Made by a program: the position numbers and the translations under genes
Shown: positions 1 to 64,000 of the stretch, one piece after another
Numbering within the stretch: the first letter of the stretch is position 1
Layout of the letters: every line of letters begins with the position of its first letter
Source: Yuukianura sp. NJ FZ-2021
Taxonomy: Eukaryota
Length of the DNA stretch: 64,000 nucleotides
Direction: 5' to 3'
Assembly: GCA_046563655.1 (NCBI GenBank)
Contig: CM102286.1
Coordinates: 4,154,001-4,218,000 of the forward strand
Notes under the pieces: generated by a model
Told to the model about the DNA's origin: nothing
The model's input: only the letters and a program-made list of their open reading frames with translations
The model's database searches: none

Positions 1-1790
1 TAACTAAACAAAAGTTGGAATTCTTCCACACTGACGAACGATGTAAGCAAATAGAGCGAATCGAACATCAAGAGACTCAGCATCAGAAAAGTCGTAGAAG
101 TGCGCATTGTTCTGCGCATATATACAAGTACACTTAGACTATTAAACACTAGTCCAATTGTACACAATGTGTACACAAATGTTGTGTAGGAATAGTACAG
201 TAAATCCAATGTTTCCAGTGTTATGTCCATTGTGGACACTCCAAGTGCCTGGAGCAGTTTGATTATCCTGGTCAACTGATCAACCTTGAAAACGTTAACT
301 TCATAAGTCCAACCATTTTCGGTTCTGCTAAATAAAACTTGTTTCCCGCCAGCATAGATGTCTTCTGGAAGTGACACGTTCAAATAATTTTGAATTTGGC
401 GCTGAAATTCGTTTCGAGTCCGCCGCCTTACGTCAGGTACAATGCTAACATGGAGCCTTTGCAGTTGTTGTACCACTTTATCCAAAACTCCCGGGCGTAA
501 AACGTCATCAATTGAGAGGAGTAGGTTGTGTACATTTGGAAATAATTTCAGAAAATTTGGAATGATCTTATGAAATCCTTTACAATTCCACAGACCAAGT
601 GAACCCAACATTGGAAATGGACGTATGTTGTGCACAGAAACGTCAATTTTTGATAGAATCAAAGCTTCTAAGGATGTTGGCAGCGAGTCCAGCACTACAC
701 TAGGACAAATGCCTTCGAAGAAGTGACAACCAATGGACAGGATTGAAAGATTTCCCAACTGTTTGATGTCTTCTACATCTGAATTCCAGAAATACATGTG
801 GTCGAGCCACAAAGTTTGAAAGTTTTCAGAAACCTTGAACTGCTTGATGTCAACATCACCGTAGGTCATGTTCAAAACAACCAGATTCGGAAATAGAACA
901 GGATTCAGCGTTGACGTCCATCGTAAACTGAGGCGCCAACTAGTGAATTGCTCAAGCGTTCTATTTGGCAGTATCGAAATGTCAATTGCTTCATCTTGTA
1001 GCAAACTCACTTTCAGCTTTGTTGCAACTTTTGTTGTTTTCAAAATGTCCGCAACTTTTCCATTTAAATATTCATTGTTGTCTAAATCCACGTCAATCAT
1101 GGATCCCATCTTCAGCTGACGCACGTCCAATAAGCAGTAATACGCCGAAAATTTTGTAAAGTCAGACCAGATTCCAAAAATTAGTTTCCAGACACTCTGG
1201 TCCTTGATGTCAACTGCGTCAATTTCGGAATTGGTAAATTTCAACCTACCTTCCGTCGTATTTCCAGCAATTGAAAAGTTGACGTTTCTCAGTTCGGACA
1301 AACCGTTGCTTGTGATGGAAGTTTTGTAAAAGAAGATGATTGATTTCAATGATTTTACGGAATTCCAGTTTGAAGTTTTTAAAGTCGGGTTCAGTTGAAA
1401 TTCAAAGACGTTCAAATTTGGCAAGTAGACTTTCTTTGCCCGTGTTTTAGAATTTGAATCTGAGTCCCAGATGATATTTTGCAAATACACGGATTGCAAA
1501 TTTTGACAGTTCTGGAGAATATTCAGAAGCGTCTTTCGGTTGACCGTGGCGTATTTGACCTTAAACGTCGTCCATGTACAAAGGTTATGAAATATTCCAT
1601 CGCTTGTCAAGGTCTTTAGGTGTGTTGAATTTCCTTCAAGTTTGTATTCACTCTCCTAAGGAATTTGAGAACAAAATTTTGTTAACAAATTGGTAAGACG
1701 AATTGATATAATGTTAAAAAAACTTACAGACTGGAGGATTTCCCCTGAAGAAAATGTTAGGAATAACAGTAACAATTGAACACAACCCAT
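1..1790 (-). CDS. Signal peptide + ~500-aa degenerate LRR-like ectodomain + class A (FMRFamide-receptor-like) GPCR; 3' end lies outside the window
   Basis: Exon 1 is 1790-1728 (MGCVQLLLLFLTFSSGEILQS, gtaag donor). Exon 2 starts at 1655 (ttccttag acceptor) and I read it as stop-free down to base 3. It contains LRR-like segments (LLNILQNCQNLQSVYL, LPNLNVFEF, LFPNLVVLNM, LGNLSILSIGC, LPTSLEALIL, LFPNVHNLLL), then TM1-ICL1-TM2: FVYTLCTIGLVFNSLSVLVYMRRTMRTSTTFLMLSLLMFDSLYLL. Confidence 0.8.
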
Positions 1791-2080
1791 TTTCGTAAAG
1801 TTTTTCAATTTATAAGAAAATGTGTCGATATATGACTTGAATTATTGGTGAAAATGTAAAGTGTAATGAAGCTTTTTTGACCGTGAAGTAAACTTGTAGT
1901 TAATTTTTTATTTCAATTCATAATGAAGTTTTAAATTAACTACACTGTAGTTCCGCCTTGGAGGTTGAATTTCTGCGGTAAATTTTTTCAAGGAAATCCA
2001 CACTTTTTTACATTTTTTGTCACTTTGGAAAGTTGTAGGGCGTTATTTTTGGGAAGTTGGTAAATTTGTCTTGTTGACAT

Positions 2081-2366
2081 TGAAACTTCTTCGCTTTTTG
2101 AAAGTTAGTTCAGATTTTGGAAAATCAGACCATCAGATGTGTAAATATATTTTTCAGAAAACGAAATATTTAATATTTTAAATCAAAGCACAATTTTGGT
2201 ATTCAGTTGAAGAATGTTCCTTCCAATGATATAAGGCTTTGTCCCTTGATACAAATGCTTTCACCTTCATGCGTCACGTGAACGTCTCCAGATCTTGGGG
2301 ATGCAAATCTGCTCAGCATTTGTTTATGTTCAGTTCCCAATTTGTTACTCCAATATGGCGCTAGCA
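2081..2366 (-). pseudogene. Duplicated 3' fragment (last ~55 codons plus 3' flank) of the PhzF-family gene
   Basis: Near-identical to about 4043-4332. Similarity breaks down after ...caatatggcgctagcat and no upstream exons are present. Confidence 0.85.
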
Positions 2367-2439
2367 TTTAACACGCAGTTTCATTTCACTCAAGTGAGGG
2401 TACCAGGGGTATGTGAGATGGAGGAGGAGTTGATATTCA

Positions 2440-2600
2440 AGTTCCGGTTCCAGATCCGGAACTTTTACGGTTCCAGTTCCGTTCCCGGATCCGTTTCCTA
2501 AATATTTGGAACCGGAACTTATATTTCGGAATCGGTTCGGATCCAGTTCCATTGTATGATGGAACCGGTTCTTCCAGCATTTGGAACTGGAATCAGTTAA
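2440..2600. repeat. Degenerate short-repeat/palindrome array (ggaaccgg / ccggttcc), probable transposon relic
   Basis: Repeated gttccggttcc, ggaaccggaac, ggatcc and ggaaccggttc units in both orientations next to the PhzF fragment breakpoint. Confidence 0.5.
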
Positions 2601-2954
2601 CTTCATTATCGCCAAATTCAAACAGGAAATTTTGCTTAAAAAGCTGGTATGCATCACCAAAACAATTTAACGAAAAATGAATTGACCAGCAGTGGTTTAT
2701 AAGTCCCGTTGGCTGAACCCAAAAAATTTAACTGGAGTTTAAGTTCGAGTTTAAACTCATCGTCAGTTTAAATTTAACCTGCAATGGACGAACCGGGCAT
2801 AAGCATTGAATAAATCCGAAGTCAGGAAGGCGTAAAACTTTCCATAGAAACTTTTCCCATTTTTTTTAATCACGTTACGTCAGTGACCTACATTTTAGTT
2901 TAAATAAACTGAAATCAGTCACGCACTGCTAACGTATCACTGTATCACTTTTTA

Positions 2955-3536
2955 TCAGAACGGTTTTTTGGTTCCAAGGATAGAATTACAGTTCGGACAT
3001 TTGTGTTCCACGTTTTGACAACAGCAAAGAGCACAGCAGCCACACCTTCAAAAACAGTTTAATTTAGAATAACAATTGGTCAAATAATTTATGGAGTTAA
3101 GATGATTACAATATTGATAAGATGAGTAAGCTTTAGATTGTACGGAATACTTTATTTTGTTAAAATTTTACCAAAAATAATTTTGGTTAACGAAAAGGCT
3201 AAATTACCATTTAAATTTTTTTGGCTTACAGTATACAGCAAATCGGATTACACGAAGATTTTGTGGAAGTCTGTATATGCGCTCTGCAAACGTTGCATTG
3301 CAGGTTCATCGGGGAATCAGTGAATTTGTCCGGGAGCCGAATAACAGGTTGCCCTCCTAGATTTTTATAATTAAATAAAGTTTCACATTGCAAAAGTATT
3401 CAAATCTAAAAAAAAATTCTGACTTAAGTCAACTATGTTTCAAACAATGTAGTAGGGAAATTAAGTAAAAATTGAAGTGGTCTGTTTTCAATATTTTACC
3501 CATTGGTTGTAGGTGGTGTACGTAAGGTGCTGTCAT
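2955..3536 (-). CDS. Small LITAF-domain (zinc-ribbon) protein, 84 aa, 3 exons
   Basis: Exons 3536-3500, 3356-3230 and 3045-2955 have GT-AG introns in compatible phases. Product: MTAPYVHHLQPMGGQPVIRLPDKFTDSPMNLQCNVCRAHIQTSTKSSCNPICCILCGCCALCCCQNVEHKCPNCNSILGTKKPF, with the LITAF CxxC...HxCxxC..LG pattern. Confidence 0.85.
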
Positions 3537-4167
3537 TCCAATTTATAGTAAGTTGTGTCAAATCTTACAATGAAAACAGAATCAAGATAATATAATAAAA
3601 CTTTCTTTCAAAATCCAACAGTTTTGTTAATTTAATTGTAAATTTAACTCCAGTTTGGTTTAATTTTAAATATGAGAGCTTCACATTCAATAAGTAGGCT
3701 AAATGTCGCCCCAAATGCGTCGCATTTGTATCGAACAGTTAGTTATCATAAAGGCTAAAGATTAAAGATTACTCTGGGAAAAATTAAAAGCAAACATTTC
3801 GATTAACTTTGCAACTCATATAATCTCCGGCTTCGTTTTCAACAGATATAAAAAAGCTGCATACATTAATCAAATCTTATCATCCCATTGTTACACACAA
3901 TTCCTTTTATTCACTCATTTTACAGAATCACATCAACTTTGCGACCAAAAAACGATATGAGACAAAAATTATATTCAGCTACTAGCATTACGCCAAGTAA
4001 TTTTGCCAAATCAATTTGTAATTTGGAAACTTTTGTTGAAACTGAAACTTCTTCGCTTTTTGAAAGTTAGTTCACATTTTGACCATTTGATGTGCAAAAT
4101 AATTTCCACAAAACGAAGTTAATCATTTAAATATTTAATATTTTAAATCAAAGCACAATTGTGGTAT

Positions 4168-5239
4168 TCAGTTGAAGAATGTTCCTTCCAATGATATAAG
4201 ACTTTGTCCCTTGATACAAATGCTATCACCGTCATGCGTAACGTGAACGTCTCCAGATCTTGGGGATGCAAATCTGCTCAGCATTTGCTTATGTTCAGTT
4301 CCCAATTTGTTACTCCAATATGGCGCTAGCATCTGATGTAACGATCCACAAGTTTCATCCTCATTTATGTCAACCCATGGAGCAAAGAATCGAGAATAGA
4401 ACGTCGGTAATTGATTTCCTGTCTGATTGTTCTGAACTGTCACTCCAAGGCCAAATACGTCCAAAGATTCTGGAACAGCTTCCACCATCCCTTTGAAATC
4501 AGGACGAAGACTCCAAAGAAGTTCTTCAGAGGTACAATCCGGAGATGCCTTCAAGACTATAAGAATTTTCTGGGCAAGGGCGGAGTAAAGTACAACTTCA
4601 ACCAATGATTGGATAGACTCCGATCCATGACCGAATACCGTCTGGAGCAATCCTGTCACCCATGGATTCTGTTCTAGATTAACAGGTTGTCCAGGAAACG
4701 CGGGCAGTTTGATGGAAATGAGGCCACGCTCCTTGTCGTAGTTCAATTCCAAGTTAAGTCCTATACGGATCTGAAAGATGATGGTTGTTAGTTCTGGATT
4801 TAGTTTGGAAAAGACGATGGTTGCTGCCGCTAGAGCTCCGTGACCACAAATAGTCAGTTCCTTGTTAACTGAAAACCAGCTAATGGTGAACTTAGCGCCG
4901 CTTGCGCAACTGTCGTCAGTTGCGTTCCATCCGCGACTGACGAAAACCGTCACCGGTTGGTTCACTTCTACTGCAATTTCACGTTTTCTTTTGTCATCAA
5001 TGTCATCCTTAAAATGAAAAAAGAATTGAAACATATGTAATTAAAATGTATAACAAATGTATGTAATATATTTGAAAAATGTATATTTGTTGCACTTCTA
5101 CGGGACAAAGTTAAAAATTTATCAAAAATAGATTTCATACGTCGCGGTTAAGAATAACTACTGCCGCAGGATTTCCAGTGACATCCTTCCTGTTTTTGGT
5201 TCTCGTAAACGCATCAACAAAGTACACTGGAAAATTCAT
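4168..5239 (-). CDS. PhzF/PBLD-family (DAP-epimerase fold) isomerase-like protein, 2 exons
   Basis: Exon 1 is 5239-5141 (MNFPVYFVDAFT...GNPAAVV). Exon 2 is 5007-4168 and contains ELTICGHGALAA, SRFFAPWVDINEDETCGSLH, LAPYWS and ASPRSG. Confidence 0.9.
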
Positions 5240-5915
5240 TTTTAACAACAGGTTGTACGGATCAGCGAAAAACAATAGTACCGAAATTCAACCCTCTTGG
5301 AATCAACACTGCTCCAGAGTTCCACTTATTCTTAGCTTTAATAGCTTACTAAAAATTCTGTCTGTCTGATAACTTCTATCTTCTGAGCAACTAGGCGTTG
5401 AAGGTGACCTTGAACTTTCCGAGCAGATACACGGATGAATTAAAATGTGATTCCATGTCAGGTCATCTCAAACACTGTAAATGATCGCTTGACAACTCGT
5501 TCCAAACTTGTGACGCATTCAGCGTCCTTGCCATATGTCGGAAAGAAAGTTTCGAAATTTTGACCTCTTTGACTTTGAAACATATTTGTGAGTCTAGTTT
5601 GAAATTTCAGCTTCTTATTTTTTTAATAATAAATGTATATACTTCATTGTAACAAATTCCTAATTTCCTAAAATACTTTTTGGTTAAAAACGAAAATCAC
5701 GTTTTATTCAACGTTAAGCTAGTTTTGAGTAGATTTCAAAGTGGAATGTTGACTTAAGAGTCATTTTGTCCAAGTAGTTACAACTTTTGTGTTAGAAGTA
5801 AAATTATCAGTAGGAACGTTGTCTTTGCAGTTGAATTCGTTGAAACATTTTTTGAAACCACGAGAATTTTATTTATTTTTTTCTAGATATGTTATGATCG
5901 AAAAACAAAAATATT

Positions 5916-6317
5916 TTAGAAATATTTCGGGCGAACAGTAACGCAGTGGTAGTGACAGCCTTCAGAATAGTCCTCACAACAGACTTGATTTGGTGAGCAC
6001 GAATTGTATTGACATGAACTGATGACACATCTCACCGTTGCGTTGTACGTCGGACATTCGTCAACGCAAATTTCGGCTCCGCACTTATCTGGATCAGCGC
6101 AACAAAACTTGGACTTGTCTGTGCACGGTCCGGGCGAGCAAACTTTCTTTAGGCAGAGGTACGGCCGATTGATTTTTGGGCAAGAGCGGATTATATCCTC
6201 TTCTATAAATTACAGTTTAAAGAAATTGTTTTAAAAAAAATTAATTTCACTCTCATCATCGTCAGTAAGATATTGGGAAGAAAACAAAACTAACGCAAAG
6301 CTTATCCTGCTTCCCAT
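5916..6317 (-). CDS. Double-WAP-like cysteine-rich peptide, copy 1
   Basis: Exons 6317-6251 and 6202-5916. Product includes ...RSCPKINRPYLCLKKVCSPGPCTDKSKFCCADPDKCGAEICVDECPTYNATVRCVISSCQYNSCSPNQVCCEDYSEGCHYHCVTVRPKYF, two 8-Cys repeats. The signal peptide is weak. Confidence 0.8.
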
Positions 6318-7013
6318 AAATTTTAGCTTAACATTTAAAATTTACTATAATCATGTAATTAAGAAATGAAATTCTACTTGCTTCTGTTAATGTCCTTCTG
6401 TTGCACACTGACAGTAGCAAAAAACGCCAACAGCATCCAGAAAATTGCAGTGGAAGACATTTTGGAAAAACTGTTTCTTCGTTTCTTACTTTTCTGATTT
6501 GAAATCTCCTTCTATCGCGCGGTTTTATGGGACAACTGACCATGAAGATGCAAGTAGGAATGTTTTCTCCATTTACATGCACATGTACCTGTCACAAGAA
6601 TTAGGACTCTCCAGTAAACTAAATTCCATGCACGAGTTTCGTCGAAGGTTCCAAAACTTGAGGCCGAATTTCTAATTTAAATTATTAATGTTTCTGAAGG
6701 ATTTTGTTTAAATCAAAGTCTAAAACCACGTTTGGTTTCAGAGAAATTAAATGTTGAAAACATTCGGCCTTAGGCTGTCTTTGGATTTGAGGCTGCTCGA
6801 CATTTTTTGAGCAGCTTCCTTGAGCAGGAGTTGATCAATTGAGGCTGTGATGAAAACTGTTTTGACGAATTAATTCAATTTTGTTCCCAATTTCCGTGTC
6901 AAGAGCCAATAACTTTTTCAAATCTATATTTGACATTTTTTATTATAATTAAAATTTCCTTTTTATTCAAAGATATTCTTCGTTTAAAATTGAAAACCCA
7001 AAAGCCTATACAA

Positions 7014-7477
7014 TCATACTGGCCTAACGGTGATGCAGCGATAGTCACATCCAGTGGAATAGTCTTCGCAACATGTTTGATTTTCTGAGCAAGTATTTGT
7101 TGTGCATGGACTAACGATGTTTCGACAGGTTCCCATTTTGTACTGTGGACATTTGTCAATACAAAGAGAACCACAGCCACCCTTCGGATCAGCACAACAA
7201 TATTGGGAGTCTGGGCAAGCTCCATCCAGACATATTCGCATGAAGCAAGTAAACTTTGACGGTGGCCTTACAGGACAAGAACGTGTCACATCCTCTTCTG
7301 CAATAAATAGATTCAATTAGAACAATTTATGAAAATCACTTTAAGTTCATCACTCGTTCACAAACAAAACTTGGATTTTAATCTAAAATTCAACTTACTC
7401 CTTGCACATCTCCCTTGATGTATACCGGTAGCAACAATGATCAGCAACACAGTCCAAAAAATTGGCTTCGAAAACAT
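7014..7477 (-). CDS. Secreted double-WAP-like cysteine-rich peptide, copy 2
   Basis: Exon 1 is 7477-7399 (MFSKPIFWTVLLIIVATGIHQGRCAR). Exon 2 is 7297-7014 with 2 x 8 Cys in a CP..C..C..C..CC..C..C pattern. Confidence 0.88.
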
Positions 7478-7841
7478 GGTCGAAGGCTACTTTTGGAGAA
7501 TGAATTGCCTGTTTGCACTGCGTCGAACTTTTCGACACACAGAAATGAATTTCAATGAGTTCTCTAATTTACGAAGTCGTTAAGTGTAATTAAAAACAAA
7601 CGCTTCTATTGTCGAAAGTGTGGGGAATGCATATCCTAGTGTTCAAGGATAATTCCAAAATTTCAATAAAAATCAGTTTGTTAGCACCCAGGGCATATCA
7701 ATGTCGATGCATCCAAAATGTCCCAAGATTTGTAAATCAACCGAAAACAAAAATTTGGAGTGTAATTTATTTCGCACACCGACAAATTAAGTTAGTTATT
7801 ATTTAATTCATTGAAATATTTTAAAGTTATCTTTTCCAAAT

Positions 7842-8282
7842 TCAGGGTTGCACAATTATGCAGCGATAGTTACAACCTCTCCGATAGTCAGCGCAACAAA
7901 CTTGGCCCGGTGCGCAGCGATTGTTTCTGCACGGACTTACTTTGCACAGAGACCTAACTTTGTAAGCTGGACATTTGTCAACGCAAACTTGACCACACAT
8001 ATCTGAATTAGCACAACAAAATTGGGATTCTGAACAGGCGTTATCCAAACAAATCTGAACGTCACAATTAAATGGCGGTGGTGTGCCAGTGCGATTTGAT
8101 TTTGGGCATGAACGGAAACGAACACGACCCCGCCCTAAAAGGTTTACATGAAAATTAGTTCAGTTAACTTCTAAATTCTACCGATTCAGTAACTCTAACT
8201 TACTCTTTCTGCAATTGACGTCCTCAAACTTTGCAAGAATCAAAACCAGTAACAGAGTCAAGAAAATTGTTTTTGATGACAT
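7842..8282 (-). CDS. Secreted double-WAP-like cysteine-rich peptide, copy 3
   Basis: Exon 1 is 8282-8204 (MSSKTIFLTLLLVLILAKFEDVNCRK). Exon 2 is 8134-7842 (RRGRVRFRSCPKSNR...), 2 x 8 Cys, with the same phase-1 intron as the paralogues. Confidence 0.88.
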
Positions 8283-8909
8283 TTTTTTTATAATAAGTTC
8301 GCCTAAACTTTTTTTTTACTTTTTCACTTAACTATTCTTTGGCTTGTTTGCCGTACTTGGATTTAAAATTTTAATTCACCCCTTTCTTGGCTGGTTTTTG
8401 AAGCTGCCGTGAAATTAGGACACTTTTCATTGTCTAAATTGACAGTCAGTCGGAGTGAGATTTTAATTTCGTTCTACTTCTAGTTACCTCCTTCAATTGT
8501 CAATGAAGTTACGTCAATTCCGCTTTCATGAAGTAGTACAACTGCTAACTCTTTGGACTTACTTAGTTTCATTTTTGAGATATAATGAAATATATTTCGT
8601 ACCTAAAATTTTGGTTTAATGTGAAACTGCTAACTTCCAGGAATACCTAAAATTCATTACATAATATTACTAATTTTCAAATTAAATGCGTGTAGGTTTA
8701 CTGAATTCAAAGTATGCTGCTGCTGAATTATAATCTATTCTTATATCTAATTTATAATAATTCGTATACTAATATATTCTTCTGAAGCTTATTTGTGTTA
8801 GTAACTTTCAAGCTATTCCGGAATTAGTCAGCAATTAAACTTTTAAATTCTGATGTTAAAGTCGATAAATATACAACAGTTTTGATGACTAAATAGGTTA
8901 GATTAATAT

Positions 8910-9360
8910 TCACGGTTTAACAACGATGCACCGATAGTTACATCCCCTTGAATAGTTTTCGCAACAAACTTGACCTGCTGCGCATGGATTAGATTGGCAC
9001 GGACTGACGAAACATTGGTACCTCGTTTTATACGTTGGGCATTTGTTAACGCAAATTTGCCCACACTCGTTTGGATTAGCACAACAAAATTGGGACTCCG
9101 GGCAAGCGTTGTCCAGACAAATCCGAAATAAGCATTTAAATGGTACTGTTGAGGTACGATTTGACTTTGGACATGAACGCACCCGAACACGACCCCTCTC
9201 TAAAACAAAAGTTAAGGTTAGCTAACTTTTGATTATCGAATTTAGTCACGCTCAAATCGTTAATTCACTTTAGCTTACTTTTTCCTTTGCAATTGCTGTC
9301 TTGAAAGTTTGCCACAACAAAAAGCAGCAGCATCGTCCAGAAAATTAACTTGGATGACAT
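8910..9360 (-). CDS. Secreted double-WAP-like cysteine-rich peptide, copy 4
   Basis: Exon 1 is 9360-9279 (MSSKLIFWTMLLLFVVANFQDSNCKGK). Exon 2 is 9199-8910 (KRGRVRVRSCPKSNR...), 2 x 8 Cys. Confidence 0.88.
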
Positions 9361-9784
9361 TTTCGTTGAAGTCTTTAGAAAATCTCTACTTTGCCGGGAA
9401 CTCCATGGTTAAACTTGAATTTTCCCTCTTTCTTTGTGCTGCTTTTTCAACCTGCCGTCATATAAATTGGGACGCTTTGTCATTGTCTAAATATTTTGCG
9501 AAAACAATAAAAATGAAGACCTAATTCAATATTAACTCTACAGTGACCTAATCACGTCACTTAATCCTTTATTTAAAGAATAACACAGTCTTCAAATTCG
9601 ATTTGAAAAATTTCATGATAGTTTAACTAAAAATAATAATATGAAGCTTAAAGATGAAAACATTGTCTAATGGATATTTATATCGCTTAATGCTAAGAGA
9701 TTAGAAGTACAAGGAGTCAATTGGCGACATTTTGGTTCAACTTTGAATATTTTTATTGTAGCAGAGAGACTGGGTCAACTTTGT

Positions 9785-10918
9785 TCAAAAAATTGATCCA
9801 TATATTGTTATCACTGCCAGGAAAAGTTTTATACCGTTCGTAATTTTTAGAATACTCGAGGAACTAGTATATGCTTTAAACACAGGCATTACAACCAGTT
9901 TTTGTTTTGGGTACAGAACAAATGCCGTTTTTTGAATGTCTTCTTTATGAAACTGCCTTAGGATTCCAAGGGTACCCAAGTCATAGGATTCAGAATGAGC
10001 CCCAGTAGTTTCGTATCCAATGATGTCCAGAAGATCATATCCAGTTTGTACCGCCGGAATGTTCGGAGCACATCCCAAGGTCACATGAGCTTTGGAAGTG
10101 GATGGCTGGAAGTTTACTGGTTGATCCACAAAAGCAATTACCGGGTAATCTGGATCCGCTGCCCGTTTTTTCCGGATTTGAGTTCGTGATTCTTCTTTTT
10201 CAAATAGCGGTTCCTGGTCTGCCGTTAAATTTACACGGATTCCGTATGTTCGCGCGGTAAAGTAGAAGCCGATGAGGTGCGTCATAAAATGATTGCCCAA
10301 AGAGTCCTTAGCTGTTTTATAATACTCCGTACAATCAATTCCGCCGCCGCAGTACTTAGCTGTCACATGGTAAAACGGGTCGTGGTTTAGCGTATTGGGG
10401 TCCACGGGCTTGACGAAGTAATTGAACGGGTCACTTGCACCCACGTCCTTCAAAAATTCAACAACGCTTGGTATGGTGGAATACAATTTTCTGAAAATAT
10501 GATTGTCTGCGTAGTCTTCTAGGGTTGCTGCAGTCGGCTTAGACAGAAACCAGCCAAAGTACAAAACGTTTTGCAGCTCCGCACTTTCGGTTTCATTTCT
10601 CAAAACCTCCTTACTTTTGGTCTCGACAGAATTTGCGTAGAGCATGATGATGCTCACGAGAATCTAAACACAAAATTCATTTTTAAAAAAGTAAGATTTT
10701 GGTCTAATAGTTGTCTACTTTTTGCAGTGAAATTTTTGGCTTATTGAATTTTCAAAAGGAAGTCTGTATAGTTTACTTTTTGTGTCAAGTTGTATAATTA
10801 AAATATTGTTCCTCTTAAAACGACATGGTTAAAACAACAATTCCATCGTCACTGCATGAAAAAAAAAACTGTTAAAAAATTGTGACAAAATTTTGTTATA
10901 GTATACCACTTTCAACAT
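9785..10918 (-). CDS. 2',3'-cyclic-nucleotide 3'-phosphodiesterase (CNPase)-like 2H phosphoesterase with signal peptide and hydrophobic C-tail, copy A
   Basis: A 12-nt first coding exon 10918-10907 (MLKV) joins exon 10663-9785. Motifs LYFGWFL, YHVT, TARTYG and KAHVTLGCAPNIPAVQTGYDLLDI match the vertebrate CNPase catalytic domain. Confidence 0.9.
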
Positions 10919-11559
10919 GATGATCCAATGCAAACGCTACTGAAACTTTTAACTTGATGTGATGATTGTGCAGTTCACTTCACCTTACGATTTTGTGCAA
11001 GTCAGTGACCTTGACACTTATTTGACCTTTGACCAAGTGCAGAAGCCAAGTAAAACGAAAACTATTTTTGCTGTGCCAAACACGCGCTGTGTTTAGCAAT
11101 TTTAAATTTAATATTTAATCTTGCAGCACTGAATTCGAGCAGTTCGGAAGAATAATCCCAATCCCTATTCTCTTCTGTATAATAATTTTTCAAATCTAAG
11201 CCTTTTATTCTTAGAAAACAACAAACGCAAAAAAACTTCGATTTGATTTACGTAAGTTCGAGCGTCAGACTTTCTTGTTGTTTTCTGCTCTTCAAAAAGA
11301 AAACTTGGAAACTGATTATTAATTTTTTTGCTACAAGTTTTAGTTAAAGACGTACTTCTTGGTTTTTGCTGTGGTAGATCTGTGGATGCATCATGAAACC
11401 ATAACATATCCCGACCTTGAGAGAATTCTGCTATTCAATCATCGTGGCAAAAAAGAATCATGTGAAACTATAGAGTCGCTTGGTTGTGTGCCTATGAGTA
11501 ATCGGGTTGTTTTGTTGTGCAAAATTAAAGCAGACAGAGTCACCTTAGTTACGATGATG

Positions 11560-11670
11560 ATACCGCTTTTGTAATAAGGATCCGCTTTTGTAAGTATCCT
11601 CTTTTGAAGGGTACGAATTTGTATAGTAGCTTTTGTAAATTATCCGCTTTTGTAGGAGTACGATTTGGTA
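11560..11670. repeat. Short degenerate tandem repeat (tccgcttttgta-like) at the CNPase duplication junction
   Basis: Units include taccgcttttgtaa, tccgcttttgtaa, tcctcttttgaa, gcttttgtaaa and tccgcttttgtag. Confidence 0.65.
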
Positions 11671-11785
11671 TTAGAAGTTAGATTTCTAAAATTAGAAGTG
11701 CAAGGAGTCAATTCTCAATTGGCGACATTTTGGTTCAAGTTTGAATATTTTTATTGTAGCAGAAAGACCGGGTGGTGAACTTTGT

Positions 11786-12879
11786 TCAAAAAATTGTTCC
11801 ATATACTGCTATCGCTGCTAGTAAAAGTTTTATACCGTTCGTAATTTTTAGAATGCTCGAGGAACTAGGAACAGTGTCGTATGTTTTGAACACAGTATCT
11901 ACAACCAGCTTTTGTTTAGGATACAGAACAAATGCCGTTTTTTGAATGTCTTCTTTATGAAACTGCCTTAGGATTCCAAGGGTACCCAAATCATAGTACT
12001 CAGAATGAGCCCCAGTAGTTTCGTATCCAATGATGTCCAGAAGGTCATGTCCAGTTTGTACCGCCGGAATCTTCGGAGCACATCCCAAGGTCACATGAGC
12101 TTTGGAAGTTGATGGCTGGAAGTTCACTGGTTGATCCACAAAATCAATTCCCGGGTATTCTGAATCCGCTTCCCGTTTTTTCCGGATTTGAGCCAGTGAT
12201 TCTTCTTTGTCAAATAGCGGTTCCTGTTCAGCCGTTAAATTTACACGGACTCCGTATGTTCGCGCGGTAAAGTAGAAACCGATGAGGTGCGTTTCAAAAT
12301 GCTTGCCCAATGAGTCTTTAGCTGTGTTGTAGTACTCCGTGCAATCAATTCCGTCGCCGCAGTACATAGCTGTCACATGGTAGTACGGGTCGTAGTTTAG
12401 TGTATTGGGGTCCAAGGGCTTGACGAAGTAATTGAATGGGTCACTTACACCGACGTTTGTCAAAAATTCAACAACGCTTGGTACGCTGGAATACATCGTT
12501 CTGAAAATATTTTCCGTGTAGTTTTGCAGGGAAGTTGCTGTCTGCTCGTCCAGAAACCAGCCAAAGTACAAAACGTTTTGCAGATCCGTAGTTTCAGTTT
12601 TCAAAAACTCCTCATTTTTTGTGTCGACAGCATTTGCAGAGAGCATGACGATGCACGCGAAAATCTAAAAACAAAAATATGTTTTCAAAAATCGTAAGAT
12701 TTTGATCTAATAGAGATCGATCGATATGTTACCTCTCTACAATTTACAGATTTTGGCTTATTGGATTTTCGAAATTCTAATTAAATCATTGATAGTCTAA
12801 AATTGGTACGGTTAAAAGCCAGTAAACCATATCAAAAATGTTACGACAAGAAAAAAAAATTTTATACCACTTTCAGCAT
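11786..12879 (-). CDS. CNPase-like 2H phosphoesterase with signal peptide and hydrophobic C-tail, copy B
   Basis: Exon 12879-12868 (MLKV) joins 12664-11786 (IFACIVMLSANA...). Both HVT motifs are intact and it is a clear paralogue of copy A. Confidence 0.9.
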
Positions 12880-14392
12880 GACGACCTAAAGAAAACGCTA
12901 CTGAAACTCTTGAGTTCATAAAAGATGTTTTGTGCCGTTCACTTTACAATTTTGTGCACGTCAGAGACCTTGACACTTATTTGACCAATTGCAGAAGCCA
13001 AGTAAAATTAACACTAAGTTTGATTTGTGACACATACACGCTCGATTTGGGAGTTTAAATTTAATATCTAATCTTGCAACATTAAATTCGAGTACTTCGG
13101 AATAATAATCCCATTCCAGATTCTCTTATGGCAGTTAATTCCGCAAGCCTAAGCATTTTGATTCTTAGAAAACTACAGCAAACGCAAAAAAAAATCGAAT
13201 TGGCTTACGTGATTTTGAGTGTCAGAGTCAGAGTTTCCTATCCTTTTTCAGCACTTCAATTTTAAGAAAATTGGGTACGTGATGATTAATTTTTTGAAGA
13301 TGTACTGCTTGACTATCGTATGATCTGTGATGCACCATGAAACTAACGTCTCACGACCTTGACAGGGCTTCTGCTGATGAATCATCCTGGCAAAAAGGGA
13401 ATCATGCGAAAGCGAAAGTTGTAGAAGCGCTTGGTTGTGTGCCAATTGGAAATTCAATTGTTTTGTTGTGCCAATTTGAAGCAGACAGAGTCACCTTGGT
13501 TACTTTAGGCATAAAGTTTGACTCTATATGAGGAATACAGGAATAACGGTAAACTCCCCCACAATTTCCGGCCAAGTTATAGCAATACCAAAGGGGCGAT
13601 AATTTTATATATTTTTGATATTTAGGAGGGGTAGTTCCTTTTATAGTCAGCTTTTGGCACTGCAATGTTTGCTACAGATATAAAAATATTGTAGTTTGGC
13701 ACGAAGTAGTACTACGGTGTAACAAGATTCACATTCAAGATCACATCCATTCATCGACGGAAGACAGAAAGTTCACTTCATCATCATCATGAACGTGAAT
13801 TTGGTACTTACAAGGAATCATACGGGTAAGAAAAGAAAAGCGTCATAATATGGGGGGCGATTTTGCACTATAATTGGCAAAAAAAAATTAGTTTTTTTTT
13901 TCATAACTTTCACACTTGCACAGAAATGGTCAATATTTAGCATTTGAAAAAACCTGTGTTTCCCTCTTCCTTAAACGTTTTTGTAAATGTTTTATGAAAA
14001 AGTTCATTTTTATTGCTATTATCGTATTTGGAAGTTCACAAAAACTGGTAATTTGTTACGTTTAGTCCTTAAAGTGTTACTGCTGCGCGGTAGTTCAATT
14101 TTGAAGGAACAATTCTGAAGAAAAATTGTTTTTTCTTTGCTTTCTTTCATGTTTTTTTGAAAAACGAATTTGAAAAGTTTTGATAGTATAGATTGATTTG
14201 CTGACTCTGCTGATGGTTGCCCCTTCACAGTTTATCCCTCAATGCAGTTTTCCTTGAAATTTTCTATGGAATTGCAATTTGCAATTTCGTAATTCTATAA
14301 CACGTAACTGATTTCAGTCTGAAATGAACAGATCCATTAAGCCAACACTGTCAGAAGTAAAGAAAAGCCGAGAAGCGGGTTAGCTAAATGCA

Positions 14393-15289
14393 ATGGACTA
14401 CGGGTGGCGTTTTGAGATGCATCCAGGTAATTTATAATTAAATACTTACAGTTATTATTAACATGGGTTAAATGAAATTGTTATGTATTACTAAGAACTG
14501 GTTGGCTAATTTAATGTCTTGATTTCAAAAGCACTGGAGTTAACCCCACCGAATCCTACGACAGCGTCTCTGAAGATTCCGTATTCCGTAAATTCTCCAA
14601 AATTGACGCAAGTTGTAACCGGGAAGAATTTCCACTACTTCAAACTTCGCCTCTACGACATCAATGAATTTTTCTTACAGCAGAAAAAATCCTGGAACCG
14701 TAACTACCCTCCAGCACAGCAGATTTATTCAGATAGTCCCATCTCCGTCGCTCTTCGCGCCGCGATTCACACCGAACATGCCATTTTGTACTCGAATCGT
14801 GAAGGAAGAGGTGGGAACGATGATGGATTCCTGGACCGATCTCCAAATGCTTTCTTTGACCTCTTGGAACACTTCCAAAATACAAAGTCCGTCTTCTCTC
14901 CAGTCCATACTGCAGTGAAGGAAGTGAGTTCTAAACTTATAGGATCCAAGGACACAAAAGACAAAATCCGGATTTATACTTATGTGTTGCTGGACGATTC
15001 CCTAAGATTTTCTCGATCTGGTGCTGGAACAACTGTGGATTTTTCATCTAAGCATGCACTTCATGCTGGAGCTGCTACAGAAGTTCATTACGCTGGAGAA
15101 TTTTGGGTAGAAAATTCACCAATAGAAGGTCGAGTTTTGTATGTGGACAACAATTCAGGAACGTTTGCTCCCCCGAAGGAGGATTTATGGCGGATGAAGT
15201 CTTTAATGGAGCGGAATTTTCCTGGAATTCCAATAGTTGTCCTGGACTATCAAGATCCACTCTGGAAGTACAAACGAGGAAAACAATGA
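14393..15289 (+). CDS. Uncharacterised HxxH..AGEF..DNNSGT protein resembling the C-terminal domain of fungal/protist C2-domain proteins
   Basis: The main exon ~14532-15289 contains SWNRNYPPAQQIY, IYTYVL, SKHALH, YAGEF, VDNNSGTFAP and ERNFPG. A probable first coding exon 14393-14426 (MDYGWRFEMHP) splices in frame, but its acceptor is weak, so the start is uncertain. The family assignment is from memory of motifs. Confidence 0.75.
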
Positions 15290-15621
15290 AGATAGGAACG
15301 CAATGTTACATGTACGATAGTGTTTTTCTAATGGAAGCTGCTCAATTTGTGATTAATTTGTAGCGTTTGATAAATGTTGCAAGGAAAACGTGATAACTTA
15401 AAGGTGATATAGGCGGGAAAAGACATTACACATAGGTTATTATCCTTTACATTCTTTCAAACAAATAGTTCAATTTGTTTAATTTAATGAGTTTACACAT
15501 AATAAAGTGACGCAAGCAAGATACTTAACAATGGATTGCTAATTTGTACATTCCACGTTTTTAAAAGAAATGACAAGTCAGATTTAAATAACTAACAACA
15601 TGCGCATGCGTAACGCCAATT

Positions 15622-18427
15622 TCAGTCTTGAGATGCTTCATGGCTACTGGAATGTTTCTTGAGTGCATTTAATATCCAATCTTGACTCTTGTAATGATCA
15701 TCCAAAATGCCCGGTTTAGGTATAATATCTAAGAATTCGTTACTTCGGGCATCTAAAATTTTAACTTCGTACGAATTTTCCAGACCTGCATCATTATTCC
15801 TAGGACAAAGTTTAGAATTTTTAAAATTTTTCAAAAGTCATAAAGTTTCAGATTTATCTTACTTTTCTGCGTTCGTTTTATCAATATAAATGATTCTCCC
15901 TGGTAAATACATATTGATTTCATCGTCTTTCCTAGTGCTTCTTGTAGCTTGATAATTTTTTTCAGTCCATTTCGAATGTAGATCACTTTCACCGAATTCC
16001 ACGGACGAATCAGTTATATGACCCTGCAAAAAATCGTACAGATAAGTGCACCAAACGTAGATACTTAAAGCCATACTTTGAAACTCACTTGGTTAACGTG
16101 TCCGTTGAAATCGATTTCTTTGGAAGATACTGTGACTTTTAGTTTAAATCCCAAGAAACGCAAGAGAACGCCAAGCAGCAACTTGTACTGAAAACAAAAT
16201 TAAAACAACAACAACAATATTTTCATCGCTTATTCTCCAAAAGATTTCGACGAAGCGCTGGAAATTACTGAATTTCAGTTACACCTTGGGGGTTTTGGCA
16301 TTATACATTCCATCAATGATGCGGTGCCTCAATCTGGAGATTGCTAGCAAGTTGGCACGCGCGAACAAGTCATTCCCACACGTTACTGATATGATAAAAT
16401 TTTCGCTATATCTTGCAGCATCGGAATTAAGTAGGCCTCCTAAAACAAAAAAAAATCAAATTCCTCGCGAAAAATGAAAACAGAAATGTTGATCTTGCCT
16501 GGAGGATTAAAACAGATCACTCGGAGCTCAAGAAATTTTGAACGTAGCCTGAATCCCAGTAATGCGGCGACGCCCGATCCAAAACTGCTGCCTATAATGA
16601 GAACAGGTTGGCTGGTAAAAGTAAAAATAATTCCAATTCACATTCCAAAAGTTTTACCAATTATGACTAGATTGTAATTTGAGTGGCGTTTTTTAATTTC
16701 TTCAAGGACAGGAACCACATTTACTGATAATTTTTCCGAAACTTTGTTTAATCCTCCATGAACCTAAATGTTGATAGAATTCGAGTAAACTCAAAGCATT
16801 ATAACACAGACAATTTCATTTTAAAGCAGTATTTACCTGAAAATTTGTTGCTGAACCTGGAATGTATAAAGCAGCAGCATCCATAAAAGATAGAAGACTC
16901 TGTCCAGGAAGGACAACAAGAACAAGTGAATTCGAGTTGTGGTCAACGAAAATACAAAAAGGAACTTCAGTGTAGCTGGTTTTAGTTGACACATGAATTA
17001 AATCCGATTCGGAGATTCCAGTCGCCGTGACTGCAGCTATGAGGCTGGACATTTTACACGTTTGGCAAAACCCGTTGGCATCAAATTGCGAATCACAGTC
17101 ACTAAAAATAACAACATTAGTCAAAAATTCAATTTTACTTAATGTTCTCTTCATGTTTTTTTTTTCAACTTTTTCCATTACCTTGCAGGAGCAAAACAAT
17201 TGCAAGAGTTGATAATTCTAGAGAAATTGTGTTGATGTTGAGCATCCATTTGTCTCGCCCAATTATGAGATCTGTCGGTGAAAGGAAAATATTTTTCAAA
17301 CTGCAGCACTTGCATGAAGGTCTCGGAAGTCCAACTATCCATGCTGCAGGACAATTCGTCGGAATTGGCATTCTTTCTATTGTGCATTTCTTGTAGAGAG
17401 AAACTTTCAAATTTGGTTTCAGGTCCTGCGCAGAGGGAACTTCCATGGCTTCCTTGGTCTTCTTCCAATCGAAAAACTAAAAACAGTCCCGCAACCAAAT
17501 CGGAACTGACGAAATTCGTTTCGCCAAGAACAGACGAAACAGTACCCCCAATAGCTTGGAATATTTGCTGTTCATCTTCAACGCGAGATCTAGGTTTGTA
17601 CAATATTGAGCAGTACATTTTCATTTTCTTGGCCCAGAACTGCGTCTGCGCTTCACTGAACTCTTGTTTCTCAAGCTTCAATCCTCCAAGTGGATCGTAT
17701 AAAAATGCGAAGAAAAGAGCCAAAACAATTAATGAAATCCAGTTGCAAATGATATAACCTGAAAAAAAAACACAAAAACAAGAGTAAAAATGATAAGACT
17801 TACAGGTACAAACGTGTACTAATTAATTAAGGGAACTTTTAGAAGGTCAAACCACTTACGACGAGTAAAGTAATAAGACGAAGGATCATGAATTTGTACA
17901 GTAGCAAAGGTAGGGCCGAATGCCCAAATGGTACCAAGCGTATTCCAGCCAGTATCGACTGCTTCCCAGAATAATCTACACCGAAAATGTGAAAAATGGA
18001 AAATTACATAAAATTAATTTAAAATCCTGTAACGCGGATATCGGATCTTACCGAATGTAAACCAGCGTCGGTATAATGGCTCTGAGATGCGTTTCGGTAA
18101 TTGAGCCTTTTGAACTTCGATTTACAACTAACAAATCCGTCATAACAATTATGACCAAGGACGCCATCATTCCAACGAGATAAACTTCGAACTTTTTTCG
18201 GTTTTCGTAGTCTTCAACTTGCATTTGAAAGTACGCAAGTAGAGCAGTAATGAGCCTGTCAACAATAAAATAAAGTAGTACTGATGCAAATTAAAAATTT
18301 ACTAAAAACAATGTGAAAAAGAAAGTTCTTACCAACACGATTTAACGATTGTGTCAAGAATTCCAGGGAAAACGAAGTCGTCAGTGCCGCAGAGCCAGCG
18401 ACGACCAAAAGCAACAACGGCAGGCAT
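15622..18427 (-). CDS. Diacylglycerol lipase (DAGL-beta-like, lipase class 3), multi-exon, divergent
   Basis: N-terminus MPAVVAFGRRWLCGTDDFVFPG. Also YDPLG, FVSSDLVAGL, PFCIFVDH, the spliced nucleophile elbow IIG-SSFGSG, GNDLFAR, YLPGRIIYI and ILDDHY. Confidence 0.88.
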
Positions 18428-19323
18428 TCCGCAAAATCGTTTTTACACATAAATCATCCTGTTAAATCGAAACTAAGCAGCGATTTTAATGTCGATGCAC
18501 ATTAAAATCGCTGACCACAAGGAACGAACTCAATAAATTTAACCCGGACGCCTAATTTTTTGTTTCAATGACTCTGAATTCGAGTTTTTGAATCAATGGG
18601 GACTACTACTACACAACAATAATTCAGGACTATTGAATTCAATGGTTGTTTTGTAGTATCTACTACAACTGGTTTGACTGTGGCCCTCATGCAGAACTTC
18701 TTACGAAACAGTTTGGACATCAGCATTATCATCATCACCCCTGCAGCTTAATACTAACTTGCCCTTGTAATCGCCAAAAAATCATTCTCACGTGTATAAA
18801 CTTAAATCACAACCTGCCCAATGGCTCCCCGTCCTCTCTACTTAAGTTACAACAAAAAAGGAAATGTGGAAACAAGTCTCAATTGTTCCCATTGGGTGAA
18901 TAGTAAGGTAGACGACATGAATGCATGAGTACTTGGACTGCCGTGAATGTTATGACATTGAACTCAAACGTTTTTGAAAGCTAGACTGCAAAAAAGGTGT
19001 GTCAAATCGTTTCACCTTAGGTGACGACCTCGATTCTCAAAGACATCCAAAGATGAAGATCATTTTCAGGGTTTCCCGTCGAGTAATGTAAAGAATTTCA
19101 AATTATGATTTTAATAAATGTCGAAAGTAAATAAATCAGAGAATATTAGAGCGGGACTTATCTGAGTATCGCAGTTTACGACGATGGTTCGACTATTCCC
19201 GTGGCGAAGATGCGTTTAAATGCTATAGCAGGATACTGGATACTGTTACAAGAAACTTACTCTAAATGTCAATTAATCGGAATCCAATAGAAGCAAGGTC
19301 AAGTGACGGGTGGCACTGACTCA

Positions 19324-20526
19324 TCAAATCTTGATCTTTTTCGCAGGCGTTGCTTTGCTGTCATCATCTTCAGAGTCACTGCTACTCACGTCAGAGTCAA
19401 GGTCTTCGTCAAGCCTGTGAAGTATTTCCGCAAAAAAAAACACATATTAGCACCTCGCCTAATACACAAGAAGTGCTAAACCCTAAAACATGAGCAATGA
19501 ATTTTCGGTGTCAGTAGAACAATCGTTGATAGCTGTGTAAAAAAATGTGTTCGAATTGAATAGAAAAAAACTTACATCGTCTTCTTCAAAGCCGGCATTT
19601 TACGTTTAACTTCTTTGGACGGCACTGGTTTCGGAACAGTACTTGATTCAATTCTGCCGTCGTTGACATCGTGCGGCTTTTCTTCTGCCTGTTTGGCATC
19701 TTCATCGTCTTCTGACGAAGTCGATGTGGAACTGGCCGAAGCTGAAGTGACTGTACAGTTTCCAGATTTACTCTTACTGGTCGAAGGAGCTTCAAATCCT
19801 AATAAAACACACCGAAACAAAACATTTAAGAAAAGTTACGCCTTGGCCTTGTGCCTCCCCGCCTGCGAATTTTGATTTGATAAGCAACACTTCAAAAGCA
19901 ACTAGAAATAGTACCCTTCTCGACGGCCTCAAAAATTGCATCGGACATTTCTGCTCGAACTCGGTTGTATTCTTTGTCCTCCATCTTTGGAAGCGGAGGT
20001 CCATCGCAGATTTGTCGAAGCTTCTCCAGCTTCTGCTTCTTCAGTTCAGCCCTCTCCTCGTCCCGCTGCTTCTGCTTCGCAAACCAACGTTTGAGTCGTT
20101 GTTCTTCATTGATATCCCGAAGACGCCTTCCAGATAAATCACGACAAGCATCCCTGTTTGTAGTTTTTTCAATTTGTGCTCCAATTGCCCTCAGCATAGA
20201 CCCAAAACCTACAAACGAATGGACACTTGATATAACGATAAAACAACAATAATACGAAGATCACAATTCTAGTTAACTTACCTCCTTTGCCTCCCAGCAC
20301 GCGGGGAATAATATGAACAGGAAGACCAGTGGGCATAATGGATAGTGTTTGCTGATTCACTATCTTCCCGTTACAAACAAGATAAAACGTTCCGGGCTCC
20401 AAATTCTAATATTAAACAACAAGAAAATTTAAAAACCACACCAAATTTAAGTTTACGAAGGATAAAATCGTACATTTAACTTACCATTATAATGTCAGCT
20501 GTTGTTTCACCGTGATTAAAAGACAT
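19324..20526 (-). CDS. SDE2: SDE2 splicing/replication-stress factor (~257 aa, 5 exons)
   Basis: [46 protein letters not shown]. Exons 20526-20485, 20405-20282, 20208-19915, 19798-19576 and 19414-19324 are phase-compatible. Confidence 0.92.
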
Positions 20527-21271
20527 TTTTACGGTGAGTGGTTTAACTCCCCGTAATTAACCTTTACTGTCGCTTTGCCTCGAACAAATTGATGTTCAGT
20601 CGAATGCACTACCTCGACGTCGTCACAAAAATGACGAGTTAATTAATTTACTTAACTAAAAGGAAAACAAATTAAGAAAACGAAAATTACCTTCCGAATT
20701 AAGTCGGAGGGAGAAGTGCGAGAGGGAGAGCAGAAAAATCAGCAGACCGAGTAGGCTTTTGATATGCAGACAGCTTGGCGCCAAGTTTAAGTTAAATTTC
20801 CTCAATTCGGTTTTTGCTAACTGGCAATTCCAAAGTACTTTTGCAGAGCAAATGCCAAAGGAAAATAATTAAATTTCACACGCACGACAGAAGCATTTAC
20901 AACTTAAATACTAGGCATAAGTATATTCGGATTTTACTCGTTTCGTTTTTTCAGACAAAACCGAATTTTGTCCATCTTATTCGGCTTTATTTATTAATCT
21001 AGTGATAGTGAATATTACGAACAAGTTACTAAAGAATATCCAGCGACCCTGACAGCAACAACCCCCAATTTCGGTTAAATTTTTTAACAATTATTAAGGC
21101 ACAATACCTCGAGTACGCAACGTTAACAGGGAAAATTGACGTTGAGTCAGCATATGTGAGTGAGAGTGGTTGTGCTATAGGCAAAAAAAGCATCAACTTG
21201 AAAATAAATTTTTACTATTTCGGACAAAAGGGACGAAGCATTCCGTATTTACTTTTGCGTTTTTGCTGAGA

Positions 21272-23080
21272 ATGGCATTTCAAGTTTTGGTATTCTGGCG
21301 ATTTATGGTTTGTTTACATGGTTGACAAGAATTTTCTTGAGCTTACTTTACCTACTAAACTAAACTTTAAACTTTGAACCCGTGCTGGAATGTAAGCAAA
21401 TTAAATTGAAACCTAACTTTACGGCTCATCAATTCAGTCAGGCCACTGTCACTGTCGCCATCGGCAATTGGGAAAATCCTTCGCCTAAGTATTCTTATTT
21501 GGAACTGTGTATACCAATGATAATTGGCCGTATCTTCTGCAATACAGCTACTAGGGGTAAGTCGGTTGTCGGTAAATGTTAACTTTGAATGAATTCGCTT
21601 TCAATCAGGTTTCCGTATTCGAAATTGAAGTTATAAGTTATAACTTATTTAACGAGCCCATAACAGCTTATCTTTAATCTTTATCTGATTTGGGTACTCA
21701 ATTAAGTAGTACATCAATTCGTTCACGGACGGTATCGTTGGCTGAACACCGTCGGAATTCTTGGAGCGAGCGTTTGCCATACAATTAAAGGAAGCGTAAT
21801 GCCACGCCACAGTGAAGAAGCGGTTGTAGAATTTTCGGCTTTGAAAGTAATAGTTATCCCAGCCACTGCAGATAACTTTATGTATTTGGTAAGCTAACCA
21901 CCTTCAATACTGTCACAAGTTACACTTTATGATATGAAAATGATGAGATTTTCTTTGTGTAGGTGATGGACAAGGAATCGCGGAAAGCTTTCGTTGTAGA
22001 CCCCGTGGAACCGGAATCAGTTCTCTCGGTCGTGAAGCGGGAACAAGCTGTACTGACTTCAGCGCTGATTACTCACCATCATTGGTAGGTTGGTACCAAA
22101 TTCTTGGAATGTAACACAATTTATACATACTTTATGCGTTTTGCCGGAACTTTTAGGGATCACGCAGGAGGCAACAACAAGCTTCTGGAATTGCACAACT
22201 CGGATCATACGACAACAGATCAGCTAAACATTTACGGCGGAGATGATCGTATCGACGGTTTAAACAAGAAAGTATGTTTAAATAAATGCTTCTGGCTTCT
22301 CTTAGGAGGCTTAATTTTGGCATCCTTATTCCATATTTCAGGTTGTGGACGGTGACATGATTTCGATCGGGAAAATGAGAATTCGCTGCTTGTTTACACC
22401 ATGCCATACACGTACTACGAAAATTTACGACTATTATTTGCCAATAATTTTACATACTGCCAATTTTTCAGGTGGGCATATCTGCTACTTTGTAGACTCG
22501 GATGACCTCGCGTCGCAAAGTCCGTTAGTGTTCACAGGTAGGATTTTTTGTATTGCAAGGTTTAGAACGCAGTTTTAAGTACGTTTACGTTAGGTCTACT
22601 ACAGTTTACTAATATTTGTCGTTAATTCAGGGGACACCTTGTTCGTAGCGGGATGTGGTCGGTTCTTCGAGGGCACTGCAGAAGAGATGGAAAAAGCACT
22701 TAACCATGTCCTTGGAAGTCTTCCGAAAGAAACAGTAACCGATGATTTTTTTTTAAAACTTCATATAGAATTCTGTTGAACCGAGAATAACATGTTCCCT
22801 TCACCGTTTTTAGCTCGTCTTTTGTGGCCATGAATATACTGTTCAGAATCTGAAGTTTGTGCTTTCAGTTGAAAAAGATAATGCGGAAGCAAAGCAGAAG
22901 TTAGAATGGGCAGAAAATATGAGAACCGTTAAGCATGCCACCGTTCCATCAACAATCGGAGAGGAGTTGCGATACAACATCTTCATGCGTTCCAGTCTTA
23001 AATCTGTCCAAGCATTAGTCGGTGCGTCTGGACCAGTGGAGTGTATGGCCAAACTCCGAACAATGAAGAACAACTTCTAG
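21272..23080 (+). CDS. HAGH: Hydroxyacylglutathione hydrolase (glyoxalase II), multi-exon; start codon uncertain
   Basis: DNFMYL, VVDPVEP, spliced [53 protein letters not shown] and LRTMKNNF*. Candidate ATGs are at 21272, 21517 and 21799. Confidence 0.92.
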
Positions 23081-23692
23081 AAACAGCAAAGCTAGCCAAC
23101 CAAGTATAAAATTGTCATGAATTCGAAGAGATTTGGTCAAAGTTTTCAATTTTCCAAAGGTAAACCGGTGAGCCAAGAGGATGGTTTTCCTAACATGATA
23201 CCACGATACCAGATTTCCACTGTATAAAAAATTAGTAAAACCGATCAACTATTTTTCTGATTCAACTATTGAGTTCATCTGTTCTTTCTTGAACGGCTGA
23301 AGATTCGTTTCAGGAATCATGATGTTTTTTTTTGGGCTTGCACCCTGAAAACTGGTTTTACAGAATTTTTTGACATTTTTTTTTGTAATGACAGCACAAC
23401 CTGGAAACGGAATAGCTTTTCCTATTGGCCAGAATGTAGGTTCTTAACTGGAAAAAAATGTTGCATCACACCACTTTGTAAAATTCTTGAAGGTCACTGT
23501 GATGTGGAATCTTTTAAGACTGGTTCCAGTAACTCATTCAGCTTGACCTCCAAAAAATTCTCGAAAAAGAGCATGAAGTTTTTCCAGTTTACCACTTTGC
23601 AATTGGAGTTGAATCTTTCTAGATTTGAGCTTCGATTCTGCCTTCAATTCATCGTCGCTGAACTCTGACCTGTCTATTTTGCAATTAAAAAT

Positions 23693-24500
23693 ATGTTTGT
23701 AACACAAGGAGACGTTAAGGTAAGCGAAAATTTTTATTCCAATTGGATATGTTTAATCTTTTTTCAAAGTTCAAAAAACCAACCATAATTTTGTTTGATG
23801 TTTCAGTATTTGTCAGGCTTTGGTTCTGAATTTGCCAGTGAAGATCCACGATGTCCGGATTCTCTACCGAAAGGACAAAACAATCCGCAGCGGTGTCCCT
23901 ACGGTCTATACGCTGAGCAGCTCTCTGGGACAGCTTTCACAGGCAAGTCCTAAATTTATACTATTAGAGCTTATGAGTGTCAGTTTTGAATAGAATCGGT
24001 GTAATTTTAACGAAAAATGGCGCATTTCAATTATTTTTGAAATTTCAAGCTCCCCGGGCGTTTAACAAAAGATCTTGGTTGTACCGTATTCGTCCATCCG
24101 TGCTCCATGAGCCGTTTGAAGCTGTCCAGGAGACAGCAGAAAACAATGGAGAAGTGAAAGTACTTCCAACTTTCTCCAACTTCCCACCCGAACCAAACCA
24201 GGTCTGTGTAACAAAAAAGTAAAGCGGAGTCATTTAGATCTCCCAAGCTGTGAAAAGCGGAACATCGCTGTCGCTTCCCACTGAATACAACAAAAGAGGC
24301 GTTATGAGTCCTAATTAATAATGGTCTGATTTGTTCATTATTTAGATGAGGTGGTTTCCATTTGACCTGCCGACGACCCAGCGAGTAGATTTTGTTGATG
24401 GACTCAAAACCATTTGTGGAGCGGGAGATGTTCACAGTCGGAACGGACTCGCAATTTACATCTACGCTTGCAATTATTCGATGGAGAACAAAGCCTTCTC
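23693..24500 (+). CDS. HGD: Homogentisate 1,2-dioxygenase, 5' part only (cut by the assembly gap)
   Basis: [63 protein letters not shown] and MRWFPF...DFVDGL. Confidence 0.92.
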
Positions 24501-24600
24501 NNNNNNNNNNNNNNNNNNNNNNNNNNNNNNNNNNNNNNNNNNNNNNNNNNNNNNNNNNNNNNNNNNNNNNNNNNNNNNNNNNNNNNNNNNNNNNNNNNNN
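24501..24600. other. Assembly gap (100 N)
   Basis: Run of exactly 100 n. Confidence 1.
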
Positions 24601-25522
24601 TTCTTTATGAAACTGCCTTAGGATTCCAAGGGTACCCAAATCATAGTACTCGGAATGAGCCCCAGTAGTTTCGTATTCAACGATGTCCAGAAGGTCATGT
24701 CCAGTTTGTACCGCCGGAATCTTCGGAGCACATCCCAAGGTCACATGAGCTTTGGAAGTTGATGGCTGGAAGTTTAACGGTTGATCGACAAAATCAATTC
24801 CCGGGTATTCTGAATCCGCTGCCCGTTTTTTCCGGATTTGAGCCAGTGATTCTTGTTTGTCAAATAGCGACTCCTGTTCAGCCGTTAAATTCACACGGAC
24901 TCCGTATGTTCGCGCGGTAAAGTAGAAGCCGATGAGGTGCGTTTGAAAATGTTGGCCCAAAGAGTCTTTAGCTGTGTTGTAGTACTCCGTGCAATCAATT
25001 CCGTCGCCGCAGTACATAGCTGTCACATGGTAGTACGGGTCGTAGTTTAGTGTATTGGGGTCCAAGGGCTTGACGAAGTAATTGAATGGGTCACTTACAC
25101 CGACGTTTGTCAAAAATTCAACAACGCTTGGTACGCTGGAATACATCGTTCTGAAAATATTTTCCGTGTAGTTTTGCAGGGAAGTTGCTGTCTGCTCGTC
25201 CAGAAACCAGCCAAAGTACAAAACGTTTTGTAGATCAGTAGTTTCAGTTTTCAAAAACTCCTCATTTTTTGTCTCGACAGCATTTGCAGAGAGCATGACG
25301 ATGCACGCGAAAATCTAAAAACAAAAATATGTTTTCAAAAATTGTAAGATTTTGATCTAAATACATATCGATTAGCTCTCTACAATTTACAGATTTTGGC
25401 TTATTGAATTTTCGGAATTCTAATTAAATTATTGTTAGTCTAAAATTGGTACGGTTAAAAGCCATTAAACCATATTAAAAAGGTCACGACAAGGAAAAAG
25501 TTTTTTATACCACGTTCAACAT
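24601..25522 (-). CDS. CNPase-like gene (counterpart of copy B), 3' end cut by the gap
   Basis: Exon 25522-25511 (MLNV) joins exon 25314-24601. Both HVT motifs are present. Confidence 0.88.
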
Positions 25523-27045
25523 GATGACCTATTGAAAACGCTACTGAAACTCTTTACTTGATAAAAACATGCTTGTGCCGTTCACTTTACAATTTTGTGA
25601 GTGTGTCAAGTCAGCGACCTTGACACTTATTTGACCAATTGCAGAAGCCAAGTAAAATTAACACCACGTTTGCAGTGTGACACATAGATGCTCTGTTTGG
25701 GATTTTAAATTTAATATCTAATCTTGCACCATTAAATTCGAGTACTTCGGAATAATAATCCCATTTCATATTCTCTTATGGCAGTTAATTCCCCAAGCCT
25801 AAGCATTTTGATTCTTAGAAAACAACAACAAACGCAAAAAAATTCGAATTGACTTACGTGATTTTGAGTGTCAGACTCAGACTTTCTTATTCTTTTTCAG
25901 CTCTTCAATTTTAAGAAAATTTGGTACGTGGTGATTAATTTTTTGAAGATGTATTTCTTGACTTTCTCTGTCGTATGATCTGTGATGCACCATGAAACTA
26001 ACGTCTCATGACCTTGGCAGCGCTTCTGCTGATGAATCATCCTGGCAAAAAGGAATCATGCGAAAGCGAAAGTTAGAATCGCTTTGGTTGTGTGCCAATT
26101 GGAAATTCAATTGTTTTGTTGTGCCAATTTGAAGCAGACAGAGTCACCTTGGTTACTTTAGGCTTAAAGTTTGACTCTATATGAGGAATACAGGAATAAC
26201 CGTAAACTCCCCCACAATTTCCGGCCAAATTATAGCAATACCAAAGGGGCGATGATTTTATATATTTTTGATATTTAGGAGGGGTATTCCTTTTATAGTC
26301 AGCTTTTGGCACTGCAGTATTTGCTACAGATATAAAAATATTGTAGTTTGGCACGATGTAGTACTACGGTGTAACAAGATTCACATTCAAGATCACATCC
26401 ATTCATCGACGGAAGACAGAAAGTTAACTTCATCATCATCATGAACGTGAATTTGGTACTTACAAGGAATCATACTGGTAAGAAGAAAAGCGTCATAATA
26501 TGGGGGGCGATTTTGCACTATATGTAATTGGTAAAAAAAAATTAGTTTTTTTTTTCATAACTTTCACACTTGCATAAAAATGGTCAATATTTACCATTGG
26601 AAGAAATCGTTGTGTTTCCCTCTTGCTTAAACGTTTTCGTAAATGTTTTATGAAAAAGTTCTTTTTTATTGCCATTACCGTATTTGGAAGTTTACAAAAA
26701 GTGGTACTTTGTTACGTTTAGTCCTTAAAGTGTTACTGCTGCGCGGTAGTTCAATTTTGAAGAAACAATTCTGAAGAAAAATTGTTTTTTCTTTGCTTTC
26801 TTTTATGTTTTTTTGAAAAACGAATTTGAAAAATGTTGGTAGTAGATTGATTTGTTGACTCTTGTGGTTGTTGCCCCTTCACAGTTTATCCCCAATGCAG
26901 TTTTCCTTGAAATTTTCTATGGAATTGCAAATTGCAATTTCGTAATTCTATAACACGTAACTGATTTCAGTCTGAAATGAACAGATTCATTAAGCCAACA
27001 CTGTCAGAAGTAAAGAAAAGCCGAGAAGCGGGTTAGCTAAATGCA

Positions 27046-27944
27046 ATGGACTACGGGTGGCATTTTGAGATGCATCCAGGTAATTAATAATTAAATACTT
27101 ACAGTTATTATTAACATGGGTTAAATTTAATTGCTAATTATGCACTTAAGAACTGTTTGGCTAATTTAATGTCTTGATTTCAAAAGCACTGGAGTTGACC
27201 CCACCAAATCCTACGACAGCGTCTCTGAAGATTCCGTATTCCGTAAATTCTCCAAAATTGACGCAAGTTGTTACCGGAAAGAATTTCCACTACTTCAAAC
27301 TCCGTCTCTACGACATCAACGAATTTTTCTTACAGCAGAAAAAATCATGGAACCGTAACTACCCTCCAGCACAACAAATCTACTCCGATAATCCCATTTC
27401 AGTTGCTCTTCGTGCCGCGATTCACACCGAGCATGCCATTTTGTACTCGAATCGTGAAGGACGAGGTGGGAACGATGATGGATTCCTAGACCGATCTCCA
27501 AATGCTTTCTTTGACCTCTTGGAACACTTCCAAAACACAAAGTCCGTCTTCTCTCCAGTCCATACTGCGGTCAAAGAAGTCAGTTCTAAACTTATAGGAT
27601 CCAAGGACACAAAAGACAAAATCCGGATTTATACTTATGTGTTGCTGGACGATTCCCTAAGATTTTCTCGATCTGGTGCTGGAACAACTGTGGATTTTTC
27701 ATCTAAGCATGCACTTCATGCTGGAGCTGCTACAGAAGTTCATTACGCTGGAGAATTTTGGGTAGAAAATGCACCAATAGAAGGTCGAGTTTTGTATGTG
27801 GACAACAATTCAGGAACGTTTGCTCCCCCGAAGGAGGATTTATGGCGGATGAAGTCTTTAATGGAGCGGAATTTTCCTGGAATTCCAATAGTTGTCCTGG
27901 ACTATCAAGATCCACTCTGGAAGTACAAACGAGGAAAACAATGA
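27046..27944 (+). CDS. HxxH..AGEF..DNNSGT protein, second copy
   Basis: The ORF-track 256-aa translation differs from 14519-15289 at two residues. The same upstream exon (MDYGWHFEMHP) is present. Confidence 0.75.
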
Positions 27945-28294
27945 TGAAGATTGGAACGTAATGTTACATGTATGATAGTGTTTTTCTAATGGAAGCTGCT
28001 CAATTTGTGATTAATTTGTAGCGTTTGATAAATGTTGTAAGGAAAACGTGATAACTTAAAGGTGATATAGGCGGGAAAAGACATGACACATAGGGTATTA
28101 TCCTTTACATTCTTTTAGGCAAATGTAAATAGTAATAGTTCAATCTGTTGGCGAAATTTAATGACTTTGCACAAAATAAATTGACACAAGCAAGACACTT
28201 AACAATGGATTGCTAATTTGTACATTCTAAGTTTTCGAAAGAAATGACAAGCCGGATTTAAATACTAACAACATGCGAACGCGTAGCGCCAATT

Positions 28295-31102
28295 TCAGTC
28301 TTGAGATGCTTCATGGCTACTGGAATGTTTCTTCAGTGCATTTAATATCGAATCTTGACTCTTGTAATGATCATCCAAAATGCCCGGTTTAGGTATAATA
28401 TCTAAGAATTTGTTACATCGGGCATCTAAAATTTTAACTTCGTACGAATTTTCCAAACCTGCATCATTATTCCTATGACAAAGTTTAGAATTTTTTAAAT
28501 TTTTCAAAAGTCATAAAATTTCAGATTTGTCTTACTTTTCTGCGTTCGTTTTATCAATATAAATGATTCTCCCTGGTAAATACATATTGATTTCATCGTC
28601 CTTCCTAGTCCTTCTTGTAGCTTGATAATTTTTTTCAGTCCATTTCGAATGTAGATCACTTTCACCGAATTCCACGGACGAATCAGTTATATGACCCTGC
28701 AAAAAATCGTACAGATTAGTTCACCAAACGAAGATGCTTAAAGCCATACTTTGAAACTCACTTGGTTAACGTGTCCGCTGAAATCGATTACTTTGGAAGA
28801 AACTGTGACTTTTAGTTTAAATCCCAAGAAACGCAAGAGAACGCCAAGCAGCAACTTGTACTGAAAACAAAATTAAAACAACAACAACAATATTTTCATC
28901 GCTTATTCTCCAAAAGATTTCGACGAAGCGCTGGAAATTACTGAATTTCAGTTACACCTTGGGGGTTTTGGCATTGTACATTGCATCAATGATGCGGTGC
29001 CTCAATCTGGAGATTGCTAGCAAGCTGGTACGTGCGAATAAGTCATTCCCACAGGTTACTGATATGATAAAATTTTCGCTATATCTTGCAGCATCGCAAT
29101 TAAGTAGGCCTCCTAAAACATAAAAAATCAAACAAATTCTTCGAGAAAAATGAAAACAGAAATGTACCACTTGCCTGGAGGATTAAAACAGATCACTCGG
29201 AGCTCAGGAAATTTTGAACGAAGCCTGAATCCCAGTAATGTGGCGACGCCCGATCCAAAACTGCTGCCTATAATGAAAACAAGTTGACTGGTAAAAGTAA
29301 AAACAATTCCAATTTGCTTTCCAAAAGTTTTACCAATTATGACTAGATTGTAATTTGAGTGACGTTTTTTAATGTCTTCAAGGACAGGAACCACATTTAC
29401 TGATAATGTTTCCGAAACTTTGCTTAGTCCTCCATGAACCTAAATGTTGATAGAATTAGAGTAAACTCAAAGCATTATAACACAGACAATTTCATTTTAA
29501 AGCAGTATTTACCTGAAAATTTGTTGCTAAACCTGGAATATGTAAAGGTACTGGAGCAGCATCCATAAAAGATAGAAGACTCTGTCCAGGAAGGACAACA
29601 AGAACAAGTGAATTCGAGTTGTGGTCAACGAAAATACAAAAAGGAACTTCAGTGTAGCTGGTTTTAGTTGACACATGAATTAAATCCGATTCGGAAATTC
29701 CAGTCGCCGTGACTGCAGCCATGAGGCTGGACATTTTACACGTTTGGCAAAACCCGTTCGCATCAAATTGCGAATCACAGTCACTAAAAATAACAACATT
29801 CGTCAAAAATTCAATTTTGCTAAATGTTCTCTTCATATTTTTTTCCAACTTTTTCCGTTACCTTGCTGGAGCAAAACAATTGCAAGACTTGATAATTCTA
29901 GAGAAATTGTGTTGATGTTGAGCATCCATTTGTCTCGCCCAATTATGAGATCTGTCGGTGAAAGGAAAATATTTTTCAAACTGCAGCACTTGCTTGAAAG
30001 TCTCAGAAGTCCAACTATCCATGCTGCAGGACAATTCGTCGGATTTGGTATTTTTTCTATGGTGCATTTCTTGTAGAGAGAAACTTTCAAGTTTTGTTTC
30101 AGGTCCTGCGCAGAGGGAACTTCCATGGCTTCCTTTGTCTCCTTCTAAGCGAAAAACTAAAAACAGTCCTGCAACCAAATCGGAACTAACGAAATTCGAT
30201 TCGCCAAGCACAGACGAAACAGTACTCCCAATAGCTTGGAATATTTGCTGTTCATTTTCACCACTAGATTTGGGTTTGTACAATATTGAGCAGTACATTT
30301 TCAATTTCTTGGCCCAGAACTGCGACTGCGCTTCACTGAACTCTTGTTTCTCAAGCTTCAATCCTCCAAGTGGATCGTATAAAAATGCGAAGAAAAGAGC
30401 CAAAACAATCAACGAAATCCAGTTGCAAATTATATAACCTGAAAAAACGCAAAAGCAGGAATAAAAATGATCAGATTTAAAGGTACAAGCGTGTACTAAT
30501 TAATTAAGAGAAGTTTTAGAAGGTCAAACCACTTACGACGAGTAAAGTAATAAGACGAAGGATCATGAATTTGTACAGTAGCAAAGGTAGGGCCGAATGC
30601 CCAAATGGTACCAAGCGTATTCCAGCCAGTATCGACTGCTTCCCAGAATAATCTACACCGAAAATGTGAAAAATGGAAAATTACATAAAATTAATTTAAA
30701 ATCCTGTAACGCGGATATCGGATCTTACCGAATGTAAACCAGCGTCGGTATAATGGCTCTGAGATGCGTTTCGGTAATTGAGCCTTTTGAACTTCGATTT
30801 ACAACTAACAAATCCGTCATAACAATTATGACCAAGGACGCCATCATTCCAACGAGATAAACTTCGAACTTTTTTCGGTTTTCGTAGTCTTCAACTTGCA
30901 TTTGAAAGTACGCAAGTAGAGCAGTAATGAGCCTGTCAACAATAAAATAAAGTCAGCATCGATGCAAATTAAAAATTTACGATATAAAAAATTTGGACAG
31001 TTCTTACCAACACGATTTAACGATTGTGTCAAGAATTCCAGGGAAAACGAAGTCGTCAGTGCCGCAGAGCCAGCGACGACCAAACGCAACAACGGCAGGC
31101 AT
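28295..31102 (-). CDS. DAGL-beta-like lipase, second copy
   Basis: Same exon structure and motifs as 15622-18427. Confidence 0.88.
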
Positions 31103-31971
31103 TCCGCAAAATCGTTTTCACAAATACATCGAACCTAAGCAGCGATTTTAATGTCGACGCACATGAGAATCGTTGACCACAAGGAACGAACTCAATAAAT
31201 TCAACCCGGACGCCTAATTTTTTGTTTCAATGACTCTGAATTCGAGTTTTTGAATCAATGGGGACTACTACACAACAATAATTCAGGACTATTGAATTCA
31301 ATGGTTGTTTTGTAGTATCTACTACAACTGGTTTGACTGTGGCCCTCATGCAGAACTTCTTACGAAACAGTTTGGACATCAGCATCATCATCACCCCTGC
31401 AGCTTAATACTACTTGCCCTTGTAATCGCCAAAAAATCATTCTCACATGTATAAACTTAAATCACAACCTGCCCAATGGCTCCCCGTCCTCTCTACTTAA
31501 AGTTACAACAAAAAAGGAAATGTGGAAACAAGTCTCAATTGTTCCCATTGGGTGAATAGTAAGGTAGACGACATGAATGCATGAGTACTTGGACTGCCGT
31601 GAATGTTATGACATTGAACTCAAACGTTTTTGAAAGCTAGACTGCAAAAAAGGTGTGTCAAATCGTTTCACCTTAGGTGACGACCTCGATTCTCAAAGAC
31701 ATCCAACGATGAAGATCATTTTCAGGGTTTCCCGTCGAGTAATGTAAAGAATTTCAAATTATGATTTTAATAAATGTCGAAAGTAAATAAATCAGAGAAT
31801 ATTAGAGCGGGACTTATCTGAGTATCGCAGTTTACGACGATGATTCGACTATTCCCGTTGCGAAGATGCGTTAAATGCTATAGCAGGATACTGTTACAAG
31901 AAACTTACTCTAAATGTCAATTAATCGGAATCCAATAGAAGCAAGGTCAAGTGACGGGTGGCACTGACTCA

Positions 31972-33165
31972 TCAAATCTTGATCTTTTTCGCAGGCGTTG
32001 CTTTGCTGTCATCATCTTCAGAGTCACTGCTACTCACGTCAGAGTCAAGGTCCTCGTCAAGCCTGTGAAGTATTTCCGCAAAAAAAAAAACAGCACATAC
32101 TATTAGTACCTCGCCTAATACATAAGAAGTGCTAAACCCTAAAACATAAGCAATGAATTTTCGTTGTCTGTACTTAAAAAAAATATGTTCGAAGTGAATA
32201 AAAAAAAAACTTACATCGTCTTCTTCAAAGCCGGCATTTTACGTTTAACTTCCTTGGACGGCACTGGTTTCGGAACAGTACTTGATTCAATTCTGCCGTC
32301 GTTGACATCGTGCGGCTTTTCTTCTGCCTGTTTGGCATCTTCATCGTCTTCTGACGAAGTCGATGTGGAACTGGCCGAAGCTGAAGTGACTGTACAGTTT
32401 CCAGATTTACTCTTACTGGTCGAAGGAGCTTCAAATCCTAATAAAACACACCGAAACAAAACATTTAAGAAAAGTTACGCCTTGGCCTTGTGCCTCCCCG
32501 CCTGCGAATTTTGATTTGATAAGCAACACTTCAAAAGCAACTAGAAATAGTACCCTTCTCGACGGCCTCAAAAATTGCATCGGACATTTCTGCTCGAACT
32601 CGGTTGTATTCTTTGTCCTCCATCTTTGGAAGCGGAGGTCCATCGCAGATTTGTCGAAGCTTCTCCAGCTTCTGCTTCTTCAGTTCAGCCCTCTCCTCGT
32701 CCCGCTGCTTCTGCTTCGCAAACCAACGTTTGAGTCGTTGTTCTTCATTGATATCCCGAAGACGCCTTCCAGATAAATCACGACAAGCATCCCTGTTTGT
32801 AGTTTTTTCAATTTGTGCTCCAATTGCCCTCAGCATAGACCCAAAACCTACAAACGAATGGACGCTTGATATAACGATAAAACAACAATAATACGAAGAT
32901 CACAATTCTAGTTAACTTACCTCCTTTGCCACCCAGCACGCGGGGAATAATATGAACAGGTAGACCACTGGGCATAATGGATAGTGTTTGCTGATTCACT
33001 ATCTTCCCGTTACAAACAAGATAAAACGTTCCGGGCTCCAAATTCTAATATTAAACAACAAGAAAATTTAAAAACCACACCAAATTTAAGTTTACGAAGG
33101 ATAAAATCGTACATTTAACTTACCATTATAATGTCAGCTGTTGTTTCACCGTGATTAAAAGACAT
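31972..33165 (-). CDS. SDE2: SDE2, second copy
   Basis: Essentially identical exons to 19324-20526. Confidence 0.92.
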
Positions 33166-33927
33166 TTTTAAGATGAGTGGTTTAACTCCCCGTAAGTAAC
33201 CTTTGCTGTCGCTTTGACTCGAACAAATTGATATTCAGTCGAATGGACTACCTCGACGTCGTCACAAAAATGACGAGTTAATTAATTTAATTAACTAAAA
33301 GGAAAACAAATTAAGAAAACGAAAATTACTTTCCGAATTAAGTCGGAGGAAGAAGTGCGCGAGGGAGAGGGGAGAGCAGAAAAATTAGCAGACCGAGTAG
33401 CCTTTTGATATGCAGACAGCTTGGCGCCAAGTTTAAGTTAAATTTCCTCAAGTACATAATTCGGTTTTTACTAACTGGCAATTCCAAAATACTTTTGCAG
33501 AGCAAATGCCAAAGGAAAATAATTAAATTTCACACGCACGACAGAAGCATTTACAACTTAAATACTAGGCATAAGTATATTCGGATTTTACGCGTTTCGT
33601 TTTTTCAGACAAAACCGAATTTTTTCCATCTTATTCGGCTTTATTTATTAATCTAGTGAATATTACGAACAAGTTACTAAAGAATATCCAGAGACCCTGA
33701 CAGCAACAACCCCCAATTTCGGTTAAATTTTTTAACAATTATTAAGGCACAATACCTCGAGTACGTAAAGTTAACAGGGCACATTGAGTTAGCATATGTG
33801 AGTGCTTGTGCTATAAAGGCAAAAAAAAGTGCTAAGGCAAAAAAAGCATCAACTTGAAAATAAATTTTTACTATGTCGGACAAATGGGACGAAGCACTCC
33901 GTATTTACTTTTGCGTTTTTGCTGAGA

Positions 33928-35733
33928 ATGGCATTTCAAGTTTTGGTATTCTGGCGATTTATGGTTTGTTTACATGATTGACAAGAATTTTCTTGAGCTT
34001 ACTTTACCTACTAAACTTTAAACTTTGAACCCGCTGGAATGTAAGCAAATTAAATTAAAACCTAACTTTACGGCTCATCAATTCAGTCAGGCCACTGTCA
34101 CTGTCGCCATCGGCAATTGGGAAAATCCTTCGCCTAAGTATTCTTATTTGGAACTGTGTACGCCAATGATAATTGGCCGTATCTTCTGCAATACAGCTAC
34201 TAGGAGTAAGTCGGTTGTCGGTATGTCGGTAAATGTTAACTGTGAATGAATTCGCTTTCAATCAGGTTTCCGTATTCGAAATTGAAGTTATAAGTTATAA
34301 CTTATTTAACGAGCCCATAACAGCTTATCTATAATCTTTATCTGATTTGGGTACTCAAGTACTACATCAATTCGTTCACGGACGGTATCGTTGGCTGAAC
34401 ACCGTCGGAATTCTTGGAGCGAGCGTTTGCCATACAATTAAAGGAAGCGTAATGCCACGCCACAGTGAAGAAGCGGTTGTAGAATTTTCGGCTTTGAAAG
34501 TAATAGTTATCCCAGCCACTGCAGATAACTTTATGTATTTGGTAAGCTAACCACCTTCAATACTGTCACAAGTTACACTTTATGATATGAAAATGATGAG
34601 ATTTTCTTTGTGTAGGTGATGGACAAGGAATCGCGGAAAGCTTTCGTTGTAGACCCCGTGGAACCGGAATCAGTTCTCTCGGTCGTGAAGCGGGAACAAG
34701 CTGTACTGACTTCAGCGCTGATTACTCACCATCATTGGTAGGTTGGTACCAAATTCTTGGAATGTAACACAATTTATACATACTTTATGCGTTTTGCCGG
34801 AACTTTTAGGGATCACGCAGGAGGCAACAACAAGCTTCTAGAATTACACAACTCTGGTCATTCGACAACAGATCAGCTAAACATTTACGGCGGAGATGAT
34901 CGTATCGACGGTTTAAACAAGAAAGTATGTTTAAATAAATGCTTCTAGCTTCTCTTAGGAGGCTTAATTCGGGCATCTTTATTGCGTATTTCAGGTTGTG
35001 GACGGTGACATGATTACGATCGGGAAAATGAGAATTCGCTGCTTGTTTACACCATGCCATACACGTACTACGAAAATTAACGACTATTATTTGCCAAGAA
35101 TTTTACACACTGCCAATTTTTCAGGTGGGCATATCTGCTACTTTGTAGACTCGGATGACCTCGCGTCGCAAAGTCCGTTAGTGTTCACAGGTAGGATTAT
35201 TTGTGTCGAAAGATTTAGAACGCAGTTTAAGTACGTTTACGTTAGGTCTACTACAGTTTACAAATATTTGTCGTTAATTCAGGGGACACCTTGTTCGTAG
35301 CGGGATGTGGTCGGTTCTTCGAGGGCACTGCAGAAGAGATGGAAAAAGCACTTAACCATGTCCTTGGAAGTCTTCCGAAAGAAACAGTAAGCGATGATTT
35401 TTTTTTGAAAACTTCATAATGTAATTCTGTTGAACCGAGAATAACACCGTCCTTCACCGTTTTTAGCTCGTCTTTTGTGGCCATGAATACACTGTTCAGA
35501 ATCTGAAGTTTGTCCTTTCAGTTGAAAAAGATAATGCGGAAGCAAAGCAGAAGTTAGAATGGGCAGAAAATATGAGAACCGTTAAGCATGCCACAGTTCC
35601 ATCAACAATCGCAGAGGAGTTGCGATACAACATCTTCATGCGTTCCAGTCTTAAATCTGTCCAAGCATTAGTCGGTGCATCCGGACCAGTTGAGTGTATG
35701 GCCAAACTCCGAACAATGAAGAACAACTTTTAG
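33928..35733 (+). CDS. HAGH: Glyoxalase II, second copy; start uncertain
   Basis: Same exons and motifs as 21272-23080; stop TAG at 35731-35733. Confidence 0.92.
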
Positions 35734-36342
35734 AAACAACAAAGCTAGCCAACCAAGTATAAACTTGTCATGAATTCGGAGAGATTTGGTTGAAGCTTCC
35801 AATTCTTCAAGGGTAAACCGGTGAGCTGAGTGGATGATTTTCCTAAGATGATACCAAGATACCAGCTTTCCACTGTATAAAAAATTAGTAAAACCGATCA
35901 ACTATTTTTCTGATTCAACTGTAGAATGCATCAGTTCTTACTTGAACGGCTGAAGATTCTTTTCGGGAATCATGATGTTTTTTTGGGCTTGTACCCTGAA
36001 AACTGGTTTTACAGAATTTTTTGACATTTTTTTTTTGTAATGACAGCACAACCTGGAAACGGAATAGCTTTTCTATTGGCCAGAATGTAGGTTCTTAACT
36101 GGAAAAAATGTTACATCACACCACTTTGTAAAATTCTTGAAGGTCACTGTGATGTGGAATCTTTTAAGACTGGTTCCAATAACTCATTCAGCTTGACCTC
36201 CAAAAAATTCTCGAAAAAGAGCATGAAGTTTTTCCAGTTTACCACTTTGCAATTGGAGTTGAATCTTTCTAGATTTGAGCTTCGATTCTGCCTTCAATTC
36301 ATCGTCGCTGAACTCTGACCTGTCTATTTTGCAATTAAAAAT

Positions 36343-39300
36343 ATGTTTGTAACACAAGGAGACGTTAAGGTAAGCGAAAATTTTTATTCGAATTGGATAT
36401 GTTTAACTTTTTTTTAAAGTGAGTCTAATTTTAATTTTGTTTGGCATTTTAGTATTTGTCAGGCTTCGGTTCTGAATTTGCCAGTGAAGATCCACGATGT
36501 CCGGATTCTCTACCGAAAGGACAGAACAATCCGCAGCGGTGTCCCTACGGTCTATACGCTGAGCAGCTCTCTGGGACAGCGTTCACAGGCAAGTCCTAAA
36601 TTTATACTATTAGAGCTTATGAGTGTCAGTTTTGAATAGAATCGGTGTAATTTTAACGAAAAATGGCGCATTTCAATTATTTTTGAAATTTCAAGCTCCC
36701 CGGGCGTTTAACAAAAGATCTTGGTTGTACCGTATTCGTCCATCCGTGCTCCATGAGCCGTTTGAAGCTGTCCAGGAGACAGCAGAAAACAATGGAGAAG
36801 TGAAAGTACTTCCAACTTTCTCCAACTTCCCACCCGAACCAAACCAGGTCTGTGTAACAAAAAAGTAAAGCGGAGTCATTTAGATCTCCCAAGCTGTGAA
36901 AAGCGGAACATCGCTGTCGCTTCCCACTGAATACAACAAAAGAGGCGTTATGAGTCCTAATTAATAATGGTCTGATTTGTTCATTATTTAGATGAGGTGG
37001 TTTCCATTTGACCTGCCGACGACCCAGCGAGTAGATTTTGTTGATGGACTCAAAACCATTTGTGGAGCGGGAGATGTTCACAGTCGGAACGGACTCGCAA
37101 TTTACATCTACGCTTGCAATTATTCGATGGAGAACAAAGCCTTCTACTCCGCAGATGGAGATTTTCTCATTGGTAAAAACGCTGTAGAGCGGTCAAACAA
37201 TTGAATTTCATCATTCAGCCTCAGTGACCTTTCGATCTGTTCAATTTCATGCTTTGATGAATTTCACAAAATTATTTTAGTTTTTAGCGGTAATGTTTTA
37301 TATTCCTAAAGTACCGCTTTGATTTAAATTAGTTTTTTGAATTTTAGTGCCGGAGAAGGGGACGCTGACTATCAAAACCGAATTTGGGAAAATGATTGTA
37401 GCCTCGGGAGAAATTTGTGTCATTCAGGTTAGTATAATTTTGAAAAATTACAGTGGAACCTCTCATTTCGTAACTTTTAGCTCCGCCTCTCTCTATGGTG
37501 GAATGTTGCAAAAGTAGATTTTTGGATGAATTTTATTTGTAAACAAAACAAAAAAGAGCTTTTGTGGTCCAAAATCTCAGATATGTTAGACTTTGAGGCG
37601 TTCTGTTCCCATCAAAACTCATTTTTCAAACCAACCAATCAGATCTTGTTGCGAAATGAGAGGTTCTACTGTACTTTCAATGAATAACTTGATGAAATGG
37701 CTTATGGTTTATGATTGGAGTTTAAAATGGTTTTAATTGCAGCACGGAATGCGATTTTCTGTCGCCGTGGATGGCCCAACCCGCGGCTACATTTTGGAAG
37801 TTTTTGGAACTCACTTTGTTCTGCCCGACCTAGGGCCGATTGGTGAGCTTTCCCTATTTTACGAGGATCGTTAAATCAGTCTATTACATCCTCATCTCAT
37901 TGTAAAGATAAGAAAAGACTAGTGTTAGAATTCAGTCGGTAAGATTTAGGGTAAGGTGACTTGTCGGTTTTATGCCAACTTTAGTACAACTTGAATAGGA
38001 GGCAACGGTTTGGCAAATCCCCGAGATTTCCTTCACCCCACTGCGTCCTTTGAGGATGTGACAGGCACTTTCACTATCGTTAGCAAATTCCAAGGTCGCC
38101 TGTTCCAAGCAAAGCAAAATCATTCACCGTTTGACGGTAACGTTAACCTTTTCTAAGAAAAGTCTTTGGAACGTATAGCTTATTTGCGAAAAAAAAATGA
38201 AACTTTTTTTGAACAGTCGTCGCTTGGCACGGAAACTACGTTCCATACAAATACAACTTGGACGCCTTTATGACCATCAACTCTGTCGCCTTTGACCATG
38301 CCGTAAGTCTGACTCGAAGTAAATCTAAACCGAATTCGTGCTCTATACATAACATCTTCTGCCTAAAACATAAACTTTTTACAGACGCTTTGATTTTTGA
38401 AAAAAAGATTTCGCAAATTTTGCTCTGCGTTAGGCTAGTCAAGGAAATTTTAGCGCGTTTGAAGTGAAAAGTTGAAGCATTTCATCAATTTTGTTTTTAG
38501 GCGGCCTGAATAGTTTGTGTGAAAGGAAAGTTTTCACTTCGAATCAAAGAATCAGGCAATGAAGCGCAAGAAAAGTGCGGGAACGGTTGAACCATGCTTA
38601 CTCAATAGCGTGTCGTTAAACTATACAGAACCTTATGTGTGGGAGTGTCAGATTTCCGGGTTAGATTTGGAACTGATAATTACAGCTCAGTTTAAGCAAC
38701 TACTTTGGCTTGTTTTTCATTGTGAACTATGAGTCTTTGAGTACTCGTTAACCTAAAGGATATTGACTTAAAGGTGAAAAGTAATGCTGGATTGTTGGAG
38801 AAAGTTAAGAATTTCCCATTTGAGCGTCATAGAATCTAATAAGTTTTGAAAGTTTAGTCGAATTTTGGGAAGTTTTAAGACGTCGCCCTTTGTAAGCTGA
38901 GAAGTTAAAGTTCGTGTGACGCTTGTTCTAGTTATTTTGTTGAACGTGAGTGTGATATACGATTTGGGATAAGAAACAATTCATTTCTCTTAAACCGCTC
39001 CGCCCTCTTGGCTTTAACTTGTTCACGCTATAAGCCACCGATGGATTAATCAGATCCAACTGTTAGCTCGAAGTTTTTGCATTTTTTTAAGTTCCAAAAT
39101 TTAATTATCTCCCAATAACCAAGCTATTTAAAACCATTCCAAATTATGTTATGTTCAAACACCCCAAATTCTGGTTTACTTTGTATTCTTCTGTACCAAT
39201 TCCTTTTTCGATGTCTTCTCAAATTGCTCAAAGTGTGCAAAGTTCCTTGCAATTTCGGAGTTCATAGTTTGGAACAATTTGTCTCTTCTTGTGTTCACTT

Positions 39301-41833
39301 TTGAATTCAATGTGTGTTCTTCCTGCTCCTCACTCAGTTTGTTTCAAATCTCAGTTTTAGTTTTTTACCGGGCGTCAGCATTATTTTTTTCTCCTTTTTG
39401 AGAGGATCAAAGGCCAAAAAAGGAACAGCATTTCAAAGTGCAACATTTCTTCGTTTTAACCTTCTTCGTTTGGTTCCAGTGCAGGAAATGAGATGGGGAG
39501 CGGAAATGACAAACAAGGAAAGAAAGCACCTTGGCACTTTCTCCCCTGCCTAACCTAATCCCCTCAAAGCTAACGATGAGGAAAAGGAGGGCGCTGGGGA
39601 GGGAAATCTCAAAAATAAAATTATTGGCTTCAAGTCGACTGAAACGCAGAGGCATTACCCTCCCCTCCCTTACTTTCTCCTGTACGCCTCCATAAGTCCT
39701 TTGTGATGGATATTTGGTGTAAGATTTTTCTGAAAAACAAAGGCTCAAAGGCAAAAAGAAAATTCAATTGTGGACATTACACCAGACCTTGTCCAGCAGC
39801 TCCATGTCTCCAGAGGCTCATGGAGTAATGGATTTCCAAGGCTGTTTCTGGAGGGTGCTAAAACGGAAAATAGGAAGTGTGGAATGTTAGGAAAAGTGGA
39901 GAAAGTGAAAGGTTAGATGGACCAGAGATAATAGCCATCAGTGGTTGTCGGTGACACTTTTAAGTCGAAACACGTCATGTCACTCACAGTATTAAAAAGT
40001 TACATTGTAATTTCCAACAGTTCCATTTAATCCAATTTTTGATGAAAACGAATTCTCCGGTTTCATGTAGGATTACTGGAAATAGCAAATTATAAAAAAA
40101 AAGTCTTTTCGTTTTTTTAAGATTACTACTTTCACACATGAAGTGACAGGTTTTTTTGCTTGCACGCTGCTAATTCTATAATCTTAAAATTTTTCGCAAT
40201 TTGACCTAACAATGTTTTGTTTTGGTTTGTTTAAAGTGTATACAAGTCACTTTTTAGATACAAAGCAGAAAATAATTTCGCAAAGCTTACTTTCTCTTTT
40301 TCTCTCAAAAGCCTAAATTTCTCAAATTTGAGATCACCAAAAATAGGAGTCACGCATGCTTTGCCTAAAAGTGAAAGCAGAGAAAGCGGCTTGCACGAAT
40401 TTCCTACAAATTCTGTACATTGTTGAGCTGGAATTAACATTTCGTTTTTGTTGAGCAGGATCCATCAATCTTCACTGTGTTGACTGCCCCTTCTGTGAAG
40501 CCTGGAGTGGCCATTGCGGACTTTGTCATATTCCCACCACGTTGGTCAGTTGCTGAAAATACCTTCCGTCCACCCTATTACCACCGTAAGTACCCTAACC
40601 TATACTTGTAGTGACCAGCCAAGGAAAATCAAACAAGTCAACTAAGCATACTTTCCCTTCACGCCATCCATCATTTTCACTCCTTCCCTTAATCTCTCCC
40701 CCTTTACAATTGGATATTCATGGCTTTCTTGGAAGTGGACTTCACTTACGAGCAGTAGTGTGCCTTGGACTGTAATTTATGACATGCATTTGGGTAATAG
40801 CATGAACTCCATAATAGTTAAAGTCAATCTTAATTCCTCTCTGGGCAAAACACTAACACAAAAAGTCACTTTAGGAACAAGGCGATTCCTTCCTTTGTTT
40901 ACCGTCTCCTTTCTCCTGTAATTAATTGCATTTGGACTGTACTAGTAACAAATTAAGCCCATTGCAATTAATTAATGTCCAAAAGAAACAAAGTTGAGAT
41001 CCACGTTTCCCTGGACATGTCTTAATTCCAATTTGAAACTGCAGGTAACTGCATGTCGGAGTTTATGGGCCTTATTCGGGGAACGTATGAAGCTAAGGAA
41101 GAAGGGTTTGCTCCCGGTGGTGCAACACTGCATTCCATAATGACTCCGCACGGTCCAGACGTTGCTTGTTTTGAAGGCGGGACGAACGCTAAGCTTGGTC
41201 CAACTCGGATAGCCGAAGGAACAATGGTAAGAAGTCACATTTAAATTCTCCGATTGATGCTGGATAAGAATCTACTCACTACAAAGTTACTGAACGTCAG
41301 TCAGTTCAACTGCAATTAGGTCACTGCATTTCGTTCAACAAAGAAATGTGAAAGCGAGAAAAAAAAACATCTACTTTTTGAAGGAATTTTTCCACATTTT
41401 GTTTCTGACAAACCTAAAACTTGGTCACAAATGTATACTATGAAAAAAAACGCGAATTGTACAGTCACGCTGTTGTAAAAGTTATGTTTTTTCTTGGAAA
41501 GATCGATGTGAAGTTACTAATTTTAAAAGTCCAGAAACGTTGTATTGACGTTTTTGAAGGTTGAACGAATTGGACGTTGACCTAGTTGCAGTTCGTCTTA
41601 AACATAACTTTGGATTGGTGTGAGTCTCGCGGTGCTCCTCGTTGGGCTTAGACTGAGATAAATTCAGGGATTGGAGTGCTTACTTTTACTTAACTTTCTC
41701 CTAGGCCTTCATGTTCGAGAGCTCACTTTCCCTGGCCGTTGTCCCTTGGGCATTGGCCACTCGGAATCTGGACAAGAACTACTACTCCTGTTGGCAGGGA
41801 CTCAAGTCTCACTTTAATCCAAACAAACCCTGA
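36343..41833 (+). CDS. HGD: Homogentisate 1,2-dioxygenase, complete multi-exon gene
   Basis: Continues through [93 protein letters not shown] and AFMFES. Stop TGA at 41831-41833. Confidence 0.96.
37451..37671. mobile_element. Tc1/mariner/pogo-type MITE (221 bp) in an HGD intron
   Basis: 24-bp TIRs cagtggaacctctcatttcgtaac / gttgcgaaatgagaggttctactg (2 mismatches), flanked by TA on both sides. Confidence 0.85.
41308..41593. mobile_element. Degenerate MITE-like inverted-repeat element in the last HGD intron
   Basis: aactgcaattaggtcactgcatttcgttcaac versus gttgaacgaattggacgttgacctagttgcagtt, an imperfect ~33-bp inverted repeat. No clear TSD. Confidence 0.5.
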
Positions 41834-43344
41834 AGGACTCCAAAGGAAAATCAACTCCCTGTTCTACTCATCTCCACTTGGGCATTCTGCAAGTCTAAAA
41901 AAACTTCCGTTTTCTTCTTTTCTCCTTCTCCCATCTTTGCTTATAGAAAAATACTTACATTTTAAATGAATTGGGATGAGGATATGCTTGGTTGAGACAG
42001 AGAAAGTACAGGTATACCATGAATAATTAAGTCTTTCTAGAAGTGTCATCTGGGAGTGGATTTCTTAACGGTACTTTCGTAAGGAGATTTGTGTTTCCCT
42101 GGCCTTTCTTCTTTGTTTTCTCTCCTCACTCAATAAATTAGAGTCAACTATGCATAATTCATGGATTACTTTTCCCCTAAGCCAAAGCACACAATCAAGT
42201 CCTAGGTTTGGCCTTCCCTTGTTTCTGTCACTTACTCCTTCAGATCCTCTCTGTCTTTAGGCGTCTTCAACTTCTTCGTGTTCTTAAAAGTTGTTTCTAA
42301 ATACTACTTTACTTAACTTCTGAGCTATTAAAGAAATGTAACAGTTCAACTTTCCTTTGAAACTGTTAAGTACAGCAAGAAGTGTAGTTTTTCTCTGGTT
42401 CTTTTTGAAGAAAGATCAACTGTTAGGGGAGACTTAGAGACGTTGGACAATTTGAACTTTGTGAAGAAAGTCTTTTCTGAAGTGAATTGGTTTCCTTTCA
42501 CGCTTCTTCATCTTTCCAAACTTTCAGTTTGTTACAGACTTTTTCTCTCGGCAACTTGTGCTCTCATGCTGCAATTTGTTGCCGTTCAGTACTGAGGATG
42601 CGGAAAGCAGTCTCGATTTTAAAGCAAAACTTTTCCTTTAAGGATATTGTGTGCTGATGACATTTCAACTGCAATTGCAGCATATATTTAAGCGATGGTA
42701 CTATACTTGCCAAAGAAATAGTTCTATGCCATTTTTAGAACTTTAAAATGTTGTTTACCAGAATTTCAAAAGAAATCTGATGCAGAATTTTCAAGATGGA
42801 CTTAATTTTTTTTTTAAATCTTCTTCACGCATAAAAAAAAACATTCGTCACAAACATTTTTTCTTTTTCAAAACCGTACAAAACTAGACCTGCGAAGCAC
42901 GCCATAATCTAAACGACAAAAATCTATGCGCAAAAACCATGATCCTACGGCGGATTTAGATTATGTTTGCTTAGTTAGATTAGCAGGATTTTAGATTTGC
43001 TTAGCCTTTTTGTCATGCTTTCAATAATTAGATTAACAAACAAACGTATTTTTAAGTACACAAATAATTCATCACCTTCGTCATTTGAAACACAACAACG
43101 TAACATGCTAGTTGTTTATCTTTTTTAAATTTGATTGCCAATTTGTGTTTTTTTATTCTCAAACGGAAAGAGGATTCATATCAATATCGCTAAATCTATT
43201 CATCAAAATTAACAAGACAAGCAATGTCCCGTGCTCAACTAATGAGAAAGTCTTATTTGTAGAATTTGTGATTTGTCGAACAAAAACTTGGATAAGTTCA
43301 AAAGAGAAGTTCAATTAGAATTTAACGTCCATTGTGTTAGCATC

Positions 43345-45342
43345 ATGGCTGAATCACCAACATTCGTTGTAGCACTTTTGGTTATTTATTTGCAAATTAT
43401 TTTGAACTTTCACTGCTCTGCTTCGACATCCGAAATTTGTAAAATTCTGGATGGAATTGATAGTCCAAATTTTGATTGCGGATTAACATGGATTACAGTG
43501 ATTGGAGAAAGTGATGGTGAAAGTGATTGTCTATACTGTGTCTTGCGACTGCAAGAAATGAGGCTTAAGACGCATGTTATCGTTACGAAAATTTTCCAAA
43601 AAGAAAGTCAAGCCCAGCCATATTTTTTCAGAGAATTTGACGAAGACGAAATTTTTAAAAATTACAAACTGGGTTTTGCAAGGCGCCACACTTCGTTCTG
43701 TGCAACAATTGTATCAAGCCTGAGTTCTGTCGAAAGGAATTTTGAAATAACTAATGCACTCGTGGACAACAGGTTTCTGCGTCCAAGCATTGATAGAGTT
43801 ATACATATTTTAGCACTTGAACAAGAAAAGTACTTTAGTTTCAAAAAGTTCAAGAATGAGTGCTTTCAAAAATTTCGTTTTCTAGAAATCCACTGGATTG
43901 AAATAGATTTTGAAAAGACAAGTTGGATAGGTTGTCGCCGTAGGGTTGACACTTCTTCACTTTGTTGGAAACATCTACTAGCCGGCTACAACGTTCTCGC
44001 GTCAGCTACGCGGACTCCAGAGAGGATTCAAATGGACTTCGATTCAAACGGAGAGTTGTTGAACGGGGATGGTCCGTTTTACCATATGTTGAAATCTGGA
44101 AGCGCCAAATTTAATTTTACGCTTCAACTTAAGTATGGCAGTCACGGAGGAAGTGCTGGAATGAAACTGCCCAATGGAACATGGATTGGAGCCTTGGGAG
44201 ACGTTTTGGCCAACAAAGGAACTTTGGCTATTCACGTTGGAACTTCAGCTGACCGTCATCGAATTGCGGATTTTACGTCGGTGACAGATTTGATTTCGCG
44301 GGTTTTTTACGTCCGCGAACCGCCTAAACAGAGACCAAGTTGGCGGGCTCTCTATCGTCCATTCTATATTTGGACTTGGCTAATATGTGCAGTCGTTTCT
44401 GGAATCGTTTTGGCATTGGCTTATAATTTTAAAATTGTTGATGGCCCGAAAGATTTTGTAGTATTTTGTGGGCGCGTATTCAAAATTGTTTTGGACCAAT
44501 CAACGGATATGCTACAAATACAGAATCTTAAGGTGCGGGTGCTTTTGCTTTCCTGGACGGTCTTCTGTTTTCTTATGGGAATTGGCTACAGATCTAAACT
44601 CGTTTCAATTTTATCGAGTTTTGAATCTTCAAATGACCTCCTTCCGAACACTCACAAAATTTTGGCATTTTCTGACTACAATTTGTATTTCCGATCATAC
44701 GGTGGAACAGCGTTGGCTAATATGCTGAGTTCAAAAAACCCAGAACGGCGGGCAATTGCAAAGCGTATGGTTCTTGTAAATGAATCGGCTGATTGTCTCT
44801 TCAAAACTTTGGCTTCAGAAGATACTGCTTGTTTAGACTTCAACATTGCTTTGGCCCATGCAGAAGCCGCAAATCTTACAACCAATTCCGTTTCAGGATC
44901 AAAATTGTTTCGGAAAAGTGAAGACTCCGATTTTTCTTTCTTCTTGACATGGGCATTCCGTAAGGGGTCGCCACTTCTAACGGAATTTCAATTTATCATG
45001 GAACAGTCGCTGGCTTCAGGTTTATTTTTTCATTGGCTACAAAATTATCAAACGAAAATCAAACGCGGAAGTGTACAATGGCACAAGATTCAAGAACAAA
45101 ATGGAGTTGAAACTTTGAAATTGTTGACAAATGTAGAAGATGACTTCCCAGAAAGTTATTTGTCAATGGAAAGTTTGCATGGAGTCTTTGCAATTTACCT
45201 CATCGGATGTCTGTTAGGAATTATAATTTTTGTTACAGAAATTTTTCGGTTTATACGCAAACTTTTTGCCACAATCCAGAAACGTTTAACAGTTTTCATC
45301 TTTCGAAAATTCTCAAAACTTGGACGTAGAAAGAAGATTTAG
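43345..45342 (+). CDS. Divergent ionotropic receptor (IR, variant iGluR chemoreceptor), intronless
   Basis: First in-frame ATG at 43345 gives a signal peptide (MAESPTFVVALLVIYLQII). S1 has NGTWIGALGDV and RHRIADFT, M1 has RPFYIWTW, M3 has WTVFCFLMGIGYRSKLVSIL, S2 has AFRKGSP, and M4 has LSMESLHGVFAIYLIG. Confidence 0.9.
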   Translation: MAESPTFVVALLVIYLQIILNFHCSASTSEICKILDGIDSPNFDCGLTWITVIGESDGESDCLYCVLRLQEMRLKTHVIVTKIFQKESQAQPYFFREFDEDEIFKNYKLGFARRHTSFCATIVSSLSSVERNFEITNALVDNRFLRPSIDRVIHILALEQEKYFSFKKFKNECFQKFRFLEIHWIEIDFEKTSWIGCRRRVDTSSLCWKHLLAGYNVLASATRTPERIQMDFDSNGELLNGDGPFYHMLKSGSAKFNFTLQLKYGSHGGSAGMKLPNGTWIGALGDVLANKGTLAIHVGTSADRHRIADFTSVTDLISRVFYVREPPKQRPSWRALYRPFYIWTWLICAVVSGIVLALAYNFKIVDGPKDFVVFCGRVFKIVLDQSTDMLQIQNLKVRVLLLSWTVFCFLMGIGYRSKLVSILSSFESSNDLLPNTHKILAFSDYNLYFRSYGGTALANMLSSKNPERRAIAKRMVLVNESADCLFKTLASEDTACLDFNIALAHAEAANLTTNSVSGSKLFRKSEDSDFSFFLTWAFRKGSPLLTEFQFIMEQSLASGLFFHWLQNYQTKIKRGSVQWHKIQEQNGVETLKLLTNVEDDFPESYLSMESLHGVFAIYLIGCLLGIIIFVTEIFRFIRKLFATIQKRLTVFIFRKFSKLGRRKKI

Positions 45343-48300
45343 AGCGCTACAATATGTAGTTTACACTTTCTCCATACATAAATTGAATGTAATTTGAATC
45401 ACTAGCTGTGATCTCATAAATCGATACAAATCACTTCATCTTCAGGGGAAAAAAAAACCAACAAAAATCGTTTTGGCATGAAATATGTGGAATCGATTTG
45501 CGTCTAATAACAAATTAATAACCCGGATTGATTGATTCCAAAATTCTGCTAACATCACCGTGTTTTTAAAGAAATGAGCGAAACTTTTCAAATCGTAATT
45601 ACGGTTGAGTTGTTTTTCTTCGTGTGACAGACACTTCTTAAATTGGTAGCGTTTATCTTCAAAAATTGTTAAGTGTTAGAGACACACTTTTGGACAAGTT
45701 TGTTTTCTTTAATGCTAGAATACACACAGCTGCTACATACACGAAAAAGTTTTGTGTAAGGTAACAAATTTAACACCGTGGGTAGAATGTCACCTAAAAC
45801 TTTGTTTTCTCGATTGAGTGACAACGGTATAGTAGTACGTGTATGAATCTTTGAACAAAACTTTTTACTTTCATGTTTTTCACCATTTTCAGAACTTTCT
45901 CCAACAACAAAACTTAATTTTGTGTGAGGTAATGCTTCTGCTGCTGCTGAAACCAACGAAGTCAACTTGTTCTTAGATAGTATATAGACTCCTATCGCCA
46001 AAACAATTTAGGTTTTCCCTTACCACCAAAATTTTCAAATTGTTAAGGTTTTACTAAGCTCATGTTTTCATTTGAAATTCAAAATAAGTTTTAAATGAGA
46101 CCATAAATAAACTCTCAAGTGCATCTTTCCTTCTGAACTTGTCAACCCCTACCCCAAACACAGGTCTTCTTAATCAAGAAGAATTGGATGCTGAGGAGAC
46201 TCTTTTGGCAAAAAACCGAACCCTGCCAAAACCGAATTCGGAGTTCCAATGCTGCATATAAATTTAGTGATTAGCATTGGAGTGGATTGCCTAATTTGAG
46301 GAATTTGCCTCAAGGAAGAAAAATGTGGTGAAAGCGAAAGCTTTTTTCTAGAATTCTCGAAGTCTTATACTGGAATTCCAGAATTCTACTGTAGGCTTGC
46401 AACTACAGTTGTAAAAATGGGAAGGGATTTAGTAAATGGGAATTGAGTTTGATTTAATTATGGCTCTGAAGGAAGACTTGGAGAGTTCTAAGAAGTTAGG
46501 TTAAGAGAAAGCAAGATTCTTAACGTAACCTAAAGAGAACTTTCTCCGTGGACAGAATTGAAATCCAAGTTTTCTTCGTTGCTGTCATTTATCATTAAAT
46601 TAAGCCTATTAACCCTTTAAGTTCAACTCTGCCTTTTCACCCTTTTCTCTTATTAACTCAAAACTACTGCAGTTTAATTCAGACTAAAGTAAGGAAATAT
46701 TCAAAAGTTCCCGCCTACTTTCTTCATCATCCTTTCGGACTTGATTACTCAGAGGAATATAATCAAATTGTCCCCTTTTCTCCTGAAACGGAGGCAGTAA
46801 CTTTATTTATGATTTGTTTAAAGTTGTCATCTTTTAGTAACATAGCTATCCACAAATTAAGGACGTCCCAACGGAGCCTGGTGCAGAAATGACTAAAATG
46901 TCAGAAATAAAAAATATGACTTAAATTGTAATGTCACATCATAATTCACATTATTATACAATATGTACAGTTTCATACAGAAAAGCATACGCTATTCTAA
47001 ACGATTCTGACAAAATAAAAAAAATGTGTTGTTATAAAAAGTTTCTGGGGGGAAAAGAGTTGCATGACTCTGATTAAAAAAATGAAACAAGAAACAAAAA
47101 GCGACGTTTCAAAATTTGTTTTCGACGTAAACTTGAAACATTGGACACCAATTAGCTATGCAAGGTTGGAAATGAATTTAAATTAAACTTTTGAGCGCAA
47201 CATGTCAACAAAAATTGGAATTACTTCAGATAGGATCTACTAGTAGCGAAAGAAAAAAATTGGACATGGTATGGATTCGATTTAGAAACCAAACCGAAAG
47301 AAAGTAGCTGCTGCTGGGAGTTGTTGCAATCCTTGCGCAAATAATTGATTATTCATTGGACATATTCCAGGGTTTAATTGACACGTAGAGTAAACTTTCT
47401 CTTTTCAAAAATTGCCATGGTTTTTCTTCCTGCTTTCCAGTTTGAGCAAGTAAGTGAGGCCATTTATGGTTTATATTTGCAGGTTTTGGCTTAAACCCAA
47501 CTGCATGATTCCTCACATGCACAATATTAATTGCTAATACAGAAACAGAATTTCTAGAAACCAAATGTTCGCCTCATTTCGGAGTTTGAACTCTTTTAGA
47601 CTTTTTATAATTAGAACAAAAATTGAACCTACCACTTTAAAAATTCTATTTTTTGAATGGTTTTTCCAAAATTTCGAAACTTGGAAGTTATTAATGATGA
47701 AAAAATGGGCGTTGTGTGGAGACAATCCTCGCAAGTGTTCTGGATGTAATGAAAGGTGTAACGAACCTTGTAGAAAAAGTCATTGAATTTCAGACACTTC
47801 CCAGTAAATTAAGTTTATTGAATCTTCCCTCCCACCATTCCTTTCTCCATTTCCATTCTGGGCTGCAGCCGCACTTACAAAGTCTCTACATAATGCATGG
47901 AAGTTCCTCTCTTTCCTTCCATAGGTTAGGTTAGTTTCCTCCGTGAACTCAACCAGTTTTGTCCAAATGCGACCGAGGACAAGTGCATTAAACCTTAATA
48001 TTCCAAAATTCTCATGGAAATGCATGGAAATGCAGAAGTAAGGTGAAAGTCAGCCAGGAGAAAGCTGTTAAAGGCATTAACAATGCAGTGGGTAGAATTG
48101 AATAAGTTGTGAGTTTAAATAGGGCGTCACCACGGAGAAAGAAAGGAGGACTTGGCGGGAAAAGCTTAAAATTTGAAAACGTTGTCTTTCTTTGTGGAAG
48201 CGTCCTTCGTAAGTAGTCTATGACTGTTTGGAGATGAGATTCAGAAGCCCTTCGTCTTAATGTCAACCGAATGACATTTTGGGGAAGCGAAATGCCAAGA

Positions 48301-51300
48301 AAGAAATTAAGGATTGTCTCCGAGGGAAATTCAAACTGAAGTGTAGTATGACTTTTTTTTAGATGAGGTAGCTTGTAGCGTCAAGACTCATAAAACTTTG
48401 GAACCTATTGTTTTATGACTTCCTCACAAGGAAACCAATTACTGAAAAGCCAACCTCTGATTTCTGCCCACAATCCCACATTCTATAGCAAGTTCCACAG
48501 TGTTATTAAAGTCACATTCAGGAAAATATTCAACGTTGTCCATATTTTCCCGCCACTGCTTTCTTCACTTTCTCTATTTTATGTTTACTGTGCATAAATG
48601 CTTATCCGACTGCTTTGGAAACTTCCAATTTGTTACAAATGTAAAACAAAACACAGCATTTGATAAGTTTACGTTGATTCGAAAGTTTCTTTAAAAATTT
48701 TTTTGTTTTGTTGAAATAAAAACTTGAACTTTTTAGTTTTACTCTCACTTGTTGCAAATGACTTAAACCAAATCTAACCCTACCCAATGGCTTTATGTTG
48801 TTGAAATGGATTGTTTGGATCTCTATAATTCTAATCGAGGCAATCTGAGCAATCCTGCCTGCCTTAAAATCGTGATGTTTCGATGGTTTCAGCATTCTCC
48901 CTTTTCTTTTTAACCTTAGGTGGGGCTTCTTTTCACTTTCCTTGTTTCTAGATTTCGGCTAAGTTGTGAAGCAATTAATTTAGTGAAGTTGAGTCGTGCT
49001 AATGCTTGTCCACGGTCCATGGATGAAGGAGGGAGGCCTTGTTGCTAGTTTTAGAAAGAAGAAAGCCTTAGTTCGGGCTCTAATGGACGTGACTAAGGAG
49101 ATCAAAGGAGGGCAAGTGAAATAAGCAAGTGTCGGAACGTAGCCCTTGGCCCCCTTTGTAAGTGGAACCAAAGCGAACAAAAGGGAGATGAAGGACCGCG
49201 GAGGAGAAGAAAAATGGAAAAGAATCAGGGCAGAATGAAAGCAAAAGTGCAAAAAGAAAGTCTATTTTTTAAGCGTCTCACGCCAAAAAGCTTAATTAAC
49301 TTCCGGAGCAACACAATATGTCAAAGTGCTCTGACACAAAAATCAAGGCCAGTTGCTCTTTGTCCAGTGTATTTGTCATCAATTACTGGACAAAATTGGA
49401 GCATCATTTCTAAAAAAAGCATTTTGAAAAATGTGCCGACCATAACTGGATTGCCTTTTCTGCAATTTTAGCTCAACTCAAGGGCAAAGTATACCTTAAC
49501 CTAAAGTAAATTTCCGCTTCTTGTAAGTGATTATAAAAGCCATAAAAATCATGTACTTAAATTAATCGATGACCTTCTGATGATTAATCGATTATTTTTG
49601 AACTAAGAAAATGCATTCTGAGTAGAAAGAAATTTTGCGACGATGTTCATTAATTTTGCTTTAAAAAAAACTTTACTTTGAGTGAACTGGCAGTGACAAA
49701 TGCTTTGCTGACTTCGTGTTGCATGTATATTTTTCCGTCATACCATTCACATCCAAAAATTGCCAAAAGTTTTGACAAAGGAGGCTTTCCTTCCGCTGAC
49801 TACATTTTTGCAAAAACACAAATGAAAGGCATTTATAACCGACACTTTGGAGTGTGGCATTTCATTCTTCATAAGAATCCATTACACCATGTATACTATT
49901 GCTGGTACAATGATACTCAAAAACCATAAGAAAGAGGCTGTATAATTTTCCTCATGTCAGAAACAAACGGAAATCCGTTACGAACAAAAAGTATCTGATG
50001 TAGCGTTGAAATAAACATTGGAACTTGGACAACTTTTTGCTGGAAAACCATGTTTCAAAGGAACTTAAAATACAACAAAACACATAAAATCTTGAGCGGA
50101 AATCTTAACGCCGCGCTTTTGCAAAATCTTCATGTTTGTCATCGCTGATAAAGAGTCACGCTTGTCTGGCATTTCCAATCTCTCATTTTCAAAAAATTAT
50201 TTGTCACAAAAATGTTCTAAAAACCTTAAATCTTACATTTTTCTTACTATAAACTATTCCAAAGTGGTTTTCGGCATCAATCCAACGCTTGAATTGATAA
50301 ATTCTACGAAAACTTTTTTTTTTCGTAAAATCTTTTATTGGACAACGTTAGTTACGCTATTTTGAGATCTTCTTCCAAGTAAGAATTTTTTTTACCGAAA
50401 CACTTAAATATTTGTGCACTTTTGTCTAAAATCGCAACTTTTGAAACTTTTTTTTCTTTCAAAACACCGAATAACCAGCAAAATTGCAATTTTTGTACCC
50501 ATTTTTTAAGTACAAACGTAAGTAATTGTATTTTGAAAAATTTGATAAATGAAACTAAATAAATCTTGGACTAAATAAATCTTGGGATTATTCTGAAACT
50601 AATTTCGAGGGCATACGTTGTGGCCTTTGACAGGACCAGAGAAAGCGCAAATCCAGTCAAGATCTTTGTGTGTTCTAAAGTACAATGGAGGAAGAATAGA
50701 GACACGCAATGCGATTGTTTCCTTTGTCAAGGGTTTGGACGAGATGACAGATGAAACAGAGGGATGTTGGGGAAGGGGATGAACTTTCTCTCCTGCTTCT
50801 TCCAATATTGAATTCAAAATCAATTTTGGACACAAGGGAAAGTCAGATACAGTTTCAGAGAGTTAAGAATGAATTTCTATTTTTCTGTACACTTTTCTCC
50901 TTTGTTCAACATATAAAAACTATTGTATAATCTCCAGTGCCCTTGAAGCCTCTTTTTATGCTTTCTGCTTTCTCTTTGTCGATTCCGCACACTAAGGATT
51001 TGAAGCACATCTTACCTCAAATGATCAGCATTCCTACAGTCCTTTTTTTATTGTTTCTAACCACTCAGATCCTACAAGTCACAAGTGACGGTCAAGGATT
51101 TCTTTTTTCGAAAAGTGCCACCATTTTTCTCAAAAGGACGGTAGTGTCTATTGTGTTCTTTTTTCTTCGTCGCTTTTTACGGTTCAAATCTTACATACAG
51201 ACACTATAAAAAAAATTGTGCGTTGTGACTCATTCTATTTAATTCAATTTTTGTCAAGTTATGCGACAGATCACTTTATACGGTATTTTCAGCCTTTTAA

Positions 51301-54300
51301 AATTTCCCGCTTTTGCAACCAGAAACTGGAATGAGTGACAAGTCTACTTCTTTTTCATATCTCGTTTTGCCCATCACAATCGCTGAACCAAGTTAGATTT
51401 TTTTTTTGCAAAGCACTTTAGTCCATTTTTTAAACCACGAGAGCGCTTAAGTGCTGTAGCTTCTTATTTGCTTTGAAAAGTAGAAATTTTAATGGAGATT
51501 TTTCCATAAGAATGTTGGAGTGAAATTATTTAGTAGAGCACAAAGTAACTACAAATTGCGGCAAGCTTAAAAGTTTTAGGGATCCATTTTCTAGGCGAAG
51601 CGCCACTTGGGCTTAATGTGCAAATCTTAAAAATTGTTTTAGACATTGAAGTGTTTGCTTTAAAAGGCTAAACCCAGAACAGCTCAATTTAAATTTTTAT
51701 TTATTTCTTTCTTTTTTGAAATCCAATTCTTTGTTAAGAAATTATACAAGTCTACAGGTTAAACTTAAAGGTTAAGATTTCATTCGGACCGATGAAAAGC
51801 TCTTGATCACTCCATAGGTAACTCGCATGTAAATAATGGACAGCGTATGAGGGCGGATGTTCCTACAGCGGGAACTTTGGAGTTGATGGATGATGTTTCA
51901 AAATAAAATAACAAACAACTTTCTCCCCTTCACTTTTGTCCTCCTCCTGTACTACGCCCTTCTGAATCTCTCCTACACTAAAAAAAGAACAGCCAAACAC
52001 GACCATTACCTGTGTGCATTTTGATGGGATCAAATTTATAACATAACATTTCTTTCCAAAATCATTCATCACACACACAAAAATGTCCAGAAAAATGGAT
52101 TTCAGATAATAGGAAAATATTGCATATTGAAGTTTCCACTCAAAATGGAAACTCCCCACAAAGGTTTTTTTTAGTTCATTTCGAACATTGCGCCTTTTTC
52201 GTATGCATTTTTACACAATTTTTGTTTTCACCAACACATACGCCTCTTTTCCTCATTTTCCAACGCATACACAACTTTTTTCTGGACTGTCTTTCTCCAC
52301 TTGTTGGAATTTTTATACTATTACGTGTTAAGATTTTAGTAAATCAACAAAGTAAATATTGGTTTGTAGATAAGGACTAAAGTGAAAACGAAGGTTTTGA
52401 AAATGGAGCTGTTCAGTGGAGCCCAACGGAGAGGCCTTAGGAAGTTTGATGATTGAAGAAAGTTAAGAGCTATGTTTGATACCCAATCTTCTAGGGATAA
52501 ATCCTTTTAACTTTCTCTTGCCCTTGATGATGAAGAATGAGTCACGAAAGGACCTCCTAAAAGCTTAAATACAGTTTATGGAAAACCAAATTGAGATTTT
52601 ATGGGAAGAAAATAACAGTCAAGACTTCTTGTTCCTTAAACTTAGTTTCGCCAAGTTATGGATGCCTGGTTTCATAAAATCAAGAATTTCTCTTAAAATG
52701 ATGCTCGGCTAAGCACTTTTTGCGACCTTGCAATTTTTTGCAATAAACATGTGGAATTTGGGCTTAAAATCTGTCTCCGGTCTTAATATGAATTTACTTG
52801 ATATCTCCAGGTCTAATGCCAAATTATTCACCACTACCTACTTGTTCAAATACACCGATACTTTGTCGTATCTGTGCTTCTGAGACAATCAGAAGAACAA
52901 GTTTTTATTACATTTTTATGTAAAAATGTACTGTTAATGGCGGCTTATCAAACTGGACCATGGTTCTTTCTGTCTCTGAGACATGAAATTCAAAATAACA
53001 TTAGAAAATTATAGTCATTAGAGAATAAGTCTGCTAATATCAACTTGACCTCAAACTCAGGGGGTCGAATTTCAGGTCCAACAACCATTAGCACACTCCA
53101 CTGCGTTCGAATCATCAAGTCAACTGGAGAATACTATGAACACTTAAGTTACATAAGTAACCTAACCAGAAAACACAATTTTTATGATATGTTTATGATA
53201 ACGTTATTTAATATTGTGTTATAACATTGTTTTATAATCAATCTCACGATTGGTTCGCAATTGAGGGTAGTGGAGTGGCTTCGGTTTCAAGCAGTTTCTA
53301 ATGTACGACAGTACAAGACTCATACAATCTGGCTTGAGTCACTTTCCTTGCGGACTTTCACTTGAGCGTGGATTGGCCACCCTTCGCATAAGTGGAGTGG
53401 AACCTACGGAGAGCGGGTTTAGTTACCTTTGGAACTTTATCTGATCCACACGCCAACTTTCTCCTGCGGATCCACCAGAGACAGGGAGAGCAGGTTAGGA
53501 ACATACCAAAAAGACTTGGGAAATCCTTGGAATCCTTACAACTTTAAACCAAGGCTCTCTAGAGAGTCCAAAAACTTTATGAAAGGCGGCAACTGAGAGC
53601 TTGCTGCTAGAAAGTCAACTTGAATCATATTTTATGAAAACCAGTTTCCTCCTATATTATTCTCACCCGCCAAACTTTCTCTTGTCTTCCTCCTCACTTT
53701 CTGAGGAGGAAAAAGGAAACGCTTCGCAAACTCAAAAGACCAAAAACTTTCAAGAATAATCCACAATGAGTGAGTAAGTGGAGGCCTTAAGTTCTAAGTT
53801 TAAGTCAGCACCAAGCAGAGGCGTCACAAGTGGACAAGAACAATAGTGTGAGGGAATGACTTAAGCCCAACTCTTTGTTCCAAAATTTAAAAAAAAGTGC
53901 GTTTGACAATGGAATTAAAACGGAGGAACTACAAAGAAATTTGGCACACACTTCTATACTTTGTGTCTCTACTATCAGGTACAGAAATTAATCCGGTTTT
54001 CACTTTTTCATAAAATTTTGATGAAATGGAAAATGAAGGCTATTGTCAAAAGATATTGACTTGGTTTTGTTCAGTGTCTTCCAAAACCTATTGCATGATA
54101 GGCCCAATCTTTGTCAACTGTCTCCACTACCAGAATATTTAATCAAATTCGTGTCCATCATAAATTTGATTAAGAAAGATTCCAATTTTTCATCAAGTAC
54201 AAGAACTCCCCCACCACTACCAATTATTTCTCAGATATTAGTAAGTCCTACAGCATTTGTCAATATTCTTTGTCAAAATTTTTTTCTTTTGACATTCCGA

Positions 54301-55104
54301 CATTTTTTCAACCAACTTTTTTCTAGCTGTCATACGATGAACGATATTTATTTTGACTTTTCGCTTTGCATTTGCAATACGGAATTTCACTTCTTACATT
54401 CTGTGTGTCACATAACATTATGTATACGAAGATCTTGAAATTTCGGTTTAATGAAAATCCTCAAAGTTTGTATTAGTAAAACATCCCAAAATTTCGACTT
54501 AGTTTAAATCTAGCAAGAAAGGGATTAAATTAAACGTTTAGTTAAAGATTTCGTAGATGTGTTTTCACGCTGTAGCGTCATTTTGTGGACGACTTGATTT
54601 CCAAAAGCCGCTGAAGTTTTCTAGTTTCTTTTGAAAAGAGAAGGAGGTGTTGAAAGTTTGTAATTACAGACTCCACTTCTGGGACTTTGTGAAAGCGGCT
54701 TACAAAGAAAACGTTGAGGCCTTTTCTTTGTTCAATGGGTTATTCAATAGTCAATCGTCTGGTTAGAAACTTTAAAGTGGATTTCCTTCTTGGTCTCTCT
54801 CGGTCAATGGGGTTGTTGGACGGATCGACATGGAAATAAATAAGAAAAAAGATAGGGTGGACATCCCAGGCCTAACTTCCAAGACATCCAAAAGAAGAAG
54901 AGACTTCCTGGAGAGAGACGTCCAGGGGAGATTGGAGTGCTTTAATGGAGAAAGGAGAAAAGATAGGGGAAAGTGGAAGAGTAAAAGTTGCATTTGTTCA
55001 ATCGAACCAGAGTCAACGGAAGATTTACGGACTCGTAGAGGTCTCTTTGTGTATCAGCAGGACTCAATCTCAGATCTATTTACGTTTTTTTTTCTCTTGT
55101 GTAG

Positions 55105-58100
55105 TTTGTGGAGCCCTGACCCTGTCCCGTGTCATCGTCCCTCCGTACAAACTTGTTGGAGAAACAGTGACCCTTGAGTGCCCCTACGAACTCAATAGGA
55201 ATCAGCGAGATAGAATCTATGCAGTCAAGTGGTACAAGGACAACGAGGAGTTCTACCGCTTCGTCCCCAAGCACCAACCGCCAGTTCGCTACTTTGACAA
55301 GTTGGATGGAATTCGCGTCCAGGTGAAAAAAACATTATAAATTCAAAATTTTGAAGTTAGTAAACATATTAGTTGAGTTTATTAAGCAAGTATTATTACA
55401 CTGTGATTTTCAAAATTTGTGCACCGATTTTGCATTTTTTTTTAAAATCCTGCAATACCGATGCCTAACCTAAACAAAATTTTAACGTTGAACAAAGTTG
55501 AGGTCTTTTTTATTGCGTAGGAACAACTTTTTCGGTTTTTTTTTCAGTAAATACAATCACCAACAAAATTCCGGTTTTCAAAAACGCAAAAACGGGGCGT
55601 TAAAAAGTAAAGTGAAAGTTGGGGCTTTGAGTATAAAATGAGTTTCATATTTTATGAAACATAAAGTTGTCACTTTCTGGAGCGTAAATGGAGAATTAAA
55701 ACAGTCATTAAGTCATACCACAAGCCCTTTGAGTTGTCATACGCTTGATACTCTGGCTCTCCTTTGTTCCACTTTGCACAGGTGACTAACGGAGAACTTC
55801 AGTTAAAAAGTTCCATTAAAGAGAAAAAGTTTAGTGACTGTTTGTGTAACCAAGTCCTCGTGAAAGTAAAAGTGAAAGTCAATAAGTAAACTAATGAGAC
55901 CCATGCTTTTGTTTTCCACATCAATTAATGAGCCTTTTGCACGATCTCTCTCCATTATTACGTAAAGGCTCTGGCTTTTCTAAAACTTACGACAGAAAGC
56001 GAGGGAAGGGCCAGAGCCATTAAAATTTTTCAAAAAGTCGTTGCCCAACTACAGAACTTTTCTAATTCCTTGCACAATTGAACAAAATGTTTCAAAAATG
56101 TTAAAGTCAAGAGAGAGGGATTAAAAGTTAAGGGGCGGATAACATTGAGAATGCTGTAAAGCTAAAATTTATACAGTAAAAGCACATTTTTTGTAAATTG
56201 AAATTATTTTAGTGACTTCGGCTTCAGTAATTTATTAAAAGCAAAAGATTTTGGGTTTGAAAAAATAGACAGGGGTTTTTGAGTAGGAAGTGCCGAGGCG
56301 CGGAGAGCAACTGTGCATTAAAAGCGGAGAAAGCATTCTTTTCCAGCGCGTGCTCTTTAATTTGGCATAATGTATTTAGCTGTTGAAAGTTTTGAATGGA
56401 TGGGTACATTATAGAAATTATGTGGATACAGAAAAAGGAAGAGATTTCTTAAAAGCTTTCTCCCCAGTGATTCAATTATTTTAGTTGATTAAATCACAGT
56501 CTTCCATTTTTTCAAAATAAAATTTTACCTTTTTCCATTTTTCAACTAGTAATTCTTAAATTACTTTTTCTTTCTTAAGTGCTTTGGGAATTCAAAAATT
56601 CAGAATCTAGTCAACAGCATGCGCACGAAACTTTAAATTTTTTAGCAAAAGAATCAGACATTTCATGACCTTCTCTTTTTGTGCACTTGACCCCTGATTT
56701 TCTTAAATTTGTATTGATTTCTAATACATGGCTCAAAATTTTCTAAACGTGGCTCGCCGAACGATTTTTTCGGTTGAATTAATAACGGGCGTGTTCAAGG
56801 TTACGCAATTTTCGAAATTTGAAAATTGCATTACATCGTGAGAAAATGATAGGTTGGTACAAAATTGGTAAAAGCCGCTCAATTTTTGACCAATGGATGA
56901 GTCTTACACAAAAGCCGACAAACAAATTTTGTGAACCTGAGCATTTCTGAAAAAAAAAATATACAAACCTGAGGAACCACAACAAAATTTTTTGCAACTG
57001 CAAGGTTTGGAAAAATCAGGCTTGAAACCCTGCACTACTAATTGAAAAAAGTTGTTGGTGTTTGGCATATGGATAAGGCTTGAATTTGTAGCAGGCGTGA
57101 CACTAGGAGTCTCAAAAAACCATAAAGTCCTTACGGTCTATCAAAATTCCAAGTGTGTTCCACATTTTCAAAAAGAAACACAATGCACAACACTTCTATA
57201 CCACCGTGAGACTATGTATAGGTGTACTTGCTTCACTGTACAGTAAGCAAAGCTGAAAATTGGTAAAAATGGAAAAAGGAGTCTTGCCAATCCGTAGTCA
57301 CTTGGGAAAGAAAAGAAAGTACAAAGGAGAAAGGCGGCGCATTGGTGTTACAATGCACTCCTCTTCTTCAAGTTTTCTCATATTTTTCATTTTCACACAA
57401 TTTTCGCACCAAAAAGGAAACTCTCCATCTCTCTCCCGTCAACATTTCCTTTCTGTTCTTCAAAATTTCTTCAATTTATCCACTGCAACACCACACTTCT
57501 CAAGAAATTTGGTAGTACAGTACAACCAAAAACCGCACTAGACCTTAACGTATTCTGGGACGGTCTTCTGGGGAAAGTAGCAAAACCTAACCCAAGCAAA
57601 AGAAAGTTCCTGTTGTTAATATATTATACACTCCATATTGTTCGTTGTGGTTATAAACCCATTCATACAAGCAGCAGACAGCGTCAGAAGTGTGACGTAC
57701 AGCATTGCCCAGCATCTTGGTCAAAATTTTCACTTAATGTCACCTTGTAACCTTTGCTTACCTCATAAACCCAAGCAGCCAAAGCCTAAACCGTATCTCA
57801 AAAAAAGTCAACAAACATGTACTTTTTTTGCTTTTTCTTTTCTGCTTCACTTATAGTCGGATTTTAGCTTGAAATTTGGGTGGCTTGCTTCAAAGGTGTG
57901 AGCACAGTTTAATTTTGAATAGGGGAGACCGGGTACAATTGAATCACTTTTTACATTTGATTTATTTCCGGCTAGACCGTTGTAGTAATTTAATTTGTGA
58001 AGACGGCACACTTACCGGTATACGATTGCAGCATTATAACAATTTTTTAATTGATCAATATTCAATCAGTCTTGCTGATAACGAAGCTTAATTAACTTCA

Positions 58101-61100
58101 CTTTTTTGAGTCAATCGTACCCATGCATGGGTACGATTGAATCACTACTCGGGTACAATTGAATCAGGTGCATTTTAATTGAGATTTAACTAATATTTTA
58201 TTATCTAACTCATAGCTATAGGTTATCACACTAGTCCTGAATCGCATGCTCCGTTTACAAATTTTTTGAAATGGCCAAACACTGTTCTATCGAGCGGCTG
58301 CAACCTGTGAGAAAAGTGCGGTGGAAAAGTGAGAAGGATGATGCCGTTACTCTTACAAAAATCTATGGTTGCTACAGAAATATGTTACTCGTGGTTAGCA
58401 ATTATCAGTAGAGCCCTCTTGTTCTGTGAAAATTTGAACAAAATTATTACCAACATTACCCATAACATAACCCTTTACTTTGATTAACTGAAATTCATGA
58501 CTGACTTACATTTGAAGCACGAGCCTGACTAGCAAAATGCTTAACAAACTCCAAAAATTCTTCGGCTTGCATCCACCCTGATCCGTTTGCAGACCCAATA
58601 CATCCAACCGGACTTACCGGACCATCGTTTACAAAATAGTTTTAAATAGTTTACAAAATTAAGTTGCTTAAACTTCTTTCTGGGAAACACGAAATACGGT
58701 GGAATAGTTTGTCCAGTTATTTAGGTATATTTCGCTCCCACGAACTACCAAATCGGTAGCAGAGCCTCTTAAAGTTTTTTTGATGTTCCGCCTGGGCATT
58801 CGGCTTGAAAAAAACAACTGCATAAAATAAGATAATTGAATATGACTAGCATCAGAGAGTGATTCAATTGTACCCGAATGCCATGATTCAATTGTCCCCG
58901 TTCCGACCGATAACCTTCAAATAAGCGGTGGATAGGGTAACCTATTTTTATAAAAATTGCCAATGATAAACAATAACGGAGCCACTTATGCTAAGCTGAT
59001 TGCAAATAACTTACCTCGATTTTCGCAAAACTGACTTCCGTAGGCGATTTTATGTAGGTTATGAAATGTTTCAAAATTGACATCCAAAATAAACAAATAT
59101 TTATGTCTAAGTGCAAAGTAATGTTGGCGTGTTTTACTTAATTGCCAACGATAGGTATCATCTTTCCCCGCCTAGGTTAATTTTTTGGTATTTTTTGTAC
59201 ATGTCAATACCGAATTAGCGCGACTGATTCAATCGCACCCCGATTCAATCGTACCCGGTCTCCCCTATTCGCGCTTTGTCCCTCACAGTCCCAAAACTGT
59301 CCAAGCTCTCAAGTGAAAGTTCCGCCCAAGGTGACACAGATGACCCGGTATGTCAAAAAGTCATGGACATTTGGTTCTTTGAAGATGCATGTGGTGGAAG
59401 TGAAAGTAGTGTGATGGTAAGGCTGAAGCCCAAGAAAGGAAAGTACATAAAACTGAAGGTGGTAAAAGTTTTATGACGCTGGGAACCCACCTCCCTCTAT
59501 GCTTTCCTCGCTGCTTTCTTTTTCCCGCCATACAGCTTTCTCCCTTACCCACATATGGATTATATTATAATCATTGCCTTTCCGTTTCTCCCTCTTAGGA
59601 ACGTTTTCACTCATCCCGCTTAAAATTTAGAGCAGTTTTATGCTCTCATGACTTCCTACGACTGTGGCTTGTTCCTAAACAAATGTCTCCCAAATTGTAA
59701 TAAGAATGGTTCTTCTGGCAAGGGCAATAAAAACTGTCATTCTCCGTCTAAAACCCATGTAATTGAATTTGTTCGTCGCAAAATTTAACGACTGACTTGT
59801 ACTTTTTCAAATTGACTCAAATTGTCTCTCAGCAGTAAAAAAAACATGGCAACAATTTTATTCTTTCCGTATTACAATTGTCGTCGTCGTCGTCTCACGC
59901 GTGAAACGCCTCACGTAACGAAAATATTTGAAATGCCACAGCGCTGCGTTTAGTCAAAAATTTTTAGACGAGCTTTGCAATCCTTCAAATTGAGTTTAAA
60001 AAATCAAAACTAAAGATTTCTCTGAATCAAAGTGTAATTTTTTGATGTTGCAGTTTGTATATGCAAGTGATACTGACATATTGAAAGTGAAACAAAGAAA
60101 AAGAAAAGCTTTTTTGAATAGCTGCATTAGGTTGGATCAGCTCAGGAGTTTACCAGAAATGCCGTCAGTCTTCCTAGTTGTTGTTTCATTTTCATGTTAG
60201 TTTGGACATGGAAGAACTGAGGAATGGATCAAGTGTTAGGCAAATACGAAAGCACAGTGGTGGAAATGTATCTTGGGAAAGTGTTGTGATTTTTCCCTGT
60301 TTTTACACAAAAAAAGAATACAAGAATAGAGTACCAGCGTTGGGCTCCAAGTTCATATTTTCTCGTTCCTTTCACTCGAACGTGAGAGTGGTTGTCCATC
60401 AAACTGTCGCCTAGACGCACCGTTCCTTGCTTTCACTTTAGTCCAATGTGAAGCCAGGGAAAAACAAACAATAGGAACCAGGTTTCTCCAATTTATTTTC
60501 CTTTCTGCATTCTAAAAAAACTCTACTGGTCTAACCTAACCTAACGTGCTCGGTAGGAGTAACACTTCGCGTTACTCAAATACTTCCAATATTTTGTAAA
60601 TTTATTGTTTACTTTTTCTGTGTTATTCGTTTTAGATTGGAGGTTCGGATGCCAAGCAAGTGACACTTCAGAACTTGGATTTGCGCTCAACAGGTAAGCT
60701 AACATTGAGTCCGCAAAGGCCGAAAGTTCGAGAGATTTGGGAAATCTTTTCTTGAAGTTTTTTTTCTTTTTGGATGGACAGGGGTTTACCGCTGTGAAGT
60801 TTCTGCAGAAGCTCCTTCCTTTACTTCTGTCTATGGGGAGGGACGCCTAACTGTCGTGCGTAAGTTCACCAATTTCCTTTCTCCATCAACTAATGAGTCT
60901 TAGCACTTTTCCTAGTTTAACATAGTTTTTTCACGTTTTTGTACAAAAAAGAAAGTCCCCTTGCCATTTGTCCAATTTGAATTCCTTAATAAAACGGGAC
61001 AGACCCCTGCACGACTTTAATTTATGAGACTTGCGTGTACGCGCATGAGTTCGTTGCCAGATCTAGGCTTACTAACATCCAAACTCATGCAGCTAAAGCA

Positions 61101-62668
61101 CAAAAACTTGCAAAGAAATTAAAAATTTTATCAAAATATGAAAGCATGGATAGTCGATTTTTTATTTAATGACTTCAACACAGGCCGTTTCAAACATAAA
61201 TTACGTAGGTGTTTCGCCTAAGCTAGCCAAAATAGTCGATTTTCATGGTAGCTGCTGATTTTTTGCCATGAAAAACAGTTTATTTTCTGTACAATGGTAT
61301 ATAGAACAGAAATGGGCAATAAGAATTGTGTACGTTATAAACGCGTTGTGTGTTGGTTTGGAGCGATTACTGCACTTTGCTTTCACTAGGGCCTAACCTA
61401 ACCATGGCTTTGAGCCAGAAGTAAGGGTTGTGAGGTGTGTTTTTGGAAAGTGAAAGTGAAATTGTGTGGCTTTGAAGGAGAAAGTGGAGTGCGTTGGTTT
61501 CCTTTCCGGAACATTAGATTATTGCCCTGCATTACACTACTCATTATTCTATTATTTGGGGGTAATCGGCTGACTTTCTCCTTCCTCCAGTCCAAAGCCA
61601 ATTTCCGACGCACTACTTTCCAACCCTATTTTGGTAGTAAACGAATATACTCCATGGATAAATTCTACTAAAACTAAATTCGGAAAACAGAAAAGAGAGG
61701 CTGTGCCACAGGGCTCGTTTCTATCCCAATGTAAACATTATTGTACTTTTGTGAGTTTGTCTCTTTGTGTATACTTTTGGCCAACTTTCCCTCCTCCCTC
61801 TAAACCATTAGCAGTTTGTGTACAAAAGAGAGTTGCAAAATCCCTCTAACAAGTGATTTCGACATCTGAAACTCCCTGGGGTGAAATTTACTTTGCAGAA
61901 TTAAACACACGTTTCGTCGATAAACGGACTAAATTATTACAAAAAATATCGATTCTCATTAGCACGGGATGGCCTTTGTGAATTAAGAGAGTCATCTCCA
62001 AAGGAAAAAGAAACTTATAAACTACACGTTTGAGGAAAATCCAAGCAGTAGTGGAGCAATCTGAAATAATTTATAAACTAATTTCCTAAAGTGAGAAAGT
62101 GATCGACTTTGGTAGAGGAAAAAAAATTGTCTCTCGCATGCGAAAATTTATCAATGTCAAACATGCCTTTAGTGGAAAACGCATCGCGAATTCCACGCGT
62201 GCGCGGAAGTCACTTATTTTTAGGTAATTTGAAACGTAATTTGAGGGCTCCAGTGATGCGTTCACGGTTTTAAATTTCCAGCACTTTTTTTTTGAAAACT
62301 GATTCATTAAAAGAAATAACCTGTTGTTGCTGAATTTATGTTCTGTCTGACGTTTCTCCTCAAATATTTTTTGTTAAGTTAGTAGCTTCGATTAGCGAAA
62401 ATGTTGTGAAAATTGGACTCCTGTGGAGTAGCACGATCAAATTAGGTTGATTGGATGTACAGTTTTGTACTTCTGTTTGGAAAAGACGTGTTAGTAATTT
62501 GTCTCTGTTCTGTTTGGTTCTGTTTCAGATTTGCCTGAAGGCGGGAAAGTTCAGATTGAAGGGAAAGTGAAGGCACGCTACGAAGTGGGAGATGAGCTCA
62601 ACTTCACTTGTTCAGCTGGGAAATCCTTTCCGCCAGTAAAACTCTCTTGGTACATCAACGACCTCACG
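55105..62668 (+). CDS. Beat (beaten path)-family immunoglobulin-domain protein, internal exons; continues beyond the window
   Basis: Exons 55105-55322 (VTLECPYEL..IYAVKWYKDNEEFYRFVP), 60636-60693, 60782-60859 (GVYRCEVSAEAPSF) and 62529-62668 (YEVGDELNFTC..KSFPPVKLSWYIN) are phase-compatible. Possible upstream exons at 47897-47924 and 50938-51090 are tentative. Confidence 0.9.
57922..59265. mobile_element. Non-autonomous DNA transposon (~1.34 kb) with TIRs and TA target duplication, in a Beat intron
   Basis: Left end ta|ggggagaccgggtacaattgaatc, right end gattcaatcgtacccggtctcccc|ta. Internal copies of the gggtac(a/g)attgaatca motif occur near 58110-58165, 58860-58900 and 59225-59240. No transposase ORF seen. 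Confidence 0.88.
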
Positions 62669-64000
62669 GTAAATTGCTTTCCCTTCACTCCAAAACTCTT
62701 CTGAATTCGGACAGATTCTACAGTTAGTCTCGGCTACTTCCAAAAGCCCAGTAGCCAAGCCCATCTCAATAAAATGAAATTTCTCACTGTCCATCCGATA
62801 ACCACTTTAAGACTTTTCACTTCTGCTTTCACCCATTCACCAAAGCCCTTCTAAGATATTGGCCCCGAGAACTCCCAAACACTTTCTCCACTCTGCCCAA
62901 ATTGCCATCTTCATTCCGACGCATTCCATCCCCACTGAATTTCTCCTCTCTCCCGCCCAATCCAATGAAATATTCAATTCTAACTTCCTAATCCCTGAAC
63001 TGTGTCCAGAAGGCGAACGAAGACTCCTCCTTTTTGAAAATCCGCTCCAAAGAGCCCTTATTTACTTCTGAGCTTGAGTCTGAATGACCCCAAGGACTAT
63101 GTGTGAATGGCCCAGGACTCTCGTTTCCTCAAATGAAAATGTTTAGGACCAAGCAGACCTTTCACCCGGCAAGCACGTAGGTTCAAAGGGAATCCTCTTC
63201 AGGCAGACTCTGAAGCAGTTTCAGTATGCTGAGTTAAGCCTTTTTTCAAAAAGATATTAATCTCGCCGTCTTTCTCTTACGGGAATGTCTTTCCATTTTT
63301 CCCTTCTAGGCATAGCGAAGCTAATTTGTCATTTTCAAAAAAGTGCGTGGTGAAAGTTCAAAATTCTGAGAGCAAAACACTTGAGTCTTGGTTTTTGTAA
63401 ATTGCACAACCACTTACTTCGGTGTGCAAAAAAATCGAAAAATATACTTTTCAAAATTTTGTTTCGCCAACATACCTTTGTTGTTTAACATTGTTTACAA
63501 ATGCAAAAGTTTTGCAATTTAGTCAAATTTTGTTTTGCAATATTTATTGATCCAGTTGTAGGCAAAAACTTACCACTCTTATAGCAAATTGCGAAAAAAT
63601 TTCAAAATTCAGATAGTCTTGTTATTTTTGTGAGTGATGACAGAAAGGCTTTCGAAATTTTTCTTTTGGATTTTCTAAGCATTTTTTAAAGAAATGTCAA
63701 CTTTCCCCAACTTTGGACTCACTTTCTCCGTCTCTGTTTTTGTATGTTTAAGAATACTGTGATGTCTTTATTTGATACTCCAATGTTTACTTTGAGACAG
63801 TTTAAAGGATCTCTCTTATGAAGACGTTAGTTATACATTCATAGAGATCTTTGCGTCTGGTACTTCTTTAGTTTCAACTTTTTAGTCCAGACTTCAAACT
63901 TTGAATTTCGAATGAAAGTTTCTGTTTAAACAAGCCCGTTGAATCAATAGGAAAAACCTTCCTTGAACTCTTCAACTTCACTTTCACTTTTCTCTGTCAC

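Follow-up and report, generated by a model that had tools for sequence, protein, structure and literature searches.

Can a CNPase be built for the outside of the cell? Some 60 years after the enzyme became known, the question is raised by two neighbouring genes on the minus strand of the window, by which we mean the whole 64,000-nucleotide stretch of DNA that was analysed. Both genes, g1 (9785-10918) and g2 (11786-12879), have two exons and code for 296 aa each, and their products are 78% identical (229/295 columns). We consider it probable, with ample room for doubt, that g1 and g2 form a pair of active paralogues in tandem and represent a distinct secretory-pathway branch of the CNPases among the 2H phosphoesterases.

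Which enzyme do these genes encode? Almost the entire protein lies on exon 2, a minus-strand ORF of 292 codons in either gene (9785-10663 with the TGA stop at 9785-9787 in g1, 11786-12664 with its stop in g2), which holds the whole CNPase domain and a hydrophobic tail and, in g1, also the end of the putative signal peptide. The Pfam CNPase family PF05881 matched g1 with an E-value of 2.8e-20 (73.3 bits) and g2 with 1.2e-18 (67.9 bits) at a cut-off of 25 bits, and this search reported no other 2H family for either gene. Both proteins fall in a clade of 21 rows (SH-aLRT 95) composed of Collembola, a sciarid fly and unnamed contigs, with a within-clade identity of 35-52%. With a best E-value of 6.1e-36, a profile of this clade matched 23 distinct chain sequences from the PDB, every one of which was CNPase or the RICH protein of goldfish. 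In the Foldseek search with the AlphaFold2 model (mean pLDDT 86.3, pTM 0.78), the best 50 matches listed were all catalytic domains of CNPase or RICH, at a probability of 1.00 and with TM scores, normalised to the target, of 0.68-0.82. The ESM Atlas led only to tRNA-ligase CPDase and 2H-SAK clusters, with a best score of 0.79 that lies under the useful range. Just 33-37 residues precede the CNPase domain. No Walker-A motif was found on the minus strand of the whole window (four matches, all on the plus strand), and a CaaX box is absent from both proteins, which end in ...IYGSIF (g1) and ...VYGTIF (g2). It is well supported that g1 and g2 encode a CNPase-family 2H domain alone, with intact motifs and with neither PNK domain nor CaaX box. 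The preliminary description of the locus had already claimed the CNPase 2H domain alone, with intact motifs, for both genes, and the search against the Pfam CNPase model that it proposed as a check came out in its favour.

The catalytic residues can be followed one by one. The first HxTx motif, HVTA (10358-10369 in g1, 12368-12379 in g2, both on the minus strand), provides H103 and T105, the equivalents of H230 and T232 in mouse CNPase, and the second, HVTL (10076-10087 and 12086-12097, minus strand), provides H197 and T199, the equivalents of H309 and T311. Likewise, g1 Y39, Y108, K195 and V209 correspond to mouse Tyr168, Phe235, Arg307 and Val321. This mapping was verified on the 1woj alignment, and for the roles of the catalytic and substrate residues of the mouse enzyme we follow the relevant passages of PMC4643303. 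H103, T105 and H197 are invariant in 98/98 family rows, while position 199 is T or S. Within the clade of 21 rows, Y or F stands at position 39 in each of the 18 rows with coverage there and at position 108 in 21/21, whereas K195 is K or R in 19/21 and V209 is V in 19/21. The base-stacking Tyr108 opens the motif YCGGGIDC in g1 (10331-10354, minus strand), which reads YCGDGIDC in g2 (12341-12364, minus strand), so that the conserved YCGxGIDC cysteine pair noticed earlier is present in both genes.

Might a domain of this kind, even if it sits on the predicted side of the membrane, serve another chemistry, with 2',5'-oligoadenylate-like molecules, cyclic dinucleotide signals or ADP-ribose 1'',2''-cyclic phosphate as substrates? 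Some 2H enzymes cleave 2-5A, according to a passage of PMC8406329, and the inter-lobe loop of the clade is long and variable; in the model its pLDDT falls below 50 at exon-2 residues 157-167, and it contains an RKKR dibasic motif (10163-10174 in g1, 12173-12184 in g2, both minus strand). Against this stands that every residue with which mouse CNPase binds 2',3'-cyclic nucleotides is kept, and that the closest relatives in both sequence and fold are, among the matches listed, only CNPase and RICH. We regard another chemistry as improbable and keep to a CNPase-type reaction in what follows.

The beginning of the protein would come from a very short predicted exon. Its coding part in g1 is ATGTTGAAAGTG (MLKV; 10907-10918, minus strand), with the donor ATGTTGAAAGTG/GTATAC, and in g2 ATGCTGAAAGTG (again MLKV; 12868-12879, minus strand), with the donor ATGCTGAAAGTG/GTATAA, the Leu codon of g2 being synonymous with that of g1. 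The introns (g1 10664-10906, 243 nt, GTATAC...TTTAG, phase 0; g2 12665-12867, 203 nt; both minus strand) share the 3' end TTTAG/ATT, and the g1 intron would interrupt the signal peptide. The predicted spliced N-termini are MLKVILVSIIMLYANS and MLKVIFACIVMLSANA. The 12-nt first exon of the preliminary description is thus borne out by its sequences, GT donors and TTTAG acceptors, but not as the sole option, since a second in-phase donor 3 nt upstream (MLK/GTGGTA) gives a coding length of either 9 or 12 nt. The exon-1 donors are weak, with agreement at 4-5 of 9 consensus positions. Upstream of both genes lies the initiator-like pentamer TCAGT (g1 10939-10943, where 23 nt separate its A from the ATG; g2 12900-12904; minus strand), which corresponds to the arthropod Inr consensus, and an AATAAA polyadenylation-like signal follows the stop codon after 27 nt in g1 (9752-9757) and after 30 nt in g2 (11750-11755), again on the minus strand.

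To the tandem pair that had been reported we can add a third, gap-cut copy, g3 (24601-25522, minus strand). Its partial exon 2 comprises the first 238 codons (24601-25314) and is far closer to g2 (dS 0.079) than to g1, and its exon 1 has the coding part ATGTTGAACGTG (MLNV; 25511-25522), with TCAGT at 25543-25547; a 100-N assembly gap at 24501-24600 removes the 3' part. A 12.6-kb repeat in the window resembles two haplotypes placed in tandem, and g3 is probably a haplotype duplicate. All three copies keep the start and donor (ATG-YTG-AAM-GTG/GTATA), the acceptor and, at a distance of 23 nt upstream, the TCAGT, and the intron contains indels. The hydrophobic extension of the exon-2 ORF reaches exactly to the acceptor in all three, with conservative replacements among its hydrophobic residues.

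Are these genes alive? The gap beside g3 and the repeat invite the suspicion of decaying duplicates or of an assembly artefact with no function, and the dN/dS of 0.48 between g1 and g2 speaks for moderate constraint only. We find this scarcely credible for g1 and g2, which lie in gap-free sequence with full ORFs and all catalytic residues, whose promoter, splice and polyadenylation motifs are conserved, and which within the domain show a dN/dS of 0.40, with dS at 0.23. Because of these ratios, overall and over the domain, both look like functional genes. Over the signal peptide the ratio rises to 0.82 and over the tail to 0.76, near-neutral values that are usual for signals of this kind and are no proof of them. 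A read run labelled 'DNA?' (X3), analysed over 22500-26500 only, was the one run to yield joints, five in number, four of them GT..AG, over neighbouring genes, and may hold spliced sequence. Its contigs cover part of g3 exon 2 (e.g. 24994-25209); none within 22500-26500 links exon 2 to exon 1 at g3, where missing intron cover proves nothing. Around the copies, no Pfam family was found for the larger neighbouring ORFs, and no tRNA genes were found in the window. The window also holds a PhzF-like ORF, with which a search at E 1e-20 returned no match, and a weak ionotropic-receptor-like ORF. On the basis of their relatives and of this receptor-like ORF, we provisionally call the genes arthropod-type.

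If the enzyme is a CNPase, where would it reside? The Kyte-Doolittle mean exceeds 1.6 only at residues about 1-16 and over the last ~13 residues. The N-terminus, which requires the predicted 9-12-nt exon, is signal-like by rule of thumb, with Lys in the n-region, an h-region of 9-10 residues and ANS or ANA at -3 to -1; this reading and that of a GPI signal at the other end were both made by hand. Translation might instead begin at Met11, which is in frame (MLYANS...), and give a protein that lacks the signal peptide. Such a protein would be a cytosolic CNPase whose tail inserts into the membrane post-translationally, a functional analogue of the prenylated vertebrate enzyme. The predicted status of exon 1 speaks for it, as does the membrane attachment of vertebrate CNP and RICH through their C-termini: a C-terminal membrane localisation domain is described for RICH in a part of PMC10463786, and CaaX-like ends occur among the family matches, although in vertebrate-type proteins only. 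Several observations make this quite improbable. The hydrophobic extension, with its conservative replacements, meets the acceptor exactly in all three copies. In the relative L001 (52% identical), the ORF begins right after an acceptor, ttttctgtag/, with FGVAVPILGI and lacks any Met ahead of the domain, so that this gene, too, needs an upstream exon. Signal-like N-termini are also found in 4/4 named gene models of the clade, and a run of 13 residues is short for a tail anchor.

Across the clade as a whole, a tail is found in 18/21 rows and a signal-like N-terminus in 10/21, the named gene models having a tail in 3/4. The nine tail-only rows are ORF calls from metagenome or Logan contigs that start inside the domain or no more than 0-19 residues ahead of its first motif; one such row carries a 97-residue unspliced read-through. 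Among six metagenome loci, L001 is the sole clade member; of the four that were examined (L001, L002, L005 and L006), the last three encode tail-less forms.

A second line of evidence comes from the composition of the domain. When rows are counted without regard to shared ancestry within the clade, 20 clade rows contain 106 NxS/T sequons against 46.3 expected from shuffles (~2.3-fold), whereas 58 PNK/CaaX rows contain 51 against 63.7; per 100 aa, the median row has 1.86 sequons in the clade and 0.34 in the PNK/CaaX set (Mann-Whitney p 2e-10). With two sequons apiece (0.7 per 100 aa), g1 and g2 lie at the low end of the clade. One of them, NLT at N149 (10223-10231 in g1, 12233-12241 in g2, minus strand), stands at a position common to 9/19 clade rows and 0/5 other rows. 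Cys115 occurs, under the same counting, in 21/21 clade rows versus 0/58 PNK/CaaX rows, and Cys109, its likely disulfide partner, in 21/21 versus 32/58; the predicted mature protein has three cysteines, an odd number. We read the enrichment in sequons and the clade-specific cysteine as signs of luminal or extracellular exposure, and neither would be expected of a cytosolic domain. Together with the conservation of the signals in relatives, they lend indirect support to a secretory topology of g1 and g2.

What, then, is the function of the tail? The preliminary description had pointed to small residues followed by a hydrophobic end, and this is what we find in SSSSILKITNGIKLFLAVITIYGSIF of g1 (residues 271-296; 9788-9865, minus strand) and SSSSILKITNGIKLLLAAIAVYGTIF of g2 (11789-11866, minus strand): small residues with an SSSS stretch ahead of the tail (SSS at -26/-25 relative to the C-terminus), then a spacer of 9 residues, and finally an uncharged run of 13 that reaches the end of the protein. 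This resembles a GPI signal. To sequence tools, however, a GPI signal and a short C-terminal membrane segment would look much alike, and the same would hold for an address at the surface and one in the lysosome or ER. A secretory enzyme might therefore carry a single-pass C-terminal segment or reside in the ER, the lysosome or another lumen, e.g. beside lysosomal RNase T2. AlphaFold draws the tail as a helix (exon-2 residues 276-291), and some relatives have longer uncharged runs that end in charged residues, such as P0171 (20 residues, then KQKL) and P0003 (18, then QRD), which favours such a segment. In g1 and g2 themselves the run spans only 13 residues, with a Lys ahead of it, and ends the protein, which is short for a stable span, and in most tails small-residue triplets stand 22-32 residues from the end, as in GPI signals. 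We therefore rate another anchor or address as rather unlikely, though it is to be taken seriously, and continue with the GPI-anchored form. Of the earlier proposal of GPI-anchored ecto-enzymes, the enzyme assignment is well supported and the secretory topology indirectly so, through the conserved signals, the sequons and the clade cysteine.

Is this architecture unique to the present genome? It is not. A signal, the CNPase domain only and a tail are combined in database proteins of Allacma fusca, Orchesella dallaii and Bradysia odoriphaga and, outside the hexapod-type clade, of Daphnia pulex/pulicaria and the nemertean Lineus longissimus; in Tubulanus polymorphus and Orchesella cincta the signal is present and the tail absent. 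These look-alikes are automatic predictions named 'CNPase-like' or 'unnamed protein product'. Whether the forms with signal and tail go back to one origin was put to an AU test, which did not reject this (p 0.129) and did not establish it either. Our literature search returned no paper that deals with a CNPase of arthropods or with one that is secreted or GPI-anchored (Mazumder et al. 2002, which may discuss the range of the family, was outside the search). The claim that no description was known accordingly holds for the literature searched, where we found none, but the proteins themselves have been deposited in databases.

Taken together, we propose the following scheme. An initiator-type promoter would drive transcripts with a very short exon 1 that supplies Met-Leu-Lys(-Val), and the spliced N-terminus would act as a cleavable signal peptide, cut after ANS16 in g1 and ANA16 in g2 by the -3/-1 rule. 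The CNPase domain would be made in the ER lumen and N-glycosylated at the conserved NLT, and the Cys109-Cys115 disulfide would probably brace it. With an omega site in the SSSS run, the C-terminal signal, i.e. the spacer and the hydrophobic residues, would be swapped for a GPI anchor, and the catalytic domain would end on the outer face of the cell. There, the two HxTx motifs would act as they do in mouse CNPase and convert 2',3'-cyclic phosphates into 2'-phosphates: H197 would activate water and H103 protonate the 3'-O, with the base sandwiched by Tyr108 and Val209 and the ribose touched by Tyr39. Likely substrates would be extracellular 2',3'-cNMPs and the cyclic-phosphate ends of RNA left by secreted RNases, and the products could feed ecto-phosphatases and thereby nucleoside salvage or adenosine. 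What is directly supported is the family, the intact catalytic and binding residues, and the presence of hydrophobic ends that relatives share; the substrate and the direction of ring opening are carried over from the mouse enzyme only and would apply here by analogy.

The physiological role of CNPase is still called enigmatic in a passage of PMC10792529, and what is given in part of PMC7246452 ties the mammalian enzyme, itself intracellular, to a pathway from 2',3'-cAMP to adenosine with extracellular adenosine. We tentatively envisage an old, undescribed hexapod branch of CNPases, possibly shared with crustaceans and nemerteans, that would contain the first cell-surface 2H ecto-enzymes, dedicated to clearing extracellular 2',3'-cyclic nucleotides and cyclic-phosphate RNA ends, which arise as RNase products and damage signals, towards nucleosides and adenosine. 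If this is true, a 2H enzyme would be seen to take part in 2',3'-cyclic phosphate chemistry outside animal cells as well, extracellular products of RNA breakdown would come into view as possible nutrients or signals in arthropods, and biochemistry would gain a small, PNK-free and naturally exported CNPase domain. In the boldest version, extracellular nucleotide immune signals would be quenched as well. The occurrence of both PNK-fused and secretory types in arthropods also bears on the evolution of the CNPases.

How do g1 and g2 compare with known systems? With vertebrate CNPase (CNP1/CNP2) and fish RICH they share the Pfam family, the 2H fold, both HxTx motifs and the equivalents of Tyr168, Phe235, Arg307 and Val321, at ~30% identity in the catalytic domain. 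Vertebrate CNPase, generally regarded as cytoplasmic or mitochondrial (in part after PMC7246452), has an N-terminal PNK-like domain and a CaaX box, in place of which g1 and g2 have a signal-like N-terminus and a GPI-signal-like tail, together with more sequons and an extra Cys. The same catalytic domain is found in the invertebrate PNK/CPDase 'CNPase-like' proteins, namely the tRNA-healing enzyme of the lancelet and, as predictions, proteins of Schistocerca, Thrips palmi, Macrobrachium and Meganyctiphanes; for this type an intracellular role in RNA-end healing is assumed, after PMC5434554. These proteins contain a P-loop kinase, end in ...FTGxY with no hydrophobic tail and form a clade separate from g1 and g2, the locust PNK-type P0040 being 29% identical to the window protein. 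Outside the family, bacterial periplasmic CpdB is a metallophosphoesterase that yields 3'-NMP. The extracellular cyclic nucleotide phosphodiesterase of phosphate-starved tomato cells follows the same proposed logic with an unrelated or unidentified protein family: a secreted RNase yields 2',3'-cNMP, which passes to the extracellular phosphodiesterase and then to a phosphatase (as summarised in a passage of PMC12369478, citing Abel et al. 2000). Neither CpdB nor the tomato enzyme is known to be a 2H or a GPI-anchored protein. Ecto-5'-nucleotidase CD73 and alkaline phosphatase are GPI-anchored ecto-nucleotide enzymes; they resemble g1 and g2 in the predicted topology and the presumed pathway, but differ from them in fold and reaction.

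Two tandem minus-strand genes, g1 (9785-10918) and g2 (11786-12879), contain open reading frames of 292 codons each (9785-10663 and 11786-12664). Their proteins are 78% identical, and the DNA identity across about 1 kb is 87%. In the Pfam search suggested by the preliminary description, both match the CNPase family (PF05881; E 2.8e-20 for g1 and 1.2e-18 for g2), far above its cut-off of 25 bits, and nothing else of note. Each frame opens immediately downstream of a TTTAG acceptor, and six hydrophobic codons precede the first internal Met. A candidate 12-nt ATG exon lies upstream, 243 nt away in g1 (ATGTTGAAAGTG, followed by GTATAC) and 203 nt away in g2 (ATGCTGAAAGTG, followed by GTATAA). The predicted spliced products of 296 aa each start with MLKVILVSIIMLYANS and MLKVIFACIVMLSANA and end with SSSSILKITNGIKLFLAVITIYGSIF and LLLAAIAVYGTIF, respectively, exactly as in the preliminary description, and only these two ends are strongly hydrophobic. 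A second donor 3 nt upstream (AAA/GTGGTA), whose use would remove Val alone, appears equally possible.

This first exon is predicted from comparison among the copies and their relatives. The ATG exon, the GTATA donor and the acceptor are all kept in g1, g2 and g3, a partial third copy (24601-25522, minus strand) cut by the N gap at 24501-24600, while the intron has indels. For the exon-1 Leu, g1 and g2 use different codons, an initiator-like TCAGT lies 23 nt upstream of the ATG in all three copies, and AATAAA follows the g1 and g2 stop codons after 27-30 nt. The closest relative among those compared at the DNA level, the metagenome locus L001 (52% identical), has a frame that starts immediately downstream of an acceptor (ttttctgtag) and opens with the hydrophobic FGVAVPILGI. 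Since it has no Met ahead of the catalytic domain, translation there must start in an upstream exon, with MMW before GTAAAG (107-nt intron) or MDTRSIAALK before GTAGTT (413-nt intron) as candidates. The absence of the PNK domain, as initially proposed, is borne out: all four Walker-A matches in the whole window lie on the plus strand, leaving the minus strand with none, and Pfam finds no kinase family in the larger ORFs neighbouring g1 and g2. No PNK exon is within reach of either gene.

The third copy belongs to a 12.6-kb repeat (11951-24499 and 24601-37145, 94.9% identity) that begins exactly at the 100-N gap. DNA contigs running past 24499 go on as the sequence from 37146 onward, and those left of 24601 go on like the 3' part of g2. 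The repeat looks like two haplotypes placed in tandem, so g2 and g3 (dS 0.079) may be alleles of a single gene. The unit also carries plus-strand exons of hydroxyacylglutathione hydrolase (HAGH_C, E 1.3e-28) and homogentisate 1,2-dioxygenase (HgmA_N, E 1.4e-18, 2.7e-09 and 4.3e-17; cut by the N gap) at 22814-23077 and 23789-24498, with copies near 35.4-37.1 kb. Over these exons the run X3, labelled 'DNA?', shows five joints, and because four of them are GT..AG it seems to contain spliced sequence. Paired ORFs of 259 aa (14510-15289 and 27165-27944, plus strand) and 213-214 aa (17178-17822 and 29858-30499, minus strand) in the repeat match no Pfam family. Elsewhere, a Cys-rich minus-strand ORF (8913-9221), about 560 nt downstream of g1, may encode a small secreted protein, going by a weak WAP four-disulfide-core match that stays under the Pfam cut-off (E 0.0049). 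At 4171-5040 on the minus strand, a 290-aa ORF in one exon matches the phenazine biosynthesis-like PhzC-PhzF family (E 1.4e-29), with no close relatives at E 1e-20 in a collection of 5.8 billion proteins, and a 698-aa ORF (43246-45339, plus strand) may be an ionotropic-receptor-type gene (Lig_chan, ligand-gated ion channel, E 0.00099, below cut-off).

Is the encoded domain a functional CNPase? Among solved structures, a profile of the tree clade that holds g1 and g2 matches 23 distinct sequences, every one CNPase or goldfish RICH (best E 6.1e-36). An AlphaFold2 model from a 24-row alignment (mean pLDDT 86.3, pTM 0.78) is confident for the domain, exon-2 residues 33-266, with a loop at 157-167 below pLDDT 50 and a helical tail; the Foldseek matches listed, ranks 1-50, are all CNPase or RICH catalytic domains (target-normalised TM 0.68-0.82). 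In the portions of PMC4643303 available, mouse CNPase catalysis is assigned to His230/Thr232 and His309/Thr311, and binding to Phe235 and Val321 (base stacking), Tyr168 (ribose) and Arg307 (electrostatics). The g1 equivalents are H103/T105 and H197/T199, and Y108, V209, Y39 and K195; the human 1woj alignment served to check this correspondence, and its Tyr-to-His spacing of 62 residues matches the published numbering. All of these positions are conserved family-wide, and comparison of g1 with g2 gives a dN/dS of 0.48 as a whole and of 0.40 within the domain (dS 0.21). With Pfam, solved-structure profile, fold model and conserved residues in agreement, the earlier assignment of a CNPase 2H domain is strong, and we conclude, by inference from sequence and model, that g1 and g2 probably encode active 2',3'-cyclic phosphodiesterases. 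The disordered inter-lobe loop, with pLDDT below 50, contains RKKR (10163-10174 in g1, 12173-12184 in g2, minus strand), a motif shaped like a proprotein-convertase site, which is not conserved among relatives; if the proteins are secreted, cleavage there might yield two chains.

Of 1.84 billion representatives searched exhaustively with HMMER, 169 proteins matched at E ≤0.001, and the best 150 of these were pooled with earlier hits and cluster members; 176 match the first-alignment profile, 104 of these cover at least 70% of it, and removal of six near-duplicates left 98 tree rows. Simple criteria (a hydrophobic N-terminal stretch following Met, hydrophobicity of the C-terminal 22 residues, a P-loop, a CaaX box) divided them into 58 PNK- and/or CaaX-type rows, 25 signal- and/or tail-bearing and 15 unclassified. 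Among the 58 are CNP/RICH of vertebrates, with the C-terminus KKKKPKCTIL, and P-loop fusions of invertebrates, which end in FTGxY; the PNK-fused type is found also in arthropods (Schistocerca, Thrips palmi, Macrobrachium, Meganyctiphanes). Both g1 and g2 fall within a 21-row clade (SH-aLRT 95), nine with signal and tail, nine with tail only, one with signal only and two with neither. The tail-only rows are ORF calls on metagenome or Logan contigs that carry no species name, and they show no more than 0-19 residues ahead of the first domain motif, unspliced read-through or an intra-domain start; being truncated or unspliced, as L001 illustrates, they are uninformative on the N-terminus. Among the named gene models (Allacma fusca, Orchesella dallaii, Orchesella cincta, Bradysia odoriphaga), a signal-like N-terminus is present in 4/4 and a tail in 3/4. 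A sister pair (Allacma, O. cincta) has neither signal nor tail (joint support 100). Similar signal-plus-tail forms in Daphnia pulex/pulicaria and the nemertean Lineus longissimus, and a signal-only form in Tubulanus, lie elsewhere in the tree, and the AU test does not reject a tree that unites all such forms (p 0.129). Collembola proteins occupy three sub-branches of the clade, and the family seems to have expanded in springtails. The fungus gnat B. odoriphaga protein pairs tightly with a springtail (A. fusca) protein (SH-aLRT 99); for the family's presence in a fly, transfer or contamination is conceivable.

Clade catalytic domains hold 106 NxS/T sequons versus 46.3 in same-sequence shuffles, compared with 51 versus 63.7 in the 58 PNK/CaaX rows; medians per 100 residues are 1.86 and 0.34 (Mann-Whitney p 2e-10), a statistic that, like the Cys counts, overstates independence, as the rows are related by descent. 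Each of g1 and g2 carries just two sequons. Of 19 clade rows, nine share the NLT at g1 N149; none of five rows from outside the clade does. The conserved YCGxGIDC Cys pair, noted earlier, was recovered with both Cys in all 21 clade rows; in the PNK/CaaX rows the first Cys of YCGxxxxC occurs in 32/58 and the second in 0/58. Nemertean secretory forms keep both, and Daphnia has neither. This pattern fits a predicted disulfide acquired on entering an oxidising compartment.

The g1 and g2 tails have SSS 25-26 residues from the end, then ILKITNGIK and 13 uncharged residues ending the protein, a run that is short for a putative membrane span. Clade-wide, the uncharged stretch spans 8-18 residues and a further 0-15 follow it, and in most members small-residue triplets occur 22-32 residues before the C-terminus. 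Read by eye and by rule of thumb, the g1/g2 tail appears to have the layout of a classical GPI signal. Within the proposed GPI-anchored ecto-enzyme, the enzyme is strongly supported, and the case for a secretory topology of the g1 and g2 products is good but indirect, as it draws on clade signals, sequons and Cys.

The preliminary description knew of no account of this topology. Outside the subscription journals, our literature search found no description of a GPI-anchored or insect CNPase and nothing relevant on an invertebrate CNPase or 2H phosphoesterase or, among the matches listed, on a mosquito CNPase; no 2H phosphoesterase with a signal peptide was found by title or abstract. The available parts of PMC5434554, on CNPase and tRNA-healing evolution, name neither secreted forms nor signal peptides, and insects, arthropods and invertebrates go unmentioned. 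The literature found for PF05881, IPR008431, 'CNPase-like' or 'CNPase homolog(ue)' is all vertebrate, and the matches listed for CNPase homologues in insects include no arthropod enzyme. The claim holds for the literature searched, but not for the databases: the architecture of signal, CNPase and tail is not unique to the window, and several invertebrate genomes already have it among predicted proteins that nobody appears to have studied.

RNases of the T2 and A types leave 2',3'-cyclic phosphates. If tethered to the surface, a CNPase domain would perform the first step of their processing extracellularly, serving salvage or signalling. In plants, as far as the available text of PMC12369478 goes, an extracellular cyclic-nucleotide phosphodiesterase is described as accessory to a secreted RNase, supplying phosphatases. 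In the corresponding excerpts on animals, mammalian CNPase turns 2',3'-cAMP into 2'-AMP en route to adenosine (PMC7246452); for Drosophila, opening of 2',3'-cAMP to 3'-AMP is ascribed to a metallophosphodiesterase (PMC10547211).
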